IMG/VR virus record: IMGVR_UViG_3300021255_000309
Reading direction: 5' to 3' (one strand)
Source: a virus
Length of the DNA stretch: 37,750 nucleotides
In this document: piece after piece, positions 1 to 37,750 of the stretch
Layout: each line of letters opens with the position of its first letter
Position numbering within the stretch: the stretch's first letter is position 1
Notes under the pieces: generated by a model
Databases searched by the model: none
What the model was told of the DNA's origin: nothing
Seen by the model: only the letters and a program-made list of their open reading frames with translations
Made by a program: the position numbers and the translations under genes

Positions 1-107
1 AGCTCTTAGAGGGGCTTCTTGCGATAGCACCACCAGACGGCATCGTCCTGGATGCTTTCATGGGATCCGGCAGCACCGGAGTGGCCTGCATGAACACCGG
101 CAGGAGG
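1..107 (+). repeat. Terminal overlap copy 1 (identical to 37644-37750)
   Basis: agctcttagaggggcttcttgcgatagcaccacc...caggagg is present at both ends of the window. Confidence 0.95.
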
Positions 108-197
108 TTCGTCGGCATTGAGCTCAACGAGCAGTATTATGACATAGCGAACGTTCGCATCCGGGAAGCGTTTGAGAGCAGTCTGGAGGACTTCTGA
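1..197 (+). CDS. DNA methyltransferase, C-terminal part (continues the ORF that starts at 37085 across the contig junction)
   Basis: In-frame continuation with codons at 3, 6, and so on: ...FMGSGSTGVACMNTGRRFVGIELNEQYYDIANVRIREAFESSLEDF. Stop TGA at 195-197. FxGSG is the SAM-binding motif. Confidence 0.85.
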   Translation, partial: LLEGLLAIAPPDGIVLDAFMGSGSTGVACMNTGRRFVGIELNEQYYDIANVRIREAFESSLEDF

Positions 198-256
198 CAA
201 AGATGAGAAGAATGAGAAAATAATATGTGATATTATTATATCGTGAACGAATTGAG

Positions 257-278
257 AGAGCAGGCGAGGGCCTGCTCT
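257..278 (+). terminator. Hairpin after the methyltransferase gene (possible terminator or regulatory stem-loop upstream of terS)
   Basis: agagcaggc-gagg-gcctgctct forms a 9-bp stem with a 4-nt loop. It is followed by tcttac, which is only a weak T tract. Confidence 0.4.
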
Positions 279-319
279 TCTTACGTTCTAAAACCAACGA
301 ATAGCAAGGAGGTGAGACC

Positions 320-1030
320 GTGCCGAAGGCGAAGAACGCGAAGGCGGACGAGGCCCTTGCGCTCTATCGGCAGGGACTCAAACTTGTGGATATAGCACGA
401 CAGCTCGAGCTGCCGGAGGGAACGGTCCGTCGATGGAAACACTCCTACGACTGGGACGGATGCAAAAGCGAACGTTCGGAAAAGAAAAAAGCGAGCGTTC
501 GGAAGCGCGGCGCACAGCCGGGGAACCATAACGCAAAAGGTGGCCCGCTGAGGAACCAGCACGCCAGGAAGTTCGGGTTCTATAACAAGTACCTCCCGGA
601 AGAGACCCTGGAGATCTTCGAGGAAATCGAGGACGCTGATCCGCTGGATCTTCTCTGGGATCAGATCCGCTTCTCATACACGGCCATCGTCAGAGCTCAA
701 AAGATCGCCTTCGTTAAAGACGAGGACGACAAGACCAGCGAGATCACGATGGAGGCGTTCGGGGAGAACGGATCCACAACGGCCTGGGAGATCCAGCAGG
801 CATGGGACAAGCAGGCCAACTTCATGAAGGCCCAGGCGACAGCGATGAGCGCACTGAGGGGCCTTATAAAACAGTATGATGAGATGCTGAACGGGCGCGG
901 AGAGAACGCCACCGAGGAACAGAAGCTACGGCTCGAGCTTCTGAGGAATAAGCTCGGGGATAACAGCAACCAGGTCAAGAAGGTGACGATCGTCAATGAT
1001 ACAAGACGAGCAAGTGATCCGGATCAGTGA
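320..1030 (+). CDS. terS: Terminase small subunit (N-terminal HTH)
   Basis: GTG start 7 nt after AGGAGG. HTH segment LVDIARQLELPEGTVRRWK. Lies immediately upstream of and overlapping terL. Confidence 0.7.
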   Translation: MPKAKNAKADEALALYRQGLKLVDIARQLELPEGTVRRWKHSYDWDGCKSERSEKKKASVRKRGAQPGNHNAKGGPLRNQHARKFGFYNKYLPEETLEIFEEIEDADPLDLLWDQIRFSYTAIVRAQKIAFVKDEDDKTSEITMEAFGENGSTTAWEIQQAWDKQANFMKAQATAMSALRGLIKQYDEMLNGRGENATEEQKLRLELLRNKLGDNSNQVKKVTIVNDTRRASDPDQ

Positions 1031-2360
1031 CCTGATCATCCCAAAATTTTGGGACGTGTTCAATGATACGGAGCACACCCACAAGATCCTGACCTCCGGA
1101 AGAGCCGGGACAAAGTCCTCAGAGGCAGCGATCGAGACAGTCTTCAAGCTGGTGCAGGATATTGACGGAAGCGCCGTCGTTATCCGTAAGCGCCACAACA
1201 AGCTGAGGAAGACGGTGTACAAAGAGATCAAGAGGGCGATCAAGAGGCTGGGCCTTGACGAGCGCCTTTTTAAGATCACAGTGAGCCCGATGGAGATCAC
1301 GTTCAAAGAGAACGGCAACACGATCTACTTCACCGGCTCCGATAATATTGACGACACGAAGGGCATCATCGACGAGAGCAAGCCGATCAAGCTGGTCATG
1401 ATCGACGAGGTCAATGAGTTCTTCGAGCAGGGCGAAGGAGAGGACGAGCTCCAGAACATTGAGGCGACCTTCATCAGAGGAAACGACGAAGGCTTCCAGA
1501 TGCTCTACCTCTACAACCCACCAAAGAACCCGAACGCCCCGGTCGTTCAATGGACTCAGAAGATGGAGCAGAGACCTGACTGCATCCACGTCCATGTGGA
1601 CTACCGTGACGTGCCCGAGGCGTGGATCGGCAAGAAGCTCCTGGAGTCTGCCGAGATCCTCCGGCGGATAGACGAGAGGCAGTGGAGATGGCTCTGGCTG
1701 GGCGAGAGCATAGGCGTCGACGAGCTGATCTACTACATGTTCGGCAACAAGAACGTGGCCAGGACAAAAGAGGAAGCCTACCAGATGATCGGCGTGGGTG
1801 TTGACTATGGCCAACAGAACGCGACGACCTTCCAGGCGGCCGGGCTCAATCTACAGAGGCACAAGCTCGAGGGCCTGGCTGAGTATTACCACAGCGGCAG
1901 GGAGACCGGAAAGCAGAAGAGCCCGAGCAAGTACGCGGAGGACTTCGTTGAGTTCCTGGACGGCCTGCACGAGCGCTACAAGTGCTCGACCTTTTACGTG
2001 TTCATTGATCCGTCGGCGAAGGGCCTGGCGGAAGAAATAAAGAGAACCTGCAGAAGCGCTCCCTACAATGTACTGCTGAGAGACGCGGAGAACGAGGTCG
2101 CCCTGGGGATCTCCAGGGTGCAGAAGCTCCTGATGTTCGAGATGCTTTCCATTGATCCGGGACAGACAAACGCCCGGAGGGAGTTCGGTCTCTACGAGTA
2201 CGACGCGAAGAGCATCGAAAAAGGGCAGGAGAAGCCGGTCAAGGTGGACGATCACTGCATGGACGCGATCCGCTACCTGGTGATGGGCTTCTGGTCAAAA
2301 TTGAAGCACTACCTCCCGATCGCTGAGAAGGAGGACGAAGTGGAGGGTATAATTTCATGA
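996..2360 (+). CDS. terL: Terminase large subunit (PBSX/Terminase_3-like)
   Basis: Walker A-like GRAGTKS, Walker B LVMIDEVNEF, C-terminal nuclease motif VDDHCMDAIRY. 454 aa. Confidence 0.9.
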   Translation: MIQDEQVIRISDLIIPKFWDVFNDTEHTHKILTSGRAGTKSSEAAIETVFKLVQDIDGSAVVIRKRHNKLRKTVYKEIKRAIKRLGLDERLFKITVSPMEITFKENGNTIYFTGSDNIDDTKGIIDESKPIKLVMIDEVNEFFEQGEGEDELQNIEATFIRGNDEGFQMLYLYNPPKNPNAPVVQWTQKMEQRPDCIHVHVDYRDVPEAWIGKKLLESAEILRRIDERQWRWLWLGESIGVDELIYYMFGNKNVARTKEEAYQMIGVGVDYGQQNATTFQAAGLNLQRHKLEGLAEYYHSGRETGKQKSPSKYAEDFVEFLDGLHERYKCSTFYVFIDPSAKGLAEEIKRTCRSAPYNVLLRDAENEVALGISRVQKLLMFEMLSIDPGQTNARREFGLYEYDAKSIEKGQEKPVKVDDHCMDAIRYLVMGFWSKLKHYLPIAEKEDEVEGIIS

Positions 2361-3805
2361 ATATCTTTGAATATTTCAAGAAGAAGGGCATCGACACGAT
2401 CGACAGCTCCTTCTATAGCAAGATCGCCATGTGGGACAGCTGGTACCGCTCGAACGTGAAGAAGTTCCACCAGTACCGGATCTACCACGGGGCGAGTCAC
2501 TATGAAAACTGTCACAGGAAGAGCCTCGGCATGGCCAAGAAGCTCTGCGAGGATATCAGTGACCTGCTCCTCAACGAGAAGGTCAAGATCACGATCGAGA
2601 ACCCTGAGACGGACGCCTTCGTGAAGAAGGTGCTGGAGGATGCGAACTTCGTCGTCCAGGGCAACGAGTACCAGGAGAGAAAAGCGGCCTGCGGGACAGT
2701 GGCCTATGTTCCCTATCTCACCAACATGGTCATCGATGAAGAGGGCCGTGTGGTTGGTGCGGATGTGAAGATCGACTACGTTGTGGCCAAGAACATCTTC
2801 CCGGTCGCATGGGAGAACAGCCGGGTCACTGAGGTGGTCTTCGTATTTGAGAAGACATACAAGCGCAAGAAGTACGCACAGTTCCAGCATCACAAGCTCG
2901 AGCCCTTGACCGGAGAGAACGGTGAGGACCTGGGCTACCAGTACGTGATCGAGAACAGCGTCGTCCTCTGCACGTCCGGATCCGGCAGAGAGCTGACTCC
3001 GGAAGAGTGGAACGAGATCCCGCACTTCGAGGGCCTCGCTCAGAGAGTCGAGACAGGATCCCCGCTGCCTCAGTTCGTACTTGATAAGCTCAACATCGTG
3101 AACAATGTGGACGAGGATGACAGCAACCCGATGGGGATCAGCCTCTTCGCCAACAGCGTGGACGTGCTGGCCAAGACCGATCTGGAGTATGACAGCTATG
3201 CGAACGAGTTCACACTCGGCCGCAAGAGGATCTTCGTCGCTCCGGAGATGCTGACTGACGCCAACGGCGACAAGGTCTTCGATCCGGACGACAGTGTCTT
3301 CTATCAGCTGCCGGAGGACTACTTCAAAGACACCAAGGAAGCCATGCACGAGGTCAACATGAGCCTGAGGGTCCAGGAGCATGAGCAGGCCATCAACAAC
3401 GACCTCAACCTCCTGAGCTTCAAGTGTGGCTTCGGTACCCAGTACTATCGGTTCGAGAAGGGAACGATCACAACGGCCACCCAGGTCATCAGTGAGAACT
3501 CCGACATGTACCGGACTATCAGGAAGCACGAGATCATCCTGGAGGATGTATTGAAGGATCTGATCCGTGTGATCATCCGCCTCGGCATGACCGCAAACGT
3601 GCCCGGACTGGTTGCAGAGAGCAACATCACCATCGACTTCGATGACTCGATCATCGAGGACAAGCAAACGGAAAGGCAGGAGGACCGGCAGGATGTAGCC
3701 ATGGGAGTCATGAGACCGGAGGAGTACCGTGCGAAGTGGTACGGCGAAAGTGAAGAAATCGCTGCCACTAAGCTCCCGGATCAGGCAGTCGGGATCCTGA
3801 TGTGA
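2357..3805 (+). CDS. Portal protein (SPP1 gp6-like)
   Basis: 482 aa, directly after terL with an ATGA overlap and a GGAGGG RBS. Size and position are typical of a portal. Confidence 0.8.
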   Translation: MNIFEYFKKKGIDTIDSSFYSKIAMWDSWYRSNVKKFHQYRIYHGASHYENCHRKSLGMAKKLCEDISDLLLNEKVKITIENPETDAFVKKVLEDANFVVQGNEYQERKAACGTVAYVPYLTNMVIDEEGRVVGADVKIDYVVAKNIFPVAWENSRVTEVVFVFEKTYKRKKYAQFQHHKLEPLTGENGEDLGYQYVIENSVVLCTSGSGRELTPEEWNEIPHFEGLAQRVETGSPLPQFVLDKLNIVNNVDEDDSNPMGISLFANSVDVLAKTDLEYDSYANEFTLGRKRIFVAPEMLTDANGDKVFDPDDSVFYQLPEDYFKDTKEAMHEVNMSLRVQEHEQAINNDLNLLSFKCGFGTQYYRFEKGTITTATQVISENSDMYRTIRKHEIILEDVLKDLIRVIIRLGMTANVPGLVAESNITIDFDDSIIEDKQTERQEDRQDVAMGVMRPEEYRAKWYGESEEIAATKLPDQAVGILM

Positions 3806-3809
3806 TTTT

Positions 3810-5135
3810 ATGGACGAAAGCTACCACAGCACACTGGCTGCAGGAATAGAGAAAAAATACAGACAGCTCGAGCAGGAGATCATGGAGGACATCATCCGGA
3901 GAGTCAAGAAGGCGGGATCAATAACAGACTCCGCTGACTGGCAGATCCAGCGCCTCGTCATCCTGGGGAACAGCTCCAAGGACATCGAGGAGCTCATCCG
4001 GAAGGCGGTGGACGGAAACGAGGAGGAAGTCCGCAGGCTCTATGCGGAAGTGATCGAGAAGGAATACACCAGGAACAAGGAGCTCTACGAGCAGATCGGC
4101 AAGGACTTCATCCCATACGAGGACAACCTGGAGCTCCAGCAGATCACCAACGCGCTCATCCAACAGTCAAACGACGAGCTGTACAACATCACGAAGTCCA
4201 CGGGCTTCATGATTGACATGGGCCGAGGCGGGAAAGTCTTCACACCTCTGTCTGACATATACAACGGCTACCTGGACGACGCCATCACGGGCATGGCCAA
4301 CGGGGCCTATGATTACAACACACTGGTCCGTCGTATGGTCGGCGACATGACAGCCTCAGGGCTCCGCACCGATCACGCGTTCAGCGATGGTGGCCGTGAT
4401 TATGGCATAGACTACGCGAGCGGATGGCATAACCGCATCGATGTGGCTGCACGGAGGGCACTGCTCACAGGCTTCGGCCAGCTGGCCAGTCAGGTCACAA
4501 GCATGAACGCCCAGGCGCTCGGCACTCAGTACTTCGAGGTGACATGGCACGCCGGAGCTCGTCCGGAGCACCAGGAGTGGCAGGGCAAGGTCTACACCAT
4601 GGAGCAGCTGACAACTAAGTGCGGACTGGGAACCGGTCCCGGCTTATGTGGTTGGAACTGTCGGCACACGTACTACCCGTTCATCCCTGGGATCAGTGAG
4701 AGGCTCTACACAGACGAATGGCTGCAAGAGCAGAACGCCAGGGAGAACACTCCGGTCAAGTTCCGGGGCAGAGAGTACACCACCTACGAGGCCACCCAGA
4801 AGCAGAGGCAGATGGAGACGGCCATGAGAGCAAGGCGCGAACAGGTGGAGCTCTTGCGTCAGGCCGGAGCCGATCAGGAAGACATCACGATCGCCCGCTG
4901 CAAGTATCAGGCACAGCTGGAGGAGTACCGAAAGTTCAGCGACGCGATGCACCTGCCGGAGCAGATGGAGCGAGTCTATACAGGAAGGACCAGGGGCAGG
5001 ATCTCACCGAGCCCTCAGGTTTATGCGCAATGGAGAGCTGAACAGTATCAGAAGGCAGTCAACCGGGAAAGAGAACGCCAGGAGAGACAGCGCCGGGAAG
5101 ATATGAAGGCATACCAGGAGGGGAAGTTATGGTAG
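3810..5135 (+). CDS. Minor head/morphogenesis protein (Mu F / SPP1 gp7-like)
   Basis: Motifs WHAGARPEHQEWQGKVYT and GWNCRHTYYPF are typical of the Phage_Mu_F domain. Follows the portal gene. Confidence 0.8.
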   Translation: MDESYHSTLAAGIEKKYRQLEQEIMEDIIRRVKKAGSITDSADWQIQRLVILGNSSKDIEELIRKAVDGNEEEVRRLYAEVIEKEYTRNKELYEQIGKDFIPYEDNLELQQITNALIQQSNDELYNITKSTGFMIDMGRGGKVFTPLSDIYNGYLDDAITGMANGAYDYNTLVRRMVGDMTASGLRTDHAFSDGGRDYGIDYASGWHNRIDVAARRALLTGFGQLASQVTSMNAQALGTQYFEVTWHAGARPEHQEWQGKVYTMEQLTTKCGLGTGPGLCGWNCRHTYYPFIPGISERLYTDEWLQEQNARENTPVKFRGREYTTYEATQKQRQMETAMRARREQVELLRQAGADQEDITIARCKYQAQLEEYRKFSDAMHLPEQMERVYTGRTRGRISPSPQVYAQWRAEQYQKAVNRERERQERQRREDMKAYQEGKLW

Positions 5136-5425
5136 AGGTACATCTCGGACTCCATGACATAACGGTCAAGGGTCACGCGCCAAGACCGGAGGGAGTGGAG
5201 CCCGGTCAGAATATAGTCTGCGCGGCGGTGTCAGCGCTGACCCTCACACTCATCGAGGGGCTGGAAGCGATCGCCGGCATGAAGATCGAGACAGTCGAGG
5301 AGGTTGGCAACGTCAGCATCCATTGGATGCAGGTCAACGAGATCGGCAAGGCTCTGATCGACACCTGGTACATCGGCATCAACCGGATCCAGGATAACTA
5401 CAAAAACACAATAACGATAGTATGA
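5129..5425 (+). CDS. prp: Prp-like cysteine protease (ribosomal-processing cysteine protease family, DUF464)
   Basis: 98 aa. VKGHAPRPEGVEPGQNIVCAAVSALT matches the Prp GHA...(D/N)IVCAxxS catalytic His/Cys signature. AGGAGGGG RBS. Confidence 0.75.
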   Translation: MVEVHLGLHDITVKGHAPRPEGVEPGQNIVCAAVSALTLTLIEGLEAIAGMKIETVEEVGNVSIHWMQVNEIGKALIDTWYIGINRIQDNYKNTITIV

Positions 5426-5524
5426 GCGTCCTCGTCCCGGGCGCTTTTATTATGGCCGGACGGCTCTGCCTTAATGAGCTGGAAGTGTTCACGCACACAA
5501 CAAAAACGGAGGAATAAAAAGACA

Positions 5525-6154
5525 ATGAAGCACAACATCTTCAACTTACAGCTTTTTGACGACGGCGGTCAGGGCGGCTCTGGTTCCCAGGGTGGAAGTA
5601 CAGCCGGAACTGGCAACGGCGGCCAGGCAGCAACGAACGCCGGAGGAAACAACGCAACAAACGGCGGCTCGTACAGCTTCCAGCAGGCTGAGGAGATTGC
5701 GAACGCAAGAGCCCAGAGAGCCGAAAAGGCTGCACTCGCTTCCTACTTCAAACAGCAGGGCATGAGCGAGGACGAAGTGGGGAAGGCAATCGCGGCATAC
5801 AAGGCCCAGCAGGCAGCAAGCAAGCCTGACGTCGACAGCATCACCAAAGAGCGCGACGATGCTCGTGCTGAGTTGGAAGCCTTGAAGAACAGCAACGCAC
5901 TCCGCGCCAAGGGAGTCAGAGAAGAGGACATTGACTATGTCATGTTCAAAGTCTCCGCTCTTATGAGCCAGGATGACAAGCTCGACTTCGAGAAGGCTGT
6001 CGCTAAGTACTTAAAAGACAACCCGCGCTTCGCGGTTGGTGGGTCCACCTACAAGGTGACGACCGGCACGAACGGGTCCAACCAGGGCAACAGCTCCGGA
6101 CAGGGCACCAACGACGCGATCAACAACGCCATCAGAAGAGCGGCACGTCACTGA
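5525..6154 (+). CDS. Capsid scaffolding protein (DUF4355-like) with an N-terminal Prp-type propeptide
   Basis: The internal ATG at 5525 with a GGAGGA RBS is preferred over the ORF-track start at 5474. MKHNIFNLQLFDDGG, then a Gly/Asn-rich linker and an Ala/Lys/Glu coiled coil. Lies immediately upstream of the capsid gene. Confidence 0.7.
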   Translation: MKHNIFNLQLFDDGGQGGSGSQGGSTAGTGNGGQAATNAGGNNATNGGSYSFQQAEEIANARAQRAEKAALASYFKQQGMSEDEVGKAIAAYKAQQAASKPDVDSITKERDDARAELEALKNSNALRAKGVREEDIDYVMFKVSALMSQDDKLDFEKAVAKYLKDNPRFAVGGSTYKVTTGTNGSNQGNSSGQGTNDAINNAIRRAARH

Positions 6155-6192
6155 TGCAAACAAACAACGATATTATACGGAGGTATAAAAAC

Positions 6193-7188
6193 ATGAGAAA
6201 GTTCAACTTACAGCTTTTTGACGATCCCACACCTGCACCGGTTAGCGATGCAACCGGAATTTTCAGAACCGACGCAGACGCCCTCATCCCTGAGGATCGT
6301 GCGAAGGAGATCATCCAGGGCACCATCGAGCAGTCTTCTGCTCTTTCCATGGGCCGCAAGCTCGCAAACATGACAGCGAAGCAGACCAAGCTCCCTGTCC
6401 TTGACTCTCTTCCTATCGCGTACTTCGTAGACGGAGACGCTGAGCAGAAGAAGACCACAACCCAGGCATGGGACAAGAAGACGATCTACGCAGAAGAGAT
6501 CGCTGTCATCGTTCCCATCCCTGAGGCAGTACTCGACGACTCCGAGTACGACATCTGGGGAGAGGTAAAGCCTCGCGTCCAGGAAGCCTTCGGCAAGGTT
6601 ATCGATGCAGCCATCTTCTTCGGAACTGGCAAGCCTACCAACTGGAGACAGGGACTTGTGCCTACAGCCGTTGCTGCTGGTGCAGTCGCTACTCTCGGAG
6701 CAAACGACAACCTCTACGACAAGATCCTCGCAGAGAACGGCGTGGTTGCAAAGGTTGAGGACTCTGGCTACTTCGTAACCGGCCACGTTGCTGACATCTC
6801 CATGAGATCTAAGCTCCGCGGATTGAAGGATCAGCAGCAGCGTCCTCTTTTCCTCAGCTCCATGCAGGCAGCTGGCAACTACACACTGGACGGCTCTGCG
6901 ATGCACTTCCCTCGCAACGGTTCCTGGGACAAGACCGAGGCCCTCATGGTTTCCGGCGACTTCTCTCAGTTAGTGTACAGCATCCGCCAGGACATCACCT
7001 TCAAGCTCTTCACCGAAGGCGTAGTACAGAACACAGACGGATCGATCGCTTACAACCTCATGCAGAACGACATGGTTGCGCTCCGTGCGGTAATGAGACT
7101 CGGCTGGGAGATCCCGAACCCTGTCAATGCGCTCAAGACCAACAAGAACCAGCGCTTCCCGTTCGCAGTTCTCAAGAGCGGATCATAA
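6193..7188 (+). CDS. Major capsid protein (HK97 fold) with an N-terminal Prp-type propeptide
   Basis: ATG at 6193 after a GGAGG RBS. The ORF-track start at 6154 has no RBS. Begins MRKFNLQLFDDPTP. About 331 aa, located after the scaffold gene. Confidence 0.8.
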   Translation: MRKFNLQLFDDPTPAPVSDATGIFRTDADALIPEDRAKEIIQGTIEQSSALSMGRKLANMTAKQTKLPVLDSLPIAYFVDGDAEQKKTTTQAWDKKTIYAEEIAVIVPIPEAVLDDSEYDIWGEVKPRVQEAFGKVIDAAIFFGTGKPTNWRQGLVPTAVAAGAVATLGANDNLYDKILAENGVVAKVEDSGYFVTGHVADISMRSKLRGLKDQQQRPLFLSSMQAAGNYTLDGSAMHFPRNGSWDKTEALMVSGDFSQLVYSIRQDITFKLFTEGVVQNTDGSIAYNLMQNDMVALRAVMRLGWEIPNPVNALKTNKNQRFPFAVLKSGS

Positions 7189-7210
7189 GCGTCGGAAGGA
7201 GGGCAAGCTG

Positions 7211-7642
7211 ATGGGCTACGTCGATTATGCTTTTTACAGTCAGACCTTCGGGAACAACATCCCGGAGGCTGACTTCTCCAAGGCCGAGACGAAGGCAGAG
7301 GCGGCCATCAGCTACCTCACCTACGTGAACGGTGACATCTTCGCGACTGAGGACGACCGCGTGAAGCTCGCGGTGTGTGCGGCGGCGGAGACTATTTACT
7401 ACAGCGAAAAACAGACCAGTGCGACCGGCGGCAATGGTGCCGGGATCAAGAGCGAGAGCAACGACGGCTACTCTGTCACCTATGTGACGGAAGCACAGGA
7501 TGGCCAGACAGCTGAGGCGACGCTTCGCAAGAAGGTGGCCGAGGCGGTGAGGGTGTACCTGCTGCCGACCGGATGGCTCAGCCGGAAGGTCAAGATGGGA
7601 GGGTGCTGCCATGAATGTGCAGAAGGTCATAACAGTCTTTAA
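7211..7642 (+). CDS. Head-tail connector protein (gp6-like)
   Basis: ATG at 7211 after GGAAGGAGGG. MGYVDYAFYSQTFG... First gene after the capsid gene. Confidence 0.55.
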   Translation: MGYVDYAFYSQTFGNNIPEADFSKAETKAEAAISYLTYVNGDIFATEDDRVKLAVCAAAETIYYSEKQTSATGGNGAGIKSESNDGYSVTYVTEAQDGQTAEATLRKKVAEAVRVYLLPTGWLSRKVKMGGCCHECAEGHNSL

Positions 7643-8048
7643 TAAACGCCTGGGCGAAGACCGGCGCGACCTGTTCTGGCCGACTTGCATCAGCAGCGCT
7701 TCTTTCATGGAGAGCCGAGGATCGAACTCCTCCAAGGGAGTGCACTCTGAGAGTCTGACCTACAAGCTGCGGATCCCGATTGACGCAACAGTCCAGAATG
7801 GGCGCACCTACGTTGACGAGCAAGCCTTCAAAGCGCTGCCAGTTGACGATCTGGGAGCCCACTGGACTTTGCAAAAGGGTGACATCATCCTGACAGCAGA
7901 GACAGAGCTGACTGAGGCAATGACTGCCGAGGAAGTGAAGCAGCTCGCCCAGGACACTCTGGCGGACGTCATAACGGTGAAGGAGTACGCGGACAACACG
8001 ATCAGAGGCTCGAGATCAGTCCAGCACTGGCGCATAGGGGGTGAGTAA
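7611..8048 (+). CDS. Head closure/adaptor protein (putative)
   Basis: 145 aa. Assigned from its position in the connector block. No diagnostic motif recognised. Confidence 0.4.
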   Translation: MNVQKVITVFNKRLGEDRRDLFWPTCISSASFMESRGSNSSKGVHSESLTYKLRIPIDATVQNGRTYVDEQAFKALPVDDLGAHWTLQKGDIILTAETELTEAMTAEEVKQLAQDTLADVITVKEYADNTIRGSRSVQHWRIGGE

Positions 8049-8423
8049 ATGCCATTTAAGCCTATCGAAAACCCCAGGGGTGTGATCATACAAGGAAAAA
8101 ACGGCAAGGCGCAGCTCATATGGAGCGCCGGATGCGCCCCTCGACTGAATGAAGTGCTAAAAGGGAAGCAGAAGATCATCGACAGCGAGGTCCTCCGCTT
8201 ATGTGCTCCACTGGTTCCGAAGAGGACCGGAGCACTGGAGAGATCCGGAACGCTCGGGACGGTCATCGGCTCCGGCACTGTTCAATATATCGCGCCGTAT
8301 GCTCGGGCCCAGTACTACAACACCAGCCAGTCCAGGAGTTACGACTCCAGACGCGGCGGCATGTGGTTCGAGCGCATGAAGGTGGCCAACAAGGCCCAGA
8401 TCCAGAAGCTCATCAACATGTAA
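8049..8423 (+). CDS. HK97 gp10-like head-tail joining protein
   Basis: 124 aa. LVPKRTGALERSG and YIAPYARAQYY resemble the gp10-family core. Confidence 0.5.
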   Translation: MPFKPIENPRGVIIQGKNGKAQLIWSAGCAPRLNEVLKGKQKIIDSEVLRLCAPLVPKRTGALERSGTLGTVIGSGTVQYIAPYARAQYYNTSQSRSYDSRRGGMWFERMKVANKAQIQKLINM

Positions 8424-8435
8424 AGGAGGAGGAAC

Positions 8436-8861
8436 ATGGTCAAGTCAATCATTGAGGGCGTGGCTGCCTTTTTCCTGGAGTGTCCGCTTCTGTCTGAGGG
8501 CGCGTTCCGCGTGGACGCTCTGGGCGATCAGCCGACAGAGTACGCGATCGAGACGGGGATCTTTGACCCGATCATCGAGACCTACATCGACGGCAGCTCA
8601 GACAGGCGCTACCAGTTCAACTTTGGCAGCCGGGAATACTACAGCATGGACCGAGTGCAGAACATAGCCAACAGTACCTTCTACGAAGACCTGGCGGACT
8701 GGGTGGAAGCTCAGAACGCTGCAGGGCACTTCCCGGAGCTCCCGGAAGGGATGCACCCGGAGGAGATCAAGGTGCTGTCACCTGGTTATCTGTTCGACGA
8801 GTCGATGCAGAACGCCCGGTATCAAATTCAATTAGAACTCAATTATCACAAGGAGGCATAG
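8436..8861 (+). CDS. Tail completion/terminator-like structural protein (putative)
   Basis: 141 aa, GGAGGAGG RBS, lies immediately upstream of the major tail gene. Confidence 0.35.
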   Translation: MVKSIIEGVAAFFLECPLLSEGAFRVDALGDQPTEYAIETGIFDPIIETYIDGSSDRRYQFNFGSREYYSMDRVQNIANSTFYEDLADWVEAQNAAGHFPELPEGMHPEEIKVLSPGYLFDESMQNARYQIQLELNYHKEA

Positions 8862-8863
8862 CC

Positions 8864-9436
8864 ATGAGAAAGTTCAATTTACAGCTTTTTGATGCAAGCC
8901 GTGCGGCCCTGCTCAGAAATACCATCGCCGACTATTTGAAGGTGGGCGAGGCCAATGAGCTCATGGGCACCGGCTTCACAACTCTGGACGAGAGTCCCGG
9001 AGCACAGACGGACGACGAGACCTACATCAACGAGGTGACGTCTTCCTCTGATGTTACCAGCTACAAGACCGAGTTCGGATATGAGAGCCGCCTGATCCCT
9101 TCACAGAAGGCGATCCTCGCACTCTACAAGGACGGACGCGATCACCACACCGGAGACGCAGCTCAGCACGAGTACATCCGCGTGGATCTCTTCAACCCCG
9201 TGGGCGAGCCTACGATTGATCCTCAGACCGGGCAGGTCACCGAGGCGTTCTACAAGGCCCGCAAGTTCATCGTGGCCAACGAGGTCAAGGACTTTAAGGG
9301 CGGCGGCGGTGAGAAGATCGCAGTGTCCGGAACTCTTCACGCTGTCGGCGATCCTGTACAGGGTAAGTTTGATACCGTGAGCAAGCAGTTCACAGCCGGA
9401 GACTTCACCGGCACCTATGACGACGCCAACGGCTAA
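8864..9436 (+). CDS. Major tail protein (putative) with an N-terminal Prp-type motif
   Basis: 190 aa, AGGAGG RBS. Sits between the connector genes and the chaperone/tape-measure genes and is followed by a strong terminator. Begins MRKFNLQLFDAS. Confidence 0.6.
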   Translation: MRKFNLQLFDASRAALLRNTIADYLKVGEANELMGTGFTTLDESPGAQTDDETYINEVTSSSDVTSYKTEFGYESRLIPSQKAILALYKDGRDHHTGDAAQHEYIRVDLFNPVGEPTIDPQTGQVTEAFYKARKFIVANEVKDFKGGGGEKIAVSGTLHAVGDPVQGKFDTVSKQFTAGDFTGTYDDANG

Positions 9437-9491
9437 GTCATACAAGCAACCACTGGCGACGTGCGCCTGATCATAGACAGGAAACGACCAG

Positions 9492-9531
9492 GACAGCGTC
9501 ATGCTACAGCACGGCATGGCGCTGTCTTTTT
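9492..9531 (+). terminator. Rho-independent terminator after the major tail gene
   Basis: gacagcg...cgctgtc outer stem with an inner catgc/gcatg stem, followed by TTTTT. Confidence 0.7.
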
Positions 9532-9564
9532 ATAAGTGCTGACCAGTTAGGAGGACAACAGAAT

Positions 9565-9969
9565 ATGGATTTAATTATCAACGGCGTAACACTTCAAGGC
9601 GACCTCATGGATGCAGACTTCATGGATCTTTTTGAGTCTTCGATGATCGAGATGAGAGACAAGGCTCAGGCGGCCAAAACGGCAGGCTACACCAAAGCAT
9701 CCGAACACTATCGCGCACAGTGCGAAGTGACGAACGAGTGCTTCGACAAGATCTTCGGCGAAGGTACTGCAGAGAGACTCTTCGAGGGTCGCATGAATGT
9801 GATGGAACACCTCGAAGCCATGGAGCAGGTGAACGAGTGGGCCGCATCCGAGCGCAAGCGCTTGAACGACTTCACGAACAAGTACACCCAGCGCCAGCAG
9901 GCAGCGATCAGACAGCAGCAGGCCCAGCAGTTCGTCTCGGTTAAAGGCGGGCACAAAGGCAAGCATTGA
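9565..9969 (+). CDS. Tail assembly chaperone (gpG-like, putative)
   Basis: 134 aa, acidic and helical. Position is upstream of the tape measure gene. Confidence 0.45.
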   Translation: MDLIINGVTLQGDLMDADFMDLFESSMIEMRDKAQAAKTAGYTKASEHYRAQCEVTNECFDKIFGEGTAERLFEGRMNVMEHLEAMEQVNEWAASERKRLNDFTNKYTQRQQAAIRQQQAQQFVSVKGGHKGKH

Positions 9970-10577
9970 ACCTTCTGATCGATGGGCTACCTGAGGAAGT
10001 CGAGATCGCTGGCCAGACGGTCAGGATCAGCACAGGCTTCCGCACCGGCATCCTCTTCGAGGAGGTTCTCCAGGATCACAACCTGGACGACGCGGACAAG
10101 CTCCAGACAGCTCTCGAGCTGTACTTCCCCGGTGTGGTCTTCGACTACGAAGTACTACCTGAGGCAGTCAACCGGCTGATCTGGTTCTACCGATGCGGCT
10201 CGGATCCAACCGAGACGAAGGACACCGACGAAGCAGGCAGCGGAGAAGATCCGCCCTACTCCTACGAACATGACGCCGACTATATCTACGCCGCGTTTAG
10301 GCAAGCCTATGGCATAGACCTGGCGCGGGAAACACTCCACTGGTGGCAGTTTCGAGCTCTTTTTCGATCGCTTCCGGAAGACACTCAGATGGTGAAGATC
10401 ATCGGCTACAGGACGATGAAGATCCCGGCGAGTGCTACAACGGAACAACGGCAGCATTATGAGAAGATGAAGCGCATCTATGCGCTCCCGGAAGATGCTG
10501 ACCGGCTACAGCTCGAGAGTGACCTCAACACCCTACTAATGAACGGCGGAGACCCCTCCGCATTATTAAGACAGTGA
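9966..10577 (+). CDS. Gp15-like tail assembly protein
   Basis: 203 aa. TTG start that overlaps the previous stop. Lies in the -1 frame relative to 9565..9969. N-terminus LIDGLPEEVEIAGQTVRISTGFRTGILFEEVLQD resembles the phage Gp15 family. Confidence 0.5.
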   Translation: MNLLIDGLPEEVEIAGQTVRISTGFRTGILFEEVLQDHNLDDADKLQTALELYFPGVVFDYEVLPEAVNRLIWFYRCGSDPTETKDTDEAGSGEDPPYSYEHDADYIYAAFRQAYGIDLARETLHWWQFRALFRSLPEDTQMVKIIGYRTMKIPASATTEQRQHYEKMKRIYALPEDADRLQLESDLNTLLMNGGDPSALLRQ

Positions 10578-10578
10578 G

Positions 10579-13500
10579 GTGACGGTCATGTCAGCAGATG
10601 GCACTCTAAAATTTGACACCAGCCTGGAAACTGATGGACTACAGTCAGGCATGGGTAAGGTCGGAAGCATCGCCCAGCAGGCGCTGGGCGTGTTCACCGG
10701 CCAGATGATGACGAGAGCGGTGGACGCTCTCACAAACCTGGGGAAGTCAGCTCTCGAGAGTGTGGGCTCCCTGGAACAGAACATCGGAGGCGTTGAGACG
10801 CTCTTCGGAGACGCTGCGGATGCAGTGATCGCTTCGGCGAATAGAGCCTACGAGACGGCCGGACTCTCGGCCAATGACTACATGAGCACGGTGACGAGCT
10901 TCTCAGCTTCCCTGCTCCAGTCACTCGGAGGAGATACAGAAAAAGCGGCCCAGGTGGCAGACATGGCGATCATCGACATGTCAGACAATGCGAACAAGAT
11001 GGGCACCGACATGGGTGCGATCCAGAACGCATACCAGGGCTTCGCAAAACAAAATTATACAATGCTTGACAACTTGAAGCTGGGCTACGGCGGCACCAAG
11101 TCCGAGATGGAGCGCCTCCTGGCTGATGCTGAGAAGATCAGCGGCGTCAAGTATGACATCAGCAACCTGAACGACGTGTACCAGGCGATCCATGTGATCC
11201 AGGAAGACCTCGGCATCACTGGAACAACAGCAAAGGAAGCGTCAACGACTCTTGAGGGGTCGATGAACGCGGCCAAGGCTGCCTGGGACAACTTCATGAA
11301 CGGATCCGGCGATGCTCAGCAGCTCGCTGATGCTTTCAGCACAGCGGCCGAGAACATCGTCACCAACTTGAACGAGATCATCCCGAGACTGGCCGAGACG
11401 CTTCCGGCGCTCGTGACCACTCTGGCAGGGCAGATCCCCAGCATGGTGGCATCGATCCTTCCATCCTTAGGTCAGGCTGCTCTGACTTTGATCACAACCT
11501 TCGCGGATAATCTGACGAGCAACATCGGCTCGATCAGAGTGGCCGCATATAACGGGATCGAGAACTTCTGCAACGGACTGATCGAGGGCATCCCTCAGAT
11601 CATCCAGGGCGCCGGGACTATCGTCACCACGCTCCTGGATATAGTCAGACAGAACGCGTCCCAGCTTGTAGAGGCAGGCGTCACCATCGTGACGGAGATC
11701 GTCACCGGGATCGCATCCTTCCTTCCGGAGCTGGTCAACACCGCGATCCTGATCGTGGCCAACATCATCGAGGGGATTATAAATAGCCTGCCGCAGATCA
11801 TCGAAGCGGCGCTCAGTCTGATCAACACGATCATCGAGACGCTCCAGACGGCTCTGCCGACTTTGCTGGCGTGTGCGATCGAGGTGTTCACGGCCATCGT
11901 GGACGCGATCCCCGTCATCATCGAGATGCTCTTGCAGGCACTTCCGGATATTATCACGAACCTGATCAACTTCCTCGTCAGCGCGATCCCTCAGATCCTC
12001 GACGCGGCCATCACGATGCTGATGGCTCTGATTGAAGCGATCCCGACAATCGTCCAGGCGATAGTTGACAACCTGCCGCAGATCATCACGGCCATCATCA
12101 CGGGCATCGTGGGCGCAGTTCCTCAGCTGGCCCAGGCGGCGATCACGCTCTTCATGGCGCTGATCGATGCGATCCCTGACATCGTGGTGGCGCTGGTCGA
12201 TGCACTTCCTCAGATCATCACGGCCCTCACCACGGGCCTGATCGATGCGGTGCCGGCCATCTTTACAGCGGCCAAGGATCTGCTCTGGAATATCATCACG
12301 GCGATCCCTGAGATCGTGATCGGGCTCGGTGAAGCGGTGCCCGAGATCATCAACGGCATCGTCAACGGCCTGGCAAACGGAGCCTCGGCTCTATGGGATG
12401 CAGCCGTCAACCTCGGCAGCTCTATCCTGGGAGGCATCAAGTCCTTCTTCGGTATCAACTCGCCTTCGACCGTCATGGCAGAGCAGGGCGACTACCTCGT
12501 CCAGGGTATGCTCAACGGTCTCGAGTCGTTACCGGATAAAGCCGCCCAGGTATTTGAGGATGTACTCAACAGGGTGCTGGCGTGGGGTCAGAATATGGCC
12601 AGCCAGGCATCGACAGCGATCACCAACATGGTCAACAAGGTGATCAACATCGTCCAGACACTTCCGGGCAAGGTATGGACGCATCTGGTCAACACGATCA
12701 ACAGACTGATCCAGTGGGGCCAGCAGATGCTCTCCAATGCATCGACAGCGATGACCAACATGCTGAGCAAGATCAACTCGATCGTGCAGCAGCTTCCCGG
12801 AAAATTATGGACCCACTTCGTCAATGCAGTGAACAGGCTGATCCAGTGGGGTCAGCAGATGCTCTCCAACGCATCCACAGCCATGACGAATATGCTGAGC
12901 AGGATCAACTCGATCGTGCAGCAGCTACCGGACAAGGTATGGACGCACCTGGTCAATACAGTCAACAGGCTGATCCAGTGGGGTCAGCAGATGCTCTCCA
13001 ACGCATCCACAGCCATGACGAACATGATCAGCAGGATCATGAGCATCGTCCAGCAGCTCCCCGGAAAGATCTGGGAAGTGCTCAGCCAGGCAGCTCAGAA
13101 GGTTGTCTCCTGGGGCTCAGAGCTGGCTTCAAAGGGTGCGGCCGCGGCCAAGTCGCTCTTCGATGCGGTGGTCAACGGCTTGAAGAGCCTGCCGGACAGC
13201 ATCAAGGAGATCGGCAGCAACATCGTCCAGGGACTCTGGAACGGTATCAGCGGAGGCTGGGACTGGTTGAAGGAAAAGGTCAGCAACCTGGCCAAGAGCC
13301 TCCTGGATAGTGCGAAGAGTGCACTCGGCATCGAGTCGCCTTCCAAGGCGTTCCGCGATGAGGTCGGCAGATGGATCACTCCGGGCATCGATGAAGGTAT
13401 GGAAGAGACCATGCCGGACACTATCGACGCCATGAAGGACAGAGCCGGCGAGCTCGTCGGAGCTATGCGGGCAGAGATGAGCGCCTCAGTCGGTGGCATC

Positions 13501-13674
13501 ACCGCAAGCATGGCCGGATCCTCAGCTCACAGCATCGGCGGAGCCGGCACGACTGTCTACTACGACCAGCACATTGAGCAGGAGAACACCTACAACACGC
13601 CAGTGGCCACACCGTCCGAAGTAAGCAAGGCACAGCGCGAGGCTGCTCGCAATCTGTTTGGAGGTGTGAAATGA
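10579..13674 (+). CDS. Tape measure protein
   Basis: 1031 aa, the longest ORF. Helical and Ala/Ile/Leu-rich with internal repeats. Lies between the chaperones and Dit. Confidence 0.9.
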   Translation: MTVMSADGTLKFDTSLETDGLQSGMGKVGSIAQQALGVFTGQMMTRAVDALTNLGKSALESVGSLEQNIGGVETLFGDAADAVIASANRAYETAGLSANDYMSTVTSFSASLLQSLGGDTEKAAQVADMAIIDMSDNANKMGTDMGAIQNAYQGFAKQNYTMLDNLKLGYGGTKSEMERLLADAEKISGVKYDISNLNDVYQAIHVIQEDLGITGTTAKEASTTLEGSMNAAKAAWDNFMNGSGDAQQLADAFSTAAENIVTNLNEIIPRLAETLPALVTTLAGQIPSMVASILPSLGQAALTLITTFADNLTSNIGSIRVAAYNGIENFCNGLIEGIPQIIQGAGTIVTTLLDIVRQNASQLVEAGVTIVTEIVTGIASFLPELVNTAILIVANIIEGIINSLPQIIEAALSLINTIIETLQTALPTLLACAIEVFTAIVDAIPVIIEMLLQALPDIITNLINFLVSAIPQILDAAITMLMALIEAIPTIVQAIVDNLPQIITAIITGIVGAVPQLAQAAITLFMALIDAIPDIVVALVDALPQIITALTTGLIDAVPAIFTAAKDLLWNIITAIPEIVIGLGEAVPEIINGIVNGLANGASALWDAAVNLGSSILGGIKSFFGINSPSTVMAEQGDYLVQGMLNGLESLPDKAAQVFEDVLNRVLAWGQNMASQASTAITNMVNKVINIVQTLPGKVWTHLVNTINRLIQWGQQMLSNASTAMTNMLSKINSIVQQLPGKLWTHFVNAVNRLIQWGQQMLSNASTAMTNMLSRINSIVQQLPDKVWTHLVNTVNRLIQWGQQMLSNASTAMTNMISRIMSIVQQLPGKIWEVLSQAAQKVVSWGSELASKGAAAAKSLFDAVVNGLKSLPDSIKEIGSNIVQGLWNGISGGWDWLKEKVSNLAKSLLDSAKSALGIESPSKAFRDEVGRWITPGIDEGMEETMPDTIDAMKDRAGELVGAMRAEMSASVGGITASMAGSSAHSIGGAGTTVYYDQHIEQENTYNTPVATPSEVSKAQREAARNLFGGVK
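12583..13242 (+). repeat. Five tandem 132-bp (44-aa) repeats inside the tape measure gene
   Basis: The TGG of the WGQ motif recurs at 12583, 12715, 12847, 12979 and 13111, exactly 132 nt apart. The three middle units are near-identical (QWGQQMLSNASTAMTNML...LPGK.WTH.VN.VNRLI). Confidence 0.9.
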
Positions 13675-14591
13675 CAATAAATACATTACGCATAGAGCTG
13701 ACTTGCAACGGGAAGACCCTCAGCATGGGACCAGGCGAGGACATTGACATCACAGCAGTGTCCGGCCTGGAGTCTTCCGACCTCGAGATCAGCACATCAG
13801 ACAACGCGCTGGTGGATGGTGCATCGGTTGACGGTAAAAAGATCAAACCGAGACCGATCCGCATCGAGGCCAGCTTCAGAAACGCAAAAAACAACCCGGA
13901 GAACAGGGCCAGGGTGATCAAATTCTTCAATCCGAAGTACACCGGCAAGGCCCTGATTACCAACCTGGGCGTGAGCAGGAACATCGAGTACGAGCTGGAG
14001 GGGTGGAGCTTCAACAAGCAGGCCAACCTTGACACCAAGCTCAAGATCATGGTGGATCTGATCTGCCCGGATCCGTACATGCTAAACGTGGATAACTTCG
14101 GCAAGAACATGGCCAACATCAGCCCGCTCTTCGCGTTCCCGTGGAGAGTCCTGGCGTCTCGTGTGGCCATCGGCAAGCTGGACTATCCTCCGGAAGCTCG
14201 TGGGCTTCTCCTGGGAGGCATGACGATGGGCTACAGAACCTTGCACAAGGAGGTTGTGCTCTCAAACGATGGAGACGTTCCGACCGGAGTGCAGATCCAG
14301 TTCGTTGCTACCAGGGGAGCAGTCACCAACCCGAAGATCACGAACACCGGCACCGGTCAGTATATGAGGGTGAAGGTGGCCATGCAGCAGGGGGACGTCC
14401 TTCTGATCGATACAAACGACAGGCACCAGATCATCACCTTGAACGGCGTCAACTATTACCAGCACATCGACAGACAGAGTGAGCCCTTCAAGCTCGCCGT
14501 GGGTGAGAACTATCTGGAGTATGACGCAGACGAGAACTACACCAACCTGGACGTCAATCTGTTCTACACGCCGAAGTATCTGGGGGTGTAG
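13671..14591 (+). CDS. Distal tail protein (Dit, phage tail family)
   Basis: 306 aa, ATGA overlap with the tape measure stop. Position is canonical for Dit. Confidence 0.7.
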   Translation: MTINTLRIELTCNGKTLSMGPGEDIDITAVSGLESSDLEISTSDNALVDGASVDGKKIKPRPIRIEASFRNAKNNPENRARVIKFFNPKYTGKALITNLGVSRNIEYELEGWSFNKQANLDTKLKIMVDLICPDPYMLNVDNFGKNMANISPLFAFPWRVLASRVAIGKLDYPPEARGLLLGGMTMGYRTLHKEVVLSNDGDVPTGVQIQFVATRGAVTNPKITNTGTGQYMRVKVAMQQGDVLLIDTNDRHQIITLNGVNYYQHIDRQSEPFKLAVGENYLEYDADENYTNLDVNLFYTPKYLGV

Positions 14592-14594
14592 CCT

Positions 14595-15704
14595 ATGAAT
14601 TTAATAATTTTAGACGAAAACTTCGACACGCTTGGCATCGTCAGCGTGTTCAATACTTTGCTATGGGATCGGCGCTACTATGCGCCCGGTCTCTTTGAAC
14701 TTTACACTCCCGCCGAGTATTTTGAGCTGATGAACACCGGCCGTTATTTATACCGGAGCGATCGCACAGAGCTCGGCGTGATCCGAGAGGTCAACTTCGC
14801 CAGGGACGCAAAGGGCGCAAGGACAGCCTACTGCAAGGGCTACTTCTCGGAGGAGCTGCTCAACAACAGAGTGCTCAATACACAGCTAAACATGACCGGC
14901 ACACCGGAAGACATAGGGCGCTATCTGGTGCAGAAGTACCTGATCAACCCATCGGACTCCGGGAGACGCTTCCCAGAGATAAAGCTGGGAGAAGCGCATG
15001 GCCTCGGCACCAGCATCACCGTCACCTCGACGGGGGCGCACCTGGGCGACAAGCTCTACGAGATCGAGAAGACTCAGGAGCTCAGTCATCGGCTCATCTA
15101 CAACTACCTGACCAACGAGCTCTCCTTTGAGCTCTGGCAAGGCAAGGACAGAAGAGACAGCCAGGACGTGAACAGCTGGGCGATCTTTTCCGACAAGTTC
15201 TACAACGTCAAGAACGCGGTCTATGACAGGGACGAGTCAGACTGCAAGAACTTCGCCTACGTGGCCGGAGAGGGAGAAGGCGCTGCCAGGGTCATCGTTG
15301 AGGTTGACATAAGAGCCAGCCAGGACGAAGAACGCCGGGAGCTCTGGGTCGATGCAAGAGACCTGCAGAGCACATACCAGGACGAAGGTGGAACTGAGCA
15401 CACATACACAGCCGCCCAGTATAGGGAACTGCTCAGGCAGAGAGGGCTGGAGAAGCTCGCGGAGTACGAAAAGGTGGAGACCGTCAACAGTGACGTGGAT
15501 CCGGATGCGAACCTGGTCTACATGACCGACTTCGATCTGGGAGATCTCTGCACCTACAGATACATGGACGTCGGCATCGAGACCATCAAGAGGATCACCG
15601 AGATCCAGGAGGTTTACGAAGGAAGCAAGCAAACGCTCAGCGTTATCTTCGGCAACGACGCCACGACCAACATCGTGAAAATAATCAAAAGGGAGGCACT
15701 ATAA
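14595..15704 (+). CDS. Tail-associated protein (Tal-like, siphovirus Gp37-like)
   Basis: 369 aa. N-terminus MNLIILDENFDTLGIVSVFNTLLWDRRYY resembles the Gp37-like family. Follows Dit. Confidence 0.6.
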   Translation: MNLIILDENFDTLGIVSVFNTLLWDRRYYAPGLFELYTPAEYFELMNTGRYLYRSDRTELGVIREVNFARDAKGARTAYCKGYFSEELLNNRVLNTQLNMTGTPEDIGRYLVQKYLINPSDSGRRFPEIKLGEAHGLGTSITVTSTGAHLGDKLYEIEKTQELSHRLIYNYLTNELSFELWQGKDRRDSQDVNSWAIFSDKFYNVKNAVYDRDESDCKNFAYVAGEGEGAARVIVEVDIRASQDEERRELWVDARDLQSTYQDEGGTEHTYTAAQYRELLRQRGLEKLAEYEKVETVNSDVDPDANLVYMTDFDLGDLCTYRYMDVGIETIKRITEIQEVYEGSKQTLSVIFGNDATTNIVKIIKREAL

Positions 15705-15705
15705 C

Positions 15706-16683
15706 ATGGCTATGAGATACGGCTATTTTGACTCCGAGATCACAGGAGTCGACTCCGAGGGCATGCCTATCTTCGACAGAGCGGAGACTTCCGAGCTCTT
15801 CCGCCTTCTGTTCGCGAAGCTGCTCACCAACGGAGTGCTGGCCAGGCCAGCGGACTGCTTCCAGGTCCTCGCCGGTGACACCGGCCTGACAGTGAAGATC
15901 CGCCCGGGCTTCGGCCTGATCAACGGCGCCTTCGCCTATGATGCGGCGGAGGAGATCTACCAGCTGGAAACAGCACCAACGCAATACAGCAGGATCGACA
16001 GGGTCGTGCTCCGGTGTAACTACCTGGAGCGCTTGTGTGAGATCATCATCAAGACCGGAACTCCGGCAGCGTCACCCGTTCCGCCTGAGCTTTTACAGCC
16101 GGCAAGCGGTGACTACTACGAACTGGGCTTGGCACTGATCACGATCAACACCAACCAGGCGGTCATGAGTCAGAGCTGCATCCAGGACACGAGAGCGGAC
16201 AGCTCCGTCTGCGGATATATCACCCAGTTCATTGACAGCATTGACACTGAGGTCTTCTACGCTCAGTTCAATGCCTTCTATGCGGACTTCGTGGACCGTT
16301 CCGAGGCAAGCTATGACGAATTCCTTGATATGGCTCAGCAGGCCTACAACACCTACACGACCACGATCAACGACTACATCACAGACCTCGAAACAAGAGG
16401 CGAGGCAAACCTCACGGAGATCACTGAGAGCCTCAGGGAGTTCCAGAGGCAGAGCCAGAACGCCTTCAACGAGTGGTTCGCAAGCGTCCGGGATCTTCTG
16501 GATGAGGACATCGCGGGCAGACTGATCAACATCACAAACAACCACGAGGAGAGGCTGACCCTCACCGAGTACATGAACACCCACAACGACTACTTCGCGC
16601 CACTCATGGACGACGAAGGTCACGTGATCCTGGACGACGATGACAATGCGATCATGGTCGACTGGAAATATATGTATGCTTAA
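15706..16683 (+). CDS. Baseplate/tail fibre component (BppU-like, putative)
   Basis: 325 aa. Lies between the Tal-like gene and the fibre gene. Has a central coiled-coil-like segment. Confidence 0.45.
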   Translation: MAMRYGYFDSEITGVDSEGMPIFDRAETSELFRLLFAKLLTNGVLARPADCFQVLAGDTGLTVKIRPGFGLINGAFAYDAAEEIYQLETAPTQYSRIDRVVLRCNYLERLCEIIIKTGTPAASPVPPELLQPASGDYYELGLALITINTNQAVMSQSCIQDTRADSSVCGYITQFIDSIDTEVFYAQFNAFYADFVDRSEASYDEFLDMAQQAYNTYTTTINDYITDLETRGEANLTEITESLREFQRQSQNAFNEWFASVRDLLDEDIAGRLINITNNHEERLTLTEYMNTHNDYFAPLMDDEGHVILDDDDNAIMVDWKYMYA

Positions 16684-16704
16684 ACACTAAGGAGGTAAAA
16701 AGGC

Positions 16705-17670
16705 ATGACAATCGACATCGAAAACGGCAGACGCTTCAACGAGGAACCGCTCCTCGCGGCGGTCAGCAGCGGGGACGACATCATCCTGGTGCGACTCGCA
16801 AATGGCACCGGCGTCAAGTCCATCAAACTCGACACCATCAAGAGCTTCATCCAGGGCGACCTGTCTGAGCTCGACACAGAAGACAAGACCAGCGTGATCG
16901 CTGCGATCAACGAAGTCTTCGGACTCGCATCCGACAACGCTGACAACATTGAGATCCTTGACGGACTCATCGAGGCGCTCAAAGCGGACGGCGCTGCACG
17001 TGCGAACGCGCTCCCCTATGAGCATGACCTGGGAAATGCTCTCACAGCTGAGCAGTCCAGCGACATCAGGAGCGGCAAGTTCAAGCTCGTGAAGACCGGA
17101 GGCTACTGGACTATAAACGGCAGAAAATACTGGGCCGGTCATGCTGACTATCGTCTGCACTGCGGCGACACAGAGCTGACCACCCACCACATGCTCGTCT
17201 TCCCGGATAGATCGCTCTACAACGGAGTGATGAACGACTCCAACGTCGTGACGGGTGGATATTACGGCAGCAAGATGAAGACCTCAGGACTGGCCAATGC
17301 TCTGGCCACAATCAAGGCAGACTTCGGCGCTGACCACGTGCTTACTCACAGACAGCTGCTCACAAATGCAGCGGCCAACGGTGCAGCATCCGGCTGGGCG
17401 TGGTACGACAGCCAGATCGACCTAATGAACGAGTCCATGGTCTACGGACACGAGGCATGGAGCTCCGCTCCTGGTTACGACACCGGCATCGACAAGAGCC
17501 AGCTCGCGCTCTTCCAGGCTCGTCCTGACTTGATCACGAACAGAGAGAACTGGTGGCTCCGTGACGTCGTCTCCGCGGCGACCTTCGCGCTTGTCTACGG
17601 CGCCGGCGATGCGAGCGACTCCGGCGCGTCGGCCTCTCTCGGCGTTCGCCCCGCTTTCCTGATCTATTGA
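16705..17670 (+). CDS. Tail fibre/receptor-binding protein; DGR target 1 with a C-terminal variable lectin-like domain
   Basis: 321 aa, GGAGG RBS. Fibre-like N-terminus (TSVIAAINEV). The C-terminus WWLRDVVSAATFALVYGAGDASDSGASASLGVRPAFLIY contains VR1. Confidence 0.8.
   Translation: MTIDIENGRRFNEEPLLAAVSSGDDIILVRLANGTGVKSIKLDTIKSFIQGDLSELDTEDKTSVIAAINEVFGLASDNADNIEILDGLIEALKADGAARANALPYEHDLGNALTAEQSSDIRSGKFKLVKTGGYWTINGRKYWAGHADYRLHCGDTELTTHHMLVFPDRSLYNGVMNDSNVVTGGYYGSKMKTSGLANALATIKADFGADHVLTHRQLLTNAAANGAASGWAWYDSQIDLMNESMVYGHEAWSSAPGYDTGIDKSQLALFQARPDLITNRENWWLRDVVSAATFALVYGAGDASDSGASASLGVRPAFLIY
17567..17658 (+). repeat. DGR variable repeat 1 (VR1)
   Basis: 92 nt align with the TR at 18365-18456. 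There are 19 mismatches, all at TR adenines. Confidence 0.9.
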
Positions 17671-17679
17671 TCGAACATC

Positions 17680-17701
17680 CGCGGGGCCTCCGCGCCCCGC
17701 G
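17680..17701 (+). promoter_or_regulatory. GC-rich hairpin downstream of VR1 (candidate DGR target-recognition element)
   Basis: cgcggggc-ctccgc-gccccgcg forms an 8-bp stem with a 6-nt loop. It lies within a 29-nt block (17677-17705) that is identical to 31449-31477. Confidence 0.65.
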
Positions 17702-17730
17702 CATCAAGTAATCAAGGGAGCAGGTGAAAC

Positions 17731-18336
17731 ATGTCAGACATACCAAAGAGTGAGCGCTCTGAGTCTTCGCTGGAGACTCAGCACCTCGTCTATGCACTCA
17801 GGAGGAAGATCACGACGGAGCTGCTCACAAGTTTCGGGTACAGCGAGAAGAAGCTCGAGGAACACGTCAAGAGAGTCACGGCCTATATCAAGGACAAGGA
17901 AGAGCGAAAAGCTCGCCAGGAGATGCTCCTGGTGCTGATGCAGGACTTTTCCATGTGGCTGATCGAGGACGAGCGCGACGACATCGCTGACCTATGCAGA
18001 GAGATCAGCAGACACCTCCGGCAAGCCAACACCATCTGGCCGAACTACTACGCCGAGTATATCGAGCGACGGCTGGAGCTTGACCGCGCGAGGGAGTGCT
18101 GCAACGCTCTCCAGGATGAGCTGCAATATATCGCCGAGCAGCTTCCCGCAGATAAAAACAGATACATGGGGATCGTCCTCGACATCGAGGAGATCTACAA
18201 CAAGATCGGAGCACTGAGGCAGTCGGACAACCGCTTCCTCGACTCGCTCCCGGATGTTCCCGACGAAGTGCGCCAGCGACGCGAGAAGGAACAGGCCAAG
18301 AGTGCAAGAAGGAGAAAAAGAACAAGGAAAAGATAA
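17731..18336 (+). CDS. Putative DGR accessory protein (in the Avd position, atypical)
   Basis: 201 aa, predicted helical, with a very basic tail RQRREKEQAKSARRRKRTRKR. Occupies the slot between the target gene and the TR. No Avd motif recognised. Confidence 0.45.
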   Translation: MSDIPKSERSESSLETQHLVYALRRKITTELLTSFGYSEKKLEEHVKRVTAYIKDKEERKARQEMLLVLMQDFSMWLIEDERDDIADLCREISRHLRQANTIWPNYYAEYIERRLELDRARECCNALQDELQYIAEQLPADKNRYMGIVLDIEEIYNKIGALRQSDNRFLDSLPDVPDEVRQRREKEQAKSARRRKRTRKR

Positions 18337-18364
18337 AACCAGCGGGTGACTCCTACGCCAGCGT

Positions 18365-18456
18365 TCGTCTCCGCGACGAACTTCGCGAATGTCAACAACA
18401 ACGGCAATGCGAACAACAACAGCGCGTCGAACTCTATCGGCGTTCGCCCCGATTTC
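18365..18456 (+). repeat. DGR template repeat (TR)
   Basis: Non-coding, 28 nt after the accessory ORF stop. Contains 24 adenines. In the VR frame it reads VSATNFANVNNNGNANNNSASNSIGVRPDF (8 AAC plus 2 AAT codons). Confidence 0.9.
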
Positions 18457-18598
18457 ACAACCGTGCACCGGACATGATCCACGCACGGCAATGGGAAAGG
18501 AGGGGTCATCCCTTCCAGGTGAAGTCCTGGATAAATAAATCAACCGCAACGGGTCCAGCCACGGCTGATGGCCCTATCGTGCGGTTCTATTTTGAATT
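18457..18598 (+). ncRNA. TR-RT spacer, probable structured part of the DGR RNA
   Basis: No ORF. Inverted repeats ccgtgc/gcacgg and aaccgca/tgcggtt flank the spacer. Position corresponds to the spacer of characterised DGRs. Confidence 0.4.
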
Positions 18599-19867
18599 AT
18601 GAACAGATTAACAGATGCAAACAGGCTCTACGAGGGCGGCACCCGTGCCATGGCCGGCAGCAAGTTCAAGTACGGGACGCAACTCTTTGAAATGAACCAC
18701 CTGCTTGAGACTGCAAAGCTCCAGCGGGATCTCCTGGCCGGGACATACGAGCCAGGACCGGGGCAGAAGTTCCCCATAAGTGAGCGAGGGCATCGGCGCT
18801 ACATCACCAGCGCAAAGATGCGAGACAAGGCTCTCAACCATACGCTCTGCGACGAGGTCGTCATGCCGGCGATCGAGAAGTACGTGATCTACGACAACAG
18901 CTCCTCACAAAAAGGTCGAGGCGTCAGCTTCCACAGGAGGCGCACCGAGATCCATCTCCGGAAATACTTTCAGGAGTACGGGACGAACGAGGGCTGGGCT
19001 CTTCTCATTGACTTCTCCGGATATTATCCGAACATGCTGCACGAAACAGACAAGGCGATCCTCATGGACGTCATCCGTCGCTCCGGTTATTTCACAGAGG
19101 AGGAGCTCACCACTGCAGGGATGCTCATCAGCATGATCTTCAAGTCGATGGAGCTGGACGTCTCCCGCTTCTCAGATGAGGAGATCGAGGCGATGTACCA
19201 CCAGAAGGTTGACCCTGAGATCAATGTGGGAGTGCCTCACAGACTGCTGACCGGTGAGAAGATGCTCAAGAAAGGCGTCGACATCGGCAACCAGCTCTCA
19301 CAGGGCTCTGGTATTATCCACGCCTACGAGATCGACAACTACTGCAAGATCGTCGCCTGCTGCCATTACTACAGCAGATACACCGACGACATCCGGATAT
19401 TTCACCCGGACAAGGACTTCCTCCTGGACGTCCTGGGAAAAGTCAAGACGATCGCGGACAGGCTCGGGCTGATCATCAACGAGAAAAAGACACATGTCAC
19501 AAAGCTCAGCAGACCCTTCCGACATCTCCAGGTCAAGTACCGGCTGACGGATCAAGGCAAGGTCGAGAAGCGGATCAACCCGAAAAGCATCTCCAGAGAG
19601 CGCCGCAAGCTCAAGAAGTACAAGAAAAAGATGGACGAGGGCGTCATGCCGTACGAGGACATCGAGAACAGCTTCAAGTCATGGCTCGGCGGTCACTGGA
19701 AGCTCATGTCAATGAGACAGATCGGCAACATGGCCGACCTCTACTACCAACTATATGGAAGGAGACCAACATGGAAGAAAAAACATTCAAGATTACGCTG
19801 GCTGATGGGACAGAGCTCGAGGGCCTCACGCTCAACGGCAACAATTACATCAGCAGCAAAAAAGTGA
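18599..19867 (+). CDS. DGR-type reverse transcriptase
   Basis: 422 aa. VDIGNQLSQG matches the DGR-RT [LIV]GxxxSQ signature. YTDD catalytic motif at 19379-19390. Lies directly downstream of the TR. The 3' end overlaps the next ORF by 97 nt. Confidence 0.9.
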   Translation: MNRLTDANRLYEGGTRAMAGSKFKYGTQLFEMNHLLETAKLQRDLLAGTYEPGPGQKFPISERGHRRYITSAKMRDKALNHTLCDEVVMPAIEKYVIYDNSSSQKGRGVSFHRRRTEIHLRKYFQEYGTNEGWALLIDFSGYYPNMLHETDKAILMDVIRRSGYFTEEELTTAGMLISMIFKSMELDVSRFSDEEIEAMYHQKVDPEINVGVPHRLLTGEKMLKKGVDIGNQLSQGSGIIHAYEIDNYCKIVACCHYYSRYTDDIRIFHPDKDFLLDVLGKVKTIADRLGLIINEKKTHVTKLSRPFRHLQVKYRLTDQGKVEKRINPKSISRERRKLKKYKKKMDEGVMPYEDIENSFKSWLGGHWKLMSMRQIGNMADLYYQLYGRRPTWKKKHSRLRWLMGQSSRASRSTATITSAAKK

Positions 19868-20094
19868 CCGAGGAAGATTTCAATGCGGACAATCTGGCCA
19901 GCATCACGATCGAAGACTCTGATGGTAACGTCCAGGAGCTCACCGACATGGCGCTCGTACAGATCGAGAAGCGCGGCACGTCCTACTGGTTCGTGCTCCG
20001 TCAGCTTTCAGAGCAGGAGATCAGGGACTTCAAACTACAGGCCAACATCGAGTACATCGCAATGATGGCCGACATCGATCTGGAGGAGGTATAG
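19771..20094 (+). CDS. Hypothetical protein (in the XkdW position)
   Basis: ATG at 19771 after GGAAGGAG. 107 aa, begins MEEKTFKITLADGTELEGLTLNGNNY. Precedes the XkdX-like gene. Confidence 0.5.
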   Translation: MEEKTFKITLADGTELEGLTLNGNNYISSKKVTEEDFNADNLASITIEDSDGNVQELTDMALVQIEKRGTSYWFVLRQLSEQEIRDFKLQANIEYIAMMADIDLEEV

Positions 20095-20098
20095 GAAC

Positions 20099-20275
20099 AT
20101 GGCAAAAACAGAACACAGCAAGAACTTCAAAAAGGTGAAGACATACTACGACAGAGGCGCCTGGAATGAGGCCCGTGTTCGCAATGCTGTCACCAACCCG
20201 GCCAGCAATCCTTGGATCACTCCGGAGGAGTATGAAGAGATTACCGGCCAGCCTTATGAAGCGGCCGAAGAGTAA
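20099..20275 (+). CDS. xkdX: XkdX-family small phage protein
   Basis: 58 aa, too short for the ORF track. MAKTEHSKNFKKVKTYYDRGAWNEARVRNAVTNPASNPWITPEEYEEITGQPYEAAEE. The K.YYD...W and ITPEEYEEITG pattern is typical of XkdX. Confidence 0.6.
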   Translation: MAKTEHSKNFKKVKTYYDRGAWNEARVRNAVTNPASNPWITPEEYEEITGQPYEAAEE

Positions 20276-20290
20276 GGAGGGCCGCTGTGG

Positions 20291-20545
20291 ATGGAGACTA
20301 TTATCTCGGGAATTATCAGCGCGGGCGCTGCGATCATCGTCTGCGTGATTACTCAAACAACTCAGGCCCGGAAGACCGAGGCCCTGCTCTCCTACAAACT
20401 GGACGAGCTGACCAAGCGCGTCGACAAACACAACAATGTGATCGAGCGCACCTACAAGCTGGAAGAGCAGACAGCAGTCCAGGAGGAACAGATAAAGGTG
20501 GCCAACCACCGCATCGAAGACCTCGAGGAGGCAATGAAGCATTGA
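20291..20545 (+). CDS. Small membrane protein with a coiled-coil tail (lysis accessory or holin-like)
   Basis: 84 aa. N-terminal TM segment IISGIISAGAAIIVCVI followed by a heptad-like helix. AAGGAGGG RBS. Confidence 0.5.
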   Translation: METIISGIISAGAAIIVCVITQTTQARKTEALLSYKLDELTKRVDKHNNVIERTYKLEEQTAVQEEQIKVANHRIEDLEEAMKH

Positions 20546-20565
20546 GAAGAAAAAAGAAGAAAAAG

Positions 20566-20811
20566 ATGGAGACCTCGAAGCTGCTGCTCCTGGTCTCCGA
20601 TCTGATGGCCGCGGCGGTGCTTGTTTGCACCGTCGTGTCTGTCTTCGCGCTACAAGATACGAGCCCGCTCGGTTATCTGATCCCGGCCGTCTTCGGACTG
20701 TCAGCGACCAGCCACGGCTTCTACTACTGGAAGGCCAAAGCCGAGAACCTCAACAAGTGGGGACAGGGCGAAAAAATCACAGAGGAGGACACGAGTCAAT
20801 GGAATGGTTAA
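20566..20811 (+). CDS. Holin (two TM segments)
   Basis: The internal ATG at 20566 gives METSKLLLLVSDLMAAAVLVCTVVSVF...LIPAVFGLSATSHGFYYWKAKAEN, with two hydrophobic helices and a charged tail. Confidence 0.6.
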   Translation: METSKLLLLVSDLMAAAVLVCTVVSVFALQDTSPLGYLIPAVFGLSATSHGFYYWKAKAENLNKWGQGEKITEEDTSQWNG

Positions 20812-21170
20812 TCAATAACTGGTATTTGATCGTGGCAGCAGGCGCCCTCGCTGGTGTCGCTGTCTATGCTGTCCGGAAGTTCGTGGGACTTCCTACTGAC
20901 CAGCAGATCGCGAACTTCAAGGAGTGGTTGAAGTGGGCCGTGACCGAGGCAGAGAAGGAGCTCGGATCCGGCACCGGACAGTTGAAGCTCCGCATGGTCT
21001 ACAACATGGCCGTGGATAAGTTCGCCTGGATCGCGAAGCTCGTCACGTTCGAGATGTTCGCCACCTGGGTGGATGAGGCGCTGATCTGGCTCAACAACCA
21101 GCTCGAAAGCAACAAAGCAATTATTGACAGAGTAAAGGGAGGTGCGGAAGATGCAGAAGTTCGGCATTGA
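20799..21170 (+). CDS. Holin, LL-H-like (one N-terminal TM segment)
   Basis: ATG at 20799. MEWLINNWYLIVAAGALAGVAVYAVRKF followed by a helical domain. Lies immediately upstream of the endolysin gene. Confidence 0.55.
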   Translation: MEWLINNWYLIVAAGALAGVAVYAVRKFVGLPTDQQIANFKEWLKWAVTEAEKELGSGTGQLKLRMVYNMAVDKFAWIAKLVTFEMFATWVDEALIWLNNQLESNKAIIDRVKGGAEDAEVRH

Positions 21171-22113
21171 CGTCTCTCACTGGCAGGGTGACTTCGACTT
21201 CGCCAAGGCCAAGGCCGAGGGCGTTGAGTTCGTGATCATCAAAGCCGGCGGAGGAGACTCCGGTCTATACCGGGACAGCAAGTTCGAGAAGTTCTACGCT
21301 GCGGCCAAGGCCCTCGGGCTCCAGGTCGGTGCGTATTACTACGGAGACGCGAAAAACACGACCGAGGCAGAAGCTGAGGCGGATCACTTCGTCAAGCTCC
21401 TGGCCGGGAAGCAGTACGAGCTCCCTGTCTATTATGACGTGGAGGGCAGGATGCTCAAAGCGGGCAAGACGGAGCTCACCAACATCGCCATCGCGTTCAT
21501 GGAGAGAGTGAAGGCCGCCGGCTACATGGTCGGTATGTACAGCTCAGAGAGTGCCTTCAACTCCGAAGTGGAAGATGCAAGGCTCACAGCATACCCTCAC
21601 TGGATCGCAAGATGGGCCAAGAGCGCACCGAAGTCCAAGAGCGGGGCAGTAGTCGGCATGTGGCAGTTCGGAGGAGAGACGAACCTCCTCAGGAGCAACA
21701 AGATCGCAGGAGTGACCTGCGACCAGGACTACCTCTTCGTGGACTACTTCGCAGAGATCAAGGCAGCAGGCCTTAATGGCTACAGCGCCCAGGGTGGTGC
21801 TACACCTGCACCAGTTCCGGCGCCTACTCCCGCGCCTGCACCTTCCCAGGGTCCGACCTATTACGTCAACAGGAACTACACCCTCAGGGTGGAGCTCAAC
21901 GTGAGAACGGGCCCCGGAACAGGTAACAGGAAGAAGAAGCACAACGAGCTCACACCTGACGGCCAGCGTCATGACCGTGACAGAGATGGAGCACTCGAAG
22001 CAGGCACAAGAGTGACCTGCCTGGAGGTGGCAAGAGACGGAGCAGACATCTGGATCCGCTGCCCTTCCGGATGGATCGCTGCCTACTATAAGGGCCAGGT
22101 GTACGTCGCTTGA
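21151..22113 (+). CDS. Endolysin: GH25 muramidase, Pro-rich linker and SH3b-like cell-wall-binding domain
   Basis: FGIDVSHWQGDFDFAKAKAEGVEFVIIKA is the GH25 signature. Linker PAPVPAPTPAPAP. C-terminal SH3-like domain WIRCPSGWIAAYYKGQVYV. Confidence 0.9.
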   Translation: MQKFGIDVSHWQGDFDFAKAKAEGVEFVIIKAGGGDSGLYRDSKFEKFYAAAKALGLQVGAYYYGDAKNTTEAEAEADHFVKLLAGKQYELPVYYDVEGRMLKAGKTELTNIAIAFMERVKAAGYMVGMYSSESAFNSEVEDARLTAYPHWIARWAKSAPKSKSGAVVGMWQFGGETNLLRSNKIAGVTCDQDYLFVDYFAEIKAAGLNGYSAQGGATPAPVPAPTPAPAPSQGPTYYVNRNYTLRVELNVRTGPGTGNRKKKHNELTPDGQRHDRDRDGALEAGTRVTCLEVARDGADIWIRCPSGWIAAYYKGQVYVA

Positions 22114-22218
22114 TCCCTGTTCATCATCCTGCTGGCCTTCGGCGGCCTGAGTGTGGTCTTGTCTGCAGGCCTTTTGGCCGTCATGCTCGCCGGCGAATAC
22201 ATGGAGAAATAAGAAGAA

Positions 22219-22250
22219 GCCCATCAGCGTCTCGCTGGTGGGCTCTTTTT
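22219..22250. terminator. Terminator between the convergent lysis and integrase genes
   Basis: gcccatcagc-gtctc-gctggtgggc stem-loop followed by TCTTTTT. Confidence 0.7.
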
Positions 22251-22257
22251 AATTGCT

Positions 22258-23769
22258 TTATAATGCAGCATAGATTATAATAAACGGCGGAATTATAAGG
22301 GGCTCGTCGGTGTTCGAGTACCACTCCGACAAGTCCACTAAACGAGCCGTACTCGAACACTTCGAGGCGGCCGTTTTTTCTTGCATGTTAAAGTATATGA
22401 TGACGTGGTCGTTCCAGACATCGATCCGGGCGATGAAGGTGTCGACGAGCTTCTGACGGAAGTCAGGATCCGAGACGTCACCCTCCCGGAACGAATTGAG
22501 CCAGGAACGGATCACGCCCTCGGTCAGCTTCGGAGCTTTAAGCTCGAGGCGCTGGATCTCGAGGTCGATCTCTTCCTCCTCAGCTTCCAGCTCGGCCAAC
22601 CGTTTGGCCAGTCCCTTCCCCGCGCCTTCTTCGATCGCGCTCAGGATGTTCTTCTGTTTTTTCTTGTTTGCTTCCAGTCTTTTCCTATAAGCGGCGGCCG
22701 GATCTGCTGCCTCATCGTTGTCCTGGATCTCCAGGATCCGGACTACCAGGTGATCGATGACGTCGTTCGTCAGCATCTTCTCCACGGTGGCATCGATGAC
22801 GACATCCTCCAGGTGCTCCTGAGGTATGGGACGGAGCTCGCACTTTTTCCCTCGCTTTTTGTCTCCGCACTTGTAATAGTGATAAACCTGGCCGGACTTC
22901 CCGGTGCCGGCCTCGGCGTTGAGCATAGCGCCACAATATCCGCAAAAGCATTTACAGCTGAGCAAGTAGTTCATCTTCGCCCTCCCTGCCGCGTTGTTGC
23001 GGCTTGTTTTGAAGTGCTTCGAGGCTTCCAGGAAGGTCGCCTCGTCAATTATAGGCTCCACGTCCAGAGGGACACCTGCAAGCTCCCAGTGGCCCGTGTA
23101 GCGGTCGTTCCTCAGCATCCTGTACACCGTCCCGGAGCTGACAGGCTTCCCTCTGCTGGTCAGGATCCCGCGGTCATTGAAGAGCTGCTTGATCTCGGCA
23201 GTGGTAGCTCCGGCAATATGGAGCCGGAAGGCTTCACGGACTGCCTCGGCTTCTATGGGGTCGACAACGACATGGCGGTCTTCGTCTCTTTTGTAGCCGA
23301 TCGGCATCGTGCTGGAGCAGTACTGTCCCTTTTTGGCCGTCTCCCTGATCCCGCGGAGTACCTTCTGACGAAGGTCGGCGGAGTAGTACTCAGCCAGTCC
23401 TTCCAGGACACTCTCCAGGATGATCCCTTCCGGTCCTTCCGGGACTGACTCCTCAGCATAGAGCAGGCGCACGCCTGCCTTTTTTAGTCTCATCTTATTG
23501 ATCGCAATATCCTGGCGGTTCCTGCCAAAGCGGTCTATTTTCCACACAATAACAGCATCAAAGCGGCCATCCTCAGCGTCGTGGATCATCCGCTGGAACT
23601 CATCACGCCCCTCGACGCTCTTCCCGGAGATGTGCCTGTCTGCATAGACGTCAAGGATCCGGATCCCGTTTCTCTCCGCATAGGCCCGGCAGTCAGACAC
23701 CTGCCCCTCGATGGACTGATCCGTCTGACGTGGTCCTTCTGAATATCTCGCATATATTACACCAGTCAA
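22258..23769 (-). CDS. int: Large serine recombinase (integrase)
   Basis: 503 aa. Resolvase-type N-terminus VIYARYSEGPRQTDQSIEGQ with the catalytic Ser context, a recombinase domain, a Cys-rich zinc ribbon (CKCFCGYCG...YYKCG) and a coiled coil. Confidence 0.9.
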   Translation of the reverse strand: MTGVIYARYSEGPRQTDQSIEGQVSDCRAYAERNGIRILDVYADRHISGKSVEGRDEFQRMIHDAEDGRFDAVIVWKIDRFGRNRQDIAINKMRLKKAGVRLLYAEESVPEGPEGIILESVLEGLAEYYSADLRQKVLRGIRETAKKGQYCSSTMPIGYKRDEDRHVVVDPIEAEAVREAFRLHIAGATTAEIKQLFNDRGILTSRGKPVSSGTVYRMLRNDRYTGHWELAGVPLDVEPIIDEATFLEASKHFKTSRNNAAGRAKMNYLLSCKCFCGYCGAMLNAEAGTGKSGQVYHYYKCGDKKRGKKCELRPIPQEHLEDVVIDATVEKMLTNDVIDHLVVRILEIQDNDEAADPAAAYRKRLEANKKKQKNILSAIEEGAGKGLAKRLAELEAEEEEIDLEIQRLELKAPKLTEGVIRSWLNSFREGDVSDPDFRQKLVDTFIARIDVWNDHVIIYFNMQEKTAASKCSSTARLVDLSEWYSNTDEPLIIPPFIIIYAAL

Positions 23770-24128
23770 ACTTCCACACCTCCCAAGACTGCGCGAACGG
23801 CTGCGCGGATCTCTGCACTGGCCAGCCGGTACGCCTTCATGACGGCACGCTCCTCGTCGTTAAGCATCACATAAGTGGAGCTTATGCTCTCCTCATCGGC
23901 GTGGGTGCCGGTGAGCCTTGCAACCTTCTGAGAAGATCCCACCAAAAAATTGACATCAACGGAGAAAAAGTCCGCAATCTGCTCCAGGAGATCAAAGTCC
24001 GGCCGGCGCTCGCCGCGCTCGTACATGCTGACCGCGCTCTTTGATATACCGAGCCGTTTGGCCAGTTCGTCCTGGGTTAAGTCTGCCTGCAGTCTAAGTT
24101 CGCGAAAATTTTTATTGAAGTCTGCCAT
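23766..24128 (-). CDS. XRE-family HTH repressor (CI-like)
   Basis: LRLQADLTQDELAKRLGISKSAVSMYERGERRPD is a classic XRE HTH. Divergent from the early operon and overlaps the int start by 4 nt. Confidence 0.75.
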   Translation of the reverse strand: MADFNKNFRELRLQADLTQDELAKRLGISKSAVSMYERGERRPDFDLLEQIADFFSVDVNFLVGSSQKVARLTGTHADEESISSTYVMLNDEERAVMKAYRLASAEIRAAVRAVLGGVEV

Positions 24129-24166
24129 GTCATAACCTCCTTTTTGCCCTTGTTTACTGGGCTTTT

Positions 24167-24195
24167 ATTATAGCATGGCTATGAAAAATTATCTA
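24167..24195 (-). promoter_or_regulatory. Candidate promoter for the repressor/integrase operon
   Basis: On the - strand: TAGATA, 17 nt, TATAAT. Confidence 0.4.
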
Positions 24196-24205
24196 CACAA
24201 AAGTG

Positions 24206-24234
24206 TTGACATTATCACACGATACGTGTATATT
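24206..24234 (+). promoter_or_regulatory. Early rightward promoter
   Basis: TTGACA (24206-24211), 17-nt spacer, TATATT (24229-24234). Overlapped by a CACG-N3-CGTG palindrome. Confidence 0.65.
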
Positions 24235-24252
24235 AAAAGAGCACGGAACGTG
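24217..24252. promoter_or_regulatory. Two palindromic operator-like sites (ACACG-ATA-CGTGT and CACG-GAA-CGTG)
   Basis: The sites are at 24217-24229 and 24242-24252, in the divergent repressor/early intergenic region. Confidence 0.5.
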
Positions 24253-24283
24253 TACATCGGAAAACACGAAGGAGGACGAAGAC

Positions 24284-24580
24284 ATGACAAAGCAGGAGTT
24301 CGAGAGTGCGCTGCACGCATACAGGAACATGAAGGAAGCCATCAGTCCCAAGGACTACGCCCTGATCGAGAAGGTGTACGCCTTCCACCCGTCAATCAGT
24401 GAAACAGACGGCAAGGCTCAGGTGGCGATGCTCTACGCTGAGTTCGGGATCCGCATATTCAAGGACATGGAAGCAACAGCAGACCAGGCGGCGATCCTGG
24501 AGAAGACCATCCACATGAAGAGGAGCGAGCTGGCCAAAGTGATGGAAACGATGGAAGCGCTCCGGCGCGGTGAGATATAG
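24284..24580 (+). CDS. Hypothetical early protein
   Basis: ATG at 24284 after GAAGGAGGA. 98 aa. First gene of the rightward operon. Confidence 0.5.
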   Translation: MTKQEFESALHAYRNMKEAISPKDYALIEKVYAFHPSISETDGKAQVAMLYAEFGIRIFKDMEATADQAAILEKTIHMKRSELAKVMETMEALRRGEI

Positions 24581-24592
24581 GAGGGCAGGACA

Positions 24593-24931
24593 ATGGCAAA
24601 AATCAGGGCAATCATCAAAAGAACAGACGAAGCCTTCGGGCACATGACGAACATCAGCCCGAGACTCGAGAACTTACAGAAGCTCGTCGGCGGTTACATT
24701 GAGGCCGTCACGATACGCCCCGGGCTCGTGATCCTCTGCGACGAGGAAGGGAAGCTCAAAGACTACAAGGAGAACATGAGGATCCCTTGCGATTACCTGG
24801 ACGACGTTTTCTACGGCGACATAGTAGTCCTCGGTGCAGAGGGCGAGGAGTTCACAGACATCCCGATCGAGTTCGCGCAGTGGAAGGAGCTCGTCAAGAA
24901 ATACCAGGAGGGCGACAGATGCAGAGATTAG
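24593..24931 (+). CDS. DUF3846-like protein
   Basis: 112 aa. LENLQKLVGGYIEAVTIRPGLVILCDEEGKLK resembles the DUF3846 core. Confidence 0.5.
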   Translation: MAKIRAIIKRTDEAFGHMTNISPRLENLQKLVGGYIEAVTIRPGLVILCDEEGKLKDYKENMRIPCDYLDDVFYGDIVVLGAEGEEFTDIPIEFAQWKELVKKYQEGDRCRD

Positions 24932-25302
24932 CAGACGGCTTAGACGACTGCATCAAAGCGATCGATGCGGTGGTCAAGTACTTCGGAATAGAGTGGGAAT
25001 ACATGAACGCAAAAGAGAAGAGGCGCTGGATGGAGGACTTCGCTCGGAAGCACTCCCATCCGGCATGCAGCACGGAGGAGGACAACGATATGGAAAACAA
25101 GCAGCATATATGTGACCTATTAACTGAGACACTCAAAGCAACGAGAGATCAGGCTGATCTGGCTCGGATCCGATACGAGGAGATCGGCCCGGATCATCAG
25201 CAGGTTGTCCTGGACTATGACGGAGGCGGCCACCGCTCTGTCAACGTGAGCCTGGACTCAGGCATCGCAATGGTCAGGGACATCCTGAGGGCCTTGCAAT
25301 AA
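24919..25302 (+). CDS. Hypothetical protein
   Basis: ATG at 24919 after GGAGGG. 127 aa. No motif recognised. Confidence 0.4.
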   Translation: MQRLADGLDDCIKAIDAVVKYFGIEWEYMNAKEKRRWMEDFARKHSHPACSTEEDNDMENKQHICDLLTETLKATRDQADLARIRYEEIGPDHQQVVLDYDGGGHRSVNVSLDSGIAMVRDILRALQ

Positions 25303-25317
25303 AAAAGGAGGCAAGCA

Positions 25318-25521
25318 GTGACTAATATCGAATTATTGAATGAATACATAGAGAAGAGCGGCTACAAATTGCAGTATATAGCCGACCAGCTCTTCATCAC
25401 CCGCTGGGCGCTCTATCAGAAGTTAAACAACAAGAGCAGCTTCAAGCAGGGAGAGATCAAGAAGCTCTGCGAGCTTCTGAACATCTCGCCCCAGGAGTGC
25501 ATCAAAATTTTTTTATCCTAA
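25318..25521 (+). CDS. Small HTH protein (Cro/excisionase-like regulator)
   Basis: GTG start after AAGGAGG. 67 aa. YKLQYIADQLFITRWALYQKLNN is HTH-like. Confidence 0.5.
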   Translation: MTNIELLNEYIEKSGYKLQYIADQLFITRWALYQKLNNKSSFKQGEIKKLCELLNISPQECIKIFLS

Positions 25522-25526
25522 AAGTA

Positions 25527-25537
25527 CACGAAACGTG
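25527..25537. promoter_or_regulatory. Third CACG-N3-CGTG operator-like palindrome
   Basis: The sequence is gtaCACGaaaCGTGcac. Confidence 0.4.
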
Positions 25538-25541
25538 CACA

Positions 25542-25562
25542 TTATCCACAGAGTTATCCACA
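25542..25562 (+). promoter_or_regulatory. Two tandem perfect DnaA-box consensus sequences
   Basis: TTATCCACA at 25542-25550 and at 25554-25562. A degenerate TTATCCTAA lies at 25513-25521. Confidence 0.55.
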
Positions 25563-25578
25563 GGAGGAACACACAGAA

Positions 25579-25878
25579 ATGCAGATCAGCATCAGAAACA
25601 CGATCGACCACTTCCGGGGCTGCCCGGACAGACTAAACGAAGACGAGCAGGATCTCATTGTCCTGGCGCTGGAGACAGTCGAGGATCTTCTCCGATATGG
25701 CAAGACGGCCACCTGGGAGAAGACAGAACTCAGGCCCGGTTACTTCACACCGGGAGGCAACAGCCCCTACCACTGCTCCGCGTGCGGTTATGACGTCGGC
25801 GCCAATGAGATCTTCCCATCAAAGAAGATCTGCCCCGGATGCAACGCGCTGATGAAGAACGGAAGGAGGAAGGGATGA
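25579..25878 (+). CDS. Zinc-ribbon protein (hypothetical)
   Basis: 99 aa, with CSACG...CPGC forming two CxxC pairs. AGGAGG RBS. Confidence 0.5.
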   Translation: MQISIRNTIDHFRGCPDRLNEDEQDLIVLALETVEDLLRYGKTATWEKTELRPGYFTPGGNSPYHCSACGYDVGANEIFPSKKICPGCNALMKNGRRKG

Positions 25879-25953
25879 AGAAGTACACAGGGCCGGATCT
25901 GACAATGCTCGCTCTGGCAGCATACAAGGCAATCCGAAGGGAGGAAGAAAGCC

Positions 25954-26664
25954 ATGCAAAAGTACACCATGAGGGACAACGTGATCAGCGCACTGATGGG
26001 CGCCGTGGCGGCCATAGCGTTGGCCATACTGCTGCATCCACTGTATGAACACGAGCAGGAGGAGCGGCGAAGGCTCGAGGCCGAGTGGGTGAGGGAGCAG
26101 ATCGAAGCAGACAGGGCCTACCAGGCAGAGGTCGAAGCAGAGCGTCAGCGCTGGGAAGAGATCGAAGCCGAAGAGGAAAAGATCCAGCAGGCTGAGATCG
26201 CATACGCGACAGAGATGGAAAAGATCAACTTCTATTACAACCCAGAGATCCCTGACGAAGTCGAAGACGCGGCCAGGATCTACGGCGAAGAGTACGGACT
26301 CGGCCAGGAGTTCCTGGAAGCGGTAGCAAAGCGCGAGAGCGGCTTCAACCCAGAGGCAGAGAACGGTGGCTGCAAGGGACTGATGCAGATCTCGACCTAC
26401 TGGCACCGGGACCGGATGGCCCGCCTGGAAGTGACAGACATCTGGGACGTGGATGGCAACATGCACGTCGGGGCTGATTACCTGGCGGAACTTTTTGCAA
26501 AGCATCCGGATCCTGTCTGGGTGCTCATGGCCTACAACGGCGACAGCAATGCGGACGCCTACCTCAGAGGAGAGGCACAGCCCTCCGGCTATGCGCTCGA
26601 CATCCTCAGATATGAGGAGGAGTTCATTGCGGCAAGAGAAGGAGGTGAGGCCATTGAGCACTAA
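25954..26664 (+). CDS. Membrane-anchored lytic transglycosylase (SLT domain)
   Basis: N-terminal TM segment ALMGAVAAIALAILL, a Glu/Arg-rich helix, then AKRESGFNPEAENGGCKGLMQIS, which is the SLT catalytic Glu-Ser and GLMQ motif. Confidence 0.7.
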   Translation: MQKYTMRDNVISALMGAVAAIALAILLHPLYEHEQEERRRLEAEWVREQIEADRAYQAEVEAERQRWEEIEAEEEKIQQAEIAYATEMEKINFYYNPEIPDEVEDAARIYGEEYGLGQEFLEAVAKRESGFNPEAENGGCKGLMQISTYWHRDRMARLEVTDIWDVDGNMHVGADYLAELFAKHPDPVWVLMAYNGDSNADAYLRGEAQPSGYALDILRYEEEFIAAREGGEAIEH

Positions 26665-26740
26665 AAAATGAGCCCAGGCAGGAGCCCGGACTCACAAAAG
26701 AACACACAACTAATTATATCAAACCAAGGAGGACAAAACA

Positions 26741-27130
26741 ATGCAAATTACGGTTACTTTTGACAGCCTTGACGAGTTCAAGGAGTACATGGGGATCGAG
26801 AGCCCTTCCCAGATCGCCCAGGAAGCTCCGAAAGAGTCCAAGGTGAAGAAGAACCCGCCCAAGGCAGAAAAGCCTCAGGAAGAGACAGCAGAGAAGTCTG
26901 AGGGGCCTGCGAAGAAGGAAGAGGAAGCTCCCGCTGAGGCTCCGGCCGAAGTGAACGAAGACTTCCGCGTAGAGGTCCGCAAGACTCTGGCCAAGCTCAA
27001 CAAGAAGGTCGGCAAGAACATGGCCAGCGAATTGATCAAGGAGTACGGAGTCGAAAAGCTCACAGAGGTCAGCCTCGAAGATCTTCCGGCCCTCATGGAT
27101 AAAGCAAAGGAGGCACTCAATGCCGAGTAA
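26741..27130 (+). CDS. Hypothetical protein with a Pro/Lys/Glu-rich low-complexity centre
   Basis: 129 aa, AAGGAGGA RBS. First gene of the recombination/replication block. Confidence 0.45.
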   Translation: MQITVTFDSLDEFKEYMGIESPSQIAQEAPKESKVKKNPPKAEKPQEETAEKSEGPAKKEEEAPAEAPAEVNEDFRVEVRKTLAKLNKKVGKNMASELIKEYGVEKLTEVSLEDLPALMDKAKEALNAE

Positions 27131-28313
27131 ACATGCGAGACTGTCAGCCTCGAGCTGCTTCCGCTGGTATAACTGCCCCGGATCCGTGAAGCTGTCCGAA
27201 CAGTGCGCGGATCCCGGCTCAAGTACCTACGCGGACGAGGGCACACTGGCCCACTCGGTCGCTGAGTTGAAGCTCCGGATGATGACCGGAGAGATCAGCC
27301 CGAAGCAGTACGAGAAAGAACTGGCAAAACTTCAAAAAAGTGAATACTGGTGCGGCGAGATGGACGAGGCGACGACCTTCTACGCTGACACCGTCATCGA
27401 ACACCTGGCAGCTGCCGGCGAGGATGCGGAGCTCATGATCGAGCAGCAGTTCAGCCTGGCCAAGTGGGTGCCGGAAGGCTTCGGAACATCCGACGCGGTC
27501 GTGATCGGCAGCAACAAGATCGAGGTCATCGACCTAAAGTATGGCAAAGGCATCAAGATCGATGCAGAGAACAACCTCCAGCTCAGGCTCTACGCCCTGG
27601 GGACTGCAGACCTCTTCGGTGATCTGTATGAGTTCGACACAGTGGAGACGACCATCATCCAGCCAAGGCTTGACCATGTGAGCACCGACAGCATGTACCT
27701 CGACGACCTGATGCAGTGGGCTGAGTTCGAGCTCAAACCGGTGGCACAGGAAGCCATGGACGGATCAGACAGAACAGCCTGCGGAGAGTGGTGCCGCTTC
27801 TGTCCGGCCAAAGCAGTCTGCAGGAAGCGTGCGGAGTACAACCTGGAGCTGGCCAAGGATGACTTCAAAGCTCCGCCTCTTCTGACCAACGAAGAGATCG
27901 GCGAAGTGTTAAGACGTGCCGAGGAGCTGGCCAAGTGGGTGAGCGACGTGAGCGCCTACGCACTGGATCAGGCTCTCGCCGGCGAACATTACGACGGCTG
28001 GAAGCTGGTCGAGGGAAGAGCGAACAGGAAGTACGCGGACGACCTCAAAGTGGCCGAGAAGCTCAAAGAGGCAGGCTTCAACGAGGCGATCCTTTACGAG
28101 CGCAAGCTCTACGGCATCACGGCGATGGAAAAGATCGTCGGCAAGAAAAAGCTCGCGGAGACTCTGGGCGATCTTCTGATCAAACCGACAGGCAAGCCTG
28201 TCCTGGTGCCCGAGAGCGACAAGCGCGAAGCAATAAACACAGCAGAGTCAGCAAAGGCTGACTTCGATAACAACACCAACAACGAGGACGCAGATGCGCT
28301 CCCGTTCAATTAA
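27120..28313 (+). CDS. DUF2800-family PD-(D/E)XK nuclease (Cas4-like, Cys cluster)
   Basis: SDAVVIG...IEVIDLKYGKG is a D...ExK-type motif. C-terminal cluster CGEWCRFCPAKAVC. N-terminal SASSCFRWYNCPGS. Confidence 0.7.
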   Translation: MPSKHARLSASSCFRWYNCPGSVKLSEQCADPGSSTYADEGTLAHSVAELKLRMMTGEISPKQYEKELAKLQKSEYWCGEMDEATTFYADTVIEHLAAAGEDAELMIEQQFSLAKWVPEGFGTSDAVVIGSNKIEVIDLKYGKGIKIDAENNLQLRLYALGTADLFGDLYEFDTVETTIIQPRLDHVSTDSMYLDDLMQWAEFELKPVAQEAMDGSDRTACGEWCRFCPAKAVCRKRAEYNLELAKDDFKAPPLLTNEEIGEVLRRAEELAKWVSDVSAYALDQALAGEHYDGWKLVEGRANRKYADDLKVAEKLKEAGFNEAILYERKLYGITAMEKIVGKKKLAETLGDLLIKPTGKPVLVPESDKREAINTAESAKADFDNNTNNEDADALPFN

Positions 28314-28332
28314 ACCCAAGGAGGACAAAATC

Positions 28333-28884
28333 ATGAGTACAAAGGTTATTACAGGCAAGGTTCGCTTCTCTTATGTGAACATCTTCAAGAGCAGAGCTTT
28401 CCAGGCAGGACAGGATGCGAAGTATAGCATCTGCCTTCTGATCCCTAAGGAAGACAAGGCGACCCTCAAAAAGATCAAGGCAGCGATCGACGAGGCCATC
28501 CAGGAGGGCATCGCTTCCAAGTGGGGCGGCAAGAAGCCCGCAAACTTGAAGCTCCCTCTCCGCGACGGAGACGACGAGAGAGCAGAAGAGGCTGAGGAGT
28601 ATGAGGGGATGTACTTCCTCAACGCCAACAGCACACAGAAGCCCGGGATCGTTGACAAGGACCTCAACGAGATCCTCGACCCCGACGAAGTGTACAGCGG
28701 ATGCTGGGGCCGCGCTTCCATCAACTTCTACGCCTTCAACACCAACGGCAACAAGGGCGTCGGCGTGGGACTCAACAACATCCAGAAGCTCAAAGACGGC
28801 GACCGTCTCGGGGGAGCTCGCGCATCAGCTGAGGACGACTTCGGCGGCGAAGACTTCCAGGATGACGAGGACGACGACTTCTAA
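28333..28884 (+). CDS. DUF2815-family ssDNA-binding protein
   Basis: ATG at 28333 after AAGGAGGA. VITGKVRFSYVNIFKS...YFLNANSTQKPGIVD, with an acidic tail DDFGGEDFQDDEDDDF typical of SSBs. Confidence 0.7.
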   Translation: MSTKVITGKVRFSYVNIFKSRAFQAGQDAKYSICLLIPKEDKATLKKIKAAIDEAIQEGIASKWGGKKPANLKLPLRDGDDERAEEAEEYEGMYFLNANSTQKPGIVDKDLNEILDPDEVYSGCWGRASINFYAFNTNGNKGVGVGLNNIQKLKDGDRLGGARASAEDDFGGEDFQDDEDDDF

Positions 28885-28893
28885 AAGGAGGGG

Positions 28894-30864
28894 ATGCAGA
28901 TGCACAGAGTCATGGGTGTGGATATTGAGACATACAGCTCCGTGGATCTGGCCAAGGCGGGCGTCTACGCTTACACAGAGGCGCCCGACTTTGACATCCT
29001 GCTGATCGGCTACTCGTTCGACGGTGAGAATGTGAACGTGATCGACACGTACAACATCGACACGGACATGATGACCGAGTTCATGGAAGCGCTCAATGAT
29101 CCGGAAACGATCAAGACAGCCTTCAACGCAAACTTCGAGCGCACCTGCCTGGCCAAGTGGACGGGCAGGCCAAAGCCTCCGGAGGAGTGGCGTGACACTA
29201 TGATCAAAGCGCTCACTCTGGGACTGCCGGGCAACCTGGCAGACGTCGGCATGGCTCTCGGCCTTCCGGAAGACAAGCTAAAGGATCCACAAGGCAAGGC
29301 GCTGATCCAGTTCTTCTCGAAGCCGTGCAAGCCTACCAAGGCGAACGGCCAGCGCACCAGGAACCTGCCGGAGCATGATCCGGACAAGTGGAAGCTCTTC
29401 ATCAAGTACAACGGGCAGGACGTAGTCACAGAGCAGGCGATCCTCAAAAAGCTCTCAATATATGAGACCACCAGGGAAGAGCAGGAGCTCTGGAACCTGG
29501 ACCAGAAAATGAACGACAACGGCGTGAAGCTCGACATCCCCATGGTCGAGAAGATCGTGGACTATGACAACAGGAGACGCCAGGAACTCCAGGAGGAAGC
29601 CCAGGAACTCACAGGGCTCAGCAATCCGAACAGCCTGGCACAACTTAAAACCTGGCTCGAGCGCCAGGGCATGCCGATGACAAGCGTCACCAAGGACACC
29701 ATCGCGGCAGCTCTGTCCCTCAAATACATCCCGGACAACGTCCGGAGAGTGCTGGAGATCAGGACAGCGCTCGGCAAGACCAGCGTGGCCAAGTACAGCA
29801 CGATGCTGACGGCCGTGTGCAGCGATCACCGACTACGTGGGATCCTGCAATTCTATGGAGCCAACAGGTCAGGCAGATGGGCGGGCAGACTCGTCCAGAC
29901 GCACAACCTCGCCAAGAACACCCTCCCAGATCTCGATCTGGCCAGGGAACTGGCAGCAGAGGGAGACTTCGACACCATGCAGACGCTCTTCGGAGAGACG
30001 GCCTTCGTCTTCTCGGAGCTGATCAGGACGGCCTTCATCCCGTCAGACGGGTGCCGCTTCGTAGTGAGCGACTTCGCTGCGATCGAGGCCAGGGTCATCA
30101 GTTGGATCAGCAACGAAGAGTGGCGCCTGGAAGCGTTCCGGGCAGGCAAGGATATCTACTGCGAGACAGCCAGCCAGATGTACCACGTGCCGGTTGTGAA
30201 GCATGGAGAGAACGGACACCTCAGAGCCAAGGGCAAGGTCGCAGAGCTGGCCTGCGGATATCAGGGCGGAGTCGGAGCCATGAAGCGAATGGATAAAGAA
30301 GGAGCGATCCCTGAGGAAGAGCTCCAGGCAGTAGTTGACCAGTGGAGAGCTGCCAACCCTAAGGTGGTGAAGCTCTGGAGGACTTGCGAGCTGGCAGCGA
30401 AGACAGCCATCCAGGAGCACCGGACAGTCCGGATCGCTCACGGCATCGCTTTCAGCTATATCAACGGCAACCTCTTCATCAAGCTGCCAAGCGGCCGGAA
30501 GCTCTGCTACTGGAACACAAGGCTCAAGACCGACACCTACACCGGCAAGGAGTCCATCATCTACATGGGCGTGAACCAGGAAACGAAGCAGTGGGGAGAG
30601 ACTGAAACCTACGGCGGGAAACTGGTCGAGAACATCGTCCAGGCTACTGCGAGGGACTGCCTGGCCGTGGCCATGACGAGAGTCAGCGCCAAAGGCTACA
30701 ACATAGTGATGCACGTACACGACGAGATGATCGTCGACGTGCCGAACGAAGACACCAAGGCCCCGGAGATCATCAACGGGATCATGGCTCAGCCGATCGA
30801 CTGGGCCGAGGGGCTGCCACTAAAGGGCGACACCTATGAGACGCCCTTCTACAAAAAAGACTAA
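28894..30864 (+). CDS. polA: Family A DNA polymerase with an N-terminal 3'-5' exonuclease
   Basis: Exo motif GVDIETYS. Pol motifs DFAAIEARV, KGKVAELACGYQGG and VHDEMIVD. Confidence 0.85.
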   Translation: MQMHRVMGVDIETYSSVDLAKAGVYAYTEAPDFDILLIGYSFDGENVNVIDTYNIDTDMMTEFMEALNDPETIKTAFNANFERTCLAKWTGRPKPPEEWRDTMIKALTLGLPGNLADVGMALGLPEDKLKDPQGKALIQFFSKPCKPTKANGQRTRNLPEHDPDKWKLFIKYNGQDVVTEQAILKKLSIYETTREEQELWNLDQKMNDNGVKLDIPMVEKIVDYDNRRRQELQEEAQELTGLSNPNSLAQLKTWLERQGMPMTSVTKDTIAAALSLKYIPDNVRRVLEIRTALGKTSVAKYSTMLTAVCSDHRLRGILQFYGANRSGRWAGRLVQTHNLAKNTLPDLDLARELAAEGDFDTMQTLFGETAFVFSELIRTAFIPSDGCRFVVSDFAAIEARVISWISNEEWRLEAFRAGKDIYCETASQMYHVPVVKHGENGHLRAKGKVAELACGYQGGVGAMKRMDKEGAIPEEELQAVVDQWRAANPKVVKLWRTCELAAKTAIQEHRTVRIAHGIAFSYINGNLFIKLPSGRKLCYWNTRLKTDTYTGKESIIYMGVNQETKQWGETETYGGKLVENIVQATARDCLAVAMTRVSAKGYNIVMHVHDEMIVDVPNEDTKAPEIINGIMAQPIDWAEGLPLKGDTYETPFYKKD

Positions 30865-30875
30865 GGAGGACACAC

Positions 30876-31442
30876 ATGAATACATACACCAGCAAGACGC
30901 CACTGTTTGCCAGGCGCATCACCGAAGAACTCGACGAAGAGATCGGCGTGGGAGATCAGATCCGCGTCGGTAAATATACAGCCACATGTCAGAAAACGAC
31001 AAAACAGGGGGCGCTTTTTCTCCTGGATCAGTACCTTGACGAGCCTCGTCCCATGAACGAAGACGGCGAGGGCAGACCCTACGAAGAGAGCGACCTGAGG
31101 AAGTTCCTCCAGAGTGAGGAAGCTCTCAAAGAGTTCCGTCAGTACCGTGAACGCATGGCCACACATGAGAATGGCGACCTCCTCAGGATCCCGACCCTCT
31201 CGGAGATCTTCGGAGACGAGGACGCGGAGTACTTCGAGGAACTTCCCGGAGAACAGTGGGGGCTCATGAAGGATAGGAAGAACCGCATCGCCTTCCGGTG
31301 TGACGAGTGGGAGTGGGGATGGCTCCAGAATAAAAGGAAGGGCTCCGCGACGTACTTCGCGCATGTCAACATCTTCGGCAGTGCGACCAACTTCAGCGCG
31401 TCGGCCTCTCTCGGCGTTCGCCCCGCTTTCCTTATCGTTTGA
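30876..31442 (+). CDS. DGR target 2: stand-alone variable lectin-like (DUF6273-like) protein with no signal peptide
   Basis: 188 aa, AAGGAGGA RBS. The C-terminus WGWLQNKRKGSATYFAHVNIFGSATNFSASASLGVRPAFLIV contains VR2. Confidence 0.8.
   Translation: MNTYTSKTPLFARRITEELDEEIGVGDQIRVGKYTATCQKTTKQGALFLLDQYLDEPRPMNEDGEGRPYEESDLRKFLQSEEALKEFRQYRERMATHENGDLLRIPTLSEIFGDEDAEYFEELPGEQWGLMKDRKNRIAFRCDEWEWGWLQNKRKGSATYFAHVNIFGSATNFSASASLGVRPAFLIV
31343..31430 (+). repeat. DGR variable repeat 2 (VR2)
   Basis: 88 nt align with the TR at 18369-18456. There are 13 mismatches, all at TR adenines. Confidence 0.9.
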
Positions 31443-31451
31443 TCATATATC

Positions 31452-31473
31452 CGCGGGGCCTCCGCGCCCCGCG
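31452..31473 (+). promoter_or_regulatory. GC-rich hairpin downstream of VR2 (same element as 17680-17701)
   Basis: The 29-nt block 31449-31477 (atccgcggggcctccgcgccccgcgcatc) is identical to 17677-17705. Confidence 0.65.
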
Positions 31474-31504
31474 CATCCACCTATAAATAAGCAAGGAGAA
31501 CAAG

Positions 31505-32002
31505 ATGGAAGACAAGAACATCATCAACATAAAACTGAAAAACGGCCACGCGACCATAGTGCTGGATCAGTTCTTCCCTACATCTGCAGCCAGGCTCAGG
31601 AAGCTCCTCGAGATGGTTGACGAGGACGTGGAACATCGCGACGAGCTCCGGGCGATCATCGTCCAGCATTGTGGTCGCCGCGCTTCCTACCTCATAGACG
31701 GAAGACGTGAGTGGGCCAACAAAGCAGTGGACGCTCACACCTCAGCCGTAGAGATGCAGCCACAGATCGACAAGCTCACGAGCCAGGCGTTATCGATGCA
31801 GGAATACATCAAGACCTACTGCAAAAGAAACGGCGGCCAGGGTTATCGTGACCAGCTCAAAGCGCTCAGGGCACAGCTCAAGGAAGCAAAAGAACAGCAG
31901 CGGCATCTGATGGCCGTGTACAGGAACTACCAGCAGAAGTTCGTCACAGCGGAGCGCCAGGCGAGCCAGCTGGAAAAGAACAAGGAGGCCGTGGCTATAT
32001 GA
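31505..32002 (+). CDS. Hypothetical protein
   Basis: 165 aa, AAGGAGAA RBS, ATGA overlap with the primase gene. No motif recognised. Confidence 0.45.
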   Translation: MEDKNIINIKLKNGHATIVLDQFFPTSAARLRKLLEMVDEDVEHRDELRAIIVQHCGRRASYLIDGRREWANKAVDAHTSAVEMQPQIDKLTSQALSMQEYIKTYCKRNGGQGYRDQLKALRAQLKEAKEQQRHLMAVYRNYQQKFVTAERQASQLEKNKEAVAI

Positions 32003-34461
32003 ACAACTCACAACAGGCGGGTGAAGTCCTTAATATATCAGACCATCACCTGCTCATCCAGAACAACGGCGAGCTCCTGATCTCCACCGGCAAGAGCCGC
32101 TTCGAGACAAAGTGGAAAAACAAGAAGATGCTCTGGTCAGCTCTTCTCGCCAAGCTCTCGAAGTCGGTCGAGACCCCGGAGACCCATGCCGAGTACATGA
32201 AAATGTCAAAGGAGCAGCAGGACAACATCAAGGACATCGGCGGCTTCGTCGGTGGCCATCTTAAAGAAGGACGACGCAAGACCGGGAACGTCCTGGCGCG
32301 TCAGATCCTCACGCTGGACTTAGACTTCCCTCCGGCGGACTTCTGGGATGCTCTCATGAACAACCTGGAGCTCGATGCTGCCATGGCAGTCTACTCCACG
32401 CACAAATACTCAGAAAAGACTCCGCGCTATCGTCTGATCATGCCGCTCGACAGAGACGTCACTCCGGACGAGTATGAGGCTATCGCCAGAAAAATCGCGG
32501 AGAAGATCGGCATCGATTACTTCGACGACTCAACCTACCAGCCGACCCGTCTCATGTACTGGCCAAGCAACAGCACCGACGTGGTTCCCTTTTTCAAGTA
32601 CTACGACGCGCCCTTCTTAAAGGCCGACGGGATCCTGGCTGAGTACCCTGACTGGACAGACACGAGCTTCTGGCCGGAGTCGTCCAGGATGACAGGCATC
32701 AGGAAGAAACAGGCGGACAAGCAAGGAGATCCTCTGGAGAAGAAGGGCATCGTGGGCGCTTTTTGCCGCACGTACACCATCCCGGAAGCGATCGCCAAGT
32801 TCCTGCCGGAGATCTACACCCCGACGGCCAAGCCCGACCGCTACACCTACGCACAGGGCTCGACTGCTGCCGGCCTTGTTGTATATGACGGCGAGACCTT
32901 CGCCTTCTCGAACCACTCAACGGATCCGGCCAGCGGGCAGCTCTGCAACGCCTTCGACCTGGTGAGGATCCACAAGTTCGGAGACCTGGATGATGGATCC
33001 GAAGACAAAAACGGAAAAGACCGGCCGAGCTTCAAGGCGATGGCCGACTACATAACAACCGAAGACGATCAGACGAAGCTCACGCTCGCCCAGGATCAGA
33101 AGGCCAAGGCCGTCCTGGACTTCGAGCAGCCGGCTCCGGAAGAGATCGACGAGGACTGGGAGACGAAGCTCTCCAGGAACGAAGACGGAGCTGTCCGGGC
33201 ACTGATCACCAACGCGGTGCTCATACTACAGAACCATCCGGCACTACAGGGGATCCGCTTCAACGAGCTCTCCGGGGCCATCGAGGTCAAGGGCAAGCTC
33301 CCCTGGAAGCGTCCGAACAAATACTGGCGAGATGCTGACGATGCTCAGCTCTACGGCTGGGTGGCTGATCAGTACGGCGTGCAGTTCCCGGAGAACAAGT
33401 TCACCAAAGCGCTCACCATCGTCGTGGACCAGCGCCGGTTCAACCCCTTGAAGGAATACCTGGCAGGGCTCCCGGAGTGGGACGGCGTGCCAAGGGTTGA
33501 CACCCTCCTGATCGATTACCTGGGAGCGGAAGACACCGCATACACCAGAGCAGTCACAAGGAAGACTTTGATCGGAGCCGTGCAGAGAGTATGGGAGCCC
33601 GGGTGCAAGTTCGACACCGTCCTGGTGCTGGATGGCAAGCCCGGCATCGGCAAGAGCACCCTGCTCCGCAAGCTCGGCGGGAAGTGGTTCAGTGACAGCC
33701 TCAGCCTGGCAGATACCAGGGACAAGACCGCGGCGGAGAAGCTGCAGGGCGTTTGGATCATGGAGATCGGAGAGATGCAGGGAACCCGCAAAGCTGACGT
33801 TGACATCATGAAGGGCTTCATCAGCAGACAGGTGGACGAGTACCGTGCGGCATACGGCCGCGTGGTCGAGAGGCATCCGAGGACTGCGATCATCTGCGGA
33901 ACCACCAACAGCACGACGGGCTTCCTCAGAGACACCACCGGCAACAGACGCTTCTGGCCGGTTCCGGTGAGCGGCGGCACCAAGTCCATCTGGGAGATGA
34001 CGGAAGCAACCAGGGCACAGATCTGGGCGGAGGCCATAGTCTATGCAACGGACGGCGAGGACAGCTTCCTCGATGCAGCCATGGAAAAGGAAGCCGAAAA
34101 GATGCAGCAGATGGCGCTGGAGTACAACGAGCGCGAAGGCGAGGTCGTGGAGTACTTAGAGACCCTGCTGCCGGAGGACTGGTACAGCTGGGATCCGGAC
34201 AAGCGTGTGGACTACTTCCAGCAGCGTGACACCCTGAGCCCTAAGGAAGCAGAGGGCACGATGAGACGCGACCGAGTGAGCCCGATGGAGATCTTCTGCG
34301 AGTGCTTCGGACGTCCAAGAAACGCTTGGAGAAGTTCGGACAGTTATGAGATCGCCAGCATCATGGCAAGGCTCCCGGAGTGGGAAAAAACAGGCAAAAG
34401 GGTCAAAATTGCGGGCTACGGACAGCAAAGACCATACACCAGGAAGTTGTCACCCTGTTAA
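31999..34461 (+). CDS. Primase/helicase (VirE-family P-loop NTPase with an N-terminal primase-like domain)
   Basis: 820 aa. Walker A LDGKPGIGKST, Walker B-like VWIMEIGEM. Size and context match the DUF2800-DUF2815-PolA module. Confidence 0.75.
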   Translation: MNNSQQAGEVLNISDHHLLIQNNGELLISTGKSRFETKWKNKKMLWSALLAKLSKSVETPETHAEYMKMSKEQQDNIKDIGGFVGGHLKEGRRKTGNVLARQILTLDLDFPPADFWDALMNNLELDAAMAVYSTHKYSEKTPRYRLIMPLDRDVTPDEYEAIARKIAEKIGIDYFDDSTYQPTRLMYWPSNSTDVVPFFKYYDAPFLKADGILAEYPDWTDTSFWPESSRMTGIRKKQADKQGDPLEKKGIVGAFCRTYTIPEAIAKFLPEIYTPTAKPDRYTYAQGSTAAGLVVYDGETFAFSNHSTDPASGQLCNAFDLVRIHKFGDLDDGSEDKNGKDRPSFKAMADYITTEDDQTKLTLAQDQKAKAVLDFEQPAPEEIDEDWETKLSRNEDGAVRALITNAVLILQNHPALQGIRFNELSGAIEVKGKLPWKRPNKYWRDADDAQLYGWVADQYGVQFPENKFTKALTIVVDQRRFNPLKEYLAGLPEWDGVPRVDTLLIDYLGAEDTAYTRAVTRKTLIGAVQRVWEPGCKFDTVLVLDGKPGIGKSTLLRKLGGKWFSDSLSLADTRDKTAAEKLQGVWIMEIGEMQGTRKADVDIMKGFISRQVDEYRAAYGRVVERHPRTAIICGTTNSTTGFLRDTTGNRRFWPVPVSGGTKSIWEMTEATRAQIWAEAIVYATDGEDSFLDAAMEKEAEKMQQMALEYNEREGEVVEYLETLLPEDWYSWDPDKRVDYFQQRDTLSPKEAEGTMRRDRVSPMEIFCECFGRPRNAWRSSDSYEIASIMARLPEWEKTGKRVKIAGYGQQRPYTRKLSPC

Positions 34462-34713
34462 GTTGTCACCCGGAGGAGGTTGTCACCCAAGCTGATGACG
34501 GTGAAGGGGTGACAACCGAAAGTTGTCACCGAGGTTGTCACCGAAGTTGTCACCCTTAAAAAACCGCATAAAACAAGGGCGCAGAGCGTGTGGGTGACAA
34601 CTTGACAACTGTTTTTTATATAACATTTGTTTTAACCCTATAAACGCGCATATTTGAGCGCCCGCGGGCGAATACGCGTATATGATGAGCAAAAATTTTT
34701 GAGGTTGTCACCC
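34446..34713. repeat. Iteron array (GTTGTCACC in 9 full copies plus 1 partial) with an AT-rich tract and GC palindromes; candidate replication origin
   Basis: Direct copies start at 34446, 34462, 34479, 34522, 34534, 34546 and 34704. Inverted GGTGACAAC copies are at 34508 and 34593, with a partial copy at 34603. AT-rich tract at 34611-34645. Palindromes cgcccgcgggcg (34659-34670) and atacgcgtat (34672-34681). Confidence 0.7.
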
Positions 34714-34726
34714 TAAGGAGGAAACA

Positions 34727-35041
34727 ATGCGAGAAAGAGACATAGAAAAATGGCTCCGGCGGCAGATCGAGAGCATGGGAGGGCTGGCCTTCAAGTTTTC
34801 GAGCCCTGGGAACGACGGAGTCCCGGATCGTCTGGCTGTACTGCCTGGTGGGATCATCTACTTCATCGAGTTGAAGACTGACAGGGGGCGGCTGTCGCCG
34901 ATCCAGAGATGGCAACAGGACAGACTTGACGCCCTGGGCGCACAGGTCAGAACGATCAAGGGCATGGACGGGGCCGCGGAGTTCATAAAGGAGGCACGGG
35001 ATGCAATTCAAAGCACACGACTATCAGAAAAGGGCCATTGA
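34727..35041 (+). CDS. VRR-NUC domain nuclease
   Basis: GVPDRLAVLPGGIIYFIELKTDRGRLSPIQ matches the VRR-NUC PD...(D/E)xK core. Confidence 0.75.
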   Translation: MRERDIEKWLRRQIESMGGLAFKFSSPGNDGVPDRLAVLPGGIIYFIELKTDRGRLSPIQRWQQDRLDALGAQVRTIKGMDGAAEFIKEARDAIQSTRLSEKGH

Positions 35042-36356
35042 TCTGGTGGTGAAGCTCCCGAAGATCGGCCTGTTCTTAGACATGGGACTCGGCAAGACGG
35101 TCATCACGATGACAGCAGTCCAGGAGCTCATGTATGACCGGTTCGAGGTCTCCAAGGTGCTGGTGATAGCACCGAAGAGAGTGGCCGAGGACACATGGAC
35201 GAGGGAGCACGCAAAGTGGGACCACCTCCGGGATCTTCGGATCAGCAAGGTCATCGGAACAGCACCACAGAGATGCAAGGCGCTGGAGCAGGACGCTGAC
35301 ATCTATGTGATCGGCAGGGACAGCGTCGTCTGGCTGGTGGAGCATTTCCAGAAGACCGGCTGGCCGTTCGACATGGTTGTGATCGATGAGCTCTCGAGCT
35401 TCAAGAACCCACAGGCGAAGAGGTTCCGGGCACTCCGGAAGGTCATGCCGCACGTGTCGAGAGTGGTGGGCCTGACCGGAACACCAAGCCCCAACGGGCT
35501 GATGGATCTCTGGGCTGAGGTCTATCTCCTGGACCGGGGCGAGAGACTGGGGCCGACACTTGGATCCTACCGGGAGAAGTACTTCCGGCCCGGAGCAAGG
35601 AACGGCTACATCGTCTACAGGTGGGAGCCCTACAGCTACAGCCAGAAGGAGATCGAGAAAAAGATCAGCGACATCTGCATCAGCATGAGCGCGGACGATT
35701 ATCTGACAATGCCGAAGAGGATCGACAACGTCATCCCGGTGCAGCTGTCAGATCAGGAGATGGAAACCTACAACCGGATGGAGCAGGAGCAGCTTCTCGT
35801 CCTGGAGGATGAGGATGATGCAGTCGTAGCCCTAAACGCTGCGGCGGTGATGACGAAGCTCTTGCAGATCGCGAACGGTTCCGTCTATACAGCAGGGCAC
35901 GACGTCCTTCGGATCCATGACGCGAAGCTCGAAGCCCTGGAGGAGATCATCGACACGACCGGGGAGCCGGTGCTGGTCTTCTACAGCTACAAGCACGACC
36001 TCGAAGCGATCCAGAAGAAGATCAAGGGAGCGAGGATCCTCGAGGGGCCCGACGACATCGCGGACTGGAATGACGGCAAGGTGCAGGTGCTCTTAGCACA
36101 TCCCGCAAGCGTCGGCTATGGCCTCAACCTACAGGACGGTGGCCACGTGATCGTATGGTACGGCCTCACCTGGAGCCTGGAGCTCTACCAGCAGGCCAAC
36201 GCCAGACTATACAGACAGGGGCAGGAGAAGCCGGTGATCATCCACCATCTGATCGCATCCGGAACGGTGGACGAGGAAGTCATGGATGCACTACAGCACA
36301 AGGACATGAGCCAGGCGGCACTCCTGGCAGCGTTAAAAGAGAGGAGAACAAGATGA
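35001..36356 (+). CDS. SNF2-family helicase
   Basis: Motif I DMGLGKT, motif II VIDELSSFKN, motif III LTGTPSPN. C-terminal helicase motifs QANARLYRQGQ. Confidence 0.9.
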   Translation: MQFKAHDYQKRAIDLVVKLPKIGLFLDMGLGKTVITMTAVQELMYDRFEVSKVLVIAPKRVAEDTWTREHAKWDHLRDLRISKVIGTAPQRCKALEQDADIYVIGRDSVVWLVEHFQKTGWPFDMVVIDELSSFKNPQAKRFRALRKVMPHVSRVVGLTGTPSPNGLMDLWAEVYLLDRGERLGPTLGSYREKYFRPGARNGYIVYRWEPYSYSQKEIEKKISDICISMSADDYLTMPKRIDNVIPVQLSDQEMETYNRMEQEQLLVLEDEDDAVVALNAAAVMTKLLQIANGSVYTAGHDVLRIHDAKLEALEEIIDTTGEPVLVFYSYKHDLEAIQKKIKGARILEGPDDIADWNDGKVQVLLAHPASVGYGLNLQDGGHVIVWYGLTWSLELYQQANARLYRQGQEKPVIIHHLIASGTVDEEVMDALQHKDMSQAALLAALKERRTR

Positions 36357-36685
36357 GGATATACATCAGCGGCCCGATCACGGGCATCCCGAACTACAGG
36401 AAGAACTTCCAGGAGGCAGTGGCCAACCTTCGCTGGCGTGGCTATGACAATCTGATCAACCCGGCCGAGATCTGCGAGGTGCTGCCTCCGGAGTTCACGA
36501 CATACGAGGAGTACATGAACGTGGCGATGGAGCTCTTGCAGATGGCTGACGCGGTCGTTCTTCTCCCAGGCTGGGAGAAGTCAACGGGATGCAACAGGGA
36601 GCTGGGCTATGCAATGGCGACCGACAAGCTGATTTTAGACTATGCGACAATACTGGAGGGAGGGGTTCAAGATGGAGCTATCTGA
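36353..36685 (+). CDS. DUF4406-like protein (nucleoside deoxyribosyltransferase-like fold)
   Basis: ATG at 36353 overlaps the SNF2 stop. MRIYISGPITGIPNYRKNF...INPAE. Confidence 0.55.
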   Translation: MRIYISGPITGIPNYRKNFQEAVANLRWRGYDNLINPAEICEVLPPEFTTYEEYMNVAMELLQMADAVVLLPGWEKSTGCNRELGYAMATDKLILDYATILEGGVQDGAI

Positions 36686-37085
36686 GACTTTTGACTATCT
36701 GATGCAGATCCGGAAGAAGGAGAACGCCATCAGACGCATGACGTTGAGGTGTGAGGAGCTGAGGAGCTGCCTGCTGCCGGGTGCGATCAGATACGACAAG
36801 GACAGGGTGCAGACGTCACCACAGGACAAGGTCAGCGAGATCATCGCAAAAGTGGACGAGCTGGAGAGGTTGATCGAGGACCTGAGGACGGAGAAGGCGA
36901 TGCTGGTCATCGAGATCGGGGACGCGGTGGAGCTTCTGACAGATGACAACGAGAAGACCGTGCTGGCTGAGTTCTACATCGGCAGGGTGCCGATGAGCAA
37001 GGTGGCCAGCGACATCAACTACAGCATCCAGCACGCGTACAGGCTAAGGAAGAGAGGCGTCCAGCATCTCGGGGAGGTGCTCTGA
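36672..37085 (+). CDS. Sigma-70 region-4-like late transcription regulator (RinA/ArpU/DUF1492-type, putative)
   Basis: ATG at 36672 after GGAGGGG. C-terminal HTH EKTVLAEFYIGRVPMSKVASDINYSIQHAYRLRKRGVQHL. Sits at the end of the early region, before the packaging genes. Confidence 0.5.
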   Translation: MELSETFDYLMQIRKKENAIRRMTLRCEELRSCLLPGAIRYDKDRVQTSPQDKVSEIIAKVDELERLIEDLRTEKAMLVIEIGDAVELLTDDNEKTVLAEFYIGRVPMSKVASDINYSIQHAYRLRKRGVQHLGEVL

Positions 37086-37750
37086 TGGAAAAGTTCAAAC
37101 TATACCGGGGCGACTGCCTTGAAATGATCAAGAACATCGAACCGGCGAGCATCGACCTCGTCCTGGCGGATCCTCCGTACTCTTCCGGAGGGACTCATGC
37201 AGGAGACAGGAAGGCGAGCACCACGGCAAAGTACACCGACAGCGACTTCAACGGAGCGGCCAAGCTCCCGCCCTTTTCCGGTGATAATATGGACCAGAGG
37301 AGCTTCACGGCCTTCATGAGATGGGTGTGCAGCGAACTCCGTCAGAAAACGAAGGAGGGGGGGATCCTCGAGATGTTCGTGGACTGGAGAAACCTCCCCG
37401 CCATGACGGATGCAGTGCAGATGGCCGGATGGGTGTGGAGAGGCATCTGCGTCTGGGACAAGGGCATCAGCAGAAACCAGCCTGGGCGCTTCCGTAACGA
37501 CTGCGAGTACGTCGTGTGGGCGTCAAACGGTGACATGCCGATCGACTGGGAAAAGGCAAAGGGCACCAAGGCCATGCCGGGAGTGTATCGGGTACCGATC
37601 GTGGCCCCGAAGCAGAGACAGCATCAGACAGAGAAGCCCGTGGAGCTCTTAGAGGGGCTTCTTGCGATAGCACCACCAGACGGCATCGTCCTGGATGCTT
37701 TCATGGGATCCGGCAGCACCGGAGTGGCCTGCATGAACACCGGCAGGAGG
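37085..37750 (+). CDS. DNA methyltransferase (N6-adenine/N4-cytosine, DPPY class), N-terminal part; continues at 1..197
   Basis: ATG at 37085 overlaps the previous TGA. IDLVLADPPYSSGG is catalytic motif IV and FMGSGST is motif I, which lies further toward the C-terminus. There is no stop before the window end, and the frame continues at nt 1. Confidence 0.85.
   Translation, partial: MEKFKLYRGDCLEMIKNIEPASIDLVLADPPYSSGGTHAGDRKASTTAKYTDSDFNGAAKLPPFSGDNMDQRSFTAFMRWVCSELRQKTKEGGILEMFVDWRNLPAMTDAVQMAGWVWRGICVWDKGISRNQPGRFRNDCEYVVWASNGDMPIDWEKAKGTKAMPGVYRVPIVAPKQRQHQTEKPVELLEGLLAIAPPDGIVLDAFMGSGSTGVACMNTGRR
37644..37750 (+). repeat. Terminal overlap copy 2 (identical to 1-107)
   Basis: Direct comparison of the window ends. 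Confidence 0.95.

Follow-up and report, generated by a model that had tools for sequence, protein, structure and literature searches.

A diversity-generating retroelement with one template repeat and two target genes in a temperate siphovirus

Genes and repeats at the locus

The DNA analyzed here, hereafter the window, is the whole stretch of 37,750 nucleotides of IMG/VR virus record IMGVR_UViG_3300021255_000309, and the phage that it represents is a temperate siphovirus with a complete genome of 37,643 bp. An earlier reading made from the letters and open reading frames alone (the sequence-only reading) had proposed that positions 16705 to 19867 hold a diversity-generating retroelement (DGR), with a template repeat (TR) and one variable repeat (VR1) at the end of a tail-fibre gene. 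The genes and repeats that we find in this region and further downstream are as follows.

16705..17670, plus strand: target gene 1 (321 aa), which closes the tail module and whose C-terminal region is a divergent DUF6273 domain with VR1
17567..17658, plus strand: VR1, with its mutagenised part at 17578-17638
17639..17658, plus strand: IMH-like 3' end of VR1 (TCGGCGTTCGCCCCGCTTTC), GC-rich and invariant
17680..17701, plus strand: GC-rich inverted repeat after VR1 (CGCGGGGC-CTCCGC-GCCCCGCG), an 8-bp GC hairpin
17731..18336, plus strand: accessory gene (201 aa) at the place of avd, whose predicted product is an all-helical bundle ending in a basic tail
18365..18456, plus strand: TR
18599..19867, plus strand: DGR reverse transcriptase (RT, 422 aa), with IGNQLSQ at 19283-19303 and YTDD at 19379-19390
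30876..31442, plus strand: target gene 2 (188 aa), made up of one DUF6273 domain, with VR2 at the gene end
31343..31430, plus strand: VR2, the second variable repeat, 88 nt
31452..31473, plus strand: GC-rich inverted repeat after VR2, identical to the VR1 copy

Compared base by base, the TR (24 A, 31 C, 20 G and 17 T) and VR1 align over 92 nt without a gap and with 19 mismatches, every one of them at a TR adenine and none at any C, G or T, exactly as had been claimed. If 19 mismatches were placed randomly on 92 positions of which 24 are A, the chance that all fall on A would be P = 1.9e-15. Read in the VR frame the TR encodes VSATNFANVNNNGNANNNSASNSIGVRPDF, with 8 AAC and 2 AAT codons, and VR1 encodes VSAATFALVYGAGDASDSGASASLGVRPAF; our re-reading of both translations and of the codon counts agrees with the earlier one. 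All 24 TR adenines occupy codon positions 1 or 2, and therefore no stop codon can be reached by substitution there. One of them, A18452, is a fixed TR/VR difference because C stands at this place in every VR1 and VR2 copy seen; it is also the only position at which the IMH-like end of VR1 departs from its TR copy. The mutable adenines consequently number 23, corresponding to 4^23 = 7e13 DNA variants and 3.7e13 peptide variants. The previous estimate of about 20 mutable adenines and a repertoire of about 4^20 was right about their mutability but not about their number.

VR2 differs from the TR at 13 positions, again all at A (P = 2.1e-9 for this distribution by chance), so that neither TR versus VR1 nor TR versus VR2 contains a mismatch at a non-A template position. 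No third copy of the repeat turned up when both strands were scanned. The sequence-only reading had envisaged a DGR with one target: the DGR stands but the single target does not, VR2 marking a second target 13 kb away.

Reverse transcriptase and RNA structures

Both motifs on which the assignment of the 422-aa protein as a DGR-type RT had been based are present, IGNQLSQ at residues 229-235 and YTDD at residues 261-264, and the protein is akin to the RT of Bordetella phage BPP-1 (bRT). Its best match in the PDB is bRT (8ub7_A, E 3.3e-11), which is the only clear RT match among solved structures, the next RT being the group II GsI-IIC RT (E 0.013). BLASTP aligns residues 1-364 with bRT (E 2e-14), the N-terminal region included, and places IGNQLSQ opposite IGSLTSQ and YTDD opposite YMDD. 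The protein also matches Pfam RVT_1 and PHROG 1423. Of 48 loci with related RTs (47-99% identity), 38 have an A-biased TR/VR pair arranged in the same way.

The region around the TR contains the following RNA elements.

18344..18354, plus strand: 5' strand of a long-range RNA helix (GGGUGACUCCU), 11 bp with 18501-18511, bracketing the TR
18457..18598, plus strand: structured spacer RNA of 142 nt between the TR and the RT gene
18461-18488, plus strand: spacer stem-loop 1
18495-18498, plus strand: spacer GAAA, which pairs with UUUC 18453-18456 at the TR 3' end as a putative primer:template duplex
18501-18511, plus strand: 3' strand of the long-range helix, within the spacer
18514-18531, plus strand: spacer stem-loop 2, followed by AUAAAUAAAU
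18542-18586, plus strand: spacer 3' domain, 13 pairs with compensatory changes

Covariation supports this structure. In 24 distinct relatives 97% of the cells of the long-range helix are paired, a percentage inflated by the way in which the 5' strand was located, which relied in part on complementarity (9 or more of 11 positions in a 140-nt search span), and 7 of the 11 pairs carry compensatory changes. The observed score was reached by 0 of 500 shuffles, and the 5' strand always occupies the same GGG-anchored position adjoining the TR. The spacer region folds with z = -4.0 and is conserved in relatives with RTs 47-99% identical, both stem-loops being kept with different sequences in 14 loci. 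It has no match in Rfam, and neither intron RNA nor msr/msd was found. By analogy, the priming nucleotide would be A18498.

The GC hairpin lies 3' of both VRs and is absent after the TR. As DNA the VR1 copy folds with -13.1 kcal/mol (z = -3.0); it is not followed by a T-run and a terminator scan made no call. An equivalent GC stem of 6-9 bp and different sequence was present in 16 of 16 related loci checked. The IMH-like end of VR1, in which no genome compared shows any variation, would function in the same manner as the IMH/IMH* of BPP-1 (PMC5758913).

Variation among near-identical genomes

To the window we added 12 loci from other metagenomes, giving 13 genomes; ten of these loci encode an identical accessory protein and two are RT relatives from IMG/VR (L013 and L019). 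The TR carries no substitution in any of the 12 loci, that is, 0 of its 92 sites are polymorphic across the 13 genomes. In VR1, by contrast, each of these loci departs from the window copy at 13-17 sites, every one a TR-A position, and the 13 genomes carry 12 distinct VR1 variants that are polymorphic at 23 of the 24 A sites and at none of the 68 non-A sites. A population monomorphic at the A-templated sites, which had been proposed as an observation that would count against a DGR, is decisively not what we see. By region, polymorphic sites amount to 32% in VR1, 0% in the TR, 1.5% in the IMH plus hairpin and 2.5% in the accessory gene (15 sites, with 83 in the RT gene). In one genome (L003) all 16 substitutions found in 6,606 nt are within VR1, and in another (L011) 16 out of 17 are. 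VR2 behaves likewise: in four genomes it differs from the window copy at 14-18 positions, all at TR-A positions, with zero other substitutions over the aligned span (4.4-5.5 kb), and it is polymorphic at 21 of the 24 A sites and at no non-A site. As genomes identical to the window elsewhere carry a different VR1 or VR2, diversification outpaces background substitution in the same clone. This between-sample variation among near-identical genomes indicates that the DGR has clearly been active in nature.

One could nevertheless suppose that the DGR was once active in this lineage, that the window copy no longer diversifies and that the VR differences are inherited standing variation. Function does get lost in the lineage, since natural relatives carry deletions inside the RT gene, of 19000-19136 in one (L008) and of 19260-19550, with the loss of IGNQLSQ and YTDD, in another (L012). 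Moreover the window VR2 is identical to the VR2 of an RT-deleted genome despite 60 flank substitutions, and therefore some VR alleles are long-lived. However, the RT ORF, the TR, the spacer RNA, the IMH-like ends and both hairpins are intact in the window, and genomes that match it outside the VRs do differ in VR1 or VR2, so that we consider a fossil element very improbable. We give still less credit, indeed next to none, to the idea that the RT belongs to another retroelement (a retron, a group II intron or a defence RT) and that the repeats arose by ordinary duplication of coding sequence and have since drifted apart through mutation or gene conversion. NCBIfam and PADLOC models of group II, Drt and retron RTs do match the protein, with E 1e-5 to 1e-12, but these weak matches reach 17-45 bits where the cut-offs are 200-550 bits, and almost all of them are limited to the palm motifs. 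The alignment with bRT, in contrast, runs the whole length of the protein, N-terminal extension included, and the Rfam search gave neither an intron RNA nor an msr/msd. Mismatches confined to the adenines of one copy, in the three-way as in the population comparisons, are beyond the reach of ordinary divergence, which they rule out. We regard this explanation as effectively refuted.

The nature of the accessory protein can also be read in two ways. Searches of Pfam, NCBIfam, PHROG, PADLOC and PDB returned no match for it, hhalign against the BPP-1 Avd (bAvd) gave a probability of 0.1%, and its family of 186 homologues, all unannotated, contains no Pfam domain. It might accordingly represent a distinct, undescribed class of DGR accessory factor rather than an Avd homologue: it lacks sequence or profile similarity to Avd or PF05635, it is longer (about 175-200 aa against 128 aa), and both DGR lineages devoid of Avd and other accessory classes have been described by Wu et al. 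(PMC5758913). We find this doubtful. The gene sits in the avd position, the family has a mean pI of 8.3 and is thus basic like Avd and unlike the acidic CH1, and the BPP-1 RNA elements that contact Avd and bRT have counterparts at this locus. In addition, the highest-probability folds for the AF2 model (pLDDT 81.7) are Avd-family four-helix bundles in both libraries searched, namely 2rld and 2gsc with probabilities of 0.96-1.0 and a BFVD 'Avd-like protein' with a probability of 1.0 and TMt 0.83, all these fold matches having poor E-values (0.035 to 1.5). The absence of sequence similarity also has to be set against the very poor conservation described for Avd genes (PMC5758913). The earlier comparison of this ORF with avd is thus borne out by position and weakly by predicted fold, but not by sequence. 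A non-Avd protein would imply mechanistic details (RT partner, RNA binding) different from those of BPP-1.

On the whole, the adenine-only pattern, an RT that matches bRT, a BPP-1-like gene order and the variation in the population all agree with the DGR identity first proposed, and we are highly confident that the locus is a functional DGR with one template and two targets, which would work by the copying and homing mechanism proposed below.

Relation to known elements and roles of the two targets

The order of target, accessory ORF, TR and RT corresponds, as had been suggested, to mtd, bbp7 (avd), TR and brt in the BPP-1 record, on a shared strand. In both elements the target gene has its VR at the 3' end, TR and VR differ at adenines only, and the GC-rich IMH-like end, which holds a fixed TR/VR difference, has a GC inverted repeat after it. 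The TR-to-RT spacer measures 142 nt (144 nt in BPP-1), the RTs align over their full length with IGxxxSQ and YxDD motifs common to both, and a long-range duplex brackets the TR and precedes a stem-loop and an A-rich tract like those of the cPRT Stop element. RNA elements of the BPP-1 ribonucleoprotein correspond to the helix, 3' domain and stem-loops described here (bioRxiv 10.1101/2023.10.23.563531). In contrast, the RTs are only 22% identical, and the present one, with 422 aa against 328 aa, contains about 65 additional aa at residues 150-215 and extends further at the C-terminus; no sequence similarity to bAvd can be detected in the accessory protein; target 1 carries DUF6273 and lacks similarity to Mtd; the element acts on two targets, the second at a distance of 13 kb; and the TR measures 92 nt instead of 134 nt.

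On this basis we propose the following mechanism, in which homing and the role of the accessory protein are modelled on BPP-1. A transcript running from the end of the accessory gene through the TR and the 142-nt spacer would fold into a scaffold in which the 11-bp helix (18344-18354/18501-18511) brackets the TR and is followed by the stem-loops and the 3' domain. The RT, probably together with the helical accessory protein, would bind this RNA and copy the TR to cDNA from near its 3' end, with self-priming probably from the spacer GAAA paired with UUUC. Random nucleotides would be incorporated opposite the 23 template adenines, and the cDNA would replace the homologous VR at either of two sites, which share the IMH-like GC-rich end and the GC hairpin that would mark them. 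One is VR1, in which the tail-module gene for a probable receptor-binding protein ends, and the other is VR2, which closes the small DUF6273 protein of the replication module. Variation at these adenines being free of stop codons, about 4e13 peptide sequences would thus be open to each VR.

Among the phages of the INPHARED/GenBank collection searched, the closest is Acutalibacter phage Fontainebleau (ON453893.1), which resides as a prophage in A. muris of the OMM12 mouse consortium; the match extends over 38% of the cassette region at 74.6% nucleotide identity. Its whole genome is syntenic with that of the window phage. The same TR lies at about 35106-35192, VR1 ends the CDS 33554..34489 and VR2 ends the CDS 9330..9899, directly 3' of DNA polymerase I; the accessory gene, RT, hairpins and spacer RNA are also common to both. 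Fontainebleau is however a separate species-level phage, its VR1 has one non-A mismatch, and the contig names of the window phage samples suggest rumen metagenomes. The Fontainebleau DGR is unannotated in the record, where the RT is named and the other genes are 'hypothetical', and is not mentioned in the paper describing the phage (PMC10197239).

DGRs with two targets occur in the Faecalibacterium prophages Lelie and CP11 (PMC11792537) and in the gut phages nd4 and nd12 (PMC10743442). As here, a single TR supplies two VRs, a large target is paired with a small one, and both carry DUF6273 (C-type-lectin-like) with the VR at the C-terminal end of the domain. These phages belong to other lineages, nd4 and nd12 being myoviruses in which both targets lie inside the cassette and the VR of target 1 is near the 5' end, whereas the small target of the window phage is remote, in a conserved slot between DNA polymerase and primase-helicase. 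Two-target phage DGRs acting on DUF6273 are therefore already published (PMC10743442, PMC11792537), and this locus adds another example.

Target 1 follows genes for SPP1_Dit, Sipho_Gp37 and a virion structural protein and precedes the lysis genes. Its Pfam DUF6273 match (E 5e-4, 20.4 bits) is under the 23.5-bit cut-off; 29 of 30 members of its family match the domain, with a best E of 8e-7. The predicted structure is of poor quality (pLDDT 38), and the sub-threshold match and the literature suggest that the protein may adopt a C-type-lectin fold. No tail-fibre homology was detected in Pfam, PHROG or PDB and there is no similarity to Mtd, so that of the original tail-fibre designation the position at the end of the tail module holds but not the homology. 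This position and the analogy with BPP-1 make target 1 a probable receptor-binding protein.

In target 2 the Pfam DUF6273 match (25.6 bits) is above the 23.5-bit cut-off, and the protein also matches PHROG 21980 (E 6e-32). The gene is located 13 kb away in the replication module, where it starts 11 nt past the end of the DNA polymerase A gene and is flanked on the other side by a VapE-type primase-helicase gene. Relatives of 57-65% identity retain the gene in this slot, and so does Fontainebleau. No signal peptide or membrane segment was seen when the N-terminus was read by eye. Natural diversification of target 2 is as intense as that of the tail-module target. The single DUF6273 domain, the apparent lack of a signal peptide or membrane segment, the conserved slot and this diversification are the points behind a tentative reading, which we hold to be unlikely, of target 2 as an early-expressed, cytoplasmic, hypervariable binding protein and not a virion receptor-binding protein. 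If it were true, target 2 could allow the phage to follow host factors that vary inside the cell or in its envelope, such as defence proteins or targets related to superinfection.

Adenine-restricted repeats and their two target genes

Base-by-base comparison of the template repeat (TR) with the first variable region (VR1) of the diversity-generating retroelement (DGR) gave an ungapped alignment of 92 nt with 19 mismatches, all at TR adenines. None of the 68 other TR positions is mismatched, and the probability that 19 randomly placed differences all hit the 24 adenines is 1.9e-15. These counts are those of the earlier sequence-only reading, whose translations of TR and VR1, eight AAC and two AAT codons, and IGNQLSQ and YTDD motifs in the 422-aa ORF were likewise recovered from the sequence. 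All 24 adenines occupy codon position 1 or 2, and a stop codon is therefore never reachable by adenine substitution. A repeat search of the whole window revealed a further TR copy, VR2, whose 13 mismatches to the TR, over 88 positions, are likewise confined to adenines (P = 2e-9). No additional TR/VR copy was found on either strand of the window beyond VR1 and VR2. The element is built like the DGR of Bordetella phage BPP-1, with two targets.

Features of the element (window coordinates, strand as presented)
16705..17670, target gene 1 (321 aa)
17567-17658, VR1, with an IMH-like end at 17639-17658
17680-17701, GC hairpin 3' of VR1
17731..18336, accessory gene (201 aa)
18344-18354, upstream strand of the long-range RNA helix
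18365-18456, TR
18501-18511, downstream strand of the long-range RNA helix
18599..19867, reverse transcriptase (RT) gene
30876..31442, target gene 2 (188 aa)
31343-31430, VR2, at the end of target gene 2
31452-31473, GC hairpin 3' of VR2

Target gene 2 is separated by 11 nt from the family-A DNA polymerase gene before it and is followed by a VapE-type primase-helicase gene. This slot between polymerase and primase-helicase is kept in relatives of 57-65% identity and in Acutalibacter phage Fontainebleau (ON453893.1). A single-protein scan of viral contigs with target 2 returned one locus only. Target 2 scores above the Pfam threshold for DUF6273, described in gut phages as a C-type-lectin-like domain on which the variable regions of DGRs are displayed (PMC10743442, PMC11792537). 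Target 1 falls just under that threshold; 29 of 30 members of its family match, and the last 60 residues of the two targets are 45% identical. Together with the literature, the DUF6273 match just under threshold suggests a putative C-type-lectin-like fold for target 1. The AlphaFold2 model of target 1 was unusable (pLDDT 38, from a 30-sequence alignment at identity >= 70%), and neither a search of its family profile against the PDB nor hhalign against Mtd, the BPP-1 target, found anything. The sequence-only reading had called this protein a tail fibre; it is a candidate tail fibre by position, its gene being the last of the tail module.

VR1 and VR2 have about 47 nt of common sequence past the repeat end, including a hairpin (8-bp GC stem) that is the same in both and is not present after the TR. 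An intrinsic terminator after VR1 was ruled out, as the hairpin is not followed by a T-run and was not called in a terminator scan.

Variation among near-identical genomes

To the window we aligned, over 6.6 kb, ten near-identical genomes from other metagenomes (contigs encoding exactly the same accessory protein) and two from IMG/VR. The TR carries no substitution in any of these 12 genomes, while VR1 differs from the window at 13-17 positions per genome, each at a TR-adenine position. One genome differs from the window by 16 substitutions, all within VR1, and is otherwise identical; in another 16 of 17 substitutions fall within VR1. VR2 behaves in the same way, with four genomes differing at 14-18 sites and showing no other difference over the aligned 4.4-5.5 kb. 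Among distinct variants 23 of the 24 A sites are polymorphic in VR1 and 21 of 24 in VR2, and no non-A site is. By region, polymorphic sites make up 32% of VR1, 0% of the TR, 1.5% of the IMH and hairpin, 2.5% of the accessory gene and 6.5% of the RT gene. At the amino-acid level, the 13 A-containing codons have 2-11 alleles each among 15 sequences (cluster members from the protein collection).

Because the VRs vary at A sites while near-identical genomes share the rest, diversification of both targets has outpaced background substitution in this clone. A population monomorphic at all A-templated sites, which the sequence-only reading had named as evidence against a DGR, is contradicted by these data: VR1 and VR2 are polymorphic at nearly all such sites and the TR is invariant. 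Its DGR interpretation was right, as the adenine-only TR/VR differences, the match of the RT to that of BPP-1 and the population variation at A sites indicate, and the variation among near-identical genomes indicates that the element is a functional, naturally active DGR with two targets.

The same comparison bears on the 3' end of the repeats. VR1 and VR2 carry the same substitutions at the last four A sites of the TR, which were considered as fixed IMH differences; this was rejected because 18430, 18431 and 18436 vary in the population. A18452 is the sole fixed TR/VR difference, being C in every VR copy, and lies beside a GC-rich invariant stretch, an arrangement that resembles the IMH/IMH* of BPP-1 (PMC5758913).

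Several other observations concern this lineage. Outside VR1, target gene 1 (16705-17566) is polymorphic at 16% of sites among 13 genomes, against 2.5-6.5% in neighbouring genes, a sign that allele exchange or selection may act in addition to the DGR. Two related loci carry in-gene RT deletions, one lacking window positions 19000-19136 (L008) and one lacking 19260-19550, including IGNQLSQ and YTDD (L012); the lineage thus sometimes loses its DGR. On the contig of L012, VR2 equals that of the window at all 13 mutated sites despite 60 substitutions in the flanking 5.5 kb (locus L066), and VR1 differs from that of the window. The shared VR2 may be either an old frozen allele or the product of recombination.

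Reverse transcriptase, accessory protein and DGR RNA

The DGR RT of BPP-1 (8ub7_A, E 3.3e-11) is the one reverse transcriptase that clearly matches in a search of all solved structures, the next RT being a group II intron enzyme (E 0.013). BLASTP against bRT of the BPP-1 record aligned residues 1-364, N-terminal extension included, with IGNQLSQ opposite IGSLTSQ and YTDD opposite YMDD; compared with bRT, the enzyme carries an additional stretch of about 65 residues. Weak scores only, nearly all across the palm motifs, came from group II, retron, Abi and DRT models. Among 48 viral contigs whose RTs are 47-99% identical, 38 have the same layout with an A-biased TR/VR pair, and in several of the other 10 the upstream sequence is too short to contain a VR or TR. 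The RT ORF overlaps the next ORF (19681-20094) by up to 97 nt if the latter starts at ATG 19771; with an intact RT, gene callers choose 19864 as that start, and with a deleted RT they choose ATG 19771.

At least 186 unannotated proteins, about 175-200 residues long, make up the family of the accessory ORF, which occupies the position of avd. Similarity to Avd was not obtained by any sequence or profile method, and neither the family profile against the PDB nor hhalign against bAvd of BPP-1 produced a match. Structure prediction for the protein gave an all-helical bundle (pLDDT 81.7). In both libraries searched, its highest-probability fold matches come from the Avd family of four-helix bundles, namely 2rld and 2gsc from the PDB and, from BFVD, an 'Avd-like protein' whose TM-score normalised to the target is 0.83; no fold-match E-value is better than 0.03. 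We read the protein as a divergent, enlarged Avd-like cofactor. That it represents a distinct class of cofactor seems rather unlikely. Membership of the CH1 class was rejected, since CH1 proteins are acidic (pI 4.7) and come from Bacteroides (Wu et al., PMC5758913), whereas this family is basic on average (mean pI 8.3); the window protein itself combines an acidic core with a strongly basic tail. Because the family is invisible to Avd profiles, tools that require Avd will under-annotate such cassettes.

The gap between TR and RT gene, 142 nt against 144 nt in BPP-1, is conserved and structured, and its 3' domain shows compensatory changes in 13 base pairs. Folding of the TR with its flanks revealed an 11-bp helix between a segment just 5' of the TR and the spacer. 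Pairing in this helix is 97% across 24 distinct relatives, with compensatory changes in 7 of 11 pairs, its upstream strand having been found partly via complementarity, yet always at the same GGG-anchored site. None of 500 shuffles matched the observed score, and pairing fell to about 60% in shifted registers. A local spacer hairpin of GGAAAGGA with TCCCTTCC, proposed by RNAalifold on the spacer alone, was rejected because it is the long-range helix with the TR-upstream segment that shows compensatory changes.

At the TR 3' end, UUUC (18453-18456) can pair with GAAA (18495-18498), with compensatory changes in a few relatives, most clearly in the related locus L056. We regard this register as putative; the alternative of the single-sequence MFE, TTTCA with TGGGA, was set aside as covariation favours TTTC with GAAA. 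One stem-loop lies between the two strands of this pairing, and a second lies 3' of the long-range helix and is followed by AUAAAUAAAU; both are retained with differing sequences in 14 loci. The BPP-1 ribonucleoprotein contains a template:primer duplex, a cPRT Stop duplex with adjacent stem-loop and adenosines, and a stem-loop just downstream of the TR (bioRxiv 10.1101/2023.10.23.563531), to which the elements described here correspond. Analogy with BPP-1 would make A18498 the priming nucleotide and would put the first template position at A18452. A search of 17600-18700 returned no Rfam match at E <= 1.

Phage genome and cultured relative

An exact 107-nt direct repeat at the two window ends (1-107 = 37644-37750) marks the window as a complete genome of 37,643 bp, either circular or terminally redundant. 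Over the 5.5 kb compared, it is matched without difference by a 37,698-bp contig from ERZ12302814. The phage is a temperate siphovirus encoding terminase, capsid, tape measure, Dit, Sipho_Gp37, a GH25 endolysin, a large serine recombinase and a replication module, and the DGR cassette lies between target 1 and the lysis genes. A host scan of species-representative genomes found only relatives of at most 62% identity, in MAG bins from several phyla that are probably mis-binned.

Three structural genes, a scaffold-like ORF, the capsid gene (probable true start 6193) and ORF 8864..9436, begin with a common N-terminal peptide (..FNLQLFD), which could be a common processing or translation-start signal. 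The 30-nt stretches 6192-6221 and 8863-8892 are 97% identical. The tape-measure gene (10579..13674) contains 132-nt tandem repeats with sub-repeats of 36-72 nt at 11884-13074 (families D1, D2, D4 and D6), and Fontainebleau has similar 132-nt repeats.

Sites of the shared N-terminal peptide (window coordinates)
5519-5560, scaffold-like ORF
6193-6222, capsid gene
8864-8893, ORF 8864..9436

Fontainebleau is the closest phage in the INPHARED/GenBank collection searched. It has the same genome layout and the same TR, VR1, VR2, accessory gene, RT, hairpins and spacer, at 9330-9899 and 33554-36376 of ON453893.1. This DGR is unannotated in the record and unmentioned in the paper describing the phage (PMC10197239). 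The Fontainebleau TR is overlapped by an 84-aa 'hypothetical protein' CDS (35085..35339), probably a spurious call. For the small target of Fontainebleau the protein cluster counts 1,220 sequences, consistent with heavy diversification; several listed members are fragments of 81-84 aa.

Two-target phage DGRs on DUF6273 domains have already been published (PMC10743442, PMC11792537). The present element is a clean, complete and naturally active example from siphoviruses of gut and rumen, a little-studied group with a cultured relative, and since Fontainebleau is an inducible prophage in the tractable gnotobiotic OMM12 mouse model and carries the same unannotated DGR, it is experimentally approachable. 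The points of modest interest are this cultivable relative, the Avd-invisible accessory family, the RNA covariation and the small replication-module target. The covariation data extend the RNA architecture known from cryo-EM of BPP-1 to a distant lineage of Bacillota phages, in which the TR is bracketed by a duplex, an A-rich tract follows a stem-loop and the TR 3' end putatively pairs with the spacer. The conserved and heavily diversified small target in the replication module raises the question of what phages diversify besides receptor-binding proteins.
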